From Lentisphaeria bacterium (GTDB lineage: Bacteria > Verrucomicrobiota > Lentisphaeria > Victivallales > Victivallaceae): a stretch of 61,101 nucleotides of DNA. This document shows positions 1 to 61,101 of this stretch, piece by piece. The notes beneath the pieces were generated by a model that was given only the letters and a program-made list of their open reading frames with translations, had not been told where the DNA came from and made no database searches. The position numbers were made by a program, and so were the translations under genes. The DNA is taken from assembly GCA_017502435.1 (NCBI GenBank), contig JAFVUZ010000028.1:1-61101 (forward strand), written 5' to 3'. Numbering within the stretch: the first letter of the stretch is position 1; each line of letters opens with the position of its first letter.

Positions 1-343
1 CATTATTCGAACCTTTGTATCGATTTGAGGTAGGCGTTATTCGGGAATTATTTTATGCGTTGAGCAGACGAAAGAGAAAACCGAAAACAAGGTTTATTGA
101 AAATCTCTTGTCATATTATTTTTCCTCCGATTTATTTTATTTGAGTTTGCTTAAATATAGGCAGCTCCCAAGGTAATGCTATTCCTTTGCTGAAGGTCTC
201 TGCTGAGCCGGTACGGTATATCGGTACCTTACTGATTGAATTGTATTTTTGTGCAGTTATGCTATATTAAATAACTTGGTATGAAATTCAATCAAATGCT
301 GAATTTTAAATAAAATGAAATTATCCGGAAATGGAATTTGCTT

Positions 344-868
344 ATGGAAAATATTGAAATTCTTAAAACATCTGAAGAAGTTAACCAGAGAATTATAGAG
401 CTGGGAGATGAAATTACGCAGTTTTACGGAGATGTACCGCTGACGATGATCGTGGTCATGAACGGAGGATTGTTTGTCGCCGCTAAACTTGCAGAGGCAA
501 TAAAACTTGAGGATTTTTATATCGATTCCATCGCCGCAGGAAGTTACAAGCATGATGTATGTACCGGAACTCTTGAACTGCGTTCGACATTGAAACTTGA
601 TCCCCGGGGACGGAATATTCTGCTTGTGGATGAAGTGCTTGATTCAGGAAGAACTCTCAAAGCAATAAAAAACAACCTTCTGGCTGCGGGTGCATTGACC
701 GTTAAAACTGCAGTGCTGGTCGAGAAGAAAATTGTCCGTCCTGGCGGCATCGAACACGCCGACTGGACCGGATTTTTTATGGATGACCGTTATCTTATCG
801 GCTGTGGAATGGATTCTGAAGAAAAATACCGCAATTATCCGGGGATTGCAGTTCTGATTCAGGATTAA
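344..868 (+). CDS. hpt: hypoxanthine phosphoribosyltransferase
   Basis: ORF 338..868 opens with TTG and has an in-frame ATG at 344. PRPP-binding motif LLVDEVLDSGRTL. Length is typical of Hpt. Confidence 0.9.
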   Translation: MENIEILKTSEEVNQRIIELGDEITQFYGDVPLTMIVVMNGGLFVAAKLAEAIKLEDFYIDSIAAGSYKHDVCTGTLELRSTLKLDPRGRNILLVDEVLDSGRTLKAIKNNLLAAGALTVKTAVLVEKKIVRPGGIEHADWTGFFMDDRYLIGCGMDSEEKYRNYPGIAVLIQD

Positions 869-913
869 AACTGCGAACTGTATTGCAGTAAGATTTATAA
901 TTATTTTTGAGTA

Positions 914-950
914 TATAAAAAAACTGCCTTTCCAGCAAGACAAGGCAGTT
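914..950 (-). terminator. rho-independent terminator of the 968..1579 gene
   Basis: Perfect 9-bp stem AACTGCCTT (922-930) / AAGGCAGTT (942-950) with an 11-nt loop. On the minus strand it is followed by a 7-T run (complement of A917-923). Confidence 0.6.
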
Positions 951-967
951 GGGAAAAAGAGCAGTTG

Positions 968-1579
968 TTATGCTGCGGGTTTTGCTGCAGGTTTGGCAGC
1001 GGGGGCTTTTTTGCCTGGAGCAGTTTTGCGAGCGGGACGTTTGGGAGGATTCATGATACGCTGGAAGATCTTTTCGATTTCGGCGTCACGGTTTTTCTGC
1101 ATTTCTGCATTTTTCTTGTCCATGGCATCTGCAATTTTACGCATGCTTTCGGCACGTTTTTTGTTCATTTCGACTTGTTTGTCAAAATTTTTACTCAGGA
1201 AAGCAACGACTTTGGCCTTGTTTTCGGGAGTCTGTTTTGCTTTGTATTCCTTGACAGCGGCACGGAATTTTTCCATTTCGGCTTTTGCTTCGGGAGACAT
1301 TTTGAAGCGGGGACGGCGTACCATCGGGGCTTTTTTGTTATTTTTGAATGCATATTTCTGCATTTTTTTCTGCTGCGGGCAATCGGCTTTTTTCATTTTT
1401 CCGTTTTTGACCGGGCATTTTGCTTCGGGGCAATCTTTTTTATCTTTGCAATCTTTTTTTTCACATTTTTCTTTCATTTCTTTGCAGCATTTTTCTGCAT
1501 CTTCGGGGCAATCACTTGCCATGGCAAAGAGTCCGCAGGTGCAGAGAGCGGCGGCGAGGAACAACAATGTTTTTTTCAT
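968..1579 (-). CDS. secreted Cys-rich / Lys-rich protein of unknown function (helical Spy/CpxP-like middle, basic PAK tail)
   Basis: Signal peptide MKKTLLFLAAALCTCGLFAMA, AGGA RBS and a terminator downstream. The N-terminal region has 9 Cys, including a repeated DCP motif. The C-terminus is KKAPAAKPAAKPAA. Confidence 0.7.
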   Translation of the reverse strand: MKKTLLFLAAALCTCGLFAMASDCPEDAEKCCKEMKEKCEKKDCKDKKDCPEAKCPVKNGKMKKADCPQQKKMQKYAFKNNKKAPMVRRPRFKMSPEAKAEMEKFRAAVKEYKAKQTPENKAKVVAFLSKNFDKQVEMNKKRAESMRKIADAMDKKNAEMQKNRDAEIEKIFQRIMNPPKRPARKTAPGKKAPAAKPAAKPAA

Positions 1580-1932
1580 GATTTTTCCTTTCGTTAAAGT
1601 GGGTGATTGTTTTCGAGAAGCGTTCCGTTGCTAATGAATACGCATTATTTCTGAAAATATTGTATTCCTCATCGCAATTTTTTCAATCTCTTTTGTATTT
1701 GCTGCTGAAATATGCAAATAAAAAAACAGTTAATGTTTAATACAGAGTCCAAAAATTATGCATCGTTGCCTTTTTTTCCGTTAATTATATAACCGCTTTA
1801 ATATAGCACGGAAAATTTGTTTTAACAAGTTTGGGAGATAAATAATTTATCATATTTTGTGATTTGAGATTGAAAAATATTTTTTCGGTGCTATTTTTAG
1901 CCGTAAATGTTTTAACTGGATCAGTAGAATTT

Positions 1933-2928
1933 ATGTTTAATAATTTGAAAAAGTATTTGTCTGTTGTTTCGCTTTTGTTTGCGGCATTTGTATTGTATGG
2001 AGCAAAAGTTCAGTTTGTTCTGCCGGAAAATACTTTTGTGCCGTATGATCCCGGTGAAATAAAAGGTCATTTACAGGGATTTACCGCCATCGGTCAACAT
2101 CTTTACTGGGTGTCAAATCATCATATTCTTAAAACTGACAGCAAAGGAAATGTTATTAAACGTGTACTGCTGAAAAAAGAAAATCAGTTCAGGCGTCACG
2201 GCGGAGACCCATGTTCTGTGGATGATAAACTTTATATTCCTTATTGCAGTGAAAAATTCTGCATCCCGATCGAGGGCAGGGTAAGTATGAATTTTGTGCA
2301 GGTTTATGACAAAGATTTGAATTATCTCAAAACTTATCACTTGCCGCAGATCAAATACGGGGCAGGCTGTATGACTTATGCAGATGGACAGTTTTTTGTC
2401 TCTGGCGGCAAAAGTTTTTTTGAAGATGGTAATTCGATTTATGTGTATGACAGAGATTTCAATTTTATCAGAGAACATAAAATTGCCGTAAACAGCCGCA
2501 GCGGTATTCAAACTTTAACTTTTGACGGCAAGGATTTCTGGCTTGGTTTTTACGGACGGAGACCTTCACAAACTTTGCGTTTATCAAAAGATTTTGAACT
2601 GCTTGGTGCATACAAATTTTCAGGCAGCACGGGAATTCTCGCTCTGCAGGATAATAAAATGTTGATAAGTGATTACACTGTAAAAAGTGCAAAAGTTATT
2701 GATCCGGAAAAATTCAAATATGATTTGGAATTTGTTGAAATTGACCATAATGGAATCATAACTTACCGCGGAAAAAAATATACCAATTTGAATCAGTTTT
2801 ACTCTCAGGCGCAGGATTATATAAAATCAGTTTTTGTCGTTCGATGTTCGGCAAAACTGCCGTTTGAAAAATGGCTGTCAATAAAACACTGCATCCCGGT
2901 TTTGCGTATTGTAATGTTGAAAAAATAG
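1933..2928 (+). CDS. hypothetical exported protein (beta-propeller-like by composition)
   Basis: ORF 1864..2928 opens with TTG. The in-frame ATG at 1933 gives MFNNLKKYLSVVSLLFAAFVLYG, a signal/anchor sequence. I recognise no catalytic motif. Confidence 0.6.
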   Translation: MFNNLKKYLSVVSLLFAAFVLYGAKVQFVLPENTFVPYDPGEIKGHLQGFTAIGQHLYWVSNHHILKTDSKGNVIKRVLLKKENQFRRHGGDPCSVDDKLYIPYCSEKFCIPIEGRVSMNFVQVYDKDLNYLKTYHLPQIKYGAGCMTYADGQFFVSGGKSFFEDGNSIYVYDRDFNFIREHKIAVNSRSGIQTLTFDGKDFWLGFYGRRPSQTLRLSKDFELLGAYKFSGSTGILALQDNKMLISDYTVKSAKVIDPEKFKYDLEFVEIDHNGIITYRGKKYTNLNQFYSQAQDYIKSVFVVRCSAKLPFEKWLSIKHCIPVLRIVMLKK

Positions 2929-2939
2929 GAGATTTTTTT

Positions 2940-4031
2940 ATGTTTGCCCAAGATAATATTGATTTTATGTGTCCGGTTTCAGTTATGTTTGAAGCTGATG
3001 AAAAATTTAGTTTCGCTCGCGAACCGGTACTCCACCGTATGCCTGACGGAACATTGGTTTCTCTGCTTTACACCGGAGGAAACAAAGAACCGCATCCTGA
3101 AAATGTGGTTGCTGTCACAAGAAGTTATGATGACGGAGAGACATGGAGCAAGCCGGAAATAATTTTTCAGCATCCTTTCCGTGCCTGTTGGGGAACGGAA
3201 CTATTTACCGGCGGGGATTTGCCGTTTATAGTATTTCAGACTTTTTCGGTGGATACGGATTATTGTGAACTGCGTGCTTTTATAAGTTTTACCCGTGATA
3301 ACGGCAAAACATGGAGCGAACCCTGTACAATTCAGGGAGTGCCGCCGAATTTCACTGTCCGTCAGGGACGGATTCTGTCTGACGGTTCATGGATTTTTCC
3401 TGTTTATCATCAGGAGACAAACAGCCAGTGGCAGGGCTCATTGATGAAAGATAGTTCCTGCCGTAAAAAATGGCGTTTTGTCTGCGGTGTTATCAAGTCA
3501 AATGATAACGGAAAGTCTTTTTCATATCATGGCTTCATCCATCATCCGGCTGATTGTCATCATTGGGAACCGGACATCACCGAACTTGAAAACGGACATC
3601 TGCTGATGTATATACGTTGTGAATCTCCGGAAAATGTTCTCTGGCAGTCTGAAAGTTTCGATTACGGCAAAACATGGAGCAATTCCGTGCCGACTGATAT
3701 TCCAAGTGCCGGCAGTAAAGAGATGATTTGCGATATAGAGGGCAGAAAAGTCATGTTTTTCAATCATGTCACCCCTGATGCAGTCAACCGCAATACACTT
3801 GCCGCATGGACGAGCAGTGACAACTGCAGAACATGGTACAGAAAAAATGTCATTGCCAAATTGAATGATTACACCGGAGAACTTGAGGAGATGTACAAAG
3901 GCAAAATACATCCAGTGCAGGTCGCTTATCCGCACGTTTTTGCAGATAATGAAAAACGTCTGGTCTATCTGGCAATCGATTCAGTTTACAAATTTTATTT
4001 GATGAAAATCCCGTTTGATGAGCTTATCTGA
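2940..4031 (+). CDS. BNR/Asp-box repeat protein, sialidase (GH33)-like
   Basis: Five Asp-box-like repeats: SYDDGETWS, TRDNGKTWS, SNDNGKSFS, SFDYGKTWS, SSDNCRTWY. The start is set at ATG 2940 because the ORF-track start at 2871 overlaps the upstream gene. No signal peptide. Confidence 0.8.
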   Translation: MFAQDNIDFMCPVSVMFEADEKFSFAREPVLHRMPDGTLVSLLYTGGNKEPHPENVVAVTRSYDDGETWSKPEIIFQHPFRACWGTELFTGGDLPFIVFQTFSVDTDYCELRAFISFTRDNGKTWSEPCTIQGVPPNFTVRQGRILSDGSWIFPVYHQETNSQWQGSLMKDSSCRKKWRFVCGVIKSNDNGKSFSYHGFIHHPADCHHWEPDITELENGHLLMYIRCESPENVLWQSESFDYGKTWSNSVPTDIPSAGSKEMICDIEGRKVMFFNHVTPDAVNRNTLAAWTSSDNCRTWYRKNVIAKLNDYTGELEEMYKGKIHPVQVAYPHVFADNEKRLVYLAIDSVYKFYLMKIPFDELI

Positions 4032-4076
4032 CCCTGATTTTTTCAGTTGAAAGATTTTTAACGGTTTGAATTTTGT

Positions 4077-4895
4077 TTAAATTTCAACTGTCATACCGTC
4101 GTAGGCGACTTCGATGTTATGCGGGGTGAAAAATTTTTCCATATCAGCTTGAAGCGGTGCTCCATTGTGTGAAAAATGGTTGGTGATGAAGCGTGTTTTT
4201 TCTGTTGTCAAGCCGAGTTCCTGTAATTTTTCTTTGAATAAAACGGTGTACTTTTTGCTCATATGTCCGATTGAAAAATCCTGAAGAGTAAAAGCACATG
4301 TACATTCGATTACTGCGAGGTCAAGTTTTTTACCGTAATTTTTAATAAGTTCCCAGTTTGCATCGTCCCAGTAACCGGTATCATTGGCGATCAGGATGGT
4401 TTTGTTATTTTCAGTAATGACATAATTGAGTGGAGTCGAATTTGGATCGTGATCTGCACGGATGGCGAGGATTTCAAAATTTCCGGCATGGAAAACATCT
4501 CCGGGATTGACTTGATTTTTATTGATTTTTGCTTTTTCATAATCGACACGGGCAGTGATTTTTTCGTGAACTCTGGCATCACCGAAAATATCAATGAACT
4601 CTTCGATTTTGGAATAACCCGGACTTCTCCAGATAAGTTCGACAGGGTCGAGGTGGTCTTCGTGGGCGTGAGTGAAAAAAATCCGTTTGATATCTGCAAG
4701 ATCGAAATTATACATTATCGACTGATTCCAGATATCCGGACCGTAATCGATCAGAGTATCATCGTTCAAGAGATAACAGCAGCGTTTGCGAATATCTTTG
4801 CCGCCGTTTTTGCGGGCGGTTCTGCAAGTGTCGCAAATACAGAAATGAGCAGGCACAGCCTCTGCCGCTGCGGTTCCGAGAAAAGTAAGTTTCAT
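4077..4895 (-). CDS. MBL-fold metallo-hydrolase, PhnP-like phosphodiesterase
   Basis: THAHEDHLD (the HxHxDH motif) plus an N-terminal CxCxxC cluster (HFCICDTC), as in PhnP-type enzymes. Confidence 0.8.
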   Translation of the reverse strand: MKLTFLGTAAAEAVPAHFCICDTCRTARKNGGKDIRKRCCYLLNDDTLIDYGPDIWNQSIMYNFDLADIKRIFFTHAHEDHLDPVELIWRSPGYSKIEEFIDIFGDARVHEKITARVDYEKAKINKNQVNPGDVFHAGNFEILAIRADHDPNSTPLNYVITENNKTILIANDTGYWDDANWELIKNYGKKLDLAVIECTCAFTLQDFSIGHMSKKYTVLFKEKLQELGLTTEKTRFITNHFSHNGAPLQADMEKFFTPHNIEVAYDGMTVEI

Positions 4896-4991
4896 ATAAA
4901 GTCCTTTTTTTTAGATAGTGAAAATTCATAAATAATACATTTATAATATATCAGTGCAAATTACAAATGCAAATATCAGGACTTACTTCTT

Positions 4992-5039
4992 TTGAAGTGC
5001 ACCCCAAAAGTTGGACAAAAATTTTGAGGTGCACTTCAG
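4992..5039. repeat. long hairpin in the intergenic region (not terminator-like)
   Basis: GAAGTGCACC (4994-5003) pairs with GGTGCACTTC (5028-5037). An inner CAAAA/TTTTG extension adds about 16 bp in total. No U-run follows on either strand. Confidence 0.6.
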
Positions 5040-5085
5040 GAACGCCGGAGTCGGTGCAAGTCCCCTTGCAAAAAAACAACCGTAC

Positions 5086-7926
5086 TTATTTTACTTCCAT
5101 AGAAATCAATGCACTGTCGCCTTTTGAGTTGACGCGCTGATTCATTTCCAGAACCGCGAGAATAGTTTTTCCGGCGTAATCTTTCAGGGGAATTGACCAG
5201 AGTTGCGGAGTTTTGTCAAAGAGGCTTTCGCGTTTTTCCTTGTTCCAGGTCCATGAGGGTTCTTTGGTTCTGCCTTTGGCGGTATCGAAACTTTTGATGG
5301 TTTTGCCGTTGATTTTCAGGGTATAGACAACACCGTCATGCGGATGTGTCATAATTGATGAAATATCCTCGATGCTGACAAGTAGAACTTTTTTGTCATC
5401 AGAGACTTTGATCGGGAGAGTCAGATTTTTGCTGTCGCCTGTGACATTGTAATAAGTTGTATTGTTTTTTACAACTTTGCGTTTACTCTGTAACGTACCG
5501 GCGGAGAAAAGGGAAATTCCGGTGCTTTCAGCAACTGTCATCTGAATATTTCTGTAATCAATATGATTGGCGAAAGCAGTAATAACAACAGGGGATGTCG
5601 CCTTGACAGTTCCTGCTTTGACAGTTTTGCCATTGACTTGAATCTCTGCAAATTTTTTGTCTGCACTGACAGTGAATTCAATCTCTTTTGTTTGAGATTC
5701 AAGTACGCAGGAGGCAACGGAGGGAGTTTCAAAATATTCTTTGACAAATGCGCCGTCAGAGAGAGAAGTCAGCATGATGGAAGTTTTTTTGTTCAATCCG
5801 GGATATACTGCATAATGCGCTTTGGGATTCAAGCCTGCAAGTTCTCCGTCGCCCCAGACTGGCCATTTGCCGGGACGCATAAGAGTTTTGACTTTGTTCT
5901 GACCGTGAATGCGGCCGTAGAGCGGCTTTTTGTCAGGACCGAGCATCTGTTGGATTTTGCCGTCATCATAATAAGAATAAATACCGTCATTACCTTTGTA
6001 CATACAGATAATATTTTCTGGATATTCGCCGCCGGGGAAATATGGACGGAGATTTTTCTGAGAGAAAATAACTCCGCGTTTATGCAAATGTCCCCAGAAG
6101 GACCAGTCAGTATCAATCACTGATTTGGTTTTTCCGAAATAATATAATGTTGAAATCATACCATATCCGCCTGTTGCATCGGCAATCGCAACTTGAGCGT
6201 GACGGATAAAATCATTGTAACCGCGTGATGCACCGACCCACGGACGATTGCCGTAAATAAATGTTGACAACGGCAGAGAATCAGTAAGCATTGCATATTG
6301 AGTGTCTTCTGTAAAGAGCCAGCAGTGGAGCAATTTAAGCGGCCAGTGAATGCTGTGAGCGTTGGCGTGAGTCAGATATTCGGAGGCATAAGCAGTTTGC
6401 GGCAGTGCTTTTGCCAGCATTCGCAATTGTTCACGTTCACCCTGTGCGCCGGACAAACCTTCAATAGTTCCGTTGCCGGTATCTGCACCGCAGCCTGCGG
6501 TATCTTCATAGAGGGCATCGGTTTTTGTGACGGAAGTCCATTCTTTCATCAGATCAACGTGGAATTTGCGCCAGCCGGGAGAGAGCAGATCACCGTAATA
6601 AAGACGGTCTTTTTTGTATTTATCAAATGAACGGAAGTTCATAAGGTCAGTTTTTTCCGCTTCTGTCATAGTCGGATTGCCGTAGTAACCGAGAGATACG
6701 CGGGAGGGCAGGAAAAATTTATCAAGACCGTATTTCTGCCACGCCGGAGATTTATAATTGGCACAGCAGATATTGACATAAGACATTACTTTGTGACCGT
6801 ATTTGTGAGCTCGGGCGACATTGTTGACATAATTTTTGCGGGGAGACCAGTCGGGCAGTTCCTTGTCCCAGCCGGGGGCACGGGCGTTCCAAGCCATGAA
6901 AGCGACAGTTCCGGCAGGGAAGTATTCTTTCAGAAGTTCAAAATGTTTTTCACCGAAACTTACAATGTCTGTATTGATGGACATTCCGATTTTATCAATC
7001 CATTTGACTGCATCACGGGCGGCGATTTCTTTGCTGTACTGCTTGTGAAAATAATTGCGGTACGGAGTTGCAGCAGTTTGCCATCCGCCATCAAAAACAT
7101 TCAGATAAACATCTGGAGAAACTGCACTTTTTTTGTTGAGAAAATACATCAGATTGCAGTGTTCAAAAATGAGCGAATGACTCTTGTCTGTGCGGTTGAA
7201 ATATGCTATGAAATCACGGACTGCAGGGTCCTGTATCCACAATGCCAACGCATTGTTGTTTTTTGCTGTAAAAATCATCAGCGGGGCTTCCATATCTTCA
7301 TTTTTGGAGAGCGCGGTCAGAAGTCCGCTTCTGCCGTCACGGATGAATCTGCCTCCGTAAAGCGGCAGAATACCCTGTGCTTTGCGGTCTATATTGGCAA
7401 CGGCAGTTGCAGTGCCGTAAACGTTTCCGCTTGGATAACTGCCGGATGTGCGGATGCGGAGAGAACCGTCTTTTTCCGCTTTGAGTTCAACGGCAAAAAC
7501 AGCATCCTTGAGAAATTCTTTGCCGTTTGAAAGTCCTTTGTAGGTGAGCAATACGGAGCCGTCCTGTTGTTTTTTTACGGAATAATCCGACTTTTCTGCG
7601 GGGAGGAAATAATTTACCAGAGAAAATCCCGGTTGCAGAGCGCGATTATTTTCAAACTGACCGTTGCGGGCGTGAAATTTACGGAAAATATCAATATTTT
7701 TCAAAATACCGAGACCGCCGGGAACGGCAGTATCTTTTTTATTTTTATCTGCCCATACAAAATTGTTTTTGAGGTTTCTGACTTCAGTTATAACGCCTTT
7801 GTCAACGATGACCGACATGTTTGAAGTTTTGAAGTTGAAAGGCTCAGGAGTTGCGGCACTTGCATCGGCGAGCGAAGCCAAAACCGCAGTCAGACCGAAA
7901 ACTTTCAATATTTTTAGTGAACGCAT
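5086..7926 (-). CDS. large secreted protein, function unknown (putative glycan-active enzyme from context only)
   Basis: 946-aa ORF with signal peptide MRSLKILKVFGLTAVLASLADASA and an AAAGGA RBS. It lies 24 nt downstream of the pseudopilin-like gene. I can assign no family motif by eye. Confidence 0.75.
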   Translation of the reverse strand: MRSLKILKVFGLTAVLASLADASAATPEPFNFKTSNMSVIVDKGVITEVRNLKNNFVWADKNKKDTAVPGGLGILKNIDIFRKFHARNGQFENNRALQPGFSLVNYFLPAEKSDYSVKKQQDGSVLLTYKGLSNGKEFLKDAVFAVELKAEKDGSLRIRTSGSYPSGNVYGTATAVANIDRKAQGILPLYGGRFIRDGRSGLLTALSKNEDMEAPLMIFTAKNNNALALWIQDPAVRDFIAYFNRTDKSHSLIFEHCNLMYFLNKKSAVSPDVYLNVFDGGWQTAATPYRNYFHKQYSKEIAARDAVKWIDKIGMSINTDIVSFGEKHFELLKEYFPAGTVAFMAWNARAPGWDKELPDWSPRKNYVNNVARAHKYGHKVMSYVNICCANYKSPAWQKYGLDKFFLPSRVSLGYYGNPTMTEAEKTDLMNFRSFDKYKKDRLYYGDLLSPGWRKFHVDLMKEWTSVTKTDALYEDTAGCGADTGNGTIEGLSGAQGEREQLRMLAKALPQTAYASEYLTHANAHSIHWPLKLLHCWLFTEDTQYAMLTDSLPLSTFIYGNRPWVGASRGYNDFIRHAQVAIADATGGYGMISTLYYFGKTKSVIDTDWSFWGHLHKRGVIFSQKNLRPYFPGGEYPENIICMYKGNDGIYSYYDDGKIQQMLGPDKKPLYGRIHGQNKVKTLMRPGKWPVWGDGELAGLNPKAHYAVYPGLNKKTSIMLTSLSDGAFVKEYFETPSVASCVLESQTKEIEFTVSADKKFAEIQVNGKTVKAGTVKATSPVVITAFANHIDYRNIQMTVAESTGISLFSAGTLQSKRKVVKNNTTYYNVTGDSKNLTLPIKVSDDKKVLLVSIEDISSIMTHPHDGVVYTLKINGKTIKSFDTAKGRTKEPSWTWNKEKRESLFDKTPQLWSIPLKDYAGKTILAVLEMNQRVNSKGDSALISMEVK

Positions 7927-7950
7927 ATTAAAATCCTTTCCCTGTTTGTA

Positions 7951-8655
7951 TTAATATTTTGAATTGTTATAGTCAAAACGCATCCAGTTGGAGGCATCAC
8001 CCCAGTTGCTTTTCTTGATAGAATCAACGTGCATATCAGCAAAAAGAGCATTGGCAACACCGCCGTGAGCAGAAAACTGATCCGTGCTGCCGGGATTCAG
8101 ACCGCTGACACTGCCGCCGTGACCGACACGTCCCCAAATATAATTATAATCCAGAAGAACAACTTTGCGGCTTGTGCCGTATTTGGCTTTGTCCAAACGT
8201 CCGAAAGCCATACCGTCATAATAAGTACCGCCCGGCTGATAATCACGATTATTTGTTACCTGTTCAAAGTCTTCTATCGCATATCTGTTTGCATAGTAAT
8301 TGCGGGACAAATCGCCGAAAGGACAATTATTACAGGCTTGGGTTGATTGTTTATTGACTGCGGGACATGAAAAAACTTTTGCAGTGCCGAGATAACCGTT
8401 ATTTATAAGTATGGCATCATAAGTATCAACGTGAATAACAATACTGGTTTTACTGGTATTCACTGCCGGCGGAAGTCGCTGAAAGTCATTTTCATACATA
8501 CTCATTGCCAGACCGATTTGTTTCAAATTGGCGGCACAGCGGCTCTGATTAGCTTTCTGCCGTGCTTTGTTCAATGCGGGGAGGAGCATTCCTGCAAGGA
8601 TGGCGATGATTGCGATTACGACCAAAAGTTCGATGAGGGTGAATGTTTTTTTCAT
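7951..8655 (-). CDS. prepilin-type N-terminal cleavage/methylation protein with H-X9-DG-type C-terminus (DUF1559 family)
   Basis: N-terminus [32 protein letters not shown] (class III signal / GFxxxE-like). C-terminal [13 protein letters not shown] is an H-X9-D motif. Its ATG overlaps the regulator stop (ATGA). Confidence 0.9.
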
Positions 8656-10766
8656 ATTCTGTCCTTTCTGTTAAGGGGTTGTTTTTCTAAAAAATTCTGC
8701 AGCGCCCTGCCGCGTTTTCCCGCGTCAGGAGAGGCAAAATACATAGCTTCCCAGCACATCAGGCGGTTGACAAAAGGTGCGGCATTGGTGATCTGCGCAT
8801 TGACACGTTCAACTTCCGCCGGAATGAGATTTGTTTTCGGCTTATAGCCCTGCCGTTCAAAAAGTTCAATATTCGCCCACAGTTCCATATCGTTTGCTGT
8901 GGCACATTCCTGCCAATATTTCCAGCGGTGCACGGAATTGCACAAAAGTACGCCGCTGCCGACTGAGTCCTGCGGCATCAAAATATCAACCCCGCTGTCA
9001 TGGAGAACCGTATTCCAGAAATCAACAAACTCTTTTTCTTTGCCGTCAAAGGGAGCGGTTACAGGGGAAATTATAACTTTGTAATCTGCATTTTTCTCTT
9101 TGACCATCGAGGTGAAAAATTTATACAAATCGTGAATTGCCGCCTCTTTTTCTGCATCTCTGCTGCCTTTAAAGGCAGTTTCTGCGGGGAAATAAGCACC
9201 GGCGATTCTACCGATATTGCAGATTTCCTCAAAACATTTGCGGTGGTTGTCCAATTCTCTCTGCATGTCAGATTTGCTCAGATTTTTCTGCCAGCCTGCA
9301 CAACTGCCGTACCCGCCGAGAAAAACTTCCATTTCCTCCGAGTCTGCCGCATCAAACATATTTTCAAGCACATTGTAACACTGCATATTATCAAAATGGC
9401 GTGAATTATAAAAACATTCATTCAATTCATTCCACAGTGACGCCTGAAAAATAACTGTTTTCATATTCATTTTTTTCAGTCGTTTGAAAATCTTCCGCCA
9501 GTCATCCGCACCGGCATTGTGCATATGAAATCCGCGGTAATCCGGCGGCTGAGCATAGATGAAGGTTCCGCTGATTTTCGCCTCTGCGGCTTTTTTGTAT
9601 TCCAATGCGCTTTTGCGGTTGAGTTCGTTTGTCTTCAAAACTTCGGCAAGTTCTTTCTCTTCGTTGAAATGTACCGGCGGCATAAAATAGGGGATATTAT
9701 CCACATGACCGACGGGAAAAAGTATACCTTTTTCATTCTTTTTGAGCATTTCAGCGACTTCAGAATCATCCCATGCGGTTGCAACAGTGATATGACCGGA
9801 CGGATTTTTTGCCGTTTCCATGAATATTGACACCTGCTCATTGATATTGCATACGCATTTAAGTACCGGAACCGGAAATTCAGACAGGATATTTCCTCTG
9901 TTGATATGAGAGATAATGATTACATCCTCCATAACTTTCAAACCTTTTTGAAGTACAGCGGAAATAATTCCCAGTGTCAAAATGCTGTCGGTTGAAATTA
10001 TGCCGCACGGGAGAGAGGGATTTTTGTCAAGAAATTTCAAGGCGGCGTTGTAGCCTTCACGCGGCAGCCAGTTGCAGCGGTAGAGATCTTCTTCTGAAAC
10101 CAGATTATTTTCCAAAGCCCGCTCGCTGAAACTTTTATCAGATTCCCAGTGGCGGGTCTGGGTTGCGCCGGTTATAATTGCGACGGATTTGCAGTTGTGC
10201 TGACGGAGCAGATCATTTGCCTCGTTGAGCCATGTACGGTCATAAGTCACTGAGTTTTCAAGAGTTATATAACGGTGAAGTCCGATTACGGGAATATTTA
10301 TGTCGCGCATATATTTTTCTATATCGTCTGCAAAATTCTGACTTGCGAGTCCGATGGCATCACATGGATGATCGAGCAGAAAACGGCGCACTTTCAAACT
10401 GTCAACATCCGTGTCTATATTTTCAAAAACAGTCAGACGGATATTTTTGTTTTTGCATTCTTCGCGTATTTTCTGCACAAAAAACGCCTTGTGACCATAC
10501 GCACCGCATTCAGCAAGTGTATCAAAAATAAGCACATAATGAGCTTTGTTTGTGCCTGCGACAAAAATTCCTTTGCCATTGATGCGTTCAATGAGTCCTT
10601 CATTCTGCAGTACTGTAAAAACTTTATCCATTGTAGCGACAGTAGTTCCCATTGAGGCGGCGAATTTCGGCAGAGTTTCAAACTGGTAATTTTTGGGCAA
10701 TTCTCCGGAAAGAATTTTTTCTCTCAAATCATGAATTATATACTGTGATTTATTTTTTCTTTGCAT
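8652..10766 (-). CDS. GntR-type wHTH + periplasmic-binding-fold (LacI-like) sensor + extra C-terminal TIM-barrel-like (DUF4434-like) domain regulator
   Basis: N-terminus [38 protein letters not shown] (GntR HTH). The middle is sugar-binding-fold-like. About 330 aa remain beyond what the paralogue at 53454 has. GGAG RBS. Confidence 0.85.
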
Positions 10767-10801
10767 AAAAAAAAGTCTCCTTTTCCATAATTTTTGTTCT
10801 T

Positions 10802-10830
10802 AATATAACCTTTATAGAAAGGTTTGTCAA
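10802..10830 (-). promoter_or_regulatory. sigma70-like promoter with embedded palindromic operator
   Basis: On the minus strand: TTGACA (10830-10825), 17-nt spacer, TATATT (10807-10802). The spacer holds the inverted repeat AACCTTT-N4-AAAGGTT (10807-10824). Confidence 0.5.
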
Positions 10831-10901
10831 GAAAAAAATCTAAAAAAAACAGAAAAAAATAGTTATTGTCTTTTTTTGCTCTGCTGCCCGTATTCAGAGA
10901 A

Positions 10902-12176
10902 TCAGCATTCACGGCATCTGACGCCGAGAGAAGTCAGTTTTTGAAGCAGATTTTCGTATCCGCGGTAGATAACTTCGATATTATTGATCGTACTCTCTCC
11001 TTTGGCACAGCTGGCGGCAATCACCATTGCCATTCCTGCACGGATGTCCGGACTCGGCAATGTCATGCCGTGCAGATCCGAAACCCCTGAAATTACTACG
11101 CGGTGCGGGTCGCAGACAATAGCATTCGCTCCCATAGCGATAAGTTTATCTACAAAGTATATACGTGATTCAAACATTTTTTCAAAGAAAAGCACTGTTC
11201 CTCTGGTCTGGGTGGCGGCAACAATAGTACAACTCATCATATCAGAGGGATATTGCGGCCATGTGCCGTCGGAGATGCAGGGGATTTGACCGTCAAAATC
11301 TTTTTTGACTTCGGGAACCTGACCGCCGGGAAAAATCAGAGTGTCATGTGTAAGTGTCATTTTGAAGCCGAGACGCTCAAAAACACGGCGTGTCATCCAG
11401 AAATGGCGGGGAGCTATGCCTTCAATTTTTATATCACCTCCGTTTGCAGCGGCAAGCGCGAGAAAACTTCCCCCCTCGATATGGTCGCCTGAAACAGTGT
11501 AGGTGCAGCCGTGAAGTTTGGCAACTCCGTCAACAGTGATGACATTGCCCCCCTGACCGGAAATTCTGCCGCCCATGGCATTGAGAAAGTCTGCAAGGTC
11601 GGCGACGTGAGGTTCGCAGGCGGCATTATACAAAACAGTTCTGCCCTTTGCACAGACTGCCGCCATCAGGATTTGTTCGGTCGCAGTGACACTGGCTTCA
11701 TCCAGAAAAAGTTCGCGTCCGTGCAGTCCCGACGGAGCCTCAAAAACATAAGCATCTTCAGACTCAAGTCTGCTGCCGAGTGTTTTCAATCCGTAGATAT
11801 GTCCGTCCAGACGGCGGCGTCCGATAACATCTCCGCCCGGCGGATAGACAGTTGCTTTGCCGAAACGTGCCAGCAGAGGCGCGGCATAGAGAATTGAGGT
11901 GCGGTTTTTTGAACAGAGTTCACGTGGAATGACGTAACTTTTTGCCTTTGAAGCACAAAGAGTTAATGTATTGTTTGCAAAATCAAATTCACCGCCCAGA
12001 GCGGCAAATATTTCAAGCATGGAACGTACATCAAGAATGTCGGGGACGTTTTTTAAAGTAACTTCTTCATCACTCAGCATGGCGGCGGCTATCATCGGGA
12101 GTATTGCGTTTTTGTTGCCGCTCAAGCGTACTGTACCGGAAATCGGATTCCTGCCTTCGATTTTAATTGCACTCAT
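10902..12176 (-). CDS. murA: UDP-N-acetylglucosamine 1-carboxyvinyltransferase
   Basis: N-terminus IKIEGRNPISGTVRLSGNKNAILPMIAAAML and overall EPSP-synthase-fold MurA signature, 424 aa. Confidence 0.95.
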   Translation of the reverse strand: MSAIKIEGRNPISGTVRLSGNKNAILPMIAAAMLSDEEVTLKNVPDILDVRSMLEIFAALGGEFDFANNTLTLCASKAKSYVIPRELCSKNRTSILYAAPLLARFGKATVYPPGGDVIGRRRLDGHIYGLKTLGSRLESEDAYVFEAPSGLHGRELFLDEASVTATEQILMAAVCAKGRTVLYNAACEPHVADLADFLNAMGGRISGQGGNVITVDGVAKLHGCTYTVSGDHIEGGSFLALAAANGGDIKIEGIAPRHFWMTRRVFERLGFKMTLTHDTLIFPGGQVPEVKKDFDGQIPCISDGTWPQYPSDMMSCTIVAATQTRGTVLFFEKMFESRIYFVDKLIAMGANAIVCDPHRVVISGVSDLHGMTLPSPDIRAGMAMVIAASCAKGESTINNIEVIYRGYENLLQKLTSLGVRCREC

Positions 12177-12263
12177 AAAATTCTCCTTATTATGTTTTAC
12201 GGTACTGTATCACAGGTTTTCTTTTTTGCAATATCAATAATCAAAATAAAATGCGAAAAAAAA

Positions 12264-12292
12264 TTGCAACTTTGCATTTTGTATGCTATATT
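12264..12292 (+). promoter_or_regulatory. sigma70-like promoter of rsmD-comM
   Basis: TTGCAA (12264-12269), 17-nt spacer, TATATT (12287-12292), preceded by TGC (extended -10 like). Confidence 0.5.
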
Positions 12293-12323
12293 GCACAAAA
12301 ATACAATAACAAGAGGAAAGATT

Positions 12324-12905
12324 ATGCAGATAATTGCGGGAAAAGCAAGAGGTGTTGAACTTGAGACTGCTCCGACTCTGGAGGTACGTCCTACATTGGC
12401 TCGTGCAAGAAAAGCTCTTTTTGACAGTATGGGCGATTGGAGTGGAGGTGTGGTGCTTGACCTTTGTGCCGGCAGCGGTGCGTTGGGACTTGAAGCGGCA
12501 AGCAGAGGGTGTGCCGAAGTATTGATGGTGGAAAATAATCCCCGTCATGTTGAAGTTATTAAACGCAATATTGTAAAACTTGAGAAGTGTTCAGTTGAAA
12601 CAAAGATGAATGTTTATCATGGAAGCATTCTTGATACAAAGAAGATTTTTTCCATGCTGAATGATATTGATGTGATTTTTGCTGATCCTCCGTATGAAAA
12701 TTCGGCTGAATTTTTTGAAACGTTGCTCAATGATGAAACTTTTATTGAAAACGCCGCAGCTGCAATCATTATCTGGGAGATTCCGGATACGCCGGGAAGT
12801 GCGGGGAAATTTATGAAACGTGAATATTTTGACGAATTTACTATCCGCAAATTCGGGCCGACGATGTTTCTTATTGCCCGCATATCTGACGGAGAGGAGG
12901 ATTGA
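12324..12905 (+). CDS. rsmD: 16S rRNA (guanine966-N2)-methyltransferase
   Basis: MQIIAGKARG start with an AGGAAAG RBS. SAM motif LDLCAGSGALGLEA and FADPPYE (the DPPY motif). The ORF-track start at 12192 is an unlikely extension. Confidence 0.85.
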   Translation: MQIIAGKARGVELETAPTLEVRPTLARARKALFDSMGDWSGGVVLDLCAGSGALGLEAASRGCAEVLMVENNPRHVEVIKRNIVKLEKCSVETKMNVYHGSILDTKKIFSMLNDIDVIFADPPYENSAEFFETLLNDETFIENAAAAIIIWEIPDTPGSAGKFMKREYFDEFTIRKFGPTMFLIARISDGEED

Positions 12906-12907
12906 AT

Positions 12908-14443
12908 ATGCTTGCGAAAACTTTTTCAGCCGCTTTATCCGGAATTGATTCATTCAAAATAGATGTTGAAGTCAATGTGCAAAAGGGCGGTGATTGTGAA
13001 TATATCAGCATCGTCGGTTTGCCTGATATGGCGGTCAAAGAATCCAAAGACCGTATACGTTCTGCTGTTTTAAGTTCAAATTTAATGCGTATTGAAGGCA
13101 GTGCTGTTATTAATCTTGCACCTGCGGACCTCCGCAAAGAGGGGGCTGCTTTTGATTTGGCGATCGCCTGTGCATTGCTGGGTGCATCGGGGCAGTTGAA
13201 ACTGGAAAAACTCCGCCGTACTGCCATACTCGGAGAACTTGCACTTGACGGCTCTATCCGTCCGATCAAAGGAGCATTGCCGATTGCTGCCGCATTGGCA
13301 TTGGATGATACAATAGACAATCTGATCGTCCCTGAAGCCAATAAAGATGAAGCCGCCGCAGGTGCCAAAGCGGGAAATCTGGCAGTTTATCCCATGAATC
13401 ATCTGCTTGAAGCGGTCGGATTTTTCAATCAGGACAATGGGAATCAGTATTTTTACCGTGATTTTCAAAGAGAGATAACTTTTGCTGACGAACTTGATTT
13501 TGCAGATGTCAAAGGTCAGATACTTGCCAAAAGAGCAATGGAGATCGCCGCAGCCGGCGGTCATAATTCATTGATGATAGGTCCGCCGGGAACCGGCAAA
13601 AGTATGCTTGCATCCCGTATAAATTCGATTCTGCCGCCAATGACTTACAGCGAGGCGTTGGAGAGCAGCCGTATTTACAGTGCAATGGGGCTTTTGAACG
13701 GACAGAATATTATGAATGAACGTCCGTTCCGTTCGCCGCATCATACCATAAGCGATGTCGCATTGATCGGAGGCGGCAAAGAGCCGAGACCGGGAGAGAT
13801 AAGTCTGGCTCATAACGGAGTGCTTTTTCTGGATGAACTTCCGGAGTTCAAACGCAATGTCCTTGAGGTTTTGCGTCAGCCGCTTGAAATGGGAGAAATT
13901 CATGTTTCAAGAGCGGCGGGAAGTTGTGTTTTTCCTGCTGATTTCATGCTGATTGCGGCAATGAATCCATGTCCCTGCGGATATGGTGACGCTGAACTCG
14001 GATGCAAATGCAAAATTGATGAAAAACGCCGCTACCGCAAAAAAGTTTCAGGACCTCTGCTCGACCGTATTGATTTGCATATTGAACTGCGGCAGTTGAG
14101 TCAGGATGAATTGCTCCGTGCTCCCGACGGTGAAAAAAGTTCAGTTATCCGTCATCGGGTAATTGCCGCCAGAAATATTCAGAGTTTGCGTTACAAAGGA
14201 ACAGCCATTCATTGTAATTCTCAGATGACCAGCCGTCAGCTGCAGCAGTATTGCAGACTTGACCGCAATTGCACCATGCTTTTGCGGCAGGCGATAACAC
14301 AGATGAAACTGAGTCCGCGTGCATACGACAGAATTTTGAAAGTCAGCCGTACTATCGCCGACTTGGCAAACAGTGAAAATATCACTGAAAATCACATTTT
14401 TGAAGCCATTCAATACCGAAAAACCGGCATTGGCGAGGATTGA
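12908..14443 (+). CDS. comM: YifB/ComM family Mg-chelatase-like AAA+ ATPase
   Basis: Walker A GPPGTGKS. The family-typical N-terminal Lon-like domain and C-terminal region are present. ATG 12908 sits 7 nt after GAGGAGG. Confidence 0.9.
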   Translation: MLAKTFSAALSGIDSFKIDVEVNVQKGGDCEYISIVGLPDMAVKESKDRIRSAVLSSNLMRIEGSAVINLAPADLRKEGAAFDLAIACALLGASGQLKLEKLRRTAILGELALDGSIRPIKGALPIAAALALDDTIDNLIVPEANKDEAAAGAKAGNLAVYPMNHLLEAVGFFNQDNGNQYFYRDFQREITFADELDFADVKGQILAKRAMEIAAAGGHNSLMIGPPGTGKSMLASRINSILPPMTYSEALESSRIYSAMGLLNGQNIMNERPFRSPHHTISDVALIGGGKEPRPGEISLAHNGVLFLDELPEFKRNVLEVLRQPLEMGEIHVSRAAGSCVFPADFMLIAAMNPCPCGYGDAELGCKCKIDEKRRYRKKVSGPLLDRIDLHIELRQLSQDELLRAPDGEKSSVIRHRVIAARNIQSLRYKGTAIHCNSQMTSRQLQQYCRLDRNCTMLLRQAITQMKLSPRAYDRILKVSRTIADLANSENITENHIFEAIQYRKTGIGED

Positions 14444-14456
14444 GGACTGAAAATTT

Positions 14457-15311
14457 TCAGCACTCTGATTTTGCTTTCAAACGGTAGTAGTGACTTACCA
14501 GCATATCTTCGGGAATATCAAAGCCGTGAGTGCCTGTTCCGTCGGCAATAACGTGACCGCCGTGGTCGGGGACGAAAACCAGCAGACGGTTGTAATCTGC
14601 ATAATATTTGTCCATATCTGCGGCAAGCTGTTCAAAACGTTCAGCTCCGAGGAGTGCCTCATGGGTGCATTCTGCAGAGAAACAGCCGTTTTTGTGCTGC
14701 TGTGCGTCATAACCTGTCATGTAACTTACGATCAGATCATAATTGTTTTTACGGATCAGCTCCAGAGTGCATTCAAAAGACTGTTCATCAGTTCTGAAAG
14801 AGTAATAATCCACATTGCGGCTGCGGAATATCAAATCAATACTGCAGTTATTCATTGCCACAATGGCGACATTTTTTCCGGCTGCGGCAAAAACATCAAA
14901 AAGAGTCTCTATTTTGAGCGTCGGTTTTTCGTATTTCTGAATGCCGTGAACCGCCGGAGCCGCTCCTGAAAAAATCGTGCCGTAGCAAACCGGCGTGACA
15001 CTCGGCATCACAGAAACAGAAGGAATGCGGAAGGGGGCGACTTTTTCAATCCGTTCAAAGATTTCAGGAAAATGTTCCCGCTGGTGTTCGCCCATTGCAT
15101 CACAGCAGAAAAGTACGGCTTTCTGCATTTTTCCCTCTCCGATTGTCCGTGCTGCCTGATCGATGACCGGAGCGACGGCGACCGCACCGCAGTCGGCGGG
15201 TTCAGGAATGTTGAAAAGTTCACAAACCGTCGGAGTAAGATCTCCGATGGAGTAGTTGCACTTGTAACGGGTCATGAATTCCCGGAAAATTGAAGCAGAT
15301 TTTTCTTTCAT
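14457..15311 (-). CDS. alkaline-phosphatase-superfamily phosphodiesterase / nucleotide pyrophosphatase-like protein
   Basis: Motifs CCDAMG, MPSVTPVCYGTIFSGAAPAVHGI and VFVPDHGGH resemble type I phosphodiesterase/NPP family metal and nucleophile sites. Confidence 0.7.
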   Translation of the reverse strand: MKEKSASIFREFMTRYKCNYSIGDLTPTVCELFNIPEPADCGAVAVAPVIDQAARTIGEGKMQKAVLFCCDAMGEHQREHFPEIFERIEKVAPFRIPSVSVMPSVTPVCYGTIFSGAAPAVHGIQKYEKPTLKIETLFDVFAAAGKNVAIVAMNNCSIDLIFRSRNVDYYSFRTDEQSFECTLELIRKNNYDLIVSYMTGYDAQQHKNGCFSAECTHEALLGAERFEQLAADMDKYYADYNRLLVFVPDHGGHVIADGTGTHGFDIPEDMLVSHYYRLKAKSEC

Positions 15312-15410
15312 TTTTGTATCTCTCTGATTTATTTTTTCGTATACATTAGTGCTGTTTTGTCTGATTTCAAGTCCGGTATTAAAAAATATACATTTTTTTT
15401 CGTTTCACAG

Positions 15411-15438
15411 TTGAAAAATTGTTATGATGAATTATAAT
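15411..15438 (+). promoter_or_regulatory. sigma70-like promoter of the GH20 gene
   Basis: TTGAAA (15411-15416), 16-nt spacer, TATAAT (15433-15438). AAGGAG RBS lies before ATG 15479. Confidence 0.45.
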
Positions 15439-15478
15439 ACGAGTATTAAAATTCAATAAAATAAATAAGGAGAATGAA

Positions 15479-17329
15479 ATGTTTATTTCTTTGGTTGCAG
15501 ATAAAAACAGCTTGCCGCAAAATATAATTGAACTTGCAGAGGCCTTGGCAGAAGATTATCCCATTGCTTTTGCGGGGCAGGGGACAAAGGTCACTTTCAA
15601 TAAAATTGAAGCTGACGGAATTGCTTTTAAAGTTGCAAAGAACAGTGATGGATTTGTAATTGATTACAATTGTACTGCCGCCTGTGCCAGAGGTATTGCA
15701 TCGGCACTGGCAGGAATTTGCTGTGAAGAAAGTACTCCGATGAATTCTGTCGGGGCGATGCTCGACGTCTCACGCGGTATGGTGATGAAAGTTGACCGCG
15801 TGAAAAAATATTTACGCCGTATGGCAATGTCCGGATGCAATCTGCTGCTGTTGTATGCTGAGGATGTTTATGAAGTTCCCGGCGAACCGTTTTTCGGCAG
15901 ACACCGCGGGGCATACACTATGGCGGAATTGAAGGAACTTGATGCTTATGCCGGAAAAGTCGGCATTGAACTTGTCGGCTGTATCCAGACTCTCGGTCAT
16001 ATGGAACAGCTTCTCCGCTGGAGCAATGTTTACAGCAATGTTATGGATACCGGACGTGAACTGCTGGCGGAATCTCCTGAAACATATAAACTTATCGAAA
16101 AAATTCTCGATTTCTGGAGCGAAGCATTGACTTCACGCCGTCTGCATATCGGCATGGATGAAACTCAATCCCTCGGCAGAGGCAAATATCTGACTTTGAA
16201 CGGATACAAAAATCCGTTTGAAATCCTCGGCAGACATCTTGAAAAAGTCAATGCCCTTTGTCTTGAACGCGGCTTGAAGCCGATGATTTGGTCGGATATG
16301 TATTTCCGTTTCAATAATCCTGAGCATAACTATTATGATTACAATAATCCTCTCCCTGCAAATCTGAAAAAAGATATTCCATCCAATGTCTCTCTGGTTT
16401 ACTGGGATTATTACCATCAGGAGGAGGAAATTTTTGAAAAGATGATCATGCGTCACCGGGAGATCGGTTTTGAACCAATTGTGGCTTCGGGGGTCTGGAC
16501 CTGGGCGACTTTGTGGCACAATCATCATGCGACCAAAAGCACAGTGCCTGCGTGTGTAAATGCCTGCAGAAGAGAAAATATCAAAGAACTTTTCTTTACC
16601 ATGTGGGGTGATGACGGAGCGTACTGCAATTATGATTCGCTGTTTTTCGGTTTTATTTTTGCCATGGAGCAAGTTTTTTGCGGCGGAATCGGAGACAATG
16701 CCGCATTCAAGGCACGTTATGAAGCAATTATGAAGGGCAGTTTTGAGGCGGCGGATATTGCATCGCATTTTGTGGATATGGATTTTATCTGTTCGCTCAT
16801 GATCTGGGACGATCCGCTGCTGAATATTTACTATGACCAGACTGAAAAAACTTTCGGCACGGAACATATGGATAAATCGATCGGTTTTTATGCAGAAATG
16901 GCAGAGAACCTCAAACCGTATGCCGACGAATTTGAATCAGGTGATTTCGGACATTTGATAAATATTCTCAATCTTCTGTCGCAGAAGATGATTTTTGTTT
17001 CAAAACTCAAAAAAGCCTATTATGCCAAAGATATTAAAGGTATCAAAGAGGCAAAAGAACTTCTGGTGCAGCTTATGGAGTGTGTCCGTAAATTTGATGC
17101 AAGTTTCCGCAGACAGTGGATGCGTACAGCCAAAGTGCACGGTCTGGAACGCATTCAGCTCCGCAACAGCGGACTGCTCGGCAGACTTGAAGAGACAGAA
17201 CGCCGTCTGACAGAGTATTTGACCGGTGAAATTGCTGAAATCGCTGAACTTGAACGTCCGGAAACAGGAGAACTCAATTCCGCCTGCAATCTCTATGCTC
17301 ATGTCGCTTCAGGTGCGGCAAAATGCTGA
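15479..17329 (+). CDS. glycoside hydrolase family 20-like beta-N-acetylhexosaminidase
   Basis: LHIGMDETQSLG matches the GH20 H-x-G-x-D-E catalytic Asp-Glu pair. TIM-barrel-sized core. No signal peptide. Confidence 0.75.
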   Translation: MFISLVADKNSLPQNIIELAEALAEDYPIAFAGQGTKVTFNKIEADGIAFKVAKNSDGFVIDYNCTAACARGIASALAGICCEESTPMNSVGAMLDVSRGMVMKVDRVKKYLRRMAMSGCNLLLLYAEDVYEVPGEPFFGRHRGAYTMAELKELDAYAGKVGIELVGCIQTLGHMEQLLRWSNVYSNVMDTGRELLAESPETYKLIEKILDFWSEALTSRRLHIGMDETQSLGRGKYLTLNGYKNPFEILGRHLEKVNALCLERGLKPMIWSDMYFRFNNPEHNYYDYNNPLPANLKKDIPSNVSLVYWDYYHQEEEIFEKMIMRHREIGFEPIVASGVWTWATLWHNHHATKSTVPACVNACRRENIKELFFTMWGDDGAYCNYDSLFFGFIFAMEQVFCGGIGDNAAFKARYEAIMKGSFEAADIASHFVDMDFICSLMIWDDPLLNIYYDQTEKTFGTEHMDKSIGFYAEMAENLKPYADEFESGDFGHLINILNLLSQKMIFVSKLKKAYYAKDIKGIKEAKELLVQLMECVRKFDASFRRQWMRTAKVHGLERIQLRNSGLLGRLEETERRLTEYLTGEIAEIAELERPETGELNSACNLYAHVASGAAKC

Positions 17330-17348
17330 TAAAAAATCGGTATGATTC

Positions 17349-17376
17349 TTGCTTTTGAGTGATTTTGTGCTATATT
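17349..17376 (+). promoter_or_regulatory. sigma70-like promoter of the lipoprotein-folE-dtd-dxr-rseP-ispG operon
   Basis: TTGCTT (17349-17354), 16-nt spacer, TATATT (17371-17376), with TGC immediately upstream (extended -10). Confidence 0.5.
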
Positions 17377-17406
17377 TAAAAAACTGAAAGTAAAGGAATT
17401 GTGTAT

Positions 17407-17991
17407 ATGCTTAAGAAAATTAATATTTTATTGTTTTTTGCCGCCGCACTGTTGCTTTGCGGCTGTATGAGCATTGATTGTGTCATGACGGAGACTTTCC
17501 CTGAAACAGAGAAGGTCGAAAAGTTTGACAATGCCGCAGAAATCCCCCACGCCTACAACGTCATCGGCGTTTGTCAGACCGAGGGAAATTATACCGAATT
17601 TTCATACGACGATATGATGAAGCGTATCGTTGAAAAAGCCAAAGAAAACGGTGCCGAAGGCGTGCTGATGCTCGGTATGCGTGTCGTTCCCGACGGCAGA
17701 GTGGTGCAGACTTCACCTCTGCGTGATTCGCTTGACGGTTCATCCAACGGCAGTCCGTGGGGGGAAATCGGCAAGGATTTCGGCGGCGGTTACGGCAGTA
17801 TCCGCAGCAAAAGTTACGGTGCATCACAGACTTATGACCGCATTATCCGCGTGCAGTTCATCCGCTACAAACGGAATGAAAAAGGCGAATTTCTGCCGCC
17901 TCCTGCTCCCGACAAAGTAAAAGTACCGCAGGAACCTGTCAAAACTATGAAAGAACTTAAAAAGGAAATGAAAAATGCAAAAGCAAATTAA
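17407..17991 (+). CDS. lipoprotein of unknown function
   Basis: [20 protein letters not shown] is lipobox-like. The ORF-track start is GTG 17401. Its end overlaps folE by 17 nt. Confidence 0.75.
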
Positions 17992-18529
17992 AGATATTCT
18001 GATAGAAATCGGTGAAGATCCCGACCGTGAAGGTTTGATAAAAACTCCTGAACGTGTTGAAAAAGCATGGCAGTATCTTATGCGTGGTTACAAACAGGAT
18101 GTTGATTCTGTGGTCAACGGTGCAATTTTTCAGGCGGAATCTGATGATATGATCATCGTCCGCAATATTGAATTTTTCAGTATGTGTGAACATCATATGC
18201 TGCCGTTTTTCGGCCGTTGCTATGTCGGCTATATCCCCAAAAAGAAAATCCTCGGCGTCAGCAAAATCGCCCGTATCGTTGATATGTTTGCCCGCCGCTT
18301 GCAGATTCAGGAACGTTTGACCCGTCAGATCGCTGATACTATCATGGAGTGCGTCGATGCCGAAGGCGTCGGGGTTGTTTGTGAGGCCCAACATCTCTGT
18401 ATGCAGATGCGTGGTGTTGAGAAACAGCATTCAGTTATGACTACCAGTGCCATGCTCGGTTCTTTCCGCAAGGAGACTGAGACCCGTATGGAATTTTTGG
18501 AACTTATCCACTCCGGGAGTAAAGACTGA
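17975..18529 (+). CDS. folE: GTP cyclohydrolase I
   Basis: [19 protein letters not shown] and [14 protein letters not shown] are signature FolE motifs. Confidence 0.95.
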
Positions 18530-18978
18530 TGAGGGCATTGATTCAGAGAGTTTCCCATGCCAAAGTTACCGTTGACGGTGTTGTGACCGGACATATTGAC
18601 AACAGCGGCATTCTCATTCTGCTCGGTGTGACGCATACAGATACCATTGAAGATGTCAAATATCTCGCCCGCCGTGCTGTGAACTTGCGTATTTTTCATG
18701 ATGATGAAGGCAAAATGAACCGTTCACTGCTGGATATAGGCGGAGGTGCTTTGGTTATTTCCCAGTTTACTCTTTATGCTGACAGCCGCAAGGGCAACCG
18801 TCCGGGGTACAGTGATGCCGCAGCTCCTGATTATGCGGAAAAACTCTATGAAGAGTTCAAAAAAGAGATTCAGACATATTCTTTGAGTGAATTCGGATGC
18901 GGTATTTTCGGGGCTGAAATGGCGGTCGATTTCTGTAATATGGGGCCTGTAACAATAATGTTAGAGTCAAAAAAATGA
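18529..18978 (+). CDS. dtd: D-aminoacyl-tRNA deacylase
   Basis: [17 protein letters not shown] and SQFTLYAD are typical Dtd motifs. 149 aa. TGATG overlap with folE. Confidence 0.95.
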   Translation: MRALIQRVSHAKVTVDGVVTGHIDNSGILILLGVTHTDTIEDVKYLARRAVNLRIFHDDEGKMNRSLLDIGGGALVISQFTLYADSRKGNRPGYSDAAAPDYAEKLYEEFKKEIQTYSLSEFGCGIFGAEMAVDFCNMGPVTIMLESKK

Positions 18979-20114
18979 GAAAAAAAGTCGCACTGCTCGG
19001 CAGTACCGGATCTGTTGGACGCAATGCCTGTAAGGTTCTGGCATTTCACAGAGATAAATTTGAAGTCAAGTCGCTTTCTGCCAATGTAAATTACAAGATG
19101 CTTTTTCACCAGGCCGCAGCTCTCGGAGCAAAAAATGCGGTTGTGGTGCATGATACTTTTTTTGAACACGCCTGTGCGGAAAAGCCGTCAGATTTGAAAC
19201 TTTCAAAAGGTGTGCAGGGCATGATTGATTGTGCCTGTGACCCGGAAATTGATATTGTGATTTGTTCCATTCTCGGCAACGGTGCATTGGATGTGGTGCT
19301 GAATGCTTTGAAATGCGGCAAGACAGTCGCACTGGCAAGCAAGGAAGTAATGCTAATGGCAGGTAAACTTGTCATGGATACGGCAAAAAAGTACGGCGGC
19401 AGCATAATTCCGGTTGACAGTGAACATTCAGCGATTTTTCAATGTCTGCAGTCGCATGATGAGAAGGCGGTGAAGTCTCTCGTTCTGACCTGTTCAGGCG
19501 GGCCTTTCAGGACTTTTTCTGCGGAGCAGATTGGTAAAGTTACGCTTGAAGATGCGCTGAATCATCCCGTCTGGTCTATGGGGCGGAAAATTACTGTCGA
19601 TTCAGCATCTCTGATGAACAAGGCACTTGAAGTTGTTGAAGCGGCATATCTTTTCGGCGTGGAGGAAAAAAATATTCAGGTTGTTGTGCATCCGGAGGGG
19701 ATAGTACATTCTCTGGTTGAATTTAAAGACAATTCATTGGTCGGACTTTTCTCCAAACCTACTATGGAACTGCCGATCCAGTACGCATTGAGTTATCCGG
19801 AGGTGCTGGAGTCGGAGGCGGAACGGTTGGACTTGACTGCTCTCGGTGCATTGCATTTTGAAAAAGTCAATCCGTTTTTTCCCTCAATAGAGTTTGCCCG
19901 TCATGCTCTTTTGTGCGGCAAAAATATGCCGCTGGTCATGAATGCGGCAAATGATGTGGCTGTGAAAAAATTCTGTGACGGCAAAATCGCTTTTACGGAA
20001 ATTTGGAATATAATTGAAAAAACTATGGCAAAAACTGCTCTTTGTGAACTTGAAAGTATCGAAGATGTCCGTCAGGCTGATGCTGAAGCACGGATAATGG
20101 CTGAAAATATTTAA
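18975..20114 (+). CDS. dxr: 1-deoxy-D-xylulose 5-phosphate reductoisomerase
   Basis: LGSTGSVGRN NADPH motif, LASKE, VDSEHSAIFQC. ATGA overlap with dtd. Confidence 0.95.
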   Translation: MRKKVALLGSTGSVGRNACKVLAFHRDKFEVKSLSANVNYKMLFHQAAALGAKNAVVVHDTFFEHACAEKPSDLKLSKGVQGMIDCACDPEIDIVICSILGNGALDVVLNALKCGKTVALASKEVMLMAGKLVMDTAKKYGGSIIPVDSEHSAIFQCLQSHDEKAVKSLVLTCSGGPFRTFSAEQIGKVTLEDALNHPVWSMGRKITVDSASLMNKALEVVEAAYLFGVEEKNIQVVVHPEGIVHSLVEFKDNSLVGLFSKPTMELPIQYALSYPEVLESEAERLDLTALGALHFEKVNPFFPSIEFARHALLCGKNMPLVMNAANDVAVKKFCDGKIAFTEIWNIIEKTMAKTALCELESIEDVRQADAEARIMAENI

Positions 20115-20128
20115 CGGAAGGAAATTTT

Positions 20129-21790
20129 ATGACTTGGGCAATGATTCTGGATTATCTGTCAATGGCAGGTGCGTTTATTTTTATGGTATTCTTTTTCGGT
20201 TCATGTGTTTTTGTGCATGAACTCGGTCATTTTCTGGTTGCCAAATGGCGTGGATTGCATATTGACGCATTTTCAATCGGATTCAAAAAGATATGGGGCA
20301 AAAAGATCAACGGTGTAGAATACCGTATCGGCTGGTTGCCGCTCGGAGGTTATGTCGAACTGCCGCAGGTCGATTCCGCCAGAGATGAAATAAAGGCCGC
20401 AGACGGAACAGTTCTGCCGCCTGCCAAGCCGCTTGACAGACTGCTTACAGCTTTTGCCGGACCTTTTTTCAATGTTATCTACGGTCTGCTGCTGGGATGT
20501 CTGGTCTGGTGGATCGGTATTCCGCAGGATTCTCCGAAAATGCGTGAGATAACCGTCGCCTCCATCGTTGAAAAATCTCCTGAATATGCGGCTGGATTGC
20601 GTAAAGGTGACAAAATAGTCAAACTCAACGGCAGAGAGTTCCGCATGACCTGGGCTGAATTTACCAAAGATATTCTGCTCTCAATCGGTGAAGTTGAACT
20701 CGAAGTTGTCCGTGACGGCAAAAAATATTCTGTCCGTTATACTCCCGCAGTCAATCCGAATGCTCCCGGCAATTTGAAATATGAGAAAATCGCATGGCCG
20801 TTTTTTGAGCCGGAAATTCCGATTGAACTCTATCCTGCAAAAAATTCAGAGGCGGAAAAAGGCGGCCTCCGCAAAGGCGACCTGCTTGTTTCTGTCAATG
20901 GAAATAAATTTACCGATTATGTCGATTTTATTCAGTATATCCGCTTGAGCGGTGAGAAAAAATTTGTGTTTGAAGTCAAACGCGGTACTGAAATCGTAAA
21001 ATGCGAGGTCGTGCCGTTTGTATTGCAGAATCCTGACGGACGCTATATGATAGGCATTTCCTATGAGCCGAAAATGCCGCTGACTGTCGGTACTGCCGGC
21101 AAATATTATCCTGCCGCCAGAGCAGGTATTCTTCCCGGAGATGTTATTGAAAAATGGAACGGCAGAAAATTTGAAAGCATTGCTGAATTTCAACAGCTGG
21201 CAGCTCAGAACAGAGGTGAAAAAGTTACTGTCACCATTAAACGTAATGATAAATTTATTGATATTGATGTTGTTCCTGAAAAGTTGCAGATTTCAACTGT
21301 CGGTCTGGTGATCGGTCTCAAAGATCATCCCAATCCCATTCAGCAGTTTTATGCAACTGTTGAGATGAGTTTCAAATCCCTCCGCGGTCTTTTGACCACC
21401 ATCGGCAATATGCTTGGTATGACCGAATCGACCAGTTCAATTCAGTTGCGTCATATGTCAGGGCCTGCAGGAATTGCAGATACACTTTTCAATGCGGTAC
21501 GTCAATCCAGCATTATGACGGGGATTTATTTTGTGGTGGTGATCTGTTTCGCGTTGGCGATATTCAATCTGCTGCCGCTGCCGGTGCTTGACGGTGGGCA
21601 TATCGTTTTTGCTTTTATTGAGATAATTTTCCGCCGTCCGATTCCGAAATGTATTATTGCTGTGCTTTCATATATTTTCATCGGTCTTCTGATTTTGATG
21701 ATGATATATGTTACATTCTTTGATTTACTGCGTCTTGCTCCGACTTCTTTGCGTGAAAAATTTGTAAAAACAGAACAGGCAGACAAATGA
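20129..21790 (+). CDS. rseP: RIP metalloprotease RseP (M50 site-2 protease with multiple PDZ domains)
   Basis: HELGHF zinc motif near the N-terminus, PDZ-like repeats (GLRKGD.. motif three times), and C-terminal NLLPLPVLDGGH. Confidence 0.9.
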   Translation: MTWAMILDYLSMAGAFIFMVFFFGSCVFVHELGHFLVAKWRGLHIDAFSIGFKKIWGKKINGVEYRIGWLPLGGYVELPQVDSARDEIKAADGTVLPPAKPLDRLLTAFAGPFFNVIYGLLLGCLVWWIGIPQDSPKMREITVASIVEKSPEYAAGLRKGDKIVKLNGREFRMTWAEFTKDILLSIGEVELEVVRDGKKYSVRYTPAVNPNAPGNLKYEKIAWPFFEPEIPIELYPAKNSEAEKGGLRKGDLLVSVNGNKFTDYVDFIQYIRLSGEKKFVFEVKRGTEIVKCEVVPFVLQNPDGRYMIGISYEPKMPLTVGTAGKYYPAARAGILPGDVIEKWNGRKFESIAEFQQLAAQNRGEKVTVTIKRNDKFIDIDVVPEKLQISTVGLVIGLKDHPNPIQQFYATVEMSFKSLRGLLTTIGNMLGMTESTSSIQLRHMSGPAGIADTLFNAVRQSSIMTGIYFVVVICFALAIFNLLPLPVLDGGHIVFAFIEIIFRRPIPKCIIAVLSYIFIGLLILMMIYVTFFDLLRLAPTSLREKFVKTEQADK

Positions 21791-22878
21791 GAAAAATTAC
21801 CCGCATTGTCAATGTCGGTTCATGTGCCGTCGGAGGTAATAATCCCATACGCATCCAGAGTATGTGTGATACTGATACCCGCAATGCGGCTCAAAGTCTC
21901 GCCCAGATAAATGAACTTGCCAAAGCCGGATGCGAAATAATCCGCCTTGCCGCTCCCGACATCCGTGCGGCTGAAGTTTTGAAAGAGATCGTTGCAGAAA
22001 GTCCCATTCCTGTAATTGCCGATGTGCATTTTGACGGCAGGATCGCACTCAAAGCTCTCGAAAGCGGCGTTCATGCTCTGCGTATCAATCCCGGAAATCT
22101 TCAGAGTGAGGAAATGGTCAAAGCCATTGCATTCAAAGCACTTGACTGCGGAGCCGTTATCAGAGTCGGGGCAAATTCCGGCAGTGTGGATGCGGATTTA
22201 CTCAAGGATTGTCAGGCAAAATTCAATGATCCTGCCCAAGCCATGACTGAAGCATTGATAAAAAGTGTTATTCAGCAGTGTGAATTATTGGAAAAATATA
22301 ACTTCAAAGATATAAAAGTTTCTTTGAAATCATCTTCGGTTCCAATTACGCTGGATGCTTATAAAGTTTTTTCGGGGCGTTACGATTATCCGCTGCATAT
22401 CGGCATTACCGAGGCCGGAACTTTACGCCGCGGCATGATAAAGTCTGCTGTCGGAATCGGGCATTTGCTGTTGTCCGGCATAGGAGATACTCTGCGGGTC
22501 AGCCTGACTGCCGATCCGGTTGAAGAGGTCAGAACCGCCATTGCAATCCTTGAAAGCTGCGGTCTGCGTCATCCGGAACCGGAACTTGTAAGTTGTCCGA
22601 CTTGCGGCAGGACGGAGATAGATTTGAAATATCTTGCTGAAGAGGTGGAAAATTTCATTGATGAACTCAAAGCTGCCGGACATTCTCTGCCTTTCAAAAA
22701 AATCGCCGTAATGGGCTGTATCGTCAATGGCCCCGGTGAAGCACGTGATGCAGACTGGGGAATTGCCGGCGGTAAAGGAAAAATCGCCGTTTTCAACTTC
22801 GGCAGATTGTATGGAACTTACCCCGAAAAAGAGGGACTTGAGATATTTAAAGAAATAATCCGCAATAATGCGAAGTGA
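21787..22878 (+). CDS. ispG: 4-hydroxy-3-methylbut-2-en-1-yl diphosphate synthase
   Basis: IRIQSMCDTDT, RINPGN, and the CPTCGR plus GCIVNGPGE Fe-S cluster motifs. ATGA overlap with rseP. Confidence 0.95.
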   Translation: MRKITRIVNVGSCAVGGNNPIRIQSMCDTDTRNAAQSLAQINELAKAGCEIIRLAAPDIRAAEVLKEIVAESPIPVIADVHFDGRIALKALESGVHALRINPGNLQSEEMVKAIAFKALDCGAVIRVGANSGSVDADLLKDCQAKFNDPAQAMTEALIKSVIQQCELLEKYNFKDIKVSLKSSSVPITLDAYKVFSGRYDYPLHIGITEAGTLRRGMIKSAVGIGHLLLSGIGDTLRVSLTADPVEEVRTAIAILESCGLRHPEPELVSCPTCGRTEIDLKYLAEEVENFIDELKAAGHSLPFKKIAVMGCIVNGPGEARDADWGIAGGKGKIAVFNFGRLYGTYPEKEGLEIFKEIIRNNAK

Positions 22879-22885
22879 GGTGTTT

Positions 22886-25489
22886 ATGGAGTGGAGAGGT
22901 TTGAATGATATTGAAGTTGCAAAAAGCCGTGAAAAGTATGGAACAAATGCGTTGACACATATACCGCCGGAACCGTTGTGGGTGAAAGTTCTGAACGGTT
23001 TCAAAGATCCGATGATTGTTATTTTGCTGGTGGCTCTTGCTGTTCAGCTGGTCCTTTTTCTTTTCGGTCAGGCCCACTGGTACGAAGCGGCGGGTGTTTT
23101 CATTGCCATTATCATCGCCAACGGAGTGGCTTCTCTGAGTGAATGCAGTCAGGAAAAAAAGGCATCGCTTCTGAAACTTCAGGAGGAGGCGGGCGAACTT
23201 GCCAAAGTCATACGCAACGGTGTATTGCAGGAATGTCATGTCAGCGATCTGGTGGTCGGTGATGTTGTAAGTCTGCAGGCGGGAGACAAAATTCCCGCTG
23301 ACGGTATTCTGCTGGAAAAAAGCGTCAAAGTCGATCAGGCCTCATTGAACGGGGAAACTGAGGAGGCGGAAAAAATTGTCTGTCCGGATAATGCAGTTTT
23401 TGATGTGAAAGATCTGCTCAATCCCTATTATATTTACCGCGGTACAGTTGTTGCAGGCGGCGAAGCCTTTATGGAAGTCAAAGTCGTCGGAGACAGGACA
23501 CTTTTCGGAGAACTTGCACTTGAGGTGCAGGAGGAGAGCCGCAAAACACCTTTGCAGGTGAAATTGGGCAAACTTGCCAAACAGATTTCAATTTTCGGAT
23601 ATGCCGGAGCAATGGTAATTATTCTCGGAATCCTCGGCAAACATATTCTGACCGGAGATATTCCGCATGATTTTATCGGCTGGGTCAAAATGCTGCTCAA
23701 TATTGTAACTGTTGCAGTGACTATTATTGTTTGTGCTGTTCCTGAAGGTCTGCCGATGCTGACTTCGATACTGCTGGCAATGCAGAGTCTCAAAATGGCG
23801 AAAGACAATGTGCTTGTCCGAAAAATAAACGGCCTGGAGACCGCCGGCAGTCTGAATTTGCTGTACAGCGACAAAACCGGAACTATTACCGAGGGCAGAC
23901 TTTCTGTGGTCGAACTTGTTACCGGCAGTATGCAGCAGTTTGACTGTTTGAAAAATATGCATGGCAGTCTCAAACTTGATATACTGAATGGTATCGGCTT
24001 GAATAACAGTGCCTCTGTCGGCAATGGTTCCGTCATCGGCGGCAACAGTACAGACCGTGCATTGATGGCATTTCTGCTGGATGAAGAAATCGCTCATACT
24101 GTTGACCGTCAAAGTGTTATGGATTTCGACCCGTTTGATTCCGCCAAAAAATATTCAAAAGTCACTGTCAAAAGCGAAAATAAAAGCGTTTCTTATATCA
24201 AAGGCGCACCCGAAAAAATTATTGAAAAATGCTCATTTTGTCTCGACAGTGCCGGAAATCAGGTGCAGTTTGAGGATAAAAATCCGCTCATTGAATATAT
24301 TGATGCTCAAGCCGCACGTTCCATGCGGCTGCTCGCTGTCGCCAAATGTGAAGGCACTCAGATTGGTGAAGCATGTACGCTTGTCGCCGTCATCAGTATC
24401 CGTGACAATGTCCGGGCCGAGTCGGTCGAAGCAATCCAACAGGTCAAAAATGCTTCAGTTCAGGTGGTTATGGTCACCGGTGACCGCAAAGAGACCGCTG
24501 TCGCTATTGCCAAAGAGGCATCTCTGCTTGAAAAAGATTCCGATATCGCCATGAGTTCCGCTGAACTTGCTGAAAAAACAGATGATGAACTGAAAAAACT
24601 GCTGCCGGATCTGCGGGTGGTCGCCCGTGCATTGCCCACCGACAAAAGCCGTCTGGTGCGTGTAGCTCAGGAACTTGATTACGTCGTCGGCATGACCGGT
24701 GACGGAGTGAATGATTCGCCTGCATTGAAAAAAGCGGATGTCGGTTTTGCCATGGGCAGCGGCACTGAAGTTGCCAAAGAAGCTGGAGATATTACAATTC
24801 TTGATGATAATTTCCTCTCTATTGAAAAAGCCATCCTTTACGGCAGAACCATGTTCAAAAACATCCGTAAATTTCTCATTTTCCAGCTGACTGTCAATGT
24901 TGCAGCTGTGCTGACCTGCTGTCTCGGACCGTTTCTCGGTGAAGATGTGGTGCTGACAGTTGTCCAGCTGCTGATAATCAATCTGGCGATGGATACGCTG
25001 GTGGCGATCGCTTTCGGCAGTGAACCGCCGGTTCAGGAATATATGCAGGACAAACCGGTTAAACGTGATGCCGGCATGATAACCGGCAATATGGCGGGAG
25101 AAATTCTGCTCGGCTCATTGTATATTACCTGTATTTCGCTCGGAATACTGTTTTTCGCACCGTTGAGGGAACTTTTCGGAGATGTCAGCATGACTTATCT
25201 CAAATCGGCGGTTTTTGCGACCTTCATGATGGCGATAACCTTCAACGGTTTCAATGCCAGAACTGAAGATATTAATCCGTTCAAACGTATCGGCAGCAAC
25301 CCCAATTTCCTGCTGATTATGCTGTTGATATTCGCTCTGCAGTATCTTTTTGTGACATTCGGCGGCAAAACATTCGGAGTTGAAAGCCTTTCACTGCACA
25401 GCTGGGGTATCTGTTTGGCTTTGGCTCTTTTGATAATTCCTCTTGATATGATACGAAAAATCGTGTTGAAAGGGCTTAAAAAGGCTTAA
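22886..25489 (+). CDS. P-type (Ca2+/cation) transporting ATPase, P2-type
   Basis: DKTGTIT phosphorylation site, MVTGDRKETA, TGDGVNDSPALKKADVG. ATG 22886 follows a GAGG RBS; the ORF-track start at 22868 overlaps ispG. Confidence 0.9.
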   Translation: MEWRGLNDIEVAKSREKYGTNALTHIPPEPLWVKVLNGFKDPMIVILLVALAVQLVLFLFGQAHWYEAAGVFIAIIIANGVASLSECSQEKKASLLKLQEEAGELAKVIRNGVLQECHVSDLVVGDVVSLQAGDKIPADGILLEKSVKVDQASLNGETEEAEKIVCPDNAVFDVKDLLNPYYIYRGTVVAGGEAFMEVKVVGDRTLFGELALEVQEESRKTPLQVKLGKLAKQISIFGYAGAMVIILGILGKHILTGDIPHDFIGWVKMLLNIVTVAVTIIVCAVPEGLPMLTSILLAMQSLKMAKDNVLVRKINGLETAGSLNLLYSDKTGTITEGRLSVVELVTGSMQQFDCLKNMHGSLKLDILNGIGLNNSASVGNGSVIGGNSTDRALMAFLLDEEIAHTVDRQSVMDFDPFDSAKKYSKVTVKSENKSVSYIKGAPEKIIEKCSFCLDSAGNQVQFEDKNPLIEYIDAQAARSMRLLAVAKCEGTQIGEACTLVAVISIRDNVRAESVEAIQQVKNASVQVVMVTGDRKETAVAIAKEASLLEKDSDIAMSSAELAEKTDDELKKLLPDLRVVARALPTDKSRLVRVAQELDYVVGMTGDGVNDSPALKKADVGFAMGSGTEVAKEAGDITILDDNFLSIEKAILYGRTMFKNIRKFLIFQLTVNVAAVLTCCLGPFLGEDVVLTVVQLLIINLAMDTLVAIAFGSEPPVQEYMQDKPVKRDAGMITGNMAGEILLGSLYITCISLGILFFAPLRELFGDVSMTYLKSAVFATFMMAITFNGFNARTEDINPFKRIGSNPNFLLIMLLIFALQYLFVTFGGKTFGVESLSLHSWGICLALALLIIPLDMIRKIVLKGLKKA

Positions 25490-25524
25490 AAGCAGAAAAA
25501 AATCATATTTTTTTGACTTTTTCC

Positions 25525-25553
25525 TTGCTAAAATGCAAAAACAGGTTTATATT
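25525..25553 (+). promoter_or_regulatory. sigma70-like promoter of the PpiD-like/speH/yihY/tgt operon
   Basis: TTGCTA (25525-25530), 17-nt spacer, TATATT (25548-25553). Confidence 0.5.
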
Positions 25554-25594
25554 GCTGAAAGTACATTTTAAAAAATTAATATAAGGATTTTTTT

Positions 25595-27214
25595 ATGATC
25601 AGATCAATCAATAGATTTTTCAGTAAAAACAGCCGTTGGCTGTTCGGTATTTTCTCCGTTATCATCATTGTTGCCTTTATGGACTTTCTGTCTCCCGGTA
25701 CATTCGGCGGCTGTATGATGAGCCGCAATGATGAAGTCGGAACGGTTTTCGGCGAAAAAGTTACCTATTCTGACCTCCGCGGCATCATGAATGATATGGA
25801 AATCATTATGACGATGCAGTTCGGCGGCATGAACCGTGATTTGCCGGTCGAAAATGCTTTCTATATTTATGCCCAGATCGAAGCAGCCAAACGCCGCGGC
25901 ATTGTCGTCAGCGATCAGGAGATTGCCGATTACATTATCAAACTTCCCCGTTTTGCAACTGACGGCAAATTTGACAAAAAGATTTATGATAATTTCATGA
26001 AGAATATCAGTGCCCGCGGTCTCGGAAATGAAGATGTCAATCTCGCCATCCGCAACTATCTTCTGATGAATAAACTCGGCTCTGAAATCGAAGCCGCAGT
26101 CGTTGTCACTGATAATGAACTTGAAAACTTCTGCCGCATTTATAATGAAAAAGTCAGCCTCAAACGTCTCGTTTTTAATGTCGCAAGTTACATTCCCAAA
26201 ACCAAAGTCAGCGATGCTGAACTTAAGGAATATTTCAAGGATCACAGCAAAAATTACAAAATTCCCGCACGCTCAAAAGCTCTTATTGCCTGCTTTGAAT
26301 ATGATGCTCCCGCTCTGATCAAAGAAGCGGACAAAACCATCACCGAAGCCGCTATGAAAGAGTATTATGAAAATAACAAGACCCGCTTTACTGTAAATTC
26401 CGGCAAAGGCAGCGTCATTACTCCTTATGCCAAAGCCAAAGCATCCGTCCGTATCAATCTGCGTGCCGACATCATCAAAAAACTTGCTCTGCAGAAAGCA
26501 CAGATTTTTGCCCGTGACGTTTATGACAGTTCTGCTGAAAATGCCGCAAATTGCGGAAAGATTTTCAGTGCCAACGCAGCAAAAAACAAGATAAAGATTA
26601 TTGAAGTTCCATACTTCAAAGCCGATGATACAAAACTCGGTTCAATCGAATCCGCCGCTCTCGTCCGTGAAATCCTTGCCACCGCATCTGATGTTCCTGT
26701 CAGCAATGCAATCGCAACTGAAAAAGGCGTCTATGTCGGTCATGCAGTCGCTTTTGAACCCGAAAGACCCGCAAAAATGGAAGAGGTCAGAAAACAGCTC
26801 GCCGATGACTGTATCCGCAACAAGGCCCGTCAGAGTGCAATCAATGACTGCGAAAAACTTATTGCTGAACTTTCAGCCCTCGCTCCTGAAAAAATGGCGG
26901 CAAAAATAAAAGCCGATAAACGTTTCAAAGATGTTGCTCCCTTCACAATGGCAACTCAGCAGTCTGATCCTGTGGATATGATCACACGTCAGTACACCTA
27001 TAACCTCAAAGCAGGCGAACTTTCCAAACTCATGTTCCTGCCTGACGGTGTCGGTGTTGCATTTGTTGTCAAACGTGAACTTGGTTCTTTGAAGGATTTT
27101 GCTGCTCAGAAAGCACAGCTCGCTCAAATTTACCGCACAATGAAAGCCCAGAGTGCTTTCAAGGATTTTGAAAATTATTTGAGTTCACAATGTGTACTGA
27201 AAATCCAAAAATAA
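25595..27214 (+). CDS. membrane-anchored periplasmic chaperone, PpiD/SurA-N-terminal-domain-like
   Basis: N-terminus MIRSINRFFSKNSRWLFGIFSVIIIVAF is a typical PpiD anchor, followed by a long helical chaperone-like body. I recognised no clear parvulin motif. Confidence 0.7.
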   Translation: MIRSINRFFSKNSRWLFGIFSVIIIVAFMDFLSPGTFGGCMMSRNDEVGTVFGEKVTYSDLRGIMNDMEIIMTMQFGGMNRDLPVENAFYIYAQIEAAKRRGIVVSDQEIADYIIKLPRFATDGKFDKKIYDNFMKNISARGLGNEDVNLAIRNYLLMNKLGSEIEAAVVVTDNELENFCRIYNEKVSLKRLVFNVASYIPKTKVSDAELKEYFKDHSKNYKIPARSKALIACFEYDAPALIKEADKTITEAAMKEYYENNKTRFTVNSGKGSVITPYAKAKASVRINLRADIIKKLALQKAQIFARDVYDSSAENAANCGKIFSANAAKNKIKIIEVPYFKADDTKLGSIESAALVREILATASDVPVSNAIATEKGVYVGHAVAFEPERPAKMEEVRKQLADDCIRNKARQSAINDCEKLIAELSALAPEKMAAKIKADKRFKDVAPFTMATQQSDPVDMITRQYTYNLKAGELSKLMFLPDGVGVAFVVKRELGSLKDFAAQKAQLAQIYRTMKAQSAFKDFENYLSSQCVLKIQK

Positions 27215-28014
27215 TAAATAATGATTTTGCTCTCGGCCGTCAGATGACGGTCGAGTATTATGAGTGCGACCCGCTGATTATCGGCGACGGTGCGGAGATG
27301 GAGAGAATTTTTCTCAATGCCGCAGAGAAATCCGGAGCTCATATTATTTCGTCAAATTTTCACACCTTTGAGCCTCAGGGAGTCAGTGGTGTGATTATTA
27401 TTTCTGAATCGCACTTTACTGTTCATGCCTGGCCCGAACATGATTATGCGGCGGTCGATATTTTCACTTGCGGCGAAAATATTGATTTTGAAATTGCAAT
27501 CAAAACTCTGCAGGAGGGGATGAAGGCTGAATCCGCCATAGTTTCCAGTATCATGAACCGTGGAATAGTCAGCAATAACGGCATGGAACGCCTTGTGCCG
27601 CTGTTTGAAGACAGAAACAGCCGTTATGTTCTTTCATGGGAGAAACGTTTCAAAAGTACCAATGCGGGCGGGATCTCTTCGTCAGTGGATATTTACGAAA
27701 TTTTTTCAGGCAGAGAATTTTCCGTGAGTGATGTCCGTGAATTTGCCCGCCGTTTTGTGCAGGATAATTCGCTTTTTGCGGAATCAAGTTCGATAAGCAG
27801 TTATCAGCTGCCGAATGAAAAAGGCGGTGATTTGATTGTTTTGTATATCGAGGACGGTTTGAAAAATGCCTGTGCCAGATTTTTCCCGGAATCGAATAAA
27901 GTTTATCTGGATATTTTCAGTCCTGATTTTTTTGAACCGAGACAGGCTGCGGAACTGGCAATACGCCTTTTGAACGGGCGGAATTACAGAATGCAAGTCG
28001 CAGTACGTCAATAA
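27190..28014 (+). CDS. speH: S-adenosylmethionine decarboxylase proenzyme homologue (class 1, pyruvoyl) with a duplicated, site-less second half
   Basis: GVSGVIIISESHFTVHAWPEHDYAAVDIFTCG is the canonical ES(H) self-cleavage and core motif. The protein is 274 aa versus about 125 aa for usual bacterial forms. Its 5' end overlaps the preceding gene by 25 nt. Confidence 0.85.
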   Translation: MCTENPKIINNDFALGRQMTVEYYECDPLIIGDGAEMERIFLNAAEKSGAHIISSNFHTFEPQGVSGVIIISESHFTVHAWPEHDYAAVDIFTCGENIDFEIAIKTLQEGMKAESAIVSSIMNRGIVSNNGMERLVPLFEDRNSRYVLSWEKRFKSTNAGGISSSVDIYEIFSGREFSVSDVREFARRFVQDNSLFAESSSISSYQLPNEKGGDLIVLYIEDGLKNACARFFPESNKVYLDIFSPDFFEPRQAAELAIRLLNGRNYRMQVAVRQ

Positions 28015-28027
28015 TTAAGGAGTTTGT

Positions 28028-30386
<2,359 letters not shown>

Positions 30387-30395
30387 GGTATGTAA

Positions 30396-31034
30396 ATGCA
30401 TTTTTTTATTCAATATCTGTGGGAGAATCCGAGATTTTTTCTGTCATGGATGCTGTTTGTTGTATTTTCAATATGTCTGCATGAATTTATGCACGCATAT
30501 ATTGCATTGAAAGAGGGGGATGATACGGCGGCAAGATTGGGACATCTGACCTTGAATCCGCTTAAACAGATGGGTATTTTCAGTTTGATAATGCTGATAC
30601 TGATTGGTTTCTGCTGGGGGAGGGTGCCGGTTGATCCGCGTAATTTCAGACGCAAAAATTCGGATTTGTATGTTTCATTGGCAGGACCTCTGACCAATTT
30701 GGGATTGTTTCTGATATTCGGATTGATTGTGGGGACGGCTTTCAAATTTTTTCCGGAGCAGCTTGACGGCGAGCGGGGAGGTTTTTTTGTCAGTATGTTT
30801 TTCAATGGCAGTATGATGAATATGGTTCTTTTTATTTTCAATATGCTGCCGGTTCCGGGTTTTGACGGGTTCGGAGTGATTCACAGTCTGCTGCCGCAGA
30901 ATTTTAAGGATACAGAGTTTTTCAAAGGGGCGAGTATTGTTATAATCATGCTGGCCTTTGTATTCAGCGACAAACTCTTTTATGCGGGGCAGAAAGCAAC
31001 CTACATTTTGATCAATCTGGTCGTGAATTTGTGA
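30396..31034 (+). CDS. site-2 protease (M50) family membrane protein
   Basis: HEFMH zinc motif in a TM helix, NMLPVPGFDG second motif, 212 aa. Confidence 0.8.
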   Translation: MHFFIQYLWENPRFFLSWMLFVVFSICLHEFMHAYIALKEGDDTAARLGHLTLNPLKQMGIFSLIMLILIGFCWGRVPVDPRNFRRKNSDLYVSLAGPLTNLGLFLIFGLIVGTAFKFFPEQLDGERGGFFVSMFFNGSMMNMVLFIFNMLPVPGFDGFGVIHSLLPQNFKDTEFFKGASIVIIMLAFVFSDKLFYAGQKATYILINLVVNL

Positions 31035-31036
31035 TT

Positions 31037-32239
31037 ATGGAAGAAAACGGCGAAAAAATCGTATGGAGTGTCAGTGATGTAAATCAGGCGGCAAAGGAAC
31101 TGCTTGAAAATTCATTGATGCCGTTTTATCTTAAAGGAGAAGTTACTTCTCTTCTGATACACCGCTCCGGTCATGTTTATCTCGGTTTGAAAGACAGTCA
31201 GAGTCAGATAAAAGCCACTTATTTCGGCGGTGCCGCAGAATGCCGCAAAATAGATTTGCAGAACGGAGATGAAATTGAGTGTTTCGGCAAATTGAGTGTT
31301 TATACTGTCCGCGGCGAATATCAGTTTTCAATCCGCAAGGTCAGTAAATCCGGCAGCGGTTCACTGCAGCAGAAATTTGAGGAATTGAAACGCAAACTTG
31401 CTTCAGAAGGTCTGTTTGATAATGAACGCAAACGTTCAATTCCGCTGCTTCCGGAAGTTGTCGGAGTTATAAGTTCTCCGTCAGGAGCGGCAGTTCAGGA
31501 TTTTCTGAAAATAATCGATCGCCGGGCACCGCAGATGCATATACGTCTTTATCCTGCAATTATGCAGGGCGAGGGGACGGCGGCATCAGTTGTGCGGGCG
31601 ATAAACTTTTTCAACCGCACACGCCTTGCCGATGTGCTGGTAATAACCAGAGGCGGCGGCAGTATGGAGGATTTGTGGCAGTTCAATGATGAGGAAATGG
31701 CAAGGGCAATTGCCGCAAGTAAAATTCCTGTAATATCGGCAGTCGGTCATGAAATCGACTTTACGATTGCGGATTTTGCGGCGGATCTGCGTTTGCCTAC
31801 TCCGAGTGCGGCGGCGGAAGTTCTGAGCAGTAATTTTTTGAGCTGTACGGATTTTACAGAGAATGTCAAACGCCGTCTCGGAGACAGGATTGAACTTGCA
31901 GTTCAGCGTTTGACCAACCGTCTGGAGCGGATGGAACACAGTTTTGTTTTCCGTGATACAGAGCATCTGCTGGACAGCAAAAATCAGCGGGTTGATGAAA
32001 TTGAAAATCTTATGAACAGTGCAATCGACCGTTACGGAATGAATTTTGAACATAAACTTGCATTGATGAACAGCCGTTTGTTGAGTGTTGATCCGGAACT
32101 GCCGCTTCAGCGTGGATATGCAATGGTTTTTGACGGCAGTAAAAAACTTGTCCGTACAGTCGAGCAGGCGGCAAATGCAAGTGAACTGCATCTCCGCTTC
32201 CGTGACGGCGAAATCCGGACAGTTCCTGAAAAAAAATGA
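31037..32239 (+). CDS. xseA: exodeoxyribonuclease VII large subunit
   Basis: OB-fold N-terminus (WSVSDVNQAAKELLE...GEV) and catalytic core (GVISSPSGAAVQDF, TRGGGS.EDL). An alternative GTG start at 31031 overlaps the M50 stop. Confidence 0.9.
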   Translation: MEENGEKIVWSVSDVNQAAKELLENSLMPFYLKGEVTSLLIHRSGHVYLGLKDSQSQIKATYFGGAAECRKIDLQNGDEIECFGKLSVYTVRGEYQFSIRKVSKSGSGSLQQKFEELKRKLASEGLFDNERKRSIPLLPEVVGVISSPSGAAVQDFLKIIDRRAPQMHIRLYPAIMQGEGTAASVVRAINFFNRTRLADVLVITRGGGSMEDLWQFNDEEMARAIAASKIPVISAVGHEIDFTIADFAADLRLPTPSAAAEVLSSNFLSCTDFTENVKRRLGDRIELAVQRLTNRLERMEHSFVFRDTEHLLDSKNQRVDEIENLMNSAIDRYGMNFEHKLALMNSRLLSVDPELPLQRGYAMVFDGSKKLVRTVEQAANASELHLRFRDGEIRTVPEKK

Positions 32240-32265
32240 TTTTTCGTTAAGGATTTTATTGGATA

Positions 32266-33066
32266 ATGGCAAAATCTCAAGAGTTTACATTTCATTCGAT
32301 CGGAGTTATTGAGAGTGCTGCCAAATACCGCTATGAATTGCCGCGGCAGGCGGTTTTTTCCTCTGCCGGAGCGTTCCTCCGCTGGAATGACAGAAAATAT
32401 GCCGGTTGTGCCGCGGACCTTGCAGGTTTTGAGCGTATCTGGCTGGTCTGGGTTTTTGACCGCAATGAAAATGGCTCCTGGCATACCAAAGTGCGTGTTC
32501 CGGTGCCGGCGGACAGAGACAGTTACAGTGTTTTTGCCACCCGCTCGCCTTACCGTCCGAATCCGGTTGGAATCAGTGCGGTCGAATTGCTGGAGGTGAC
32601 TCCTGACGGGTTGAAAATCGGAGCTTGTGATTTGCTCGACGGTACTGCAGTGCTGGATGTTAAGCCGTATATTCCTGAAGCGGATGCATTTCCTGAAGCA
32701 AAAGCCGGTTGGCGTGACCGTATAGAAAAGTCTGCAAATTCAGTGAGTTGGTCGTCCAAAGCTGCTTCGCAGGCGGATTTCATACTTGAAAACGGCAATT
32801 TTGATTTGCGTAATTTCTGTGAAGTGCAGTTGAAATACCGTCCTACTGACAGTACCAGGAAACGTGTGGAAAAAATTCCTGAATCTGAAAATTATCTGCT
32901 TCATTTCCGTACATGGCGGATAATTTTTGCCTGTGATGAACAGTCAGCAAAGGTGAATATCCTTGAAATAAGTTCAAATTATTCCCGGGCCGATCTTGAG
33001 CCGGGGGCTCCTGATAAATATAATGACAAAGATCTGCATCGTGCATTCAATGCGAATATTTTCTGA
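32266..33066 (+). CDS. trmO: tRNA (N6-threonylcarbamoyladenosine(37)-N6)-methyltransferase TrmO/TsaA family
   Basis: VFATRSPYRPNPVGIS and DGTAVLDVKPY are TsaA/YaeB signatures. Confidence 0.85.
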   Translation: MAKSQEFTFHSIGVIESAAKYRYELPRQAVFSSAGAFLRWNDRKYAGCAADLAGFERIWLVWVFDRNENGSWHTKVRVPVPADRDSYSVFATRSPYRPNPVGISAVELLEVTPDGLKIGACDLLDGTAVLDVKPYIPEADAFPEAKAGWRDRIEKSANSVSWSSKAASQADFILENGNFDLRNFCEVQLKYRPTDSTRKRVEKIPESENYLLHFRTWRIIFACDEQSAKVNILEISSNYSRADLEPGAPDKYNDKDLHRAFNANIF

Positions 33067-33083
33067 TTTTATATTTTTTGATA

Positions 33084-33112
33084 TTGAAAAATCAAATCAG
33101 ACATGATATATT
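33084..33112 (+). promoter_or_regulatory. sigma70-like promoter of the SGNH lipoprotein gene
   Basis: TTGAAA (33084-33089), 17-nt spacer, TATATT (33107-33112). Confidence 0.5.
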
Positions 33113-33164
33113 AGAAAAGTCCGTGACATTTTTTATGAATCAATAACCAGGAAAGGATTACAAA

Positions 33165-34034
33165 ATGAAATTGTCACATTTCTTTACCGTTCTGCTTGCA
33201 GCAATGATTGGTTTTGGCACCGGTTGTGCTTCCGCACCCACCGAACCCGCCAAAAAAACCGAGCCAGTCAAAAAGGCTGACCCTGTTGAAAAAACTGCTC
33301 CCAAAAAGGCCGCTCCCAAAAAAGCAGTCAAAAAGACAGTTAAAAAGGCAGTTAAAAAAGCCGCTCCCAAAAAACTTACTCTCGAAGAACAGATCAAAGC
33401 CGCAACAACTCCTGTGCAATACAAACGTCATGTAAAACGCCATGCCGCCAAAAAAGCTTATGCCGCCGCCAATAAAGACAAAATCAAAATCCTTATGCTC
33501 GGCGACTCCATCACTCATCAGTGGGAATACAAACCTGCCGCTGAAGTTCAGAAAAAATATATCACTCCTTATAATGTCCTGAACCTCGGATGCGGCGGCG
33601 ATAAAACTTTCAATACTCTCTGGATTATCGAAAAATCCGGTATCCTTGAACTTATCAATCCCAAACTGGTCACAATCATGATCGGTACCAATAACCGCTT
33701 TGATTACAGAGCCACCGCCGCAGGTGTCAAACGTATTGTTGAAGAAGTCCGCAAACGCTATCCTGAAGCAAAAATTCTGCTTTACGCTATCTTCCCCCGC
33801 GGTCAGAACAAAAACAATTCACTCCGCAAAGTCAACGACAAAGTTAATGACGAAATCGTTAAACTCTGCAACGGCAAAGATATTATCTGGGTTGATATCC
33901 GCAAAAACTTCCTTACCGCCGACGGCGTTCTGGAAAAAAGCATGATGCCTGACTATCTCCATCCCCGTAATGCCAAAGGTTACACCGTCTGGGGTGAATC
34001 TCTCAAGCCCTATTTTGAAAAATACGGCAAATAA
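33165..34034 (+). CDS. SGNH/GDSL hydrolase lipoprotein with Lys/Ala/Pro-rich linker
   Basis: Lipobox-like FGTGC. Low-complexity KKAAPKKAVKKTVKKAVKKAAPKK. GDSI block (MLGDSITHQW), GTNN block, and a C-terminal DYLHP (D-x-x-H) catalytic block. Confidence 0.85.
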   Translation: MKLSHFFTVLLAAMIGFGTGCASAPTEPAKKTEPVKKADPVEKTAPKKAAPKKAVKKTVKKAVKKAAPKKLTLEEQIKAATTPVQYKRHVKRHAAKKAYAAANKDKIKILMLGDSITHQWEYKPAAEVQKKYITPYNVLNLGCGGDKTFNTLWIIEKSGILELINPKLVTIMIGTNNRFDYRATAAGVKRIVEEVRKRYPEAKILLYAIFPRGQNKNNSLRKVNDKVNDEIVKLCNGKDIIWVDIRKNFLTADGVLEKSMMPDYLHPRNAKGYTVWGESLKPYFEKYGK

Positions 34035-34114
34035 TCCTGTAATTCAGTACAGATTGAAAAAAACAAAAGAGGCTGCTGCAAAACTGTTTTGTGGGGAAAA
34101 AACCTTTTTGAAAT

Positions 34115-34427
34115 GCTCTATTCCCAATATGGGGAGATAACTTATTTTGTGTTTTTTTGCAGGGGCTTACGCCGCCCCTGCACCCCGCGCCGGGTACGAC
34201 CCGGTGCGATATTACGCTGACGCGTGAATGTCGGCGGCTGTGTGGTGTTTAGCTATTTTTTCGGCGGAATGTTCGATTGCTCCTCCCCTTTTTTTAGGGA
34301 ATGAGCAATCAAATCTTTCGCCGAATTAGCCACATCAGGGGTATGTCGTTCGTTGCTGTCGCAACTCACTATACCCCCGAACCCCCTCAATTTTTTTTTA
34401 TTATCAGTCAATGTTTAGTACAGAGCC
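34115..34427. repeat. GC-rich, hairpin-dense intergenic element bounded by inverted GCTCTRT termini (candidate MITE or structured ncRNA)
   Basis: Left end GCTCTATTCCC (34115-34125); right end is the complement of GGCTCTGTAC (34418-34427). At least four strong hairpins lie inside (34159-34181, 34186-34208, 34261-34324, 34338-34377), followed by a 9-T run (34391-34399). It sits between convergent genes. Confidence 0.55.
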
Positions 34428-34465
34428 TTGTATTTTATACAGGTTGTAACAGAATAATGCCATTA

Positions 34466-34858
34466 TCAATGGCACTTATGCGAGCCGCAGTCGTGATCGC
34501 CGCATGAGTGACCGTCTTCATGGTCGTGGTGATTGCAATGGAAATTTGCACGTACTTTCAAACGGCCGTTGGCAAAGTCCTCTGCCGCCTGACGGACGTC
34601 TCCTTCTGCACCGCCGACGACAAAAATGTTTTCTCTGGCAAGTGCATTCATTGCACCGCCGCCGATTCCGCCGCAAATAAGGACTTCAACACCGGCATTT
34701 GCAAGCAAGGTTGCCAATGCTCCGTGTCCGGAACCTTCACAACTCAATTTTTCTTCTGACATGATTTTTTCGTCCTGAGCTTCAAAAACAGCAAATTCCG
34801 GAGTGTGTCCGAAGTGTTGGAATACCTGATTGTTTTCACAACTTACTGCAATTTTCAT
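34466..34858 (-). CDS. NifB/NifX-family (dinitrogenase FeMo-cofactor-binding fold) protein with His/Cys-rich tail
   Basis: MKIAVSCENNQVFQHFGHTPEF and ICGGIGGGA are typical of the NifX/NifB C-terminal-like family. The tail is HCNHHDHEDGHSCGDHDCGSHKCH. Confidence 0.8.
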   Translation of the reverse strand: MKIAVSCENNQVFQHFGHTPEFAVFEAQDEKIMSEEKLSCEGSGHGALATLLANAGVEVLICGGIGGGAMNALARENIFVVGGAEGDVRQAAEDFANGRLKVRANFHCNHHDHEDGHSCGDHDCGSHKCH

Positions 34859-34886
34859 AATTTATTTCCTTTCCTGACAGTTGTAT

Positions 34887-36704
34887 TTATAATGCTTTGA
34901 AATGTATTTGATATTCTGCGGTATTGTCGGCAGTCAGATGCAGGTCAATGCGGTAAAGTCTGCCCCACAGCAGATTGAGTTTGTTGTCATTCAGTTGAAT
35001 TTCTTCTGTACGGGAGATTTTTATGTTGGAGCATTCAAGCAGTATGGGGCCGAGACGCAGTGAGTTTTCTGTTGTATCTGATGGTTCAACGGGTGAGAAA
35101 AAAGTTATATCGATCTCTTTTTTTCCTTCAAATTTGATACTGTCTTTCAGAATCACATTTCCATTTTGCCGGTCAAAATCTACCATGCGTATATATGAAT
35201 TGATTTTGTTTTCAGCAGGGTAGGCATGGGTAATGTCGTAGATTGCACTTTTTTCAGTGACTTTTGCTGTGCAGTAAAAATCTTTTCCAAGTCCCTGATT
35301 ACAGTTGTTGAAGCGGGCGGCGTTATGGCCTTCGCTGTTCAAATACCATATATCATAACGGTTTGCTGAAAAAACTTTCTGATTGTATTCGCCTCTGCCG
35401 ATGTCGATTATCAATGGCTGACCGTTGCGGTGCAGGGTAATGTGTCCGAGGTCGAAATGGCCGTGTGATTCTCCGTTATGGCCGCCTTTGACGGTGAGAA
35501 CAGTTCCTTTGGATGGATTTTCTGGATTCTGACGCATAATGCAGATGTTGATGATATCCCAGAAATCGACGGCATTGAAAGTCCGCAGCATTTTTTTCTC
35601 ATTATCAAGCATAATGTCATAAAATGCTTCGTCAAAAAAGTTGAGATCACGGTTGCCGAGGTGCTTGAATGCCGGATCCGGCGGCGGCATATTCAGTGCC
35701 AGTGACATAAGTTCAGAGGAGTTTGAACATTTGCCGTAGTTATAAAAAAGTCCACGCGGAAACTTCATAATTGAATATTCTGCATCGGCAAAATTTAAAA
35801 ATGTATTGCCGTAAAGATTCAGCCTGGGCAGAAAATCATTCATTGCTTTGAGTTTCGGAGAATTGAAAATATCATCCATTCCGCCGATAATTTTCTGCAT
35901 GACATTCAGATAATTCATCAGCATTCCCACCGAAACCGCCCAGTAACACGGGCCCTCCTGACAGGCTCCGTCATTATAGTATTTGTCAAAAAATCTTTCG
36001 CACGGTATCATGTGTTTGGCTATATGTTTTGCCAGCCGTTCAGTTTCATTGTGCCAGACGGAAAAAGCGGCACAGCTTACTGCATAACTGCACCATACGC
36101 TCCAGTTGTTATCGCCGCCGTACCAATAGCAGTTTTCGTCTGTAAGTTTTTCCGTCACTTCCAGAACACGGTGTGATATTTCATAACGGATACGGCTGCA
36201 GAGCGGTGCGAAATCTTTTTCCAGTTCAGGGCCGAGCAGCTGAAGAGTGTCGCTGAGCAGTTTGGCAGTTTGAGCTGCAAAAAGGTCAACTACCCAGTGT
36301 TCAGGTTCCGGCAGGAGTTTTCCGTTCAGACGTTGATGAGCAGGCCAGCACCAGACAGGTTCGGAAATTGTCTGCCAGAGTATTTCAACGATATTGTCAA
36401 TAAATCTCCCCTTATATTCTGCATATTCTCCCATAACAAGCTGAAAGAGTATTGTACGTCGTTTAATATAAGGTGTTTCATAGGCAATACGGTTGCCTTC
36501 ACGGGCAAATTTCATATAATCAGCCGCCGTCAGCATGGGAATTTCTGCTGCAGCGGCAAGTTCAGCATCACGGATGAATTTCTGTTTTTTTGATTCAGAG
36601 ATATTATTCCGGAAAGAACGGTCGGAGGCGGGAGCGAAATATTGGAAATCTTTGCGTTTTTTTATCTGTTCAAAAATTTTTTCTCTGCTGATAAATTGAG
36701 TCAT
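34887..36704 (-). CDS. heparinase II/III-like family protein
   Basis: KGGHNGESHGHFDLGHI matches the conserved heparinase II/III C-terminal motif. The start is set at ATG 36704 (MTQFISREK) so that it does not overlap the upstream gene (ORF track 36755). Confidence 0.8.
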   Translation of the reverse strand: MTQFISREKIFEQIKKRKDFQYFAPASDRSFRNNISESKKQKFIRDAELAAAAEIPMLTAADYMKFAREGNRIAYETPYIKRRTILFQLVMGEYAEYKGRFIDNIVEILWQTISEPVWCWPAHQRLNGKLLPEPEHWVVDLFAAQTAKLLSDTLQLLGPELEKDFAPLCSRIRYEISHRVLEVTEKLTDENCYWYGGDNNWSVWCSYAVSCAAFSVWHNETERLAKHIAKHMIPCERFFDKYYNDGACQEGPCYWAVSVGMLMNYLNVMQKIIGGMDDIFNSPKLKAMNDFLPRLNLYGNTFLNFADAEYSIMKFPRGLFYNYGKCSNSSELMSLALNMPPPDPAFKHLGNRDLNFFDEAFYDIMLDNEKKMLRTFNAVDFWDIINICIMRQNPENPSKGTVLTVKGGHNGESHGHFDLGHITLHRNGQPLIIDIGRGEYNQKVFSANRYDIWYLNSEGHNAARFNNCNQGLGKDFYCTAKVTEKSAIYDITHAYPAENKINSYIRMVDFDRQNGNVILKDSIKFEGKKEIDITFFSPVEPSDTTENSLRLGPILLECSNIKISRTEEIQLNDNKLNLLWGRLYRIDLHLTADNTAEYQIHFKAL

Positions 36705-36708
36705 AAGA

Positions 36709-37836
36709 TCAGATCCTTTCGCTTTTTTCTTCTGTTTTTTTTGAATCATTGACAAAATTTACAATATTTTTGAGTTCCAATGCGTGCTGATAGGTACTTG
36801 TATGAGTTTGACTGCGTCGCGGCTTTTTCTCTGTGAGGTAAATATTGATGGTTTTTTCTGCGGCAAAAAGCAAACGTTTGACCATTGTCTGCGGCTTGAA
36901 TGCCTGATTCATCACATCTGCAGCAGCCAGTGACGGTCGGCATTGGTGTTTGGCAATGTCGCGTTCAATAAAAGGCAGTGCAAGGCACGCCATTGCAAGT
37001 GAAATGCTGTTACGCAAGCAGCCCGAACTTACCTGACAGTTGCGTTCATAGACAAGATCAAGTGCTTTTTCCATTTCAGGAGAGCCCCAGTTCCGTGCAA
37101 AATACGGCAGAAAATAGGGCAGCAGTCCGAAATCGTGAAATGCTTCCAGAACTGTATCAATATAGCATGAACTTAATACTTTTTCCAATTCCAGAGTCAT
37201 GCGGGAAATCGGAACGTGTTTTATTTTGTCCATATTGACAAAAAGGCTGTTTTCGGCTTTGTCATCGAGGGCGAAGCCGAAACGTCCGACGAGTTTCAAT
37301 GCACGGAGCATACGGACCGGATCTTCCTCAAAACGCACATCCGGTTCACCTATGACACGGACGGTTTTGCTTTCGATATCTTTCAGACCGGAGTTTGTAT
37401 AGTCTATAATCTCTTCTTTTACCGGATCATAAAATAGGGCATTGACAGTGAAATCACGGCGGAAAGCATCTTCTTTTGAAGAACCGAAATTATTATCATC
37501 TACAATCATTTTTTCAGGCAGATGAGCAAGTTTCGGATGATTTTTGAGATCGGATTTGCCGGGAGTCCGCCGGAAAGTGCTTATCTCAACAATTTCACGT
37601 CCCATTCTGTAATGGACGAGACGGAAACGCTTGCCGATTATCATTGTCTGGCGGCGGCCGAAAACTTTGCATATTTCTTCCGGAGTTGCGGCGGTTGAAA
37701 TATCGTAATCTTTGGGAGTATGTCCGAGCAGCAAATCACGGACGGCTCCGCCGACGACGTATGTTTCATAACCTGCATCCTGCAGATTTCTGATAATGTT
37801 TATTATTTTCGGGTCGATGTCAAGGTATTTATGCAT
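36709..37836 (-). CDS. polynucleotide adenylyltransferase / CCA-adding enzyme family protein (PcnB-like)
   Basis: YVVGGAVRDLLLGHTPKDYDISTAATPEE is the class II nucleotidyltransferase head-domain signature; RRDFTVNAL is also present. Confidence 0.85.
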   Translation of the reverse strand: MHKYLDIDPKIINIIRNLQDAGYETYVVGGAVRDLLLGHTPKDYDISTAATPEEICKVFGRRQTMIIGKRFRLVHYRMGREIVEISTFRRTPGKSDLKNHPKLAHLPEKMIVDDNNFGSSKEDAFRRDFTVNALFYDPVKEEIIDYTNSGLKDIESKTVRVIGEPDVRFEEDPVRMLRALKLVGRFGFALDDKAENSLFVNMDKIKHVPISRMTLELEKVLSSCYIDTVLEAFHDFGLLPYFLPYFARNWGSPEMEKALDLVYERNCQVSSGCLRNSISLAMACLALPFIERDIAKHQCRPSLAAADVMNQAFKPQTMVKRLLFAAEKTINIYLTEKKPRRSQTHTSTYQHALELKNIVNFVNDSKKTEEKSERI

Positions 37837-37850
37837 GGTTAGGGAGCAGG

Positions 37851-39500
37851 TTAAATCTTTCTGGTAATATCGGTATCGGTTTTTTCCAGATCCGGATCGG
37901 TTGAGGGGTAGTCGGCGTTGAAATGCAGACCGCGGCTCTCTTTGCGTTCCAGAGAGGAGTCAATAATAAGTTCTGCAACTGTGGCAATATTGCGGAGTTC
38001 GATCAAATCGCTGGTAACGAGGAAGTCCCAGTAATATTTTTCGATCTCTTTGCGGATAAGTTTGATGCGTGCTTTGGCACGTTCAAGACGTTTGGTTGTA
38101 CGGTAGATGCCGACATAATCCCACATGAAGCGGCGGATTTCATCCCAGTTGTGAGTCAGGATGACGATTTCATCGGAGTTGGTGGCATTGCCTGATACCC
38201 AATGCGGAATAAGTTTGACATCAGGGAAAATCTTTTTCAGACGGTCATATTCACTTACCGCATCATTTGAGGAGGTTTTGGCAATTACCAGAGCCTCCAG
38301 CAGACTGTTGCTGGCAAGGCGGTTCGCTCCGTGCAGTCCGGTGCAGGCACATTCCCCTGCGGCATAAAGTCCGTCGATATTGGTTTTGCCGTTGACATCG
38401 GTTTTGACGCCGCCGCAGACATAATGGGCGGCGGGGACGACGGGGATCGGGTCATGAGCCATATTGACTCCGACGGAGAGACATTTTTTGAAAATATTGG
38501 GGAACCGCTGTTTGAGCTCATCTTCGGATTTGTGAGTTATATCGAGATAAACGCATTCGCTGCCGGTACGTTTCATTTCATTATCAATGGCACGTGCTAC
38601 GACATCACGCGGGGCAAGGCTTTTCAGCGGGTGGTATTTGTGCATGAATTCCACGAGGTTGCCTTTTGCATCTTTGTATTTGAGGATGGCACCTTCGCCG
38701 CGGACGGCTTCGGAGATAAGGAATGAGCGTTCGTTTACGTCATGCAGAATGGTAGGATGGAACTGGATGAATTCCATATTGCTGATGGTTGCACCCGCAC
38801 GGTAGCCCATGGCGATACCGCCGCCGCAGGCGACATCTGGATTGCTGGTATAGAGGTAAACTTTTCCGGCACCGCCGCAGGCGAGGTGAGTTGAGTAAGC
38901 GGCAAAGGTTTCCACTTTGTCATTTTTTATGTCAAGCACATAAGCTCCGAAGCAGCGTTTTGCACCTCTTAGTCCGATATGTTTTGAAACGATGAGGTCG
39001 ATGGCGAAATGGTGTTCAAAAATTTTGATATTGGGATATTTTTTGCACTCTTCGATGAGGGCACGTTCAACTTCTGCACCGGTGATATCGCCTGCGTGCA
39101 GGATGCGGCGTTTCAGGTGTCCGCCCTCTCTGCCGAGGTCGTAAGACTGTTGTTCGTCGGCATATCCGAGTTCGCCTCTGGTGGTGAATTTCACACCGCG
39201 GCTGATAAGTTCTTTGAGGACGGCAGGACCGTTTTCGACGATGACGCGGACGGCTTTTTCATTGCAGAGTCCGGCACCGGCATTGAGAGTATCAATGACG
39301 TGTTCGTCAAAAGTATCGTCGGTATCAGTGACACAGGCGATGCCGCCCTGGGCACATTTTGTATTGCAGTCATCGGTATTGCGTTTGGTCACGACGGCGA
39401 TAGAATGTCCGGTTGGAGCCAGATTCAAAGCGCTTGACAAACCGGCAAGCCCGCTGCCGATTACCAAATGATCAAATTGTAAAATCTCTGATTTTTTCAT
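37851..39500 (-). CDS. nadB: L-aspartate oxidase
   Basis: FAD motif VIGSGLAGL, the RSFLISEAVRGEGA motif, and GLYAAGECACTGLHGANRLASNSLLE. Confidence 0.95.
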   Translation of the reverse strand: MKKSEILQFDHLVIGSGLAGLSSALNLAPTGHSIAVVTKRNTDDCNTKCAQGGIACVTDTDDTFDEHVIDTLNAGAGLCNEKAVRVIVENGPAVLKELISRGVKFTTRGELGYADEQQSYDLGREGGHLKRRILHAGDITGAEVERALIEECKKYPNIKIFEHHFAIDLIVSKHIGLRGAKRCFGAYVLDIKNDKVETFAAYSTHLACGGAGKVYLYTSNPDVACGGGIAMGYRAGATISNMEFIQFHPTILHDVNERSFLISEAVRGEGAILKYKDAKGNLVEFMHKYHPLKSLAPRDVVARAIDNEMKRTGSECVYLDITHKSEDELKQRFPNIFKKCLSVGVNMAHDPIPVVPAAHYVCGGVKTDVNGKTNIDGLYAAGECACTGLHGANRLASNSLLEALVIAKTSSNDAVSEYDRLKKIFPDVKLIPHWVSGNATNSDEIVILTHNWDEIRRFMWDYVGIYRTTKRLERAKARIKLIRKEIEKYYWDFLVTSDLIELRNIATVAELIIDSSLERKESRGLHFNADYPSTDPDLEKTDTDITRKI

Positions 39501-39629
39501 AATTAACTTCCTGAAACCCTTTTGGCAGAGCTTTTTTTCAGCGAAAATGAGTTCGCATGGTTGAATTTGAAAATATATGTATTAAATTACACTCTGAAAG
39601 AATTTTTTCAATTTTTTTTAGAGGATGAA

Positions 39630-41360
39630 ATGAACTTTTTTAAGAAAAAAACTGTTTCTTATAAAGGATACAGCGTTCCGGAAGACGAATCGTACCGTAT
39701 TTCTTTGACAAATACTGTACTGACCATGCTTTTGCTGATCGTCAGCGGGCTTGGTTTGAGTGCGGCATTTCCGCCTTTGAATTGGGAAGTGCTTGCTTTT
39801 GCGGCAGTTGCGTATCTGATAAAAACGGCGATGAAGATTGTCGTTTCGTGGAAGTTATTCATGTATGGATATTTGTGGAGTTTGACATGGAGTTTTTGTG
39901 CTTATTTCTGGCTGCGTGAAATAAATGTGTTTGTTCCGTTCGGGATTGCCGCCGTCAAAGGATTGTGGGGCGGGGTATATGCGGTGCTGGTATCTTTTGC
40001 CTGGCAATGGAGTTTCAGAAGCGAAAAAGTTCTGATGTCGGACTTCAAAATCCGTGAAAAATGCAGTTTGAAGTGGTACAAAGGATTGTTTTTTGCAATT
40101 TTCTGCAGTGCTTTGTTTATTGCACTTGAGTATATCCGTATCGGAATGTTTCCGTGGAATTTCATCGGTGTTACCCAGTATAAAATGCTCTATCTTATCC
40201 AGATTGTCAAATATACCGGAATTTACGGCGTAAGTTTCATGGTGCTCGGTGTCAATGCGGTGCTGGCTCTGGCAATATGGACCATTGAAAATAAAATGCG
40301 TTCAAAAGATGTTGAATGGCAGGGAGTTATTGCTCCTGCATTGTTTTTTGCCATATTGATAAGTGCCGTTTGCTGTTGGGGATATTTTGAGTGCAGAAAA
40401 GTTGAAAAAGATTATTTGAACGGCAGAAAAGTTCGTTTCGGAGTAGTGCAGGGGGATATTTCCCAGCGTCGTATCAGCAGTGCTGAAATGGCAAAGGAGG
40501 CACTGGATGTTTATATCAGACTGTCATACGAACTTGCTTCAGAAAAGCCGGATATTATCGTTTGGCCCGAAACTGCAGTTCCGTATCCTTATTTCGGGGG
40601 GAATTATGTTTCAGGATTGTACCGCAGCTATGTCTGGCAGTTTGTACGTTCAAAGAAAATTCCTCTGCTGACCGGGACTTTGGATTTTGTCAGAGTCGGC
40701 AGAAATGATTACGATATGACAAATTCCGCTTTACTGATCAACAGTCAGGGCAGAGTCGGTGCAAAATATGCCAAAATAAACCGTGTTCCATTCGGGGAAT
40801 TTATCCCCTTCAGCAAATATCTGCCGGAAAGCTGGATTGAGAAAATCGGCATGGGACGTGACCTCAGAGCCGGGACAAATGCCGCTCCATTGCCGATACT
40901 GCCCGGTGTCCGTGCAGGAATGGCGATCTGTTATGAAAGCATTTTTGCCTCGCTGGCACGGGATGAAGCAAATCTCGGTGCCAATATGCTGCTGGCAATA
41001 AATAATGACGCATGGTATCCGGAAAGTTCCGAACCTGAACAGCACGTTGCAAATGCACTTTTCCGTTGTGTTGAAACCGGCCTTCCGGCTTTGCGTTCAG
41101 GCAATAACGGGGCAAGTGTCTGGATTCTGCCGTCAGGCAGGATCGGCTGGCAGATGGATGAAAAATTGCTTGACCGTTCAAGAAAGATTGGCATTGCTGA
41201 CGGACTCGTTCAGGAAAGACCGGTCAAAACGTTTTACACACGTTACGGAGATGTTTTTCTGCTGCTGCTGTTTGTGGTGACAGCGGGAGTTTTATTATAT
41301 GGTTTTTATCAATATTTCTCCGTTTTGCATACTTTGCGGAGAGAAAATCAAGAGGAATAA
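39630..41360 (+). CDS. lnt: apolipoprotein N-acyltransferase
   Basis: Multi-TM N-terminal half plus a CN-hydrolase domain (VVWPETAVP, MAICYES catalytic Cys). ATG 39630 is preferred over the TTG at 39522. Confidence 0.9.
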   Translation: MNFFKKKTVSYKGYSVPEDESYRISLTNTVLTMLLLIVSGLGLSAAFPPLNWEVLAFAAVAYLIKTAMKIVVSWKLFMYGYLWSLTWSFCAYFWLREINVFVPFGIAAVKGLWGGVYAVLVSFAWQWSFRSEKVLMSDFKIREKCSLKWYKGLFFAIFCSALFIALEYIRIGMFPWNFIGVTQYKMLYLIQIVKYTGIYGVSFMVLGVNAVLALAIWTIENKMRSKDVEWQGVIAPALFFAILISAVCCWGYFECRKVEKDYLNGRKVRFGVVQGDISQRRISSAEMAKEALDVYIRLSYELASEKPDIIVWPETAVPYPYFGGNYVSGLYRSYVWQFVRSKKIPLLTGTLDFVRVGRNDYDMTNSALLINSQGRVGAKYAKINRVPFGEFIPFSKYLPESWIEKIGMGRDLRAGTNAAPLPILPGVRAGMAICYESIFASLARDEANLGANMLLAINNDAWYPESSEPEQHVANALFRCVETGLPALRSGNNGASVWILPSGRIGWQMDEKLLDRSRKIGIADGLVQERPVKTFYTRYGDVFLLLLFVVTAGVLLYGFYQYFSVLHTLRRENQEE

Positions 41361-41362
41361 AT

Positions 41363-43432
41363 ATGAAAAAAACAGATCAGATGATGTTTCGTAAAATCGG
41401 TTCATCACATCAGCCTTCACTTATGAATGCTGATGATATGAAAAAAATTATTGAACTTGATCACGCTCTCTGGGCGGTAAATTCAATTCCGAAAGATGCA
41501 GTGGTTGCAGACCCTGAATTTCTCACTTTTCTTGATACTGACGGCAATGGCAGAATCCGTCCGAATGAACTCCGTGCCGCATTGAAATGGCTGTTTGCAG
41601 TCTTGAAAGATTATTCCGGAATCAATGATAATTCCGATGTTTTGAAATTGGACGCCTTTGATGAAAATCATGCTGAAGGTCCGATGCTGCAGTCTGCAGT
41701 CAAATTGATTTTGAGCAATCTCAACCGTGCGGGCGAAACAGAAATCTCTCTTGCTGATTTGCGTAATACAGCCTCAATTATCGGTGCCGGCAACAGCAAC
41801 GGTGACGGAGTTGTTACTTTGGAAAATACCGAAGATGTTGATTTGGAACGCGTTATCGGCAATGTTATGAAAATTTGCGGTTCCAAAACAGATTTGAGTA
41901 CATTGCAGGGCATTGATACTGAACTTCTGGATGAATATCTGAAACGTGCGGCGGCACAACGTGACTGGCTGAAAGCCGGAGTTCAGCTTGAAATGGATTC
42001 TGTTTACAAGGAAAAAGCGGGCGACTTTTTCAAAATTTATCAGGCGGTCATGGATAAACTTAATGAATATTTCATGCTTTGCGGTGCTTTGACAAATGAA
42101 GATGAGGAACGTTTTGCCGCCCAGATCAAACTTGACCCGAAGAACGTTCAGGCTGTGCAGGAGTTTATTCAGAACGCTCCCATTGCTCAACTCAGTGCCG
42201 TCAAACAGCTTGACATGAGTCGCTGGGTAAATCCGCTGTGGCTCAATAAACTTAAAGATTTTATGGCAGAAGCTTTTGAAGTCGGTGCAATTGCTTCCGA
42301 ATCAATTCTGACTGTTGATGAATGGAACTTAGTTGTCAGCAATTTTGCCGCCCGTCTGCAGTGGAGCAGTACCGGTGCGGATGAAAAATTTGCAGGTATG
42401 AGCATTGAAGATATTGAGCTTGATCTCGCTGAAAATACTGTCACAAAATTGCGTGCACTTATTGAATATGACAAATCTGTTTCTTCAGAGATCAAGGCTC
42501 TTGAAACTTTGCGAAAACTGGCACTTTATCAGAAATATATGCTCCGTTTTGTCAATAATTTTGTTTCGCTTTCTGAGCTTTTCGATCCCAATGTTTTGAG
42601 TATGGTTCAGCCGGGATATGTGGTTATGGGCGGACGTTATTTTGCACTTAATGTCTGTGTCAGCAATCTTGCCGAGCACAAAAAAATCATTCAACGCAGT
42701 AATATCTGTGTCATGTATCTTGCTTTGGAAAGTACTGTTAATAAAGAAGTTCGCAAAATGACCATTGCCAGTGCTGTAACTTCCGGTACGATGCGGAACA
42801 TTTTTGTCGGTAAATGCGGAATTTTTTATGCCGGAGACGGCACTGAATATGACGCCAAGGTCATTGATTTGGTTCAGCAGCCGGTTTCATTTGTAGAGGC
42901 ACTTCTCCAGCCGTTCTATTCGTTTGGCAGTTTCATGACCAAACAGGCGGACAAATTTTTCTCCACCCGTTCGAAAGATGTTGAAACTGCGGTCAATAAG
43001 CAGGTCAATACCGCCGCCAAGGGTGATGCTTCCAAACTTATGAATACGCAGGAGGTCAAACAGACTCCGGCAATCAGCGGTTCAATGCTTCTTATGGGCG
43101 GCGGCGTCGGTCTGGCAGCCCTCGGTTCATCCGTGGCGTTTATAACCAATACTCTCAAAGGAGTTCCGGTCTGGAATATTGTAGCGGTGCTTTTTGGTAT
43201 TGCATTAACTATCAGTGCCCCGATGATGCTGGTTTCAATAGTTAAATTGCAGAACCGCCGGATTTCTGATTTCTTTGCTGCCGGCGGCTGGGCAGTCAAT
43301 CTGCATATGCGTCTGAGCCGCAAAATGGGACTGCTTTTCACCCGTAAACCGCATATTCCATTCTGTGCAATTTTGCGTGGCGACCTGGTAAATATGCTTA
43401 AATATGAGGGTGTAACACGCAAAAAGAAATAA
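41363..43432 (+). CDS. EF-hand-containing, C-terminally membrane-anchored protein of unknown function
   Basis: Canonical EF loop DTDGNGRIRPNE (41534-41569) and a second loop-like NSNGDGVVTLEN (41792-41827). Two C-terminal TM helices. It starts 2 nt after the lnt stop. Confidence 0.75.
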   Translation: MKKTDQMMFRKIGSSHQPSLMNADDMKKIIELDHALWAVNSIPKDAVVADPEFLTFLDTDGNGRIRPNELRAALKWLFAVLKDYSGINDNSDVLKLDAFDENHAEGPMLQSAVKLILSNLNRAGETEISLADLRNTASIIGAGNSNGDGVVTLENTEDVDLERVIGNVMKICGSKTDLSTLQGIDTELLDEYLKRAAAQRDWLKAGVQLEMDSVYKEKAGDFFKIYQAVMDKLNEYFMLCGALTNEDEERFAAQIKLDPKNVQAVQEFIQNAPIAQLSAVKQLDMSRWVNPLWLNKLKDFMAEAFEVGAIASESILTVDEWNLVVSNFAARLQWSSTGADEKFAGMSIEDIELDLAENTVTKLRALIEYDKSVSSEIKALETLRKLALYQKYMLRFVNNFVSLSELFDPNVLSMVQPGYVVMGGRYFALNVCVSNLAEHKKIIQRSNICVMYLALESTVNKEVRKMTIASAVTSGTMRNIFVGKCGIFYAGDGTEYDAKVIDLVQQPVSFVEALLQPFYSFGSFMTKQADKFFSTRSKDVETAVNKQVNTAAKGDASKLMNTQEVKQTPAISGSMLLMGGGVGLAALGSSVAFITNTLKGVPVWNIVAVLFGIALTISAPMMLVSIVKLQNRRISDFFAAGGWAVNLHMRLSRKMGLLFTRKPHIPFCAILRGDLVNMLKYEGVTRKKK

Positions 43433-43553
43433 AAAAGTATAAATATTATATGATTTTCGGTTTAAAAAGTCATAAAGTGTGTTATATTTAAATTATTTAA
43501 TAACAGTTATCAATATTCAATTTTTTTGAAAAAAAGAAAGGAGTTATCGGAGA

Positions 43554-45851
43554 ATGAGTATTATTGACTGGCTGATCGTAATAATTCCGGTAGGATTTAT
43601 TATGTATATGGCTTATTATGTCAGACGTTTTATCACAGGGGTATCAGATTTTCTGGTATGCGGACGTGTATGCCGCCGTTTTGTTATTTCCACGGCGAAC
43701 ATGGCGAATGCTCTCGGTTTGATTACGCTGATTGCATATATTGAGGTTCATTACAAAACCGGTTTTGCGTTGACATTCTGGAACAGTATCACGTTCCCGC
43801 TGGGACTTGGAATGTCGCTTTTCGGTTATTGTTTTTACCGTTTCCGTGAAACAAGGGTTATGAGTATCGGTCAGCTGCTGGAAATGCGTTACAACAGACC
43901 TTTGCGTATTTTTGCAAGTTTTCTGCGTTCGATTGCGGAAATGATGGCAAATATCATCATGCCTGCAATTGCCGCACGTTTTTTTATTGCATATTTGGAT
44001 CTGCCGCAGAAAGTATCGCTTTTCGGTCTCGAAATTCCGACTTTTATGATAATAGTTTTGGTTCTGCTGACACTGGCTATTGCTATTATCTACATGGGCG
44101 GTATGCTGGCTATCAATGTTACTGATACGATTCAGGGTATTATCTGTTTTCCGGTCATTACCATATTTGTCATCTATTTTCTGGTCAAACTGTCATGGCC
44201 GAATGAAATTGCACAGGTATTGGTTGACCGTGTCCCGGGTGAAAGTTTTATCAATCCGTATGACATCAGCAAATTGAGAGATTTCAATCTTTTTATGCTG
44301 CTGACCAGCATTATGAGTCTTGTTTTGAATGCACTGGCAGGTTATACCGGCAACAGTAACTCTTCCATCAGTGCACATGAATCAAAAATGGCAAGTGTTA
44401 TTGCGACATGGCGTGGTGCATTCACCTTTATTTTCTTCATTATTTTTGCACTTGCGATCATTACTATCATGAATCATGTCAATTTTGCCAAGGAGGCAAA
44501 AGATATCCGTGTTTCAATCTCAGAAAATATTGCCGAGGAACTTATTCCCAATATTACTGAACGTGAAAAGTTTATGAATGTCATCAAGGCAATTCCCGCC
44601 TCAACTCACGTTGTCGGCAAGGGGACTCCGATGTCTCAAGAGCAGAATGCAGATACCGTTTATTTTGAAACTGCACAGAAATATTTCGGAACAGATGGTT
44701 CCGGAAGTTCCAAAACTCAGCAGTACAAAACACTTTTCGGTCAGTTGATGCTGCCTGCAGTTATGCGTCATATTCTGCCGGTCGGACTTTCAGGACTTTT
44801 CTGTCTGATGATTGTGATATTTATTATTTCTACTGATGACAGTCGAATATACAGTGCCTGTTCAACTCTGGTACAGGACTGTGTGGTTCCGTTTTACAAA
44901 AACGGACAGTTGTCACCGCAAGCACATATCCGCTGGATTCGCGGCATTGCTATATTTATTGGAATATTCTTTTTCTGCGGATCGTTTTTCATGTCGCAGA
45001 TCGACTATATCAATATGTTTGTGCAGATCATGTATGGTATGTGGATGGGCGGCTGCGGTCCGATGCTGCTTTTCGGTATTTATTCCAGATTCGGAACGAC
45101 AGCGGGAGCATGGGCATCACTGTTGTCCGGTATGTTTGTAAGTTTCTGCGGTATTTTCCTGCAGCGTGGATGGGCGAAAACGATTTATCCGTGGCTTGAG
45201 GAAAATGGTATGGTTGAAGCTGTCGGCAATTTCCTTGAAACTGTTTCCGGTCCTTTCAATCCCTACATTGTCTGGGAAATGAACCGTTTGAAATGTCCGA
45301 TCAATGCATACGAATTTTTCTTTATGTCAATGGTTGTTTCTCTGGCTGTTTATTGGATCGTTTCAGCGATAACTTTCCGCAAGCCGTTCAATCTGGATCG
45401 TATGCTGCACCGCGGTATTTATTCTGTTGAAGGCGAAAAGAAAAAAGCTGAAAAAATCACTATAAAAACTATCTGGGGTAAACTTATCGGATTTACTCCC
45501 GAACATACCAGAGGCGATAGAATTTTAGTTGTTTCAGTTTTCTGCTACACATTTGTTTACAAGTTCTTTCTGGCATTTATCTGTGTAGTTATCTGGAACG
45601 CTATTTCTCCGTGGCCGCTGAAGTGGTGGGGAAATTATTTTCTGATTGTCAGTCTGGTGATTCCAGGTATTGCGGCCGCATTCTCAACTGTATGGTTCAG
45701 TATCGGCAGTACGATCGACTTGAGACGTCTGTTTGAAGCGTTGAGAAACCGTGTTGCCAATCCGCTTGACAACGGTATGGTTGACGGAGAAGTCGCCATA
45801 TCTGAAAAACAGAAATTTGAAGAACTTGAAAAAGAAAAAACAGATAAATAA
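43554..45851 (+). CDS. sodium:solute symporter (SSF) family transporter, unusually long
   Basis: Many TM helices with SSF-like N-terminal organisation, 765 aa. GGAG RBS and an extended -10 (TGTTATATT at 43480-43488) upstream. Confidence 0.8.
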   Translation: MSIIDWLIVIIPVGFIMYMAYYVRRFITGVSDFLVCGRVCRRFVISTANMANALGLITLIAYIEVHYKTGFALTFWNSITFPLGLGMSLFGYCFYRFRETRVMSIGQLLEMRYNRPLRIFASFLRSIAEMMANIIMPAIAARFFIAYLDLPQKVSLFGLEIPTFMIIVLVLLTLAIAIIYMGGMLAINVTDTIQGIICFPVITIFVIYFLVKLSWPNEIAQVLVDRVPGESFINPYDISKLRDFNLFMLLTSIMSLVLNALAGYTGNSNSSISAHESKMASVIATWRGAFTFIFFIIFALAIITIMNHVNFAKEAKDIRVSISENIAEELIPNITEREKFMNVIKAIPASTHVVGKGTPMSQEQNADTVYFETAQKYFGTDGSGSSKTQQYKTLFGQLMLPAVMRHILPVGLSGLFCLMIVIFIISTDDSRIYSACSTLVQDCVVPFYKNGQLSPQAHIRWIRGIAIFIGIFFFCGSFFMSQIDYINMFVQIMYGMWMGGCGPMLLFGIYSRFGTTAGAWASLLSGMFVSFCGIFLQRGWAKTIYPWLEENGMVEAVGNFLETVSGPFNPYIVWEMNRLKCPINAYEFFFMSMVVSLAVYWIVSAITFRKPFNLDRMLHRGIYSVEGEKKKAEKITIKTIWGKLIGFTPEHTRGDRILVVSVFCYTFVYKFFLAFICVVIWNAISPWPLKWWGNYFLIVSLVIPGIAAAFSTVWFSIGSTIDLRRLFEALRNRVANPLDNGMVDGEVAISEKQKFEELEKEKTDK

Positions 45852-45879
45852 TTCTGTATCATTCTGAATACAAGTTTGA

Positions 45880-45913
45880 AGCAGGAAAATCGCGGTATTT
45901 TCCTGCTTTTTTT
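45880..45913 (+). terminator. rho-independent terminator of the SSF gene
   Basis: 11-bp perfect stem AGCAGGAAAAT (45880-45890) / ATTTTCCTGCT (45897-45907) with loop CGCGGT, followed by a T-run. It is nested in an outer inverted repeat TTCTGAATA (45862-45870) / TATTCAGAA (45913-45921). Confidence 0.8.
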
Positions 45914-45979
45914 ATTCAGAATTTGTTTTTTCTGAATTTTATTGTATATTATTGCAATTTTGTTATCCGGAGGTTTTTT

Positions 45980-46867
45980 GTGTTTATTGGAATTTTATTT
46001 CTGGTTCTGACCAGTATTTTGTGGGTGGTACAGGGAGCTGTCGTCAGTGTGGCGGCGGAGAAAAAATTGAATCTTTCGGCGATTCAAACTTTTATGGCTT
46101 TTATTATCATGTGTTTGACATTGCCGCTTTTTTTCGTTGCCGGTAAAGTAAATATTATCATTGTTATTGCCCTGATTGTCGGCGGTATTTGCAATTGCGG
46201 AGCAAATCTGCTGATGAATCTGGCAATGAAAAATGGTCCTCACGGCATGACCTGGGCGATTTCTCAAAGTGCTTTTGTAATACCTTTTATCATGGGTATC
46301 TTTGTTTTTAAAGTTCCGTGTTCTCCGATTCGTGCCGCAGGAATTATTCTGCTGTTGATTTCAATGGCAGTCATGGGGATTTACGGCAAAAAAGATGATG
46401 GAGGGCAGGGGACCGGTAAATTCAAATGGATTATTTTCTGCGTACTTGCATATATTGTTATTGGAATGTCACAGTGCGGCGGCAGTTTGCCATCATATTT
46501 CATTGCTGATTCAGTCAGCAGTATATCCAATGTGCTTTTCCGTGTAGGCTTGTTGTGTACGGGGATTTTCATCGGAGGATTGCTTAACTGGATGTTTGTT
46601 GACCATATTCCGGTATGCAGAAACGGTTTTGCAAAACAGACTTTTTTGTTGACCGCCAGTACAATTACATCAAGTCTTTTGACATTTAAAGCGTTTGATA
46701 TTATTACCGGATATGATGCCGGAGCGATCGGCTATCCGGTCATAACCGGTTTGTCCATTGCATTTTTCTTTGTCTATACCGCAGTTAAACTTAAAGAAAA
46801 ACTGTCAATTCCTGCAATTATCGGAGTTTTGCTCTGTCTATCAGGGATTGCCGGAATTATTTTTTAA
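45980..46867 (+). CDS. DMT (EamA-like) superfamily membrane transporter
   Basis: About 10 predicted TM helices in two halves. GTG 45980 sits 6 nt after GGAGG. The ORF-track start at 45923 gives an implausible N-terminus. Confidence 0.7.
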   Translation: MFIGILFLVLTSILWVVQGAVVSVAAEKKLNLSAIQTFMAFIIMCLTLPLFFVAGKVNIIIVIALIVGGICNCGANLLMNLAMKNGPHGMTWAISQSAFVIPFIMGIFVFKVPCSPIRAAGIILLLISMAVMGIYGKKDDGGQGTGKFKWIIFCVLAYIVIGMSQCGGSLPSYFIADSVSSISNVLFRVGLLCTGIFIGGLLNWMFVDHIPVCRNGFAKQTFLLTASTITSSLLTFKAFDIITGYDAGAIGYPVITGLSIAFFFVYTAVKLKEKLSIPAIIGVLLCLSGIAGIIF

Positions 46868-46870
46868 TAC

Positions 46871-46968
46871 CGCTCTGTTCCCAATTTTATACAACGCCTG
46901 ATTTTTTTTAATCCTTGAACGCCTGAAATTCTCCAAATCCCTTATCCTATCGCAATAGGAACAGAGCG
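46871..46968. repeat. 98-bp MITE-like element with perfect 11-bp terminal inverted repeats
   Basis: CGCTCTGTTCC (46871-46881) / GGAACAGAGCG (46958-46968). Internal direct repeat AACGCCTGA x2 (46893, 46918). Internal hairpin TCCTAT-CGCA-ATAGGA (46945-46960). It lies between convergent genes. Confidence 0.6.
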
Positions 46969-46984
46969 ATTCATAAAAATCACA

Positions 46985-48049
46985 TTATTTTTCTCTGGAA
47001 TATAAATATTCGACAAGTTTTTCGAGATTTTTTCTGCCGCTGTTCATCGGGAAGTGTGAGAGTGCATCGAGAGCTCCTTCAAAGCAGTGATTTACTTCAG
47101 CTTTGACAAAGTCGTATGCACCTGAACGCTGCATGGCGTTGCGTGCGGCGGCAATGTCTGCTTCGGATAAATCGTTTCTGCCGATGAGGCTGCGGATTAT
47201 TTCAACGGAAATATCGTCGCCCATTTCGAGAGTTTTGAGCAAAAGAACGGTCGGTTTGCGTTCGCGGAGGTCGGAGCCTATGTCTTTGCCGAGTTTTGCG
47301 GCTTCTCCGAAAGTTCCGAGAACATCATCCTGCATCTGAAAACCTCTGCCGAGATAGAGGGCAAAATCTGAAATTTTTTCAAATTCACGGCCTTTGCTGT
47401 ATCCCGTTGCCGCCATTGCACCAAGTTCGCAGGCACAGCGGAAAAGTGCCCCGGTTTTAAGGTCTATCATGTGCATTATTTCACAAACTTCAATATCGTC
47501 CAGATCTTTGACTGCCAGTTCAACGTCAAGTGCTTCGCCGCTGATGAGTTCGGTATTTGCCCGCAGTTCCATACGGCGAACCATCTGCAGAATGAGACCG
47601 GGATCAAGATTGGCTTCAATTCCGCCGCGGATAAGAATATCAATTGCCCACCCCTGCTGCAGGTCGCCGCAGAGCAGTGCCATATCCTTGCCGTATTTTT
47701 CCGGCTGAATATTTTCCTCAAATGCAGATTTTGCGGTTTCCGCCAGAGCAATATGCGTAGTCGGAGCGTTACGCCGCATGATGTCGCCGTCAATGATATC
47801 GTCATGTACAAGAGTCCAGTTGTGCCATATTTCGAGAGCGGCGGCACATTTTTCCAGACCGGGGCGGTCGATGCCGCCGCACATATTGAAGCACCAGTAA
47901 AAGAGGGCAGGACGCAATCTTTTGCCGCCTCTGGTCGGGTAATCGAACATTGCCTCACGGAGATAATCGGGGCGTATATTTTTGCCGTAATCGTCATTTT
48001 TTACGGTTTCGGTAATTTTATCTGCGATTTTTTTAATATCTTCAAGCAT
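46985..48049 (-). CDS. polyprenyl diphosphate synthase (GGPP/long-chain type)
   Basis: First Asp-rich motif LVHDDIIDGD and second Asp-rich motif FQMQDDVLG. Confidence 0.9.
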   Translation of the reverse strand: MLEDIKKIADKITETVKNDDYGKNIRPDYLREAMFDYPTRGGKRLRPALFYWCFNMCGGIDRPGLEKCAAALEIWHNWTLVHDDIIDGDIMRRNAPTTHIALAETAKSAFEENIQPEKYGKDMALLCGDLQQGWAIDILIRGGIEANLDPGLILQMVRRMELRANTELISGEALDVELAVKDLDDIEVCEIMHMIDLKTGALFRCACELGAMAATGYSKGREFEKISDFALYLGRGFQMQDDVLGTFGEAAKLGKDIGSDLRERKPTVLLLKTLEMGDDISVEIIRSLIGRNDLSEADIAAARNAMQRSGAYDFVKAEVNHCFEGALDALSHFPMNSGRKNLEKLVEYLYSREK

Positions 48050-48125
48050 TTTTGGGGGATCCTTTCATGTTTCTTCTAAAAAATAATACTTTTTTTGAAA
48101 AGGTCAAATTTTTTTTGATAATTTC

Positions 48126-48153
48126 TTGAATAGTTTTGAGTTTAATGTATAAT
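48126..48153 (+). promoter_or_regulatory. sigma70-like promoter of the efflux operon
   Basis: TTGAAT (48126-48131), 16-nt spacer, TATAAT (48148-48153). Confidence 0.55.
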
Positions 48154-48212
48154 ATAGTAATGATAATTTCGTTGTATGAAGTGTAATTTTCAGTTTATAT
48201 AAAGGGAAAAAT

Positions 48213-49526
48213 ATGAAAAAAATTTTATTAACGCTGGTTGCAGCAGTCGCTGCAGTCCTTGTCATCTGGGGTGTCTGGAGTATTGTCAAAGGTAAATTTT
48301 TCAAAACTTCAGCAAAAATGGTTTTCCGTACCGAAAAGTTGAGCCGCAATGACGTCGTAAGATCAATTTCAGCCACCGGAACTGTTGAGCCGGAGGAACT
48401 TATCAATGTCGGTGCTCAGGTCAACGGCAGAATCATGCAGTTTGGAACCGACATTGACGGCAAAACTGTCGATTACGGCTCAAAAGTCAAAAAAGGTGCG
48501 GTTCTCGCCCTCATCGATGACGTGATTTATAAATCCGAACTTCAGCAGGCACAGGCCAGCCGTGAACAGGCAAAAGCAGCAATCATGACCGCCGAAGCCT
48601 CAATCAAAGAGTGCAGTGCCAATGAAATCCGTGCCAAAAATGAGTGGGAACGCGTGCAGTCTCTCGCCGCAAAAAAAATCATGTCAGGCAGTGAATCCGA
48701 TAATGCCAGAGCAACTTATCTTGCTTCACTCGCTCAAAGTGCCAAAGCCCGTGCTTCTCTGGCTCAGGCCAAAGCCCAGCTGGCAAGTGCCGAAGCAGTT
48801 CTTGTCAAAGCGGAACGCAATCTTGAATACTGCTCAATCGTTTCTCCGGTTGACGGAATCATTATTGACCGCCGTGTAAGTATCGGTCAGACTGTTGTTT
48901 CCAATCAGACAGCTTCAAGTATGTTTCTTGTTGCCAAAGATTTCAAGAAAATGCAGGTCTGGGTTTCTGTTAATGAAGCTGACATCGGTGCCATAAAACC
49001 CGGAATGCCGGTTCGTTTTTCCTGTGATGCTTTCCCGAATGAAATGTTTAACGGCGTTGTTCACCGTATCCGCATGAATGCAACACTTTCCTCCAATGTC
49101 GTGACTTATATTGTTGAGGTCAATGCTCCCAATGATAATCTGCGTCTGCTGCCTTATCTGACAGCCAATGTCAAATTCATCCGCGGAGAACGCAAAAATG
49201 TTCTGGCAGTTCCCAATGCACTTCTGCGTTTTGTACCTCCTGCAAATCTGCTTGATAAATCCGTTCCCATGCCGGAGGTCAAGAGCCGCCGTGAGGCAAT
49301 TCTCTATGTTGAACGCAGCAAAGGCAAACTCGCTCCTGTAAAAGTAAAAGTAGGTATGAATAACGGTGCTTTGGCTGAAATTATCACCGATGAATTGAAA
49401 GAGGGGGATCTGCTGGTAAGCGGAGTCGATTTTATTTCCGGAAATGCTCCCGCCCAGTCCGGCAATCTCAAAAATCCGTTCCTGCCGACTCCGACCCGCC
49501 GCCGCGGTAATCCCCAGAGAAAGTAA
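48213..49526 (+). CDS. efflux transporter periplasmic adaptor (HlyD/MacA-like membrane fusion protein)
   Basis: N-terminal anchor, a long coiled-coil hairpin (AQASREQAKAA...AKAQLASAEA), then barrel-sandwich and beta-barrel segments typical of MFPs. Confidence 0.9.
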   Translation: MKKILLTLVAAVAAVLVIWGVWSIVKGKFFKTSAKMVFRTEKLSRNDVVRSISATGTVEPEELINVGAQVNGRIMQFGTDIDGKTVDYGSKVKKGAVLALIDDVIYKSELQQAQASREQAKAAIMTAEASIKECSANEIRAKNEWERVQSLAAKKIMSGSESDNARATYLASLAQSAKARASLAQAKAQLASAEAVLVKAERNLEYCSIVSPVDGIIIDRRVSIGQTVVSNQTASSMFLVAKDFKKMQVWVSVNEADIGAIKPGMPVRFSCDAFPNEMFNGVVHRIRMNATLSSNVVTYIVEVNAPNDNLRLLPYLTANVKFIRGERKNVLAVPNALLRFVPPANLLDKSVPMPEVKSRREAILYVERSKGKLAPVKVKVGMNNGALAEIITDELKEGDLLVSGVDFISGNAPAQSGNLKNPFLPTPTRRRGNPQRK

Positions 49527-49535
49527 GGTTTGAAT

Positions 49536-50243
49536 ATGTCCGATACAAAAGTACCATTGATCAGACTTGAGAATATTACCAAAACTTATTTCCTCGGTGA
49601 AGTCAGCGTGCCAGTTTTGAAGGGAATTTCCCTGACGATCGAAAAAGGCGAATATGTCGCTTTGATGGGGGCTTCCGGTTCAGGAAAAAGTACATTGATG
49701 AATATTCTCGGTTGTCTTGACCGTCCGACTTCGGGGGATTATTTCCTTGAGGGCGAGGAACTCGGCAGGGCATCAGGGGATAAGCGTGCCATGATACGTA
49801 ACCGCAAAATCGGTTTTGTTTTTCAGAATTTCAATCTGCTGCCCCGCACAACTGCACTTGACAATGTTATTATGCCGCTGGCTTATACTGCGGGGGATCT
49901 GTCGGGTGCTGAATGCAGACGCAAAGGGCTTGAGGCTTTGAAAGAGGTCGGAATTCTTGAGCGTGCCGGTCATCATCCGGGGCAGCTTTCAGGCGGTCAG
50001 CAGCAGCGTGTCGCCATTGCCCGTGCATTGATAAACCGTCCGCCGGTTATTTTTGCTGATGAACCGACCGGAAATCTTGACTCCAAAACCAGTATCGAAG
50101 TCATGGATATGTTCAGCAAGTTGAATGAGGCAGGCATCACTGTAATTCTGGTCACTCACTCTGACGAGATCGCAGGTCATGCCAAACGTGTTATCTGTAT
50201 GAGTGACGGCGAAATCGTGCCGGGGCTGTTCAAAAATCATTGA
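49536..50243 (+). CDS. ABC transporter ATP-binding protein (MacB/LolD-type)
   Basis: Walker [10 protein letters not shown], signature [15 protein letters not shown], Walker [15 protein letters not shown] 49536; the ORF track opens at TTG 49530. Confidence 0.95.
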
Positions 50244-50254
50244 GAGGAGATATT

Positions 50255-51616
50255 ATGAAAATAAGTTCAACTGTCCGTATGTCAATAATCTCTCTCGGCA
50301 GAAATCCCACCCGTACCATGCTGACAACTCTCGGTATCGTTATCGGTATCGGAGCAGTTATTACGATGATGGAAATCGGTAACGGTTCCAAAACTTCACT
50401 GCGATCCACCATTGAAAAAATGGGTGCAAATTCCGTTATGGTCATGCCCGGTGCAATGCGTATGCCGGGGTCTCCACGCAAAGAAGCAGGTACTGCAGTG
50501 ACATTGACTCCTGCAGATGCCGAAGCCATCCGGCAGGAATGTCCGAGTGTAGGCAAATGTTCTCCGGTTGTCCGCAGCAGCGGAACTCAGGTGATTTTCG
50601 GCAATGCAATATGGATGCCGGCGGCAATGTACGGGGTTTCACCTGATTATCTGCCGATCCGCAACTGGCAGATTGCAGAGGGAAGGTGCTTCACTGAAGA
50701 GGAAGTCGATACCAATGCCCGCGTGTGTATTGTCGGTTCAACGATCGTCAAGGAACTTTTCGGCGGTTTGTCACCGATTGAGAGTGAATTGCGTATAGGT
50801 GATGTGGCTTTTGAAGTTGTCGGCGTTTTGAAATCCAAGGGGGCCAATATGATCGGCATGGATGAAGACGACGTTATAATGACACCGTGGTCAACTTTGC
50901 AGATGCGGGTGACCGGATTGAAAATGGGAACTGCGACCAATACGACAAGTACGGTTTCAAATTATCCCGGAGACAGATTTGTGGTATCGGGGGTTGCACT
51001 TTATCCGGAGCAGGATGCTTCAGTTACGAGGGATAAACTTTTTTATTCCAGATTCAGCCAGTTGAATCAGATCGTTTTTGAAGCAGTTTCAACGGACAAA
51101 GTGGAGCAGGCACTGCAGGAAGTTGCGGATGTTTTACGCCGCCGCCACCGTATTTTCGGTGAAAAAGAGGATGATTTTCATATCCGCAATTCGGCGGATT
51201 TTATGAATATGCTCAATTCGACATCGACATTGATGACCAATCTGCTGCTTGGAGTTGCACTTATATCATTGGTAGTCGGCGGAGTCGGCATTATGAATAT
51301 CATGCTGGTTTCGGTGACTGAACGTACCCGTGAAATCGGATTGAGAATGGCTGTCGGAGCAAGATCAAGAGATATTCTGATGCAGTTTCTGATAGAGTCA
51401 ACAGTTCTTTGTCTTGCGGGGGGGATTCTCGGTATATTGCTGGGGCATGGAGCATCACTTCTGATACAGCATATTGCCAAGTGGCCGATAGAGTCAAGTC
51501 CGGGAGCAGTGATTGCAGCAGTTGCAGTTTCTGCATTTGTCGGGATTTTATTCGGATTTTATCCGGCATGGAAAGCATCAAAACTTGACCCGATAGAGGC
51601 ATTGCGTTACGAGTAA
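50255..51616 (+). CDS. ABC transporter permease, MacB-type (FtsX fold with periplasmic domain)
   Basis: N-terminal TM, a large periplasmic domain, and a C-terminal FtsX-like 3-TM bundle with TREIGLRMAVGARSRDI. ATG 50255 follows GAGGAGA. Confidence 0.9.
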   Translation: MKISSTVRMSIISLGRNPTRTMLTTLGIVIGIGAVITMMEIGNGSKTSLRSTIEKMGANSVMVMPGAMRMPGSPRKEAGTAVTLTPADAEAIRQECPSVGKCSPVVRSSGTQVIFGNAIWMPAAMYGVSPDYLPIRNWQIAEGRCFTEEEVDTNARVCIVGSTIVKELFGGLSPIESELRIGDVAFEVVGVLKSKGANMIGMDEDDVIMTPWSTLQMRVTGLKMGTATNTTSTVSNYPGDRFVVSGVALYPEQDASVTRDKLFYSRFSQLNQIVFEAVSTDKVEQALQEVADVLRRRHRIFGEKEDDFHIRNSADFMNMLNSTSTLMTNLLLGVALISLVVGGVGIMNIMLVSVTERTREIGLRMAVGARSRDILMQFLIESTVLCLAGGILGILLGHGASLLIQHIAKWPIESSPGAVIAAVAVSAFVGILFGFYPAWKASKLDPIEALRYE

Positions 51617-51688
51617 TAAAATTTATTGAAAAGCAGTAAAAACACTTGATTTTTTCAAAAGAAGTGTTATTTTATAAAAAATAGAAAA

Positions 51689-51765
51689 GGGGCTGTAACT
51701 CAGTTGGCTAGAGTGTCACGTTCGCAACGTGGATGTCGTGGGTTCGAATCCCATCAGCTCCACCA
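51689..51765 (+). tRNA. tRNA-Ala (anticodon CGC) with encoded CCA
   Basis: Cloverleaf read by eye: acceptor GGGGCTG/CAGCTCC with the G3:U70 alanine identity pair, anticodon loop TTCGCAA, T-loop GGTTCGAATCC, and 3' ACCA. Confidence 0.9.
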
Positions 51766-51789
51766 TTTTTGCCTGCGGCAAAAATGGTG
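51761..51789. repeat. perfect 13-bp hairpin that includes the tRNA 3' end
   Basis: CACCATTTTTGCC (51761-51773), loop TGC, GGCAAAAATGGTG (51777-51789). The left arm contains the last acceptor base, the discriminator and CCA. Confidence 0.8.
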
Positions 51790-51790
51790 A

Positions 51791-51957
51791 ATGAAGCCTG
51801 AAAAGGCTTCGCTTCATGCACCGAAGGTGCGCTTCATGGCACGCAGTGCCGCTTCATACGCCGTCAGGCGTGCTTCATAAAAACGCCTTTTCAGATGAAG
51901 CATTGTTTCGTTTCACTCCACAATATGAAGCATCTTCATTTCATTCCGATATGAAGC
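51791..51957. repeat. heptamer ATGAAGC/GCTTCAT cluster with 20-bp periodic hairpin units
   Basis: ATGAAGC at 51791, 51895, 51925 and 51951. GCTTCAT at 51811, 51831, 51851 and 51872. The reverse-orientation copies are each followed by a different 5-bp-stem palindrome (GCACC-GAA-GGTGC, GGCAC-GCA-GTGCC, ACGCC-GTCA-GGCGT). Confidence 0.85.
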
Positions 51958-52058
51958 ACTCCGCTCACGCTCCGTATGATTTAAAAATGAAAAATGAGAG
52001 TTATGTTTGCAAATATTCCTTGTCTATGCGGCATGATTCAATGGAAAGAAAAAATCTC

Positions 52059-52418
52059 ATGGAAAAAACTTCAAATAAACTCGTTGATCTTTCTGTTGCC
52101 TTTGCAGTTGAAATATTGAATCTTGTAAAATATCTGAAAGAACAGAGAGAAACGATTATATGCAATCAAATCGGCAGAGCCGGAACAAGTATCGGAGCCA
52201 ACATCCACGAAGCGCAATATGCTCACGGGAAAGCTGATTTTGTTTCAAAACTGCAAATTGCCTTGAAAGAAGCCAATGAAACAAGCTACTGGTTGCTGCT
52301 ATTGGGAAAAACAAATATCCTCTCTTCGGCAGAATATGATCGGTTGGAAAATCTCTGCCGGGAAATCAGAATAACTCTGATCGCCTCAATCAACACCACG
52401 AAACAGAATCTTAAATAA
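52059..52418 (+). CDS. four-helix-bundle protein (23S rRNA intervening-sequence protein / Avd-like family)
   Basis: QIGRAGTSIGANIHEAQYAHGKADFVSKLQIALKEANETSYWL matches the family core (RA..SI..NI.E...F...L.IA.GS..E). Likely start is MEKTSNK (52059) or MERKNL (52041). The ORF-track start at 51816 translates the repeat array. Confidence 0.85.
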   Translation: MEKTSNKLVDLSVAFAVEILNLVKYLKEQRETIICNQIGRAGTSIGANIHEAQYAHGKADFVSKLQIALKEANETSYWLLLLGKTNILSSAEYDRLENLCREIRITLIASINTTKQNLK

Positions 52419-52480
52419 CCCATTGCGGCAGATCATTCTCTAATCGTCATTTTTGATTTTAAGTAAAATCACATTCTGCT

Positions 52481-52891
52481 TTAATTTACATCAAGATAAC
52501 GTATTGTCCAGAAATTGATGAATTCTTTCGTTTCGGAATCCAATATTTTATTTTCAGCAAGTTTCATAATTACAAACAACATAAGGCGGATTTGCTGTCT
52601 GGAAAAATTATTTAAAAATACCATTCTCTGCTGTCTGGAATATTCTGAAATATCTTCCGGAAGGGGCAAAAGAGTAAGACAAAACATAGATAAATTTCCA
52701 ATATCTGAACATCTTTCATCTCCATATACTGCAAAATAAAGAAAAATACCGATCATTCGAATTTGAGTTGCATCGTCAGCAGTACACATATCTTCAGCCA
52801 TACCATAGATATCAATCTCTCTTGGCAGTGTTTCAATTTTGAAAGCCTCCAGAATCTCCTGAACTATATCATAATATTTTTTATGCTTCAC
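52481..52891 (-). CDS. hypothetical protein (orphan, 136 aa)
   Basis: Only the open frame supports this call. It has a GTG start and no motif I recognise. It converges on the four-helix-bundle gene. Confidence 0.45.
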   Translation of the reverse strand: MKHKKYYDIVQEILEAFKIETLPREIDIYGMAEDMCTADDATQIRMIGIFLYFAVYGDERCSDIGNLSMFCLTLLPLPEDISEYSRQQRMVFLNNFSRQQIRLMLFVIMKLAENKILDSETKEFINFWTIRYLDVN

Positions 52892-53116
52892 AAACTTTCT
52901 CCAAATAAAATAATTTTATAGTGAATACCCTCAAAAATAATATATCATTTGCATAATAAAATTCAAGTCAAGACTACGAACTTTTATCAGGGAAAGTCCT
53001 CTGCATTACATTTTAACGTTTTTTGATTTCATGAGACTTTTTTCGCAGTTCTGTAACTCTCTACATCCTTCGCTAAAGCGACGGAGGGCTAACGGCAGAG
53101 AATTGGAGAAAAACGA

Positions 53117-53326
53117 ATGTTCTACACCTACATTTTACGCAATATTTCCCATCCTGATCAGCGTTATATCGGCAGTACAGCAGATTTAAAGTCCCGCCTT
53201 GCAAAACACAACGCTGGTGAAGTACCTCATACCTCAAAGTTCAAACCGTGGAAAGTTGAAGCATATTTCGCCTTTGAAACCAAAGAAAAGGCAGCGGCAT
53301 TTGAAGCATACCTTAAAACCGTTTGA
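53117..53326 (+). CDS. GIY-YIG nuclease family protein (short, possibly C-terminally truncated)
   Basis: MFYTYILRNISHPDQRYIGSTADLKSRLAKHNAG carries the GIY-(x)n-YIG and R..H motifs of the small UPF0213-type family. It ends at 69 aa, just after the YLKT motif. Confidence 0.75.
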   Translation: MFYTYILRNISHPDQRYIGSTADLKSRLAKHNAGEVPHTSKFKPWKVEAYFAFETKEKAAAFEAYLKTV

Positions 53327-53420
53327 ACAGCGGGATTTTTGCAAGTTTTTTTATGTAATAATTTTTTTGAAAAAAATTTGTTTTTCCTCTTGACAAAACA
53401 GTAAACCATTATATCGTGAA

Positions 53421-53442
53421 AGTAAACTATAAACAGTTTACT
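53421..53442. promoter_or_regulatory. candidate operator (8-bp inverted repeat) in front of the second GntR-type regulator
   Basis: AGTAAACT (53421-53428), N6, AGTTTACT (53435-53442), 12 nt before ATG 53454. A further half-site CAGTAAAC lies at 53399-53406, and a TTGACA at 53390-53395. Confidence 0.4.
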
Positions 53443-53453
53443 TCAGGAATATA

Positions 53454-54551
53454 ATGTCAATGAAGAAGAAAAATCAAGGTGAAAAAACTGAATTTGCCAA
53501 ACAGCTGATCGTTTGTCTTATGCGTGATTTGAACATGAAAGCAGGCGATAAACTGCCGTCTCAAAATGAATTGAGACTGCAATTCAACGTCGGTGCAACC
53601 ACCATTCAGCGGGCAATCGATACTCTCGCAAAATCCGGAATTCTGGAAATCCGTCCGCACAAAGGCGTTTTTGTCAAAAATCAGGATACTGACGGCTTTA
53701 TCGCCCGGCAAATAGGACTTGTCTCCATGTGGAGAACTTTTCAGCCTGCGTCGGCCTCGATGATGCAGTGTCTGCAGCTGCAGTTGCATCAGAACGCCTG
53801 TCAGTGCAAACTTTTTATGCGTAACTTTCCGGAAATGACACTTACAGATTCACTTTCATATTTTGACGGTTTGAAACGTTGTATTGAGCAGAAGGAAATT
53901 CAGGGGCTTATAACTACAGTTTCATTAGATTATGAAGCGTGGGATTTTCTGAATAAACATAAAATTCCGGTAGTTTCACTGGATTCTGCAACATTCAACA
54001 AAGGTTTTAAAGTTTGTGATTCAGATTATCTGGCGGATTTTTTTGTCATGGCGGCAAAACGTAATTTAAAACGTCCGGCTCTGCTGCATTGCGGATTTCC
54101 TGTAACTGATAAAATCCGTGATACTTTTATGGAAAACTGTCCTCTTGATCCTGAAATTTACTGCTGTTTCCTGCAGACTGATATACAAGTTGAAGATAAA
54201 CCCTTTGAATGGACAGAAAAATTGATAACTGTTCTGCATGGTTTCAGTATTATGCCGGCAAACAAACGTCCCGATGTTTTGTTCATTCCCGATGATATAA
54301 TAATGAATATTGCTCACCGTGAAATTGTGAAAATGCAGTTGAACGGAGTGGATTGGCATCCTCATTTTATTTATTCTGTCAGTAAACAGATACCGATTAT
54401 TCCGAAAGGATTGATTGCAGGAGAGCGTTTTGAATACGATATAATGAAGAAGGCAGAAACTGCAGTAAAACTGCTGCTTGACGTTATCTGCGGCAGAAAA
54501 AACGAAGCAGAAACAATTTATATACATCCGGAAATCCAAATAACCCCTTAA
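53454..54551 (+). CDS. GntR-type wHTH + periplasmic-binding-fold (LacI-like) regulator
   Basis: LPSQNELRLQFNVGATTIQRAIDTLAKSGILEIRPHKGVFV (GntR HTH) followed by a ~290-aa sugar-binding-fold-like domain. Confidence 0.85.
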   Translation: MSMKKKNQGEKTEFAKQLIVCLMRDLNMKAGDKLPSQNELRLQFNVGATTIQRAIDTLAKSGILEIRPHKGVFVKNQDTDGFIARQIGLVSMWRTFQPASASMMQCLQLQLHQNACQCKLFMRNFPEMTLTDSLSYFDGLKRCIEQKEIQGLITTVSLDYEAWDFLNKHKIPVVSLDSATFNKGFKVCDSDYLADFFVMAAKRNLKRPALLHCGFPVTDKIRDTFMENCPLDPEIYCCFLQTDIQVEDKPFEWTEKLITVLHGFSIMPANKRPDVLFIPDDIIMNIAHREIVKMQLNGVDWHPHFIYSVSKQIPIIPKGLIAGERFEYDIMKKAETAVKLLLDVICGRKNEAETIYIHPEIQITP

Positions 54552-54566
54552 CAGAAAGGATATAAA

Positions 54567-55340
54567 ATGAAAAAACACTCAACTCAAATCGCCGGGAAGT
54601 TCACTTTGATTGAACTGTTAGTCGTCATTGCAATTATCGCAATTCTTGCAGGTATGCTGCTTCCGGCTCTGAGCAAAGCACGAGACCGGGCTTATGCTGC
54701 AGACTGTACCTCAAAACTAAAACAGATTGCTATGCAGCAGAATATGTATCTGGATGATTTTGACGGTAATTTTCAACATCATTCCTCAACTTATGAAACT
54801 GCCGCGGAATGTCCGTGGGGCTATATATTGGAAAAGTCAGGTTATATAAAAGTAGAAAAAAAAGCAGCGTCTGTCAGATGCAGACCTATTTTTAATAAAT
54901 ATGCCCAGACTTCCGCTGCTGATTACAAAGAAGACTGGACCAGCGATCAGTTTTCATGGAGTTGTAAATTGACATATGGAATGTCCGGTGTGCTTATCGG
55001 CCGCAAAACCAATGCCTGGCTTGATAATGGTCCCGGAATCAAAGATATTTATACAAAACCTGCCAAATTATCAAAAATTACAGCTCCTTCAAAAACACTT
55101 ATGCTTTCTGATTATTATACCGATGAAGGCAATATTACCAGAGGCTATCCTACTATTATTTATGACGGCAGTATGTCTCCCGGAAGTAATACAGATTATT
55201 ATTATCCTGAAGCCCGTTACAAACTGCATGGCAATAAATTCAACATTGCCTATGTTGACGGTCATGTTTCTGCTGTTGTTCCGAATGATATTTATACTAA
55301 AAATGAAAAGAAAAAAAATGTATTTCTTTACAATGAATAA
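54567..55340 (+). CDS. prepilin-type N-terminal cleavage/methylation protein with H-X9-DG motif (DUF1559 family)
   Basis: [33 protein letters not shown] at the N-terminus. C-terminal HGNKFNIAYVDGH is an exact H-X9-DG. Confidence 0.9.
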   Translation: MKKHSTQIAGKFTLIELLVVIAIIAILAGMLLPALSKARDRAYAADCTSKLKQIAMQQNMYLDDFDGNFQHHSSTYETAAECPWGYILEKSGYIKVEKKAASVRCRPIFNKYAQTSAADYKEDWTSDQFSWSCKLTYGMSGVLIGRKTNAWLDNGPGIKDIYTKPAKLSKITAPSKTLMLSDYYTDEGNITRGYPTIIYDGSMSPGSNTDYYYPEARYKLHGNKFNIAYVDGHVSAVVPNDIYTKNEKKKNVFLYNE

Positions 55341-55362
55341 ATAATAAAAGCAAGGTTAAAAA

Positions 55363-58300
55363 ATGAAAACAAAATTATTTTTTGCCGCTGCTTCAGCAAT
55401 GATGGCTATGCATCTTGCGGGAGCGGACCCGACGATTTATATCTCTTTTGACAAAACTGCCCAGGCAGATTTCGGCGGCACTGCTAACAGCAGAACCACA
55501 GTCGCCGGTCTCCGTGATGCTATCGGTGTCAAACCTGTTTTGCGGGTGAAAAAAGGGAAAAAAGGTCAAAAATATCAGGCCGATACTTTTCTCCAGCCCG
55601 GCATCAAAGGAAAAGCATTCCCCGTCGGTGAAACTTCCACCGGAGAAATCCTGACTCTCGTTTACAAAATCAATCCGAAACTTCCTGCCGCAAACGGTAC
55701 TGTTTCCATGTGGGTCAAACCCGTAACATGGGACGGAAAATCTCTGGCTCAGCATCATTTGTTTTCCGGCCGCAACGGCAACCACTGGCTGTTTTTGTAC
55801 AAATACGGCAATGTCCGTGATTTTTTGGGATATTACGGAACTTATACCGAAAAAAATCAAACCACCGTCCGTTCTGCAGTCAACAGCTGGAAAAAAGGCG
55901 AATGGCATCATATCGCCGCTACATGGAACAAGGATAATTTTTCACTCTATATTGACGGCAAACTCCGCAAACATTCAATGATGAAAGCCATTCTCAAAGA
56001 TGACTTCGCTGAAATTGTGCTGGGTGAGCATTGGGCAGGCAAGCCCGGGCAAACTTTGCTCGATGAAGTGAAAATTTATGATAAAACTCTCACTCCGGAT
56101 GAAATCAATGCTGAATATGAGTCATTGAAAAGCAATCTCGCTTCAAGCGGACGTGCAGACGTTGAAATTTCTGTCAGCAAAACAACTCCAACTACCGATG
56201 GCGTTATCAAAAAAAACGAATATTCCGCTGTCATCGGCGGAATGCGTGATTTAAAAAAGAAAAATAATTTTGCCACCAGTCAGAGTATCAGCCATTATGC
56301 ATGGGATGATAACAATTTTTATTTTGCTGTAATTTCACCTGCTGTAAAAAAAAATGAGTATCTTGCCGGCAGAGACAGTGAAGTTTTTACAGAAGATTCA
56401 ATCGAACTCTATCTGAAATCCGATGCATTGTATCAGTTTATAATCAATCCCCGCGGTACTGTTTATGATTCCAGAAATTCTGACAGCAAATGGAACTGCA
56501 GCACTATTGCAACTTCCGGTAAATTTGTCGGCCCCAACTGGATAATTGAAGGCAGAATCCCATGGAAAGAAATCAATTTCAAACCGCAGGACAATGCAGA
56601 ATTAAAATTCAATATCGCCAGAAATTTTGCGGATACAAAAAACTTCACTCATATATCTTCATCACGGACATCTTTCGGTGAAGAAAAAGGATTCGGTAAA
56701 ATAATTCTGAAAAAAAATATTCCTTTTTATGATTTCTCGCAGCTCGGCAAACTTCATGCTTCAACAGGCGATGCGAAACTTTTAATCAACTCAGCTAAAA
56801 AACAGCAGGTTCAGATAAAATACAATGTTGATGCCTCTATGTTCGCAATCAACATTGACCAGAAACTGCCTCTCGATGCCGGTAAAACTTTCCAGCATAA
56901 TATCAAACGCAGACTTCCTGCAGACAGTACGCTTTTTTACTCAGTTGATACAAGCGTTGACGGTCCGTTGTATTACCTCCGTATGGATTATCAATCTCCG
57001 GAAAGTCTGAAACTCTGGTATATCCATACCGATCTTGCCAATAAAAAACTCTTTTTCAATTTCCGCAATAACCGCCTCGGCGAAGGGAAATGCACCATCC
57101 AGCTGGATATGGTCAGCAATGACGGCAAAAAAGTTCTCTCTGAAAGTGTAAAAATCAATGATGCCAAAATTGTTGAAAGTGTATCTTTTGATATTGCAAA
57201 TATTCCCTCCGGTTATTACTTTCTGAACTATAAATTGATCGACCCCGCAGGCAAAGTTTATGTTTCAGATAAAGAGGAATACTCTATTTTTCACAACGGA
57301 GCCCCCTGGGACAATATTCAGGACGGACTTGAAGATACTCTGGTTCCGCCGTGGACTCCCATCAAGTCTGAAGGCAGCCGTTTTGAATGCTGGAACAGAA
57401 GTGTCGTTCTCGGCGGCAGCGGACTGATCAGCAATATCAAATCTGCCGGAGCGGAAATGCTCAGACAACCTGTAATTCTCAAGGTGAACGGAGAAAGTAT
57501 TCCTTTCAAAGCTGAATTTGTAAACAAAAACAATACCAGAGCCAATTATATTCTCAAATCAACTGTTGCTTCAGTGCCATTGGAATTCAATGTGTACTGC
57601 GAATTTGACGGCTTCATGTATTTTACCGGTAAATTTACAAAAGAATTTGCCGTTAAAAATATCGATCTTGTAATTCCTCTCAAACGTCAATATGCTGATG
57701 CTTTTGATGACTGTGCCAGCTGCTATTACAAGACTTCATTGAAAAAAGATGGTCTCAATATCAGTTTGAATGCCTTTATAAATCAGTTTTTCTGGTGCGG
57801 AGGCGACAAAGTCGGTATCATGGGAGGAACCGCAAATAAACGCGGATGGCACGTCAAAGAAAAAGCACAGTCCATGAATATTAAAACTTCAAAAGATGAA
57901 GTTATGCTCAAATTGAGTATCGTTGACAGTCAGTTCAAAGCCAAAGCAGGTCACTTTTTCGCTTTCTATCTGCAGCCGACTCCGGTCAAACCCAAAAATA
58001 ATAAATTCCGCGGTGCTCAGGAACGCTACAATGTAATCATCGGCGGCCAAAGTCACAGATTCTATGAATTCGATGTTCCCGGATATTATGATACTTTCTG
58101 GAAATGGATTCATCACAGAGTCAGAGCGGATAAACGCAATACTGTTGAAAAAATGCAATATTATTCCTATACCGCTCCCAAAGGCGTTTCCCCGATGTCT
58201 CCGATATGGAATTACTACTGTACTGACTGGGTAAATCCGCCTCCCGGTCTCGGACAATATTCCGCTGATAATCCCGACATTGCAAAACGTGCAAGCAGAA

Positions 58301-59268
58301 ACCGCAATTCTTTTACTTACGGCTGTCTCAATTCAAAGAGTTTCTTTGATTTCAAAATATACAGCATGAGAAATAAACTTATTGACGGTGTCAAATATAA
58401 GCAATCCGACATAAAAAATCTCTATTTCGACCTCGCATGGGCAAAAAACTGCAACAACAAAGTTCACGGCTGTTCATACAAAGATGCTTTCGGAGATAAC
58501 GTAAATGATACCGATTTGCTGAAACTCCGTGAGTATTACCTGCGTGTGTACCGTATGTTGAAAAAGAAAAATCCCGACGGCATTTTCTGGGGACATCTCT
58601 TTACTGCCAGAACTCCGGCTGATGTTTTCTTTGATTTTGTCAGTATGGGAGAAATGTATGACAACAAAGTTTACAAACAAAAGTCATATTACAATGTTTT
58701 GTCTCCGGAACTCATGCGTATCGCATACGGCACAAGAACCAACGAAATGTGTATGTCTCTGATTCCGCAGTTCCTGCGTTCTCTGGAATGTTTTGCACCT
58801 GAAAATGTCAGAACATGGGATCCCTTCCTGCCGGAAAATGACCGTGCAGTCAGACATTATATGGCGTATTGTTCAATCTTCAATATGGATCATGTTTTCA
58901 GTGTATGGCTGAAAGGACAGAGACTTGCTCCCGACGATAAAGCTCAGGTGGCAGTTTACAACAAAAATATGTCTTTGCTCGGACTTGACCGTTCATATTC
59001 CAGAGATTGCGTTATTGCACCTGCCAATCCCAATATCCTCGCCTGTACATTTGACGGCAATGGTAAAATGGTTGTCATTGTTTTGAACGATACTGATACT
59101 CAAAATACCGTAACTGTAAAGATTCCTGAAAATTTGCAGAAAGAATTTGCAAATGCTTACGGAAATGATATCTTTAAGAAAACAAAACATTCTCTGGTCA
59201 ATGGAACTTTGAAAATCACCCTCGACAAGAGAGAGTCTGCAACTATTTTATTTGAAAAAGCAAAATGA
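55363..59268 (+). CDS. giant secreted protein: LamG/concanavalin-like domain + CBM9-like domain + large uncharacterised C-terminal region (putative glycoside hydrolase)
   Basis: Signal peptide MKTKLFFAAASAMMAMHLAGA. LamG-like block (VSMWVKP...WHHIAATWNKDNFSLYIDGKL...LDEVKIYDKTL). CBM9-like block (TDGVIKKNEYS...WDDNNFYFAV...EDSIELYL...FNIARNF). Confidence 0.8.
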   Translation: MKTKLFFAAASAMMAMHLAGADPTIYISFDKTAQADFGGTANSRTTVAGLRDAIGVKPVLRVKKGKKGQKYQADTFLQPGIKGKAFPVGETSTGEILTLVYKINPKLPAANGTVSMWVKPVTWDGKSLAQHHLFSGRNGNHWLFLYKYGNVRDFLGYYGTYTEKNQTTVRSAVNSWKKGEWHHIAATWNKDNFSLYIDGKLRKHSMMKAILKDDFAEIVLGEHWAGKPGQTLLDEVKIYDKTLTPDEINAEYESLKSNLASSGRADVEISVSKTTPTTDGVIKKNEYSAVIGGMRDLKKKNNFATSQSISHYAWDDNNFYFAVISPAVKKNEYLAGRDSEVFTEDSIELYLKSDALYQFIINPRGTVYDSRNSDSKWNCSTIATSGKFVGPNWIIEGRIPWKEINFKPQDNAELKFNIARNFADTKNFTHISSSRTSFGEEKGFGKIILKKNIPFYDFSQLGKLHASTGDAKLLINSAKKQQVQIKYNVDASMFAINIDQKLPLDAGKTFQHNIKRRLPADSTLFYSVDTSVDGPLYYLRMDYQSPESLKLWYIHTDLANKKLFFNFRNNRLGEGKCTIQLDMVSNDGKKVLSESVKINDAKIVESVSFDIANIPSGYYFLNYKLIDPAGKVYVSDKEEYSIFHNGAPWDNIQDGLEDTLVPPWTPIKSEGSRFECWNRSVVLGGSGLISNIKSAGAEMLRQPVILKVNGESIPFKAEFVNKNNTRANYILKSTVASVPLEFNVYCEFDGFMYFTGKFTKEFAVKNIDLVIPLKRQYADAFDDCASCYYKTSLKKDGLNISLNAFINQFFWCGGDKVGIMGGTANKRGWHVKEKAQSMNIKTSKDEVMLKLSIVDSQFKAKAGHFFAFYLQPTPVKPKNNKFRGAQERYNVIIGGQSHRFYEFDVPGYYDTFWKWIHHRVRADKRNTVEKMQYYSYTAPKGVSPMSPIWNYYCTDWVNPPPGLGQYSADNPDIAKRASRNRNSFTYGCLNSKSFFDFKIYSMRNKLIDGVKYKQSDIKNLYFDLAWAKNCNNKVHGCSYKDAFGDNVNDTDLLKLREYYLRVYRMLKKKNPDGIFWGHLFTARTPADVFFDFVSMGEMYDNKVYKQKSYYNVLSPELMRIAYGTRTNEMCMSLIPQFLRSLECFAPENVRTWDPFLPENDRAVRHYMAYCSIFNMDHVFSVWLKGQRLAPDDKAQVAVYNKNMSLLGLDRSYSRDCVIAPANPNILACTFDGNGKMVVIVLNDTDTQNTVTVKIPENLQKEFANAYGNDIFKKTKHSLVNGTLKITLDKRESATILFEKAK

Positions 59269-60923
59269 ATTCTGAAAATAAAAAATTAGAAATCAATCAG
59301 GTTCGAATGAACGGTCCGCTTGGAAAAGCGTTGACCGTTTCAGTCAGCAACAGATTGAAAAAGATCAATTATACTGAATTGGTTGATCCTTTCCGCTTCC
59401 GCAGCGAAACAGATTTCAAATGGCGTTGCGAATTCTGGGGCAAAATTGTTCGTTCCGCTATTCTTGCATGGAAATATGCTCCGGATGATGAACTTCTTGC
59501 AATTATTAAAGCAACCGTAAAAGATATTATTTCAACTCAGACTCCCGACGGCTGCATAAGTTCATATCCCGCAGACAAACAGCTCGGCGGCTGGGATGTC
59601 TGGGGTAGAAAATATGTTCTTGCAGGACTGTTGCGGTATTATGAAGTGATTGAAAAATCTCCTGAAGTCCTTAATGCCTGCTGCAAAATGACAGATCATC
59701 TGCTTTCGCAGATCGGTAATGGCAATATTGTCGATATGGGGGAACATTTCGGTCTCGCTTCGGCAAGTATTTTGAAGTATATTGTCAAACTTTACAAGTA
59801 TTCCGGCAACAGAAAATATCTTGAGTCTGCCGAAAAAATAATCGCTGCCGGTGCAACTCATCTGCACAATATTTTTGAAGATGCTGCCGATGATGTTCTT
59901 CCCGCAGAACTTGCCAACGGTAAAGCGTATGAAATGACTTCATGTTTTGAAGGACTTGCCGAATATTACAATCTTTTCCCCGAAGATAAACACCTTCAGG
60001 CAATTTTGAATTATTACAAAAATGTCCGTGACAATGAAATTTATATCACAGGAACGGGCGGCTTCAAGGATTTTAACGGTGAATTCTGGTATAACGGTGC
60101 ATGGCGGCAGACATGGCTGCATGGCGGCGGCATGGGGGAAACCTGCGTGACGACCACATGGCTGCATTATTGTCAGTATATTCTGGAATTGACCGCAGAT
60201 TCAGCTGTTGCGGATGAAATGGAACTTTCCGCATACAACGCACTTCTCGGTGCAATGAAAGTTGACGGTACAAACTGGATTCACCGCAATCCGACACCGC
60301 TTGCCGCTCCCGCCTTCAAAATTGCTTCAAAACCGCAAATGGATGATTTCGGCGACCATGACTGCTGTCTGGCCCAGGGGCCTGAAGGATTGGCAACTGC
60401 TGTAAATAGTGCGTTTTCGGCAAAAGATAAACTTTTTGTCAATTTTTATGAAGATGCAGAAATTGATTTTTCGGTGCAGAATTGCAATGTCAGTATGACG
60501 ATTTCCGGAAATTACCCGTCTCAAAACAGCGTGAAAATCAAATTTGCCGCAGATGCAAAAGCATATTTCACTCTGGCACTGCGTATTCCCGCATGGTCGG
60601 AAAATACAGTTGTTAAATTAAACGGCAAAACCTTCACTCCTGAAAAAGGCAAATATTTTGAGCTTGCTGAAAAATGGAGTTCTGAATCCGAAATTGAAAT
60701 AATTTTTGATATGAAACTTCAAAAAATCACGGCTCCCGGAAATGCGGATTTTCATGCGTTCAAATACGGACCTTTTGTCCTTGCTCATGACTCAAGAGAT
60801 GCTGAAGTTTTACGGAGCAAATCTCTTTTCATGACAGAAACAGACGGAATAAATTTCTGTGATTATGCAACAAGCGGCAATGATTTTTCTCCGGAAAATA
60901 CTTTGCAGGTCTGGTTTGAGTAA
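59265..60923 (+). CDS. glycoside hydrolase family 127-like (beta-L-arabinofuranosidase, DUF1680)
   Basis: GETC (Glu/Cys of the zinc site) and HDCCLAQGPEG (Cys-Cys pair) match the GH127 Cys3-Glu zinc / cysteine-nucleophile arrangement. ATGA overlap with the preceding gene. Confidence 0.8.
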   Translation: MNSENKKLEINQVRMNGPLGKALTVSVSNRLKKINYTELVDPFRFRSETDFKWRCEFWGKIVRSAILAWKYAPDDELLAIIKATVKDIISTQTPDGCISSYPADKQLGGWDVWGRKYVLAGLLRYYEVIEKSPEVLNACCKMTDHLLSQIGNGNIVDMGEHFGLASASILKYIVKLYKYSGNRKYLESAEKIIAAGATHLHNIFEDAADDVLPAELANGKAYEMTSCFEGLAEYYNLFPEDKHLQAILNYYKNVRDNEIYITGTGGFKDFNGEFWYNGAWRQTWLHGGGMGETCVTTTWLHYCQYILELTADSAVADEMELSAYNALLGAMKVDGTNWIHRNPTPLAAPAFKIASKPQMDDFGDHDCCLAQGPEGLATAVNSAFSAKDKLFVNFYEDAEIDFSVQNCNVSMTISGNYPSQNSVKIKFAADAKAYFTLALRIPAWSENTVVKLNGKTFTPEKGKYFELAEKWSSESEIEIIFDMKLQKITAPGNADFHAFKYGPFVLAHDSRDAEVLRSKSLFMTETDGINFCDYATSGNDFSPENTLQVWFE

Positions 60924-60950
60924 AAAATAAAGACTTTGTTTTAATTATTG

Positions 60951-60984
60951 CAAGGGGGCTCACCTCGCGGCGTGATCCCCCTTG
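60951..60984. repeat. G5/C5 hairpin downstream of GH127
   Basis: CAAGGGGG (60951-60958) / CCCCCTTG (60977-60984) with inner TCAC/GTGA pairing. No U-run follows. Confidence 0.6.
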
Positions 60985-61017
60985 TGATAAAAATCAGTCC
61001 GGAACTTTTTTTATAAC

Positions 61018-61101
61018 GCTCTATTCCCTTTAAGGGGAGATAATGAAATTAATTTTTTGAGAAAAAAATTGAGGGGTTTGGGGTATAGTGTTTTGCGTAA
61101 G
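61018..61101. repeat. partial second copy of the 34115-34427 element (runs off the window)
   Basis: GCTCTATTCCCTTTAAGGGGAGATAA (61018-61043) versus GCTCTATTCCCAATATGGGGAGATAA (34115-34140). A7-ATTGAGGGGTTTGGGGTATAGTGTTTTGCG (61062-61097) matches the reverse complement of 34362-34399. Confidence 0.6.

Follow-up and report, generated by a model that had tools for sequence, protein, structure and literature searches.

A probable three-gene glycan-utilisation operon in a Lentisphaeria bacterium, with a regulator-DUF4434 fusion, a DUF1559 pilin-like protein and a DUF6259 protein

The locus described here is probably a three-gene operon for glycan utilisation in a Lentisphaeria bacterium of Victivallales type from the gut or rumen; for all parts of this explanation together we put the probability at about 60%. 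The genes lie on the minus strand of the window, the whole stretch of 61,101 nucleotides that was analysed. A 704-residue regulator-enzyme fusion (8652-10766), recognised from its open reading frame, Pfam, NCBIfam and PDB sequence matches and orthologs of like architecture, is followed by a 234-residue DUF1559 type-IV-pilin-like protein (7951-8655; open reading frame and Pfam) and a predicted secreted DUF6259 protein of 946 residues (5086-7926; open reading frame, Pfam, family alignment, AF2 and Foldseek). A single sigma-70 promoter would drive these tightly packed genes. The spacer between the second and third is 24 nt long (7927-7950) and contains the ribosome-binding site GGAAAGGA. The gene order, operon-like packing and all coordinates given in the first-pass annotation (reading frames, overlap, promoter and spacer) proved correct when rechecked in the sequence. 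The trio also occurs together in the orthologous loci L004/L005, with an MBL-fold gene further downstream, as in the window. A strong 17-bp hairpin that has no U tract (4994-5037, minus strand) lies 49 nt past the stop codon of the 946-residue gene. The 106-nt stretch that holds it has a folding energy of -38.2 kcal/mol (z -3.9), both of its arms are unique within the window, and it is likely to be the transcript 3' end or a stabiliser.

The first gene product was annotated initially as a regulator. That assignment stands for its N-terminal half, which has a GntR-type winged helix-turn-helix and a LacI-type domain; a complete enzyme-like DUF4434 domain behind them had been overlooked. The winged helix-turn-helix spans residues 8-69 (10560-10745, minus strand), where PF00392 scores 23.8 bits (E 3.4e-5), slightly below its gathering score of 27. 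Regulator orthologs carry precomputed PF00392 annotation, and the DNA-binding domains of HutC, PdxR and YvoA match residues 8-79 in NCBIfam models and PDB sequence searches. A LacI/periplasmic-binding-protein type I effector-binding domain occupies about residues 94-306 (9849-10487, minus strand). Pfam matches to Peripla_BP_3/4 are weak and below gathering thresholds, and the EbgR, UriR, PurR and CcpA models match the same residues. PDB sequence searches with the regulator return CcpA (structure 2o20, E 6e-6), LacI and YvoA.

The third domain, a DUF4434 TIM barrel, covers residues 343-704 (8655-9740, minus strand). PF14488 matches it with 107.7 bits against a gathering threshold of 30 (E 1e-30) over profile positions 1-281 of 283, and its AF2 model is a TIM barrel with a pLDDT of 88. 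Standalone proteins of 334-364 residues share 38-52% identity with the domain, which is equivalent to the whole of such a protein. The standalone homologs begin right where the domain does and lack an N-terminal signal segment. The fusion itself is genuine, being found in 13 cluster members and four more distant clusters from independent assemblies. It is carried only by close Lentisphaeria relatives, in five related clusters. By its domain matches, the window's regulator is an AraR-type repressor fused to a complete DUF4434 domain.

What the fused domain does can be approached through its conserved residues. It retains all invariant residues of standalone DUF4434 proteins, including the PQD motif, and the invariant glutamates E529 and E634, found where strands 4 and 7 end, are candidate catalytic residues. 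No characterised DUF4434 member was found in the searchable literature. The cytoplasmic domain most likely trims an imported oligosaccharide, which would produce or destroy the effector beside the sensor domain. Alternatively, the DUF4434 domain may be a catalytically silent glycan sensor, a pseudo-enzyme, with the LacI-type domain serving for dimerisation only. One-component regulators often contain sensor domains derived from enzymes, and the LacI-type domain here scores weakly against all models. We nevertheless regard a silent domain as rather unlikely: the fusion keeps every invariant DUF4434 position, the strand 4 and 7 glutamates and PQD included, and such residues are usually lost in pseudo-enzymes.

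Several lines of evidence support autoregulation by this repressor. A sigma-70-type promoter, TTGACA-N17-TATATT (10802-10830, minus strand; -35 hexamer 10830-10825, -10 hexamer 10807-10802), matches the consensus at 11 of 12 positions and is the top promoter-like site across 4000-12500. Its spacer, AACCTTTCTATAAAGGT, contains the palindrome that had been noticed from the sequence. This imperfect 18-nt operator, AACCTTTCTATAAAGGTT (10807-10824), covers the spacer and the first T of the -10 hexamer. An alignment shows the promoter and operator block kept in four orthologous promoters, with an operator consensus of ACCTTTCTAGAAAGG, and the flanks diverged; the regulators of these four loci are 60-94% identical to the window's. 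The motif ACCTTTNTANAAAGG is present, among 110 fetched loci, at those orthologous promoters only, and the operator motif has one strong match in the whole window. Because an operator within the promoter is phylogenetically conserved, the earlier proposal of an autoregulated regulator is strengthened, and the alignment supports repression by the protein of its own operon. Architecture and conserved footprint suggest that a regulator dimer would occupy the palindrome ACCTTTCTA(T/G)AAAGG, located between the -35 and -10 hexamers, and would repress transcription until a sugar effector binds.

The regulator gene and the pilin-like gene share an ATGA stop/start overlap (8652-8655, minus strand), in which the regulator TGA overlaps the pilin ATG. 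The first-pass annotation located this overlap correctly and read it as translational coupling designed to keep a transcription factor and a pilin in fixed proportion. The 704-residue allele is present on five contigs from several sources and is therefore no one-off sequencing error. The overlap is confined to this allele, a derived feature. In the window a CAA replaces TAA, so that the regulator reads nine extra codons through the pilin leader; loci L055 and L056 have the ancestral TAA at the position of the CAA codon. Nine close full-length alleles of the 90%-identity cluster end at LEK, among them the near-identical P0207, which has the same N-terminus as the window's regulator and stops at LEK-TAA. 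A 94% ortholog reads GAA AAA TAA CC at the regulator end, and a 74% ortholog reads GAA AAA TAA, then the leader, with the pilin ATG 24 nt later. The gap is 42 nt in L004/L005 and 15 nt in copy B, a second instance of the layout in the window. In most regulator orthologs the stop codon precedes the pilin leader, and the gaps that were read measure 24-42 nt; P0045 ends in a longer tail unlike that of the window's allele. Moreover, the pilin gene retains its own strong Shine-Dalgarno sequence 6 nt before the ATG. The argument for fixed proportion fails because close alleles and most orthologs stop at LEK, before the pilin ATG, and designed coupling is very improbable. By these comparisons, the overlap is a recent allele-specific TAA-to-CAA stop loss without a conserved role.

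The pilin-like protein combines an N-terminal methylation motif and alpha1 helix with a divergent, fast-evolving globular domain. PF07596 scores 34.2 bits (gathering 23.3) and PF07963 scores 21.7 bits (gathering 21.2), and solved pilins match residues 2-64 only. The H-X9-D motif noted earlier is present at residues 197-207 (8035-8067), followed by M instead of G, and the H-X9-DG model TIGR04294 reaches only 12.6 bits (E 0.092), below the required 19. Similarly, the GspG equivalog TIGR01710 scores 39.8 bits against the 88.85 needed, in a match limited to the alpha1 helix (residues 4-63). The protein begins MKKT|FTLIELL, with no Gly at position -1 of the prepilin peptidase site; an in-frame stop lies six codons upstream of its ATG, and its paralogs have S, C or K at -1. 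Since Thr and not the canonical Gly precedes FTLIE, cleavage by prepilin peptidase, and hence filament assembly, is doubtful.

The globular domain links the pilin-like protein to the enzyme. It is 40% and 31% identical (E 3e-42 and 2e-23) to pilins that adjoin DUF6259 orthologs, and shows no such specific similarity to paralogs. As judged from these alignments, it is co-inherited with the enzyme, only within Lentisphaeria-type relatives, and this persists where an AraC-type regulator replaces the fusion. DUF6259 relatives at about 30% identity mostly have no adjacent pilin gene, which indicates that the enzyme needs no such partner in general. The pilin-like protein is most likely a cognate partner of the enzyme at the envelope, with a role in exporting it, anchoring it or capturing substrate; of the proposed mechanism this step is the weakest.

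Ahead of the pilin ATG is a 17-nt leader, CCCCTTAACAGAAAGGA, that includes the Shine-Dalgarno sequence (8662-8678, minus strand) and lies here inside the read-through tail of the regulator. An identical copy is found at 54544-54560, with zero matches expected by chance, and about 20 DUF1559 genes of Lentisphaeria and Victivallaceae MAGs have the leader in front of them as well. The second copy belongs to copy B of the architecture (53454-60923, plus strand; open reading frames and Pfam). Copy B comprises a GntR-type regulator (53454-54551), a DUF1559-like pilin with a true H-X9-DG (54567-55340), a secreted LamG and GH123-like protein (55363-59268) and a GH127-like protein whose gene has an ATGA overlap with the preceding one (59265-60923). 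The two copies have in common the architecture, the pilin N-terminus and the leader, and in pairwise protein comparisons only the pilin N-terminus; BLASTP finds no similarity between the two regulators or between the large proteins. The idea of a recurrent cassette thus holds for the layout and not for these proteins. The arrangement of a pilin followed by a secreted protein recurs in related MAGs, where the secreted protein is DUF4838, heparinase II/III, GH38, DUF4434 or of no Pfam family.

This recurrence bears on a different reading of the transcription unit, in which the regulator is transcribed alone, the pilin and enzyme genes are expressed from a promoter in the 3' part of the regulator gene, and the pilin is a generic pseudopilin with no link to the enzyme. 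Many leader-pilin-enzyme units in related MAGs do lack a regulator directly upstream and follow long conserved non-coding elements that may bear promoters, and weak promoter-like sites occur within the regulator gene. Such a split is quite unlikely in the window, where there is no intergenic space, promoter matches upstream of the pilin gene reach at most 9 of 12, and the orthologs do not share a terminator-like hairpin at 8699-8713. The specific similarity of the pilin globular domain to pilins beside orthologous enzymes, and not to paralogs, also speaks against this reading.

The product of the third gene, which the first-pass annotation offered as a candidate for an undescribed glycan-active family, is not without a family. 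PF19773 (DUF6259) matches residues 273-477 at 39.9 bits (gathering score 28.7; E 3.6e-10), and all full-length homologs carry this domain. By this profile match the protein is a member of a catalogued but uncharacterised Pfam family, which is rare (614 clusters among 1.84 billion) and of which no characterised member was found in the searchable literature. The part of the claim that survives is its position outside the well-known glycoside hydrolase (GH) families: Pfam-A and NCBIfam give no GH family match, Pfam gives no GH101 or GH129 at E<=0.1, a PDB sequence search finds no chain at E<=1, and the DUF6259 family profile finds no GH101/GH129 structure in the PDB at E<=10. Read by eye, MRSLKILKVFGLTAVLASLADASA|A (7855-7926, minus strand) is a plausible Sec type I signal, in keeping with the signal peptide described at first. 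Distant DUF6259 members carry NPCBM, dockerin and T9SS tails and weak GH66 matches, in one relative only a sub-threshold GH66 match, and look extracellular and glycan-active from these domains.

Structural prediction places the protein more precisely. The AF2 model (pLDDT 86.5, pTM 0.86) consists of an N-terminal beta-sandwich (7087-7839), a (beta/alpha)8 barrel (6052-7083) and C-terminal beta-sandwiches (5092-6012), all on the minus strand. The model thus contains the TIM barrel that had been raised as a possible catalytic core, and Foldseek finds a resemblance to GH101, GH129, GH36 and GH31 at 9-12% identity. In the family alignment (33 sequences, 28-55% identity) D446, D470, D475, E516 and D583 are invariant, and three of these five acidic residues lie at C-terminal ends of predicted barrel strands. 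D446, E474/D475 and E516, which are invariant or almost invariant, mark the ends of predicted strands 4, 5 and 6. Their conservation and their place at predicted strand ends make them putative catalytic residues, with D446, which follows strand 4, as the predicted nucleophile and either E474/D475 (strand 5) or E516 (following strand 6) as the predicted acid/base. The protein is a candidate glycan-active protein, probably Sec-exported, with a predicted GH-type TIM-barrel fold, and its predicted activity is that of a retaining glycosidase or transglycosidase.

Instead of a hydrolase, the protein might be a lyase or transglycosylase acting on glycans, or it might lack catalysis altogether and serve as a glycan-binding or scaffold protein. 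GH31 alpha-glucan lyases and cycloalternan-forming enzymes offer models for this, and a cycloalternan-forming GH31 is among the fold matches. In four distant loci the homolog adjoins genes for GFO_IDH_MocA oxidoreductase and/or AP_endonuc_2 isomerase-like proteins (three loci have both, one has AP_endonuc_2 only), types of enzyme that act on keto or anhydro sugars, and no catalytic motif is verifiable from sequence. Most of the fold neighbours are retaining hydrolases, however, and the invariant acidic residues, three of them at strand ends, argue for catalysis and against mere binding. We consider these alternatives unlikely and prefer a retaining glycosidase or transglycosidase.

Comparison with known systems places each component in context. 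AraR of Bacillus subtilis likewise joins a GntR winged helix-turn-helix to a LacI/GalR-type sugar-binding domain. Its palindromic operator overlaps its own promoter, and it controls secreted glycan-degrading genes. In the window, too, a palindromic operator overlaps the promoter of the regulator gene itself, and this implies autorepression. Unlike AraR, the window's regulator has a third domain, the complete DUF4434 TIM barrel of about 360 residues, and its operator ACCTTTCTAGAAAGG is without the GT...AC core that GntR sites typically have. Among solved folds, the closest to the DUF4434 domain is BT_0435 of Bacteroides thetaiotaomicron (PDB 4h41; E 1e-15, TM 0.75, 17% identity), which stands alone, whereas the window's domain is fused to a DNA-binding protein. 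The label of 4h41, 'putative alpha-L-fucosidase', comes from a structural-genomics entry, and the activity is putative.

For the 946-residue protein, the nearest architectures are GH101 endo-alpha-N-acetylgalactosaminidases (2zxq, 3ecq, 5a55) and GH129 (the NagBb alpha-N-acetylgalactosaminidase 5wzp and the ZgGH129 3,6-anhydro-D-galactosidase 5opq). GH101 gives the best Foldseek E-value (2e-24) and GH129 the best TM-scores (0.60-0.64 of the target). Both have the domain order of the model (N-terminal beta-sandwich, (beta/alpha)8 barrel, C-terminal beta-sandwich); the window's protein differs in having two extra C-terminal beta-sandwich domains. In the model, invariant Asp and Glu residues lie at consecutive predicted strand ends, as putative counterparts of the Asp nucleophile and Glu acid/base of these families. 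The clan GH-D alpha-galactosidases, alpha-glucosidases and alpha-xylosidases of GH36/GH31 share the overall architecture, with lower TM-scores (0.38-0.44) and no sequence relationship. D446 and E516 are 70 residues apart, which would match the nucleophile-to-acid/base spacing of GH36/GH31.

DUF1559/H-X9-DG families of Planctomycetes and other PVC bacteria have the methylation motif, PF07596 and C-terminal H-X9-D in common with the pilin-like protein. In PVC bacteria DUF1559 proteins form large paralog families with no assigned function, with 68 members in Planctopirus limnophila (PMC10632474) and 74 in Rhodopirellula baltica (PMC2754498). Here, unlike in those families, each copy lies directly upstream of, and is co-inherited with, a secreted glycan-active protein, a stereotyped leader of 17 nt stands before the gene, T, S, C or K takes the place of G at position -1, and DM replaces DG. 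Finally, the locus resembles the polysaccharide utilisation loci of Bacteroidota in bringing together a substrate-specific regulator, envelope proteins and secreted glycan-active enzymes, in a layout repeated many times within a genome and with different enzymes. It differs from them in that the recurring envelope component is not a SusC/SusD pair but a pilin-like DUF1559 protein.

Copy A brings together parts of familiar types, namely a glycan operon under AraR-type regulation, an enzyme with a GH-like TIM barrel, and a paralog from DUF1559. Its open reading frames bear out the anatomy laid out by the first-pass annotation, with minus-strand genes for a 704-aa regulator (8652-10766), a 234-aa pilin-like protein (7951-8655), and a 946-aa DUF6259 protein (5086-7926). 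The 24-nt gap ahead of the last gene is present and contains GGAAAGGA, the 946-aa protein opens with what reads by eye as a typical Sec signal, and the pilin-like protein has both the reported H-X9-D (residues 197-207) and a 13-letter prepilin motif. After the 946-aa gene comes a hairpin with a perfect 17-bp stem and no U tract (4994-5037, z -3.9, a single occurrence in the window), and the MBL-fold gene downstream has promoter-like sites of its own. Glycan genes (GH20, heparinase II/III-like, BNR sialidase-like, GH123-like, and GH127) are scattered through the window, which elsewhere carries housekeeping genes (dxr, ispG, rseP-like, tgt, xseA, and murA-like). The MAGs that supply homologs belong to Lentisphaeria and Victivallaceae from gut, rumen, and comparable habitats. 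The most interesting aspects of the locus, neither stated by the first-pass annotation, are a repressor-glycosidase fusion and the pairs of pilin and enzyme that are inherited together and follow a stereotyped leader.

The large copy-A protein is a member of DUF6259 (39.9 bits against a Pfam threshold of 28.7) with a predicted GH101/GH129/GH36-like fold. Its AF2 model is confident (pLDDT 86.5, pTM 0.86) and comprises a beta-sandwich (residues 30-280), a (beta/alpha)8 barrel (282-625), and further beta-sandwiches (640-945). Foldseek matches the model to GH101 endo-alpha-GalNAc-ases (E 2e-24), GH36, GH31, and GH129 at 9-12% identity, and the top TM-scores are to GH129 (0.60-0.64 of target). Five acidic residues are invariant (D446, D470, D475, E516, and D583) and E474 is nearly so; D446, E474/D475, and E516 lie at the predicted C-terminal ends of strands 4, 5, and 6, respectively. 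A retaining alpha-glycosidase-like mechanism may be inferred, with D446 as the candidate nucleophile. The model thus shows the barrel that the first-pass annotation suggested looking for, and the proposal of an undescribed glycan-active family is reasonable, but the family already has a Pfam entry.

DUF6259 is a small, rare family, since an exhaustive profile search of 1.84 billion proteins returned 614 cluster representatives (50% identity level) at E<=1e-3, of which 224 reach E<=1e-30. Full-length homologs, all unnamed and 28-55% identical in alignment, come from Lentisphaeria and Pirellulaceae. NPCBM modules, dockerins, and T9SS tails occur in the more distant members, together with sub-threshold matches to GH66, which fits extracellular glycan-active enzymes. 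A search of solved structures by sequence, with the protein or its 33-sequence profile, gave no relevant chain, and a literature search on DUF6259/PF19773 found nothing useful. The barrel and the named candidate catalytic residues make for a concrete, testable assignment, and this extracellular family from gut, rumen, and sediment PVC bacteria is a reasonable target for finding a new glycoside hydrolase family.

The neighborhood of the enzyme changes with distance. Close orthologs keep the regulator-pilin-enzyme trio, with an MBL-fold gene further downstream as in the window. Beside more distant DUF6259 loci, neither the fusion regulator nor the MBL gene was found; the regulator is swapped for one of LacI, AraC, or plain AraR type, and GFO_IDH_MocA and AP_endonuc_2 genes are often downstream. 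Both the GFO_IDH_MocA oxidoreductase and the sugar isomerase-like AP_endonuc_2 follow the DUF6259 homolog in three of these more distant loci (L001, L003, and L058), and AP_endonuc_2 alone does so in L006. A GH78 gene is nearby in L003 and rhaA in L006, and the L058 locus also holds an SSF transporter. These neighbors may offer a clue to product or substrate, as leads only. The GH78, RhaA, and GH28-DUF4434 neighbors would point toward pectic and rhamnose-containing glycans.

The pilin-like protein is inherited with its enzyme. Its globular part (residues 61-234) is 40% identical (E 3e-42) to that of the pilin beside the 54%-identical enzyme in loci L004/L005, and 31% identical (E about 1e-21) to those beside 42-47%-identical enzymes in L006, L061, and L062; other paralogs show no match to it outside the H-X9-D region. 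Similarity of the head thus tracks orthologous enzymes: the two are passed on together even across a switch of regulator, and the head evolves faster than the enzyme. Of the metagenome DUF6259 loci, 35 were informative in that they extend 900 nt or more upstream, and a pilin-like ORF adjoins the gene on the same strand in 14 of them. These are mostly closer relatives (>=32% identity), and most loci near 30% lack one, which rules out pairing as a family-wide property and argues for a Lentisphaeria-type organization rather than a requirement of the enzyme. Behind leader-pilin genes in related MAGs, a signal-peptide protein starts 2-52 nt later; these proteins include three DUF4838 members, heparinase II/III-like, GH38, and DUF4434 proteins, and four with no Pfam family.

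How the pilin-like proteins are processed is less clear. Resemblance to pilins and pseudopilins is limited to residues 2-64 of the 234-aa protein, and membership of GspG was rejected on a model search. PilD-type peptidases require the canonical Gly ahead of the FTLIE-type motif. The residue ahead of FTLIELL is Thr in copy A (8643-8655, minus strand), Lys in copy B (54567-54602, plus strand), and Ser, Cys, or Lys in DUF1559 paralogs of related MAGs; Gly was never seen, so prepilin processing is uncertain. In two proteins more than 90% identical to the copy-A pilin (P0219 and P0222), MKKT is replaced by the long leader peptide that other paralogs have (MKINLKKHDKIKFIRS...), which suggests either 5'-module exchange among DUF1559 paralogs or assembly chimeras at repeated sequence. 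The publications retrieved assign no function to DUF1559 (PMC10632474, PMC2754498), and a search for pilin-CAZyme links in Lentisphaerae or Victivallis found nothing relevant.

A second unit in the window shows how far the organization recurs. Copy B (53454-60923, plus strand) encodes a 365-aa GntR-type regulator, a 257-aa DUF1559-like pilin with a true H-X9-DG, a 1301-aa secreted protein with LamG and GH123-like parts, and a GH127-like protein. The recurrent cassette of the first-pass annotation holds only for the architecture, a 17-nt leader, and the start of the mature pilin (69% identity over 54 residues); BLASTP finds no significant similarity between the two regulators or the two large proteins, and the copies are therefore not sequence duplicates. 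The promoter region of copy B has a different set of repeats and palindrome (AGTAAAC). Upstream lies a low-GC stretch (51816-53326, GC 0.37) with genes for a four-helix protein of the 23S-rRNA-IVS family (51816-52418) and a 69-aa GIY-YIG-like ORF (53117-53326).

The leader itself is under selection. The 17-mer CCCCTTAACAGAAAGGA, whose portion upstream of the SD is CCCCTTAAC, is identical before both pilin-like genes (8662-8678, minus strand, and 54544-54560, plus strand), while the adjoining coding sequence has many synonymous differences. About 20 DUF1559 genes in MAGs of Lentisphaeria RGIG5270, Victivallaceae, and SIG95 (loci L008-L054) carry it unchanged, 5-8 nt ahead of their ATG. Identity despite synonymous divergence, together with these copies, marks it as a selected cis element. 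An SD-sequestering hairpin would have only a 4-bp stem (-2.9 kcal/mol, z about -1) and is not significant, and neither the leader nor the upstream repeats matched an RNA family when 4000-12500 and four related loci were scanned with Rfam. The leader matches the operator at 11 of 14 positions, but a role as second operator for the copy-A regulator is unlikely because cassettes with unrelated regulators share the leader.

About 170 nt ahead of the leader, related MAGs have conserved non-coding elements that are at least 170 nt long and occur in multiple copies. Class 1 (L008, L012, L013, L016, L017, L036, L037, and L051) has the hairpin TTACTTTCTTTTTGCAAAAAGAAAGTAA and GACATGTC; class 2 (L009, L019, L022, L044, and L050) has TCCCAAAA-type repeats. 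Both lie 120-240 nt from contig ends, so assemblies probably break there; neither class occurs in the window or matches an Rfam family. Elsewhere in the window, the gene for a small secreted protein (203 aa, rich in Lys and Cys; 968-1579, minus strand) has a related leader, CCCACTTTAACGAAAGGA, at 1583-1608 (repeat D6, 77%) and shares its opening MKKT codons with the copy-A pilin gene.

The leader also bears on the ATGA overlap of regulator and pilin-like gene, which exists at 8652-8655 and had been read as fixing the proportion of the two products. Regulator orthologs end before the leader: TTA GAA AAA TAA CC in L055 (94% identical) and GAA AAA TAA CCCCCTCAACAGAAAGGATAAAATATG in L056 (74%). 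The window has GAA AAA CAA CCC CTT AAC AGA AAG GAC AGA ATA TGA, so that a single T>C change turned the stop codon into Gln and added nine codons (QPLNRKDRI), which cross the pilin leader before an in-frame stop is first reached. Nine other full-length members of the 90% cluster have the ancestral LEK ending, among them P0207, which has the same N-terminus as the window protein. The 704-aa form is found on five contigs and is thus a genuine allele. Regulator and pilin genes are separated by 42 nt in L004/L005 and by 15 nt in copy B. With the overlap a stop-loss allele and gaps in the relatives, fixed-proportion production is left without comparative support, and translational coupling as a conserved feature is refuted. 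When a 4-nt overlap is known from one sequence, a single chance mutation can be its cause. A more distant ortholog, P0045, also runs past LEK, with a different 16-aa tail (NTPAAPIRKKSSRVKN), and stop loss at this site may have occurred repeatedly. Copy B has an ATGA overlap between its GH123-like and GH127-like genes (59265-59268), so such overlaps are common in this genome. A terminator-like hairpin in the regulator 3' end (8699-8713) was rejected, as neither the 94% nor the 74% ortholog maintains its stem and the peptide encoded there is conserved.

The regulator joins a repressor to a glycosidase-like domain. A GntR winged helix (residues 8-69) and a LacI-type sugar-binding domain (about 94-306) form an AraR-type architecture, and residues 343-704 correspond to a full-length DUF4434 domain (E 1e-30). 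This part is 38-52% identical to standalone DUF4434 proteins (334-364 aa), which begin right at the domain with no signal segment, and it retains their every invariant position. The AF2 model is a TIM barrel (pLDDT 88) with E529 after strand 4 and E634 after strand 7, the arrangement of clan GH-A glycosidases, and these residues would form the catalytic pair. The closest solved fold is BT_0435 (4h41; TM 0.75, 17% identity), followed by Cwp19 and then GH10, GH53, and GH18 enzymes. The three-domain fusion is restricted to five related clusters; the 13 members of its 90% cluster come from independent assemblies, so it is genuine, though lineage-restricted. P0046, a relative of the DUF4434 part, carries a GH28-like beta-helix as fusion partner instead. 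A literature search on DUF4434/PF14488 found nothing useful. This unusual one-component design could reveal how one protein combines sensing with effector processing.

Control by this regulator would begin at its own promoter. The reported TTGACA-17-TATATT promoter (10830-10802) is the top promoter-like site of the region (11 of 12 matches), and the palindrome is in its spacer, which with one added base reads AACCTTTCTATAAAGGTT. Orthologous regulator genes were found in four loci (L055, L056, and, at about 60% protein identity, L004/L005). In alignment, their upstream regions have diverged save for one block, TTGACAAACCTTT[C/A]TA[G/T]AAAGGnTATAnTA; the palindrome is perfect (CCTTTCTAGAAAGG) in two of them, and among 110 fetched loci the motif ACCTTTNTANAAAGG is confined to these orthologous promoters. 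A putative operator between -35 and -10 implies that the operon is repressed, the regulator's own gene included. The predicted autoregulation of the copy-A operon is well supported by this conserved footprint. The window holds one strong operator copy, that in the promoter, and no other was found there. In L055, a second near-copy (CTTTATAGAAAGGTT, 146-160) lies just downstream of the -10; it is absent from the window.

These observations suggest a tentative model, to which we give roughly one chance in four. Secreted glycan-active enzymes of Lentisphaeria would form matched pairs with dedicated DUF1559 pilins behind a common leader, the fast-evolving head being specific for the enzyme or its substrate. 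The pilin would act as a cargo-specific adaptor in type-II-like secretion or anchoring, or as a substrate-capturing "fishing rod," and copy A would be under a repressor that senses via a fused, active glycosidase domain. DUF1559 is among the largest PVC paralog families and has no known function; its one-to-one placement and co-inheritance with secreted enzymes provide a direct handle on that function. If the model is right, matched pilin-enzyme pairs would give PVC bacteria their own alternative to the SusC/D logic of Bacteroidota.

Follow-up and report, generated by a model that had tools for sequence, protein, structure and literature searches.

The window, that is the whole stretch of 61,101 nucleotides analysed (Lentisphaeria bacterium, assembly GCA_017502435.1, contig JAFVUZ010000028.1), contains a tRNA-Ala(CGC) gene on the + strand at 51689-51765 (ARAGORN; Rfam tRNA, 65.3 bits). 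The 3′ end of this host gene is the insertion point of a cassette, and the last 5 nt of the tRNA are taken into the 5′ arm of a junction hairpin, H0 (CACCATTTTTGCC-TGC-GGCAAAAATGGTG, 51761-51789). On the + strand there follow a start hairpin (51791-51810), in which ATGAAGC overlaps GAAGCC-TGAAAA-GGCTTC; a left arm of four GCTTCAT heptamers alternating with three mini-hairpins (51811-51878); a centre or hinge, AAAAAC-GCCTTTTCAG, where the heptamer orientation flips (51879-51894); and a right arm of three ATGAAGC heptamers and a terminal ATGA (51895-51979). A conserved box, AAAATGAAAAATGAGAGTT, and a leader (51983-52040, + strand) precede the gene of a four-helix-bundle protein (52041-52418, + strand). 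The right border of the cassette (about 52424-52457) runs into the leftover 3′ end of a GIY-YIG gene (52419-52477, + strand), and positions 52408-52477 matched, at 82%, the 3′ end and downstream sequence of the GIY-YIG gene that follows the tmRNA gene. A displaced older occupant of the site lies at 53059-53326 on the + strand. It consists of a degenerate tRNA-Ala remnant (ctctaca, 53059-53065), a module tccttcgctaaagc (53066-53079) and a shortened GIY-YIG gene (53117-53326; PF01541, 57 bits). An orphan ORF on the − strand (52481-52891) matched no Pfam or NCBIfam family.

The initial annotation was made from the letters of the window alone, and its description of the array was accurate. Eight copies of ATGAAGC/GCTTCAT occur within 167 bp, on the + strand at 51791, 51895, 51925 and 51951 and on the − strand at 51811, 51831, 51851 and 51872, the reverse copies being 20, 20 and 21 bp apart. 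The three palindromes were also recovered (GCACC-GAA-GGTGC, 51818-51830; GGCAC-GCA-GTGCC, 51838-51850; ACGCC-GTCA-GGCGT, 51858-51871), as were the bracket formed by CTGAAAAGGC (51798-51807) and GCCTTTTCAG (51885-51894) and the alternative local hairpin GAAGCC-TGAAAA-GGCTTC (51793-51810). The first half of the bracket is the loop region of the start hairpin, which is conserved in other copies of the array and is complementary to the array centre. The motif CGCCTT(T/G)(T/C)CAG was found again at the centre position of other copies. Across the 2.86 Mb genome the heptamer occurs 711 times on both strands, or 0.25 per kb, and therefore 0.04 copies would be expected in 167 bp, compared with the eight observed. 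We also scanned the genome without bias for any 7-mer standing on both sides of a perfect hairpin with a 5-bp stem. GCTTCAT/ATGAAGC gave 24 units, and every other 7-mer gave single matches only. The pattern was present in 80 of 151 genomes of the order, where its non-complemented reversal was almost absent.

The right arm is built differently from the left. Its heptamers are separated by pyrimidine-rich modules with closing stems of 2-4 bp (attg...caat, atc...gat, ac...gt), which are shuffled, gained or lost between copies and form a true hairpin in some of them (atttgc-tttc-gcaaat). The heptamers here had been read as start contexts, one of them opening a 19-codon ORF (51895-51954) whose TGA overlaps the next ATG. 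This ORF is present in the window, but it is not conserved among array copies. Heptamer spacings in the right arm differ between copies (23, 26, 28, 30, 48, 51, 56 and 76 nt) and the reading frame is not kept. Because module lengths and frames both vary, the leader-peptide reading was rejected.

Covariation of the stems, which had been proposed as a check on the structure, was strong. The three hairpins were paired in 98% of cells, compared with 28% in slid controls and with none of 500 shuffles equally good, and 13 of the 15 pairs showed changes on both sides; the start hairpin (helix 1 of the covariation analysis) was 80% paired. Of 64 distinct spacers, 49 formed perfect 5-bp stems. The stems had at least 25 different sequences, the constant element being the 7-nt linker. 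The earlier statement that structure is conserved and sequence is not holds within one array, but across copies the hairpins are drawn from a limited, recurring repertoire. In the left arm, all mini-hairpins have stems of 5 bp closed by a C-G pair, and read on the + strand their loops are GNA or GNNA.

Such folds could belong to an RNA-level element, which would be transcribed as the 5′ leader of the gene or by read-through from the tRNA. This RNA might process or insulate between tRNA and mRNA, form a stabilising structure at the 5′ end, be a platform for autoregulation or act as a free small RNA. In favour of this, the covariation is strong, the array folded much better on both strands than its shuffles did (z −4.6 and −4.1), and no sigma-70-like promoter or intrinsic terminator was found between tRNA and gene in the window copy. 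The Gut-1 motif, to which the array is compared below, was rated likely RNA by Weinberg et al. 2010 (PMC2864571). GNRA-type tetraloops are present on the tRNA/gene strand, and single G-U stem mismatches occurred in six distinct hairpins on that strand and in three on the other. However, this bias is not significant, with few informative hairpins, and the strand it favours is opposite to that of the Rfam Gut-1 match. The element is also mirror-symmetric, relatives have a canonical terminator between the tRNA and the array, and in most copies there is no gene that could be regulated. Between the PVC lineages (Lentisphaerota, Kiritimatiellota) and Clostridia, the arms flip their orientation to tRNA and gene. 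Furthermore, C-GNA-G triloops, as in d(GCGAAGC), are classic DNA mini-hairpins. We regard an RNA role as possible, although not the probable explanation.

The array falls into the Gut-1 motif class as a new heptamer subtype, a resemblance that the initial annotation had not noted. Positions 51806-51880 of the − strand matched Gut-1 (RF01706) with 32.2 bits (E 1.7e-4), below the gathering score of 50, and other copies of the array scored 27.5-32.2 bits. The window array contains the three consecutive covarying short hairpins with a conserved linker of about 7 nt that make up the Gut-1 architecture. As in Gut-1, at least three short covarying hairpins with an invariant 7-nt linker and a mirror arm with the inverted linker lie behind tRNAs or terminators, and the Gut-1 seed alignment has the same order of tRNA or terminator, linker-hairpins and inverted linkers. 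The arm order relative to the tRNA is, however, opposite in Gut-1 and in the window array. The linkers differ as well (GUGAAAU/GUGAUAU in Gut-1, GCTTCAT/ATGAAGC here), and Gut-1 is hosted by gut Clostridia or known from human-gut reads, whereas the arrays described here are from Lentisphaerota. The Rfam entry is limited to the three-hairpin core, described as a small RNA, and gives no function, partner gene or mobility. To our knowledge, Gut-1 has been in Rfam since 2010 without a function, host or partner.

The gene behind the array encodes a protein of 125 aa (ATG at 52041) or 119 aa (ATG at 52059), belonging to PF05635 (88.7 bits, cut-off 33.8) and TIGR02436 (95.6 bits, cut-off 24). It matched PDB entry 2RLD, which has five chains, with an E-value of 4e-29. 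The AlphaFold model (pLDDT 87.6) has four helices and 2RLD as its best fold match (TM 0.83-0.93). The protein is related to 2RLD and 2GSC, with at least five chains per crystal entry, and more distantly to the nucleic-acid-binding Avd of the Bordetella phage retroelement, for which the fold match was weak (TM about 0.6, E 0.1). Array-linked four-helix-bundle proteins are no more than mildly basic (pI 6.8-9.0), which counts against the reading favoured below. PF05635 is a very large family, known to us only from structural-genomics crystals, from 23S rRNA intervening sequences and from its distant relative Avd.

The window array is one copy of a multi-copy cassette in gut Lentisphaerota. Whether it recurs beside other tRNAs had been left as a question, and at least 15 such arrays were found in the same genome, where the heptamer forms at least 13 clusters. 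An array stands directly behind 6 of the 41 tRNA genes, these six being intact, a seventh tRNA (Ser) is followed by an array of a sister subtype (TCTTCAC/GTGAAGA), and some of the remaining arrays lie behind leftover tRNA 3′ ends. Tandem array copies have 11-22-nt tRNA 3′ remnants between them. Contigs C184 (22 nt) and C263 (16 nt, from tRNA-Val) and locus L294 (22 nt) show clear direct repeats of the tRNA 3′ end, and in the window the degenerate ctctaca at 53059-53065 is the sole remnant of this kind. A hairpin equivalent to H0 was present upstream of every array. At the tRNA-Ala loci of two relatives its inner sequence is another (TAAAAAATA.../...TATTTTTTA, enclosing a true terminator) and the pairing of CCACCAT is kept; behind tRNA-Ser (subtype 2) the equivalent pairs with CGCCA, and behind tRNA-His and tRNA-Pro it pairs the T-run only. 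The box AAAATGAAAAATGAGAGTT ends the arrays on contigs C18, C104, C184 (two arrays), C250, C255 and C263, and behind it the gene may be intact, truncated or lost.

These positions recall tRNA-targeted islands, which share insertion at the tRNA 3′ end, restoration of the tRNA, a displaced 3′ remnant and serial insertions resulting in tandem arrays. The heptamers could accordingly be arm-type or accessory attachment sites, the arrays marking attL of tRNA-integrated islands served by a tyrosine integrase in trans, with the four-helix-bundle protein as cargo or as an architectural or directionality factor. Consistent with this, insertions occur exactly at the tRNA 3′ end, which they restore, older occupants are displaced downstream behind 11-22-nt copies of that end, and the junction hairpin is an inverted repeat across it. 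In lambda-type attP arms, oriented repeats of a site next to a core are typical. However, none of the 10 tyrosine integrase genes (PF00589) in the genome adjoins an array, and an integrase in cis was therefore ruled out. The integrase genes nearest to tRNAs share contigs with tRNA-Arg(TCT), tRNA-Ser(GGA), tRNA-Ser(GCT) and tRNA-Glu(TTC), all of them array-free. The units measure merely 0.2-1.3 kb and lack an integrase, unlike tRNA-targeted islands; Gut-1 seed arrays are found behind gene terminators as well as tRNAs; and double-stranded arm sites would give the covariation of the hairpins no role. This explanation is unlikely. Of the earlier suggestion of sites for a DNA-binding protein or recombinase at a tRNA hotspot, the hotspot is confirmed, with its nested insertions and tRNA 3′ leftovers.

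Sequence comparison shows that the cassette has been exchanged horizontally. A copy behind tRNA-Val in the MAG SIG95 shares 90.3% identity with it over 694 nt, while the MacA/MacB genes of SIG95 and this genome are 70% identical. Similarity to the SIG95 copy starts at 51766 and was reported by BLAST to 52457, visibly fading a few bases past the stop codon. A Kiritimatiellia protein was nested within the Lentisphaerota ATGAAGC clade. In the same-genus genome G001 the tRNA-Ala has no array and is followed immediately by an orthologous GIY-YIG cassette (82% identity). No clean empty site was found among five same-genus genomes at the window locus, where synteny stops exactly at the MacB stop codon and each genome then differs, and the flanks of the copy behind tRNA-Pro (contig C250) lay on different contigs in relatives. 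This is because synteny around the loci is broken in the fragmented MAGs. The breaks of gut MAG assemblies at tRNA flanks are explained by the cassette. Hairpin arrays were absent from all 73 IMG/VR pattern matches, and BLAST against plasmids and phages returned no arrays and matched the gene weakly, in its coding part alone. The genome was found to have no recombinase, reverse transcriptase or HUH enzyme linked to the arrays.

The link between array and gene is real and general, as the reading of the array as leader of the four-helix-bundle gene had implied, but most arrays are gene-less and the orientation of the arms to the gene varies by lineage. In this genome, all four copies of the array-linked PF05635 clade stand behind an array (intact on C18, C73 and C46, truncated on C250), a count that leaves out a fifth, 36-aa fragment on C225. 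Nearly all genes of this clade in relatives do so too. In the tree of the whole PF05635 family, the genes with hairpin arrays formed a single clade with ATGAAGC and GTGAAGA subclades, and the type of heptamer tracks the subclade, although common descent by itself would lead a gene and the DNA upstream of it to be inherited together. Locus L177 has ATGAAGC arrays, yet its protein grouped with the GTGAAGA clade, giving it a hybrid appearance. In seven further genomes (Clostridia, Kiritimatiellia and Victivallaceae), heptamer arrays were found upstream of nine of 10 such genes. One of these arrays, at a Ruminococcaceae locus (L287), is a true Gut-1 (76.4 bits) and lies between tRNAs and a PF05635 gene. 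PF05635 matches were present in all seven genomes with at least seven GCTTCAT pairs, and a PF05635 gene of the hairpin-array clade was found in none of the 22 genomes with two pairs or fewer. Heptamer repeats just upstream were found for 13 of 63 PF05635 genes and for 8 of 311 control genes. The gene is retained at about four of 17 arrays in this genome and at one of about 25 in other MAG loci. Distinct heptamer/protein pairs coexist within one genome, and such matched pairs could serve as orthogonal nucleic-acid-recognition modules.

The third suggestion of the initial annotation, a REP/BIME-like element, was apt in that the array is a multi-copy, mosaic, extragenic repeat. REP/BIME with RAYT similarly combines multi-copy extragenic palindromes in mosaic clusters with a short conserved flanking word, and a protein gene flanked by its own repeats with mostly orphan repeats and possibly several orthogonal pairs per genome. 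However, REP keeps its hairpin sequence constant, whereas the arrays keep the linker and vary the hairpins, and RAYT is an HUH enzyme while the partner here, a four-helix bundle, has no known catalytic residues. A link to RAYT/IS200 was ruled out: the sole Y1 transposase gene (PF01797, contig C27) is of IS200 type and has unrelated hairpins on its flanks, with no GCTTCAT nearby. A host-domesticated or neutral repeat of this general kind might spread by slippage, unequal crossing-over and gene conversion among similar tRNA flanks, the gene being a passenger with no functional tie. The mosaic, modular build would fit, as whole 20-21-nt units are gained and lost between arrays (one relative has at least nine tandem copies of one unit, and genome G005 has two hairpins where G000 has three), as would the many gene-less copies and the T-run/GCC sequences behind many tRNAs, which could support recombination. 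We consider this improbable. A RAYT-type partner is absent, and a neutral repeat is difficult to reconcile with an array type that tracks a protein clade across phyla, with the excess of upstream heptamer repeats at PF05635 genes over controls, or with a cassette, gene included, that is so much more similar between two genomes than the rest of their sequence.

We favour, with confidence that is evenly balanced, the reading that positions 51761 to about 52430 are a selfish cassette of stable-RNA 3′ flanks and that the array is the candidate recognition platform of its own, putatively pentameric, protein. The cassette would consist of the junction hairpin over the tRNA CCA end, a two-armed, mirror-symmetric array and the PF05635 gene, each arm alternating a constant heptamer (GCTTCAT on one strand) with short hairpins kept in shape and not in sequence. 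Where the region became single-stranded, as unwound or extruded DNA or as a transcript, the C-GNA-G mini-hairpins would fold and leave four or five heptamers exposed at equal spacing as single-stranded linkers, which the ring-shaped protein of the cassette may then read. If so, the array would be the cognate cis site of the protein, like REP for RAYT or parS for ParB. Cassettes would spread between tRNA flanks and between genomes and later decay to gene-less arrays. The data suggest a small element directed at the flanks of stable-RNA genes with no recognisable recombinase, possibly a new kind of mobile element.

Other known systems resemble the selfish cassette in part. Integron attC sites are also read as folded single-stranded hairpins, with structure kept over sequence and conserved 7-nt core words. 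However, attC is a single imperfect palindrome of 57-141 nt with inverse core words and is recognised by IntI, whereas the hairpins here are perfect, 13-14 nt long and set between direct repeats of one word; neither IntI nor another integrase was found near the window array. Avd of diversity-generating retroelements is a homologous four-helix bundle, a pentamer that binds nucleic acid in a mobile-information system, but the window has no nearby reverse transcriptase and no template/variable repeat pair. A retroelement link was ruled out, the only RVT_1 match being on contig C161, far from the arrays, and no long direct repeat being present around 52041-52418. The 23S rRNA intervening sequences (“S23p” ORF) likewise have a PF05635 gene within or next to a stable-RNA gene, with a long hairpin as its boundary. 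They differ in sitting inside 23S rRNA helices, whereas the cassette here lies behind tRNA or tmRNA genes, and, compared by family description, in having no described heptamer arrays.

The locus and its relatives indicate that Gut-1-type arrays belong with PF05635, in a second and a third phylum and with other heptamers, and thus join two long-unexplained families into one testable unit. Our literature search found no paper connecting Gut-1 or heptamer repeats to PF05635. More speculatively, PF05635 pentamers in general might be sequence-specific readers of heptamers. Together with their arrays they would then form a previously unrecognised selfish mobile cassette without a canonical recombinase, homing to stable-RNA 3′ ends (tRNA, tmRNA and, by extension, 23S rRNA helices) and moving across phyla in gut communities, with Gut-1 arrays and the plain tandem heptamers before other PF05635 genes as variants of one cis element. 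We put this forward tentatively, as a possibility clearly less likely than the cassette itself.

A PF05635 gene was found inside the block at one of the 120 contig loci matching a three-heptamer pattern. The matches in Nostoc and elsewhere were repeats with a 21-nt period, and the blocks around them had no PF05635 gene. Plain tandem heptamers were seen upstream of many other PF05635 genes, and these resemble the short tandemly repeated repetitive (STRR) heptamers of cyanobacteria.

The tRNA-Ala(CGC) gene, whose 3′ end lies at 51765, is followed by four copies of the heptamer ATGAAGC on the plus strand (51791, 51895, 51925 and 51951) and four reverse copies, GCTTCAT (51811, 51831, 51851 and 51872). 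The spacers of the reverse group form three perfect hairpins with 5-bp stems, all different in sequence, and a bracket pair, CTGAAAAGGC/GCCTTTTCAG, is also found in the array. Re-reading the sequence bore out the eight heptamers, the hairpins and the bracket as the initial annotation had placed them. Across the genome ATGAAGC occurs at 0.25 per kb, and eight heptamer copies in 167 bp amount to about 200 times the expectation from this density. In an unbiased whole-genome scan for any 7-mer on both sides of a perfect mini-hairpin, this heptamer yielded 24 units and the others single hits.

The genome, a MAG of 2.86 Mb in 266 contigs, contained at least 13 heptamer clusters, and more copies were located via the junction hairpin. 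All genomes compared were fragmented MAGs, with arrays often at contig ends. An array was found directly behind six tRNA genes (Ala-CGC, Val-TAC, two His-GTG, Pro-TGG and Pro-GGG), and tRNA-Ser(GCT) was followed by an array of a sister subtype, with the heptamer TCTTCAC/GTGAAGA. Recurrence beside other tRNAs of the same genome, a question raised in the initial annotation, is thus seen at six further genes, one of them with the sister subtype. Other copies sit behind 11-22-nt remnants of tRNA 3′ ends and thus form tandem units, as on C184 and C204. The layout was identical in every unit. A long hairpin that begins within the CCA end or immediately behind it is followed by ATGAAGCC-loop-GGCTTC; three or four GCTTCAT-hairpin units then lead to the centre CGCCTTTTCAG, and two to four ATGAAGC-module units to the conserved box AAAATGAAAAATGAGAGTT. 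Whole 20-21-nt units were gained and lost between arrays. In one genome of the order (G034, C43 1-245 and C38 9-99) a single unit, GCTTCAT plus ACGCCGTCAGGCGT, was present in at least nine tandem copies, an expansion indicating that arrays are able to grow minisatellite-style.

Most tRNA genes of this genome have a run of 5-9 T immediately past CCA, often TTTTTTTGCC, and many have an inverted GGCAAAAAAA. Here the role of the terminator hairpin may be played by the tRNA itself, and the T-run sequence common to tRNA 3′ flanks could be a landing site. A repeated non-coding stretch of ~80-100 nt (atcgaaaatctgtaatccgcagttgtaaagcctgcggcagatggtatatta...), possibly a shared promoter or operator, adjoins several array remnants and is also present elsewhere (locus L297 250-354; own-genome contigs C263 1126-1227, C87 8602-8680, C106, C255 67-115, C203 and C224).

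Perfect 5-bp stems were formed by 49 of 64 distinct spacers from the window's genome and related loci, with at least 25 different stem sequences. Covariation of the stems, a check proposed in the initial annotation, was evident when 22 three-hairpin arms were aligned: pairing in the three array hairpins reached 98%, 13 of the 15 pairs were altered on both sides, and the C-G that closes the loop was nearly invariant. None of 500 shuffles matched these pairing values, and control partners slid by 1-3 columns paired at 28-50% only. Part of the apparent covariation is due to whole hairpin modules being swapped between positions; hairpin formation is preserved either way, and the array hairpins are under selection for pairing. 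Folding of both strands was much better than that of shuffles.

An Rfam scan matched the minus strand of 51806-51880 to Gut-1 (RF01706), an element known from human-gut sequences and described, without further detail, as a probable non-coding RNA (Weinberg et al. 2010, PMC2864571). At 32.2 bits against a gathering score of 50, the element lies outside formal Rfam membership, yet it is clearly of a Gut-1-like kind with another linker; other array copies scored 27-32 bits. In the flanks of the Gut-1 seed alignment a tRNA or terminator is followed by three GUGAUAU-linked hairpins and several inverted AUAUCAC words, and this larger architecture matches that of the window element, whereas the linker differs (GUGAUAU versus GCTTCAT/ATGAAGC). 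A bona fide Gut-1 in Ruminococcaceae UMGS1668 (76.4 bits, its mirror arm scoring 43.8 bits) is flanked on one side by two tRNAs and their terminator and on the other by a PF05635 gene. The window locus is almost certainly a copy of a Gut-1-class cassette. Gut-1 and PF05635 are each already catalogued families; the searchable literature yielded no mention of the two together, of an extended two-armed architecture, of nesting in tRNA flanks or of the ATGAAGC subtype in Lentisphaerota and Kiritimatiellota.

Directly downstream of the window array is such a four-helix-bundle gene (PF05635/TIGR02436, 52041-52418), whose protein is 50% identical to BT_0352 (PDB 2RLD, five chains) and bears a distant resemblance to Avd from diversity-generating retroelements. 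Leaving out a short fragment on C225, the array-linked paralogues of this genome were all behind arrays, of ATGAAGC on C18, C73 and C250 (truncated) and of GTGAAGA on C46. Arrays without the gene (C104, C255 and C263) retain the box and a truncated leader and are decayed cassettes. Among 60 PF05635 loci surveyed in 33 genomes of the same bacterial family, the hairpin-array genes formed a single clade with ATGAAGC and GTGAAGA subclades. Ten further loci in seven other genomes were reached through the array pattern; nine, the UMGS1668 Gut-1 locus among them, had heptamer arrays upstream (GTGAAAT, GCGATAT, ATGAAAA, GTGAAGC, ATGAAGC, GTGAAGA and tandem TAGTGAA). The joint tree placed one Kiritimatiellia protein, from a locus with ATGAAGC arrays, inside the Lentisphaerota ATGAAGC proteins, with clostridial Gut-1-type proteins as the sister group. 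PF05635 hits were present in all seven genomes with at least seven GCTTCAT pairs, and a gene of the hairpin-array clade in none of the 22 genomes with two or fewer. The exception to the grouping of proteins by heptamer was L177 (G001:C58, same genus), where ATGAAGC arrays accompany a protein that branches basally in the GTGAAGA clade. With an N-terminus like the ATGAAGC type and the remainder like the GTGAAGA type, this protein looks recombinant, and the locus is a possible natural experiment on which protein part sets heptamer choice.

In a Kiritimatiellia MAG (L291) two consecutive PF05635 genes lie behind a tmRNA gene; tandem TTCACTA/TAGTGAA heptamers precede the first and a GCTTCAT hairpin array the second, so that both styles stand side by side. 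GCTTCAT-/GTGAAGC-type arrays with a protein near the Lentisphaerota clade were also found at L018, L296 (Clostridia MAG RGIG6213) and L043 (Ruminococcaceae UMGS1668); arrays in Clostridia-labelled genomes reflect either gut transfer between phyla or mis-binned contigs.

Between the mini-hairpins of each arm, four or five heptamers at even spacing would be exposed as single-stranded linkers, and the ring-shaped four-helix-bundle protein would recognise the linkers of its own array. Co-inheritance, coexisting matched pairs and the nucleic-acid-binding relative Avd give at best an even chance that the array is a cognate recognition platform of this protein. The chief rival reading is that the array acts in RNA, transcribed together with the tRNA as a leader or processing element; between tRNA and gene, this copy has neither promoter nor terminator. 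The hairpin loops on the GCTTCAT strand are GNA or GNNA. Among DNA mini-hairpins, C-GNA-G, the form found in d(GCGAAGC), is of exceptional stability; in RNA, GNRA loops are stable. Stem mismatches were six G-U versus three A-C, a count too small to name strand or molecule. By inference from the mirror symmetry, the arm order reversed between lineages and the C-GNA-G loops, action at the DNA level is somewhat favoured over RNA.

The segment from 51766 (junction hairpin, array and gene) has a copy in the MAG Lentisphaerae SIG95, 90.3% identical over 694 nt, with the BLAST match ending at 52457 and the likeness visibly fading a few bases past the stop codon. That copy lies behind tRNA-Val in unrelated flanks, and between the two genomes MacA/MacB gene identity is only 70%. 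Within the genus, the tRNA-Ala flank holds the array in G003 and G005; in G001 a GIY-YIG gene cassette, orthologous (82%) to window 53077-53321, directly follows the tRNA. Since a degenerate copy of the tRNA-Ala 3′ end (ctctaca) is found at 53059-65, this orthology points to a window insertion of ~1.3 kb between the tRNA and ctctaca. What is left of the 3′ end of a further GIY-YIG gene occupies 52408-52477, and on C263 an array lies between remnants of tRNA-Val and tRNA-Pro. No integrase gene of the genome adjoins an array, its single Y1 transposase and single reverse transcriptase are located away from arrays, and viral, phage and plasmid collections contained no array copies. It is likely that the cassette, including its gene, is exchanged horizontally and re-inserted at the flanks of stable-RNA genes. 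The insert also holds an orphan 136-aa ORF (52481-52891, minus strand), for which neither Pfam nor NCBIfam gave a match.

A second family of small cassettes uses the same tRNA/tmRNA 3′ flanks (window 53059-53326; own-genome C160 4660-5060, behind tmRNA, C143 and C25; L134 in G001:C146). Here CCA is followed by tccttcgctaaagc, a terminator hairpin, inverted tccttcgctaaagc and a ~79-aa GIY-YIG nuclease gene (PF01541), and the nuclease could be a source of breaks for the movement of flank cassettes. GUCCY, another hairpin motif, has been reported near the same kind of genes (Weinberg 2010, PMC2864571).

Many PF05635 genes of other clades have hairpin-free, plain tandem heptamers directly upstream, sometimes 6-, 8- or 14-mers (L142, L144, L150, L153, L156, L164, L166, L172, L178, L183, L197 and L290). 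These are purine-rich on the coding strand, e.g. (AGTTAGG)x6 and (AGTGGTGAGTTGAG)x8, and recall the cyanobacterial STRR repeats. At least seven approximate repeat copies within 200 nt upstream were found at 13 of 63 PF05635 loci versus 8 of 311 control genes.

Follow-up and report, generated by a model that had tools for sequence, protein, structure and literature searches.

Lentisphaerota gene cassettes pair a pilin-like H-X9-DG protein with a large, predicted exported carbohydrate-active enzyme

Analysis of a 61,101-nt stretch of DNA from a Lentisphaeria bacterium (contig JAFVUZ010000028.1, hereafter the window) and of related loci indicated that small, putatively sugar-regulated operons of Lentisphaerota pair a pilus-subunit-like protein one to one with a large exported carbohydrate-degrading enzyme, in this gut bacterium and its relatives. 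The conserved unit is the pilin plus the enzyme, and the globular head of the pilin diverges together with the enzyme. The best reading, to which we assign a probability of roughly 0.4, is that the pilin head links the enzyme induced along with it to a type II secretion or pilus machine used in common by all pairs. The pairing provides a first testable function for the huge and unexplained DUF1559/H-X9-DG family.

Two cassettes, A and B, have the order regulator, prepilin-type H-X9-DG protein and large signal-peptide protein, and re-reading of the window matched exactly the open reading frames, strands and spacings that an earlier note on this DNA had claimed for them. Cassette B, on the plus strand, comprises a regulator gene (53454-54551), a 15-nt gap, the gene of pilin B (54567-55340), a 22-nt gap, a 1301-aa open reading frame (55363-59268) and a GH127-like gene (59265-60923) whose 4-nt ATGA overlap with the preceding gene suggests translational coupling. 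Cassette A, on the minus strand, comprises a regulator gene (8652-10766) whose end overlaps the start of the pilin A gene (7951-8655) by 4 nt, followed by a 946-aa open reading frame (5086-7926). Pilins A and B are the only products of window open reading frames with a prepilin motif. No transporter is present inside the two cassettes; SSF symporters sometimes occur close by.

A single promoter-like site and a unique palindrome precede each regulator, and no terminator-like site was found within the 15-nt gap, the 22-nt gap or the ATGA overlap of cassette B, which is consistent with co-transcription. A consensus scan placed a sigma-70-like promoter of cassette B, TTGACA-16-TATCGT, at 53390..53417 on the plus strand, 37 nt before the regulator gene begins, with 10/12 matches, as a pattern match only. 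Immediately past its -10 box lies an inverted repeat forming a perfect palindrome, AGTAAACT-N6-AGTTTACT (53421..53442, plus strand), which occurs once in the window with up to three mismatches tolerated and is a candidate operator and putative binding site of regulator B. A consensus scan also gave a sigma-70-like promoter of cassette A, TTGACA-17-TATATT (10802..10830, minus strand, 11/12 matches), and the palindrome AACCTTT-CTAT-AAAGGTT read inside it (10807-10824, minus strand) is likewise a putative operator.

Regulator B (365 aa) combines a GntR-type winged HTH with a divergent LacI/AraR-like effector domain. The HTH proposed by the earlier note was supported by Pfam (GntR, 1.4e-13), whereas the proposed periplasmic-binding fold was visible through a family profile only; the effector domain is very divergent and gave no direct Pfam or PDB match. 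A profile of the other pilin-adjacent regulators, with regulator B left out, matched residues 6-213 and 329-361 of regulator B at 58.5 bits, and with regulator B included its hits to LacI, CcpA, PurR and AraR structures ranged from 1e-43 to 1e-33. Regulator A (704 aa) contains a GntR HTH (Pfam 3.4e-05), a LacI-like binding domain (Peripla_BP_3/4, about 1e-3) and a C-terminal DUF4434 (1e-30), and its residues 94-290 matched NCBIfam EbgR, UriR and PurR-like models. Comparison showed little or no relationship between the two regulators or between the two large proteins, as had been claimed.

Pilin B (257 aa) is composed of the leader MKKHSTQIAGK, an invariant helix from F12 and a variable head of about 195 aa; pilin A (234 aa) has the leader MKKT, the helix of pilin B and an unrelated head. 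The reported H-X9-DG motif is exact in pilin B (H221-X9-D231-G232-H233), but pilin A carries H197-X9-D-M rather than DG. From F1 the two proteins are identical at 37/54 positions, including all of the first 24, and then lose detectable similarity, in line with the near-identical N-termini and diverged C-terminal parts described before. Their DNA differs at synonymous positions, which indicates purifying selection at the protein level and not a recent copy. Together with the shuffle enrichment described below, this bears out the view of a modular, recurrent cassette over a recent duplication. The suggested class III prepilin signal is supported by N_methyl and TIGR02532 scores above the cut-offs in both pilins, but the canonical prepilin-peptidase site is absent. 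This site is defined for type IVa prepilins by Gly at -1 (PMC3584216), a residue present in only 3/40 Lentisphaerota pilins and missing in 37/40 and in both window proteins, so that processing by a prepilin peptidase is not assured; G or A occupies this position in 33/35 Verrucomicrobiota members of the family.

Pilin A matched PF07596 at 34.2 bits (cut-off 23.3), but over profile positions 2-36 only, and pilin B gave no direct PF07596 match and reached 17.7 bits against a TIGR04294 cut-off of 19. The pilin family profile aligns with mature type IV pilins (1e-15) and GspG (1e-6) from exactly F1, and F1, E5 and some 20 more helix residues are invariant over hundreds of paralogues and across phyla. 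An AF2 model of pilin B consists of a helix (14-64) and a small alpha/beta head, with moderate confidence for the head (pLDDT 73.5), and no structural relative of the head model was found. Only 17 relatives of the head turned up in a set of 1.84 billion representative proteins, against at least 7931 hits for the full-length protein.

By prediction, the 1301-aa protein is a TIM-barrel glycoside hydrolase from an uncharacterised family, and not merely the glycan-binding protein that the earlier note described. It carries a signal peptide, a LamG module (106-249; Laminin_G_3, 2.8e-22), a GH123_N-like beta-sandwich (648-879; GH123_N, 1.2e-10), a TIM barrel and a C-terminal beta-sandwich. The LamG call stood, whereas the CBM9-like region was not detectable in the window protein and was recognised only in a 47%-identical orthologue (26.7 bits). 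For the C-terminal 662 aa (640-1301), AF2 predicted with high confidence (pLDDT 87.7, pTM 0.91) a beta-sandwich/(beta/alpha)8 barrel/beta-sandwich glycosidase fold. Foldseek paired this model with alpha-galactosaminidase, alpha-galactosidase, GH101, GH97 and GH31 enzymes, each time with a probability of 1.00, and D1023 and E1097 are invariant. The GH127 assignment of the downstream protein (552 aa, no signal peptide) was confirmed by Pfam (catalytic domain 3.2e-32, middle domain 2.6e-18) and by a match to the GH127 structure 4qjy (6.9e-25), and E292-x-C294 and C367-C368 are present. The 946-aa partner of pilin A has a signal-peptide-like N-terminus and a DUF6259 match (Pfam 3.6e-10), with no PDB relative found by sequence.

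The arrangement recurs outside the window. Across 31 Lentisphaerota loci, window excluded, a regulator led directly to a pilin 14 times (2.2 expected), a pilin to a protein of at least 600 aa 18 times (5.4 expected), and the complete regulator, pilin and large-protein triplet occurred nine times (0.4 expected). These counts were reached by 0/10,000 within-locus shuffles, an enrichment given as 6-fold to 20-fold, from a test that used a crude gene caller, loci picked around pilins and a shuffle blind to operon structure. Independent Pfam-annotated contexts show the same cassette pattern again. In all fetched loci, window included, 17 of 27 sugar-type regulators lie directly upstream of a same-strand pilin. 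The enrichment over shuffled gene order that the earlier note had proposed as a test was found in Lentisphaerota. The regulator/pilin/enzyme adjacency is not a general PVC property in our sample: a regulator precedes 16/43 Lentisphaerota pilins, 0/35 Verrucomicrobiota pilins and 1/17 others, and the pattern was seen in Lentisphaerota only. Downstream partners of pilins are almost all carbohydrate-active, and among proteins of at least 450 aa in the same loci, 15/19 directly downstream of a pilin appear to carry a signal peptide, compared with 20/71 elsewhere (Fisher p = 1e-4). Only about half of the sampled Lentisphaerota pilins have a large downstream partner.

The pilin-enzyme pair persists while its surroundings change. 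Of eight relatives of the 1301-aa enzyme that could be assessed, seven have a pilin directly upstream, even where identity falls to 20-25%, while the regulator HTH varies among GntR, LacI and AraC types and the accessory enzyme between GH127 and GH78. Any head similarity is seen in only 4.6% of pilin pairs, and all five pilins with pilin-B-like heads (L001, L003, L090, L093 and L112) are followed by a giant-enzyme homologue; adjacency also spans enzymes of unrelated folds. The idea that each pilin paralogue is dedicated to one locus is supported by this retention of the same enzyme clade and by co-divergence, but the pairing appears nearer to one pilin (P) per exported enzyme gene than to one per locus, as the gene runs P-798aa-P-DUF4838 in L014 and P-esterase ... 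P-heparinase-like lyase-P-polysaccharide lyase in L015 indicate.

In the reading we prefer, the cassettes would be self-contained operons of a Lentisphaerota (Victivallales-like) bacterium, each inducible by sugar. A promoter with a palindromic operator would be followed by genes for an AraR/LacI-type repressor, a single pilin-like H-X9-DG protein, a single large carbohydrate-active enzyme exported by Sec and, in some cases, accessory glycosidases of the cytoplasm. The pilin-like protein would be a subunit of a shared type II secretion/type IV pilus-like machine whose genes lie at another place in the genome, with the invariant N-terminal helix admitting every paralogue to the same assembly platform and filament and the fast-evolving head of about 190 aa supplying locus specificity. 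As a dedicated adaptor, the head would recognise the co-induced enzyme in the periplasm, so that the enzyme passes the outer membrane or stays on a short surface fibre, and the sugar signal, by selecting which pairs are switched on, would let the cell programme export or display. Counting against such an adaptor are the lack of secretin, ATPase, platform and peptidase genes in the window, the tandem pilins without enzyme or regulator in L104, and two enzyme homologues without an adjoining pilin (P0135, in a GDSL/GH95/fucosidase cluster, and L092). We found no paper or experiment on a role of the pilin head in enzyme coupling.

A close rival, somewhat less probable, is that the head acts as a lectin, with the polysaccharide cut by the neighbouring enzyme as its ligand, and that the induced pilins form a surface, possibly retractile, fibre bringing bound glycan to a cell-bound enzyme or into the periplasm. 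Adjacency and co-divergence fit this as well because enzyme and glycan specificity change together; a head that binds the glycan substrate of its enzyme would lead one to expect them to the same degree, and they do not discriminate between binding of the enzyme and binding of the glycan. The better profile match to type IV pilins than to GspG and the carbohydrate-active partners also agree with it, as does the gold-labelled dextran seen on pili-like fibres from crateriform structures of Planctomycetes, where uptake linked to the fibres was put forward by the authors as a speculation (PMC5394234). However, no carbohydrate-binding fold or relative can be recognised for the head, LamG and CBM9-type modules are already part of the enzymes themselves, the partner enrichment is specifically for exported proteins, and a separate pilin per enzyme gene in L014 and L015 suits a per-protein over a per-glycan partner.

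We consider it rather improbable that no filament is formed and that the protein is an uncleaved bitopic inner-membrane protein with a short basic leader, a helix acting as signal anchor and a periplasmic head, serving as a membrane-bound chaperone or scaffold for the neighbouring enzyme or as a periplasmic oligosaccharide receptor. The missing Gly at -1, the absence of assembly genes nearby and heads of about 190 aa, which exceed those of classical pseudopilins, speak for such an anchor, but helix invariance across phyla is hard to reconcile with it, a buried Glu is costly unless a filament lets it pair with a free N-terminus, G or A is retained at -1 in the Verrucomicrobiota members, and the alignment to solved mature pilins begins exactly at F1. 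Least probable, and in our view quite unlikely, is that there is no functional coupling and that numerous DUF1559 genes follow regulators by history or as a well-expressed leader gene. The family is indeed very abundant, at a few per cent of genes, with extra copies in most 20-kb loci and many copies solitary or in tandem, and 2/68 paralogues are essential in Planctopirus, but the family has no known function (PMC10632474). Against this stand the shuffle result, the survival of adjacency across unrelated enzyme folds and deep enzyme divergence, the joint divergence of head and enzyme, and the start/stop codon overlaps.

Coupling of an enzyme to a pseudopilus has a precedent in Klebsiella, where the maltose regulator MalT controls the Pul type II secretion system together with pulA. 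According to one preprint, the large glycosidase PulA is secreted through this system in a manner that needs pseudopilus assembly (bioRxiv 10.1101/2022.09.21.508927). The cassettes resemble it in a GspG-like pseudopilin helix with E5 and in a large Sec-exported, sugar-polymer-degrading enzyme as candidate cargo, and putatively in a control of machine and cargo that responds to sugar, but differ in having one pilin-like gene per enzyme with neither an ATPase nor a platform, a secretin or a set of minor pseudopilins, very many pilin paralogues each with its own head, a TIGR01710 (GspG) match of the N-terminal helix only (31 bits against a cut-off of 88.85) and no Gly at -1. With the DUF1559/H-X9-DG family (PF07596, TIGR04294) they have in common the N-terminal helix, the C-terminal H-X9-DG(H) strand pair and massive paralogy, with 68-74 copies of unknown function in Planctopirus and Rhodopirellula (PMC10632474, PMC2754498). 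In our sample, the upstream AraR/LacI-type regulator, not seen at Verrucomicrobiota pilins, the wiring to large exported enzymes and the loss of Gly/Ala at -1 distinguish the Lentisphaerota copies, and pilin B scores just below the curated thresholds. Polysaccharide binding by type IV pilus-type fibres or neighbouring proteins has been linked, genomically or physically, to glycan degradation in the Planctomycete crateriform fibres (PMC5394234) and in the Caldicellulosiruptor type IV pilus/tapirin locus adjoining a glucan degradation locus (bioRxiv 10.1101/359786, PMC5865380); there, each genome has a single pilus locus for several substrates, with neither one-pilin-per-enzyme-gene pairing described nor a DUF1559 link shown. 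The pilin-adjacent regulators resemble AraR in their GntR HTH and in a domain matching LacI, CcpA and PurR structures and the AraR effector domain (3tb6, 3.4e-33), and cassette B also has a GH127 beta-L-arabinofuranosidase-like gene; the very divergent effector domain of regulator B and the extra DUF4434 of regulator A are differences. Finally, the cassettes differ from Bacteroidota SusC/SusD-type PULs in having neither a TonB-dependent transporter nor a SusD-like lipoprotein, a regulator of cytoplasmic repressor type and a pilin-like protein as non-catalytic partner. The analogy to a PUL without SusC/D drawn by the earlier note is nevertheless fair, as both are compact, substrate-specific, sugar-regulated units with many divergent copies per genome that bring together a sensor/regulator, an envelope protein without catalytic activity, and glycosidases both exported and intracellular.

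On the plus strand of the window, cassette B is composed of regulator B (53454-54551), which carries a GntR winged HTH, the 257-aa pilin-like protein pilin B (54567-55340) 15 nt after it, a 1301-aa ORF (55363-59268) starting 22 nt after pilin B, and a GH127-like ORF of 552 aa (59265-60923) in ATGA overlap with the stop of the 1301-aa ORF. On the minus strand, cassette A contains the 704-aa regulator A (8652-10766), whose end overlaps the start of pilin A by 4 nt, then pilin A (234 aa, 7951-8655) and, 24 nt further on, a 946-aa ORF (5086-7926). An ORF check of the window found the coordinates in the earlier note to be exact for both cassettes. In a six-frame motif search, pilins A and B had the only prepilin-type N-termini in the window. 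The genes between the cassettes are housekeeping genes encoding MurA, ComM, GH20, Dxr, RseP, IspG, a P-type ATPase, Tgt, XseA, Lnt and MacB, with MurA sharing 66-71% identity with proteins named Lentisphaeria, Victivallales, Victivallaceae and Victivallis vadensis, which places the organism in Lentisphaerota as an uncultured, Victivallales-like bacterium, and cassettes A and B are small separate islands, not pieces of one large locus. No prepilin peptidase, assembly ATPase, platform protein or secretin was present in the 61-kb window, that is, T2SS/T4P machinery is absent there; an orthologous contig, L001, carries a T2SSE-type ATPase and RcpC. On L005, a longer contig of this organism that encodes the same protein, a third pair of LacI-type regulator and DUF1559 pilin was observed at 19205-20705, immediately past window position 1.

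The window also contains glycan-related genes outside the cassettes. A BNR sialidase-like gene (2871-4031) lies about 4 kb from pilin A, past the 946-aa ORF and a Lactamase_B gene, and a GH20 gene (15479-17329), a GDSL esterase gene (33165-34034) and a heparinase II/III-like gene (34887-36755) are found amid the housekeeping genes. None of these four has a directly adjoining pilin gene, and a pilin partner is not universal for the glycan-related genes of this organism. Three consecutive plus-strand ORFs at 41363-43432 (689 aa), 43554-45851 (765 aa) and 45923-46867 (314 aa) gave no Pfam match at E <= 1e-4.

Both pilin-like proteins show the hydrophobic alpha-1 helix with Phe at +1 and Glu at +5 that marks the type IV pilin superfamily, and the prepilin N-methylation domain proposed for them was recovered by profile search above cut-off in both proteins (PF07963, 21.3 and 21.7 bits, cut-off 21.2; TIGR02532, 21.7 and 22.0 bits, cut-off 16.3). 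F1 and E5 are invariant in the pilin family. In an alignment of 24 sequences, F1 to about residue 28 is invariant, and a pair of conserved cysteines, a YG and an H-X4-N-X4-DGH block, with its H, N, D and H fully or almost invariant, are also seen. When the family profile was compared with solved mature pilins, the alignment began at F1 on residue 1, with matches to Thermus PilA (1e-15), geopilin (3e-14), Myxococcus PilA (1e-9) and GspG (1e-6). A full-length GspG match (TIGR01710) was not reached: only about the first 50-60 residues aligned, and the scores of 31.4 and 39.8 bits lie below the 88.85 cut-off. Pilins A and B are identical over the first 24 helix residues and 69% identical over 54 residues, and the alignment detected no similarity beyond these 54. 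The codons of the shared N-terminus differ at synonymous positions, which rules out recent duplication or gene conversion, in line with the view of the earlier note that the cassettes are not a recent duplication, and which indicates that the helix is kept by selection on the protein.

The head is far more variable. The exact H-X9-DG motif reported for pilin B is present as H221...D231-G232, and the next residue, H233, is invariant across the family alignment. Assignment of pilin B to DUF1559/H-X9-DG by profile was less clear than the motif, as TIGR04294 scored 17.7 bits, just below the 19-bit cut-off, and PF07596 (DUF1559, SBP_bac_10) matched neither the whole protein nor the head scanned alone. 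Pilin A has H-X9-DM with a TIGR04294 score of 14.6 bits (cut-off 19), and PF07596 matched it with 34.2 bits against a cut-off of 23.3 over only profile positions 2-36 of 268. Relatives of pilin B at 45-48% identity bear precomputed PF07596 hits, marked as faint on both contigs examined. The AlphaFold2 model of pilin B (pLDDT 73.5) predicted a 51-residue helix (14-64) and, after it, short helices and a five-stranded region; these make up a small alpha/beta head whose C-terminal hairpin contains the H-X9-DG block. A Foldseek search of this model against the PDB matched only the helix (FimA, E = 0.4) and returned no structural relative of the head; the head alone likewise had no Pfam hit. A full-length search with pilin B gave at least 7931 matches, and the head found 17 relatives at E <= 1e-3 among 1.84 billion representative proteins. 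By sequence, the pilin-like protein is a constant stalk with a hypervariable head.

Type IVa prepilins carry Gly at -1 and Phe at +1 (PMC3584216). Residue -1 is Lys in pilin B and Thr in pilin A, neither Gly nor Ala, and F+1 and E+5 are kept despite this change (leader regions 54567-54602 in B and 8644-8655 in A). Among Verrucomicrobiota pilins, 20 of 35 have Gly and 13 have Ala at this position, and the 17 pilins from other phyla have 7 Gly and 8 Ala. Lentisphaerota have Gly in three of 40 and Ala in none, mostly with K, S, N, R or T there instead, after a leader of 3-12 basic residues; the closest database relatives have 3 Gly and 5 Ala in a total of 119. The absence of Gly/Ala at -1 predicts either an unusual prepilin peptidase in Lentisphaerota, with a relaxed requirement at this position, or H-X9-DG pilins that would be uncleaved.

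Pfam identified a GntR HTH in both regulators. For regulator B, described earlier as a GntR-wHTH/periplasmic-binding-fold protein, the HTH was detected directly (1.4e-13) and the fold only through a family profile: the C-terminal 280 aa had no direct Pfam or PDB match, and a profile of 14 other pilin-adjacent regulators, with regulator B left out, matched its residues 6-213 and 329-361 with 58.5 bits. A profile of 16 pilin-adjacent regulators that included regulator B matched structures of LacI, CcpA and PurR (about 1e-43) as well as the effector domain of AraR (3.4e-33). These family-profile matches argue for an AraR-like but divergent architecture of regulator B, with a predicted effector domain that is seen through the family profile only. 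The LacI-type effector domain of regulator A is clear from Peripla_BP_3/4 and EbgR/PurR-like matches. Regulator A is a three-part fusion of GntR HTH, LacI-like sugar-binding domain and a C-terminal DUF4434 (1e-30), an unusual fusion for a DNA-binding regulator, and the DUF4434 part had no PDB relative.

A promoter-like site with a near-consensus pattern precedes each cassette. For cassette B this is TTGACA-16-TATCGT (53390-53417, plus strand), and next to it is a candidate operator, the perfect palindrome AGTAAACT-N6-AGTTTACT (53421-53442, plus strand), which is unique in the window. For cassette A, TTGACA-17-TATATT (10830-10802, minus strand) encloses the candidate operator AACCTTT-CTAT-AAAGGTT (10807-10824, minus strand), also a perfect palindrome. 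The two candidate operators differ in sequence, as expected if the regulators differ in specificity. No terminator-like site was found in the short intergenic gaps, and we infer that the cassettes are autoregulated, sugar-induced repressor operons.

The 1301-aa protein was previously described as a glycan-binding protein with LamG-like and CBM9-like modules. It has a signal-peptide-like N-terminus, a Laminin_G_3 domain (2.8e-22), which upholds the LamG call, and a partial GH123_N match (1.2e-10) covering only positions 325-591 of the 969-position PF19543 profile; no GH123 chain was found by sequence. CBM9 (PF06452) was dropped for the window protein, as a separate scan of residues 251-600 returned nothing at E up to 10, and was seen only in the 47%-identical orthologue on L001 (26.7 bits, cut-off 23.4, residues 311-431). 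A PDB sequence search with the whole protein matched the LamG part only (arabinanase domain, 1.9e-6). The C-terminal 662 aa have 43 homologues, all unnamed, and AlphaFold2 with an alignment of 27 homologues modeled this part with a pLDDT of 87.7 and a pTM of 0.91 as a beta-sandwich, a (beta/alpha)8 barrel and a C-terminal beta-sandwich. The fold search was led by alpha-galactosaminidase, alpha-galactosidase and GH101 enzymes. Foldseek probability was 1.00 for the Flavonifractor alpha-galactosaminidase (E = 4.5e-16), the Streptococcus alpha-galactosidase SpAga (TM 0.50) and the GH101 endo-alpha-N-acetylgalactosaminidase, and also for GH97, GH31, amylase-type enzymes and beta-L-arabinopyranosidase. 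Two acidic residues, D1023 and E1097, are invariant and lie just past predicted barrel strands. On the basis of this predicted glycosidase fold, the 1301-aa protein is more than a binder and is probably a glycoside hydrolase of an uncharacterised family with LamG-type and CBM9-type modules. Members of the family recur beside GH78 rhamnosidase, GH127 and esterases, which makes plant glycans containing arabinose and rhamnose a putative substrate class.

The GH127 identity claimed for the fourth gene of cassette B was supported by the catalytic domain (PF07944, 112 bits), the middle domain (PF20736, 66 bits) and a match to 4qjy (6.9e-25). The residues by which GH127 membership is judged, E292-x-C294 and C367-C368, are present, and we take them to be equivalent to the zinc/nucleophile residues of HypBA1. 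Solved enzymes are about 100 aa longer than this protein, which has no signal peptide. The 946-aa DUF6259 protein of cassette A has no PDB relative.

In order to place the cassettes in a wider context, 80 loci were fetched from species-representative genomes via the conserved helix of the pilin family, and 95 non-redundant family members were identified. Genes were called by a crude ORF caller that missed at least one pilin (on locus L096, later recovered), and counts are therefore lower bounds. Same-strand upstream neighbours of pilins, 45 in number, included 13 with GntR, 13 with Peripla_BP_3 and three with LacI by Pfam; downstream same-strand neighbours included LamG, CBM9, GH123_N, DUF4838, beta-helix, rhamnosidase, polysaccharide lyase, GH5 and sulfatase domains. 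A sugar-type regulator lies directly upstream of 16 of the 43 Lentisphaerota pilins, and a protein of at least 600 aa directly downstream of 20 (such proteins make up 15% of genes). The corresponding counts were 0 and 4 for 35 Verrucomicrobiota pilins and 1 and 2 for 17 pilins from other phyla. In 31 Lentisphaerota loci, window excluded, a regulator preceded a pilin 14 times (expected 2.2), a pilin preceded a large protein 18 times (expected 5.4) and the full triplet occurred nine times (expected 0.4); these counts were reached in none of 10,000 shuffles of gene order within each locus, a procedure that is blind to operon structure and was applied to loci chosen around pilins. Large proteins directly after a pilin looked exported in 15 of 19 cases, compared with 20 of 71 elsewhere in the same loci (p = 1e-4). 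The pattern proposed for PVC neighbourhoods was seen in Lentisphaerota only, and a PVC-wide regulator/pilin/enzyme rule was rejected for this sample (0 of 35).

Precomputed Pfam annotation showed the order regulator, pilin, enzymes in six loci (L001, L003, L105, L109, L110 and L112). Other arrangements were a GntR/SBP regulator, pilin, peptidase M55 and 715-aa protein (L103) and three tandem pilins with nothing else (L104). On L111, parts of cassette B follow an AraC-type regulator, with the LamG/CBM9/GH123_N protein after the pilin and two small ORFs. This locus (1012-16762) has GH127, pilin and the large protein in another order, together with an SSF symporter, a sialate-O-acetylesterase-like gene, another esterase and a GH78 rhamnosidase, neighbours that give a hint to the substrate and the missing transporter.

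Of eight assessable metagenome relatives of the 1301-aa protein, seven have a pilin directly upstream, and this extends to enzyme identities as low as 20-25%. In the clade of cassette B and loci L001, L003, L090, L093 and L112, each pilin head has its best, and its only clear, relatives among the other heads of the clade, and head and enzyme identities run in parallel (45%/46%, 29%/35% and 26%/34%), with head similarity detectable in only 4.6% of all pilin pairs. Across the same clade the regulator alternates between GntR and LacI HTH and the fourth gene between GH127 and GH78. Heads before other shared enzyme types, such as DUF4838, have no detectable similarity, and co-divergence was seen in this one clade only. 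On L014 (6527-13693) and L015 (5628-11709), successive same-strand enzyme genes each have their own pilin, L015 carrying a pilin, a heparinase-like lyase, a second pilin and a polysaccharide lyase, which suggests one pilin per exported enzyme rather than one per locus. On the basis of the upstream pilins, the parallel identities, the swapping of regulator and fourth gene and these alternating runs, the inherited unit is the pilin-enzyme pair, and the pairing looks one-to-one. As far as gene pairing goes, this supports the dedicated partnership suggested in the earlier note, with the exported enzyme gene looking a closer unit than the glycan locus. The pilin is not obligatory for this enzyme family, as shown by L106 and L092, where homologues of the 1301-aa protein occur without one. 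The L106 homologue (941 aa, locus 226-12662) corresponds to the catalytic part, lacks the LamG region and is accompanied by a 1432-aa protein, a GDSL esterase, GH95 and an alpha-L-fucosidase.

The helix, being invariant, speaks for co-polymerisation and a common assembly machine. A role in the envelope that is specific to each locus is suggested by the hypervariable head, the one-to-one pairing with exported enzymes, the co-divergence and the control by sugar repressors. Our main reading, at a probability of roughly 0.4, is that the head may be an adaptor dedicated to its own enzyme, by which that enzyme crosses the outer membrane or is kept at the surface on a T2SS-like pseudopilus. The shared machine would take up the helix of every paralogue, and each head would act for its own enzyme in one of these two roles. 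The closest precedent is the large glycosidase PulA, whose secretion is pseudopilus-dependent (bioRxiv 10.1101/2022.09.21.508927). Dextran-binding fibres in Planctomycetes (PMC5394234) favour the main rival, in which the head binds glycan, and we consider this possible, if doubtful. The missing Gly at -1 keeps alive a further explanation, an uncleaved, membrane-anchored partner protein, which we hold to be unlikely. Pure hitch-hiking of pilin genes fits the neighbourhood statistics poorly and is most improbable.

The adaptor reading can be extended, tentatively, to a Lentisphaerota T2SS-like machine whose cargo would be set by interchangeable H-X9-DG pseudopilins, each the private adaptor of one exported enzyme, co-induced by a dedicated sugar repressor and processed by a peptidase that does not need Gly(-1). 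If true, this would be a new principle of T2SS substrate selection and the first function for DUF1559. DUF1559/H-X9-DG proteins are among the largest paralogous families of PVC bacteria; model planctomycetes have 68-74 copies, of which two are essential (PMC10632474, PMC2754498). Papers mentioning DUF1559 call its function unknown and none in the searchable literature assigns one, as had been stated before. Full-text searches on DUF1559, on H-X9-DG and on pseudopilins or prepilins of Lentisphaerae or Victivallis yielded no paper that connects these proteins with CAZymes or regulators. The cassette parts are of known kinds, and their wiring, in which paralogous pseudopilin-like subunits each go with one exported enzyme and one sugar repressor, is undescribed in the searchable literature.

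The cassettes link single DUF1559 paralogues with one particular regulator and one particular exported enzyme, and there is a reasonable chance that this wiring uncovers a new cargo-selection principle. They also flag uncharacterised families as likely glycan degraders, namely the LamG/GH123_N-like large protein, DUF6259, DUF4838 and DUF4434. Heads acting as cargo adaptors would bear on the unsettled question of T2SS substrate choice, and heads acting as lectins would indicate pilus-based glycan capture in gut and rumen bacteria without SusC/D. A Bacteroidota-type PUL is built on a SusC-like TonB-dependent transporter and a SusD-like protein, whereas cassettes A and B and the related cassettes examined contain neither domain, as the comparison to a PUL analogue without SusC/D had anticipated.
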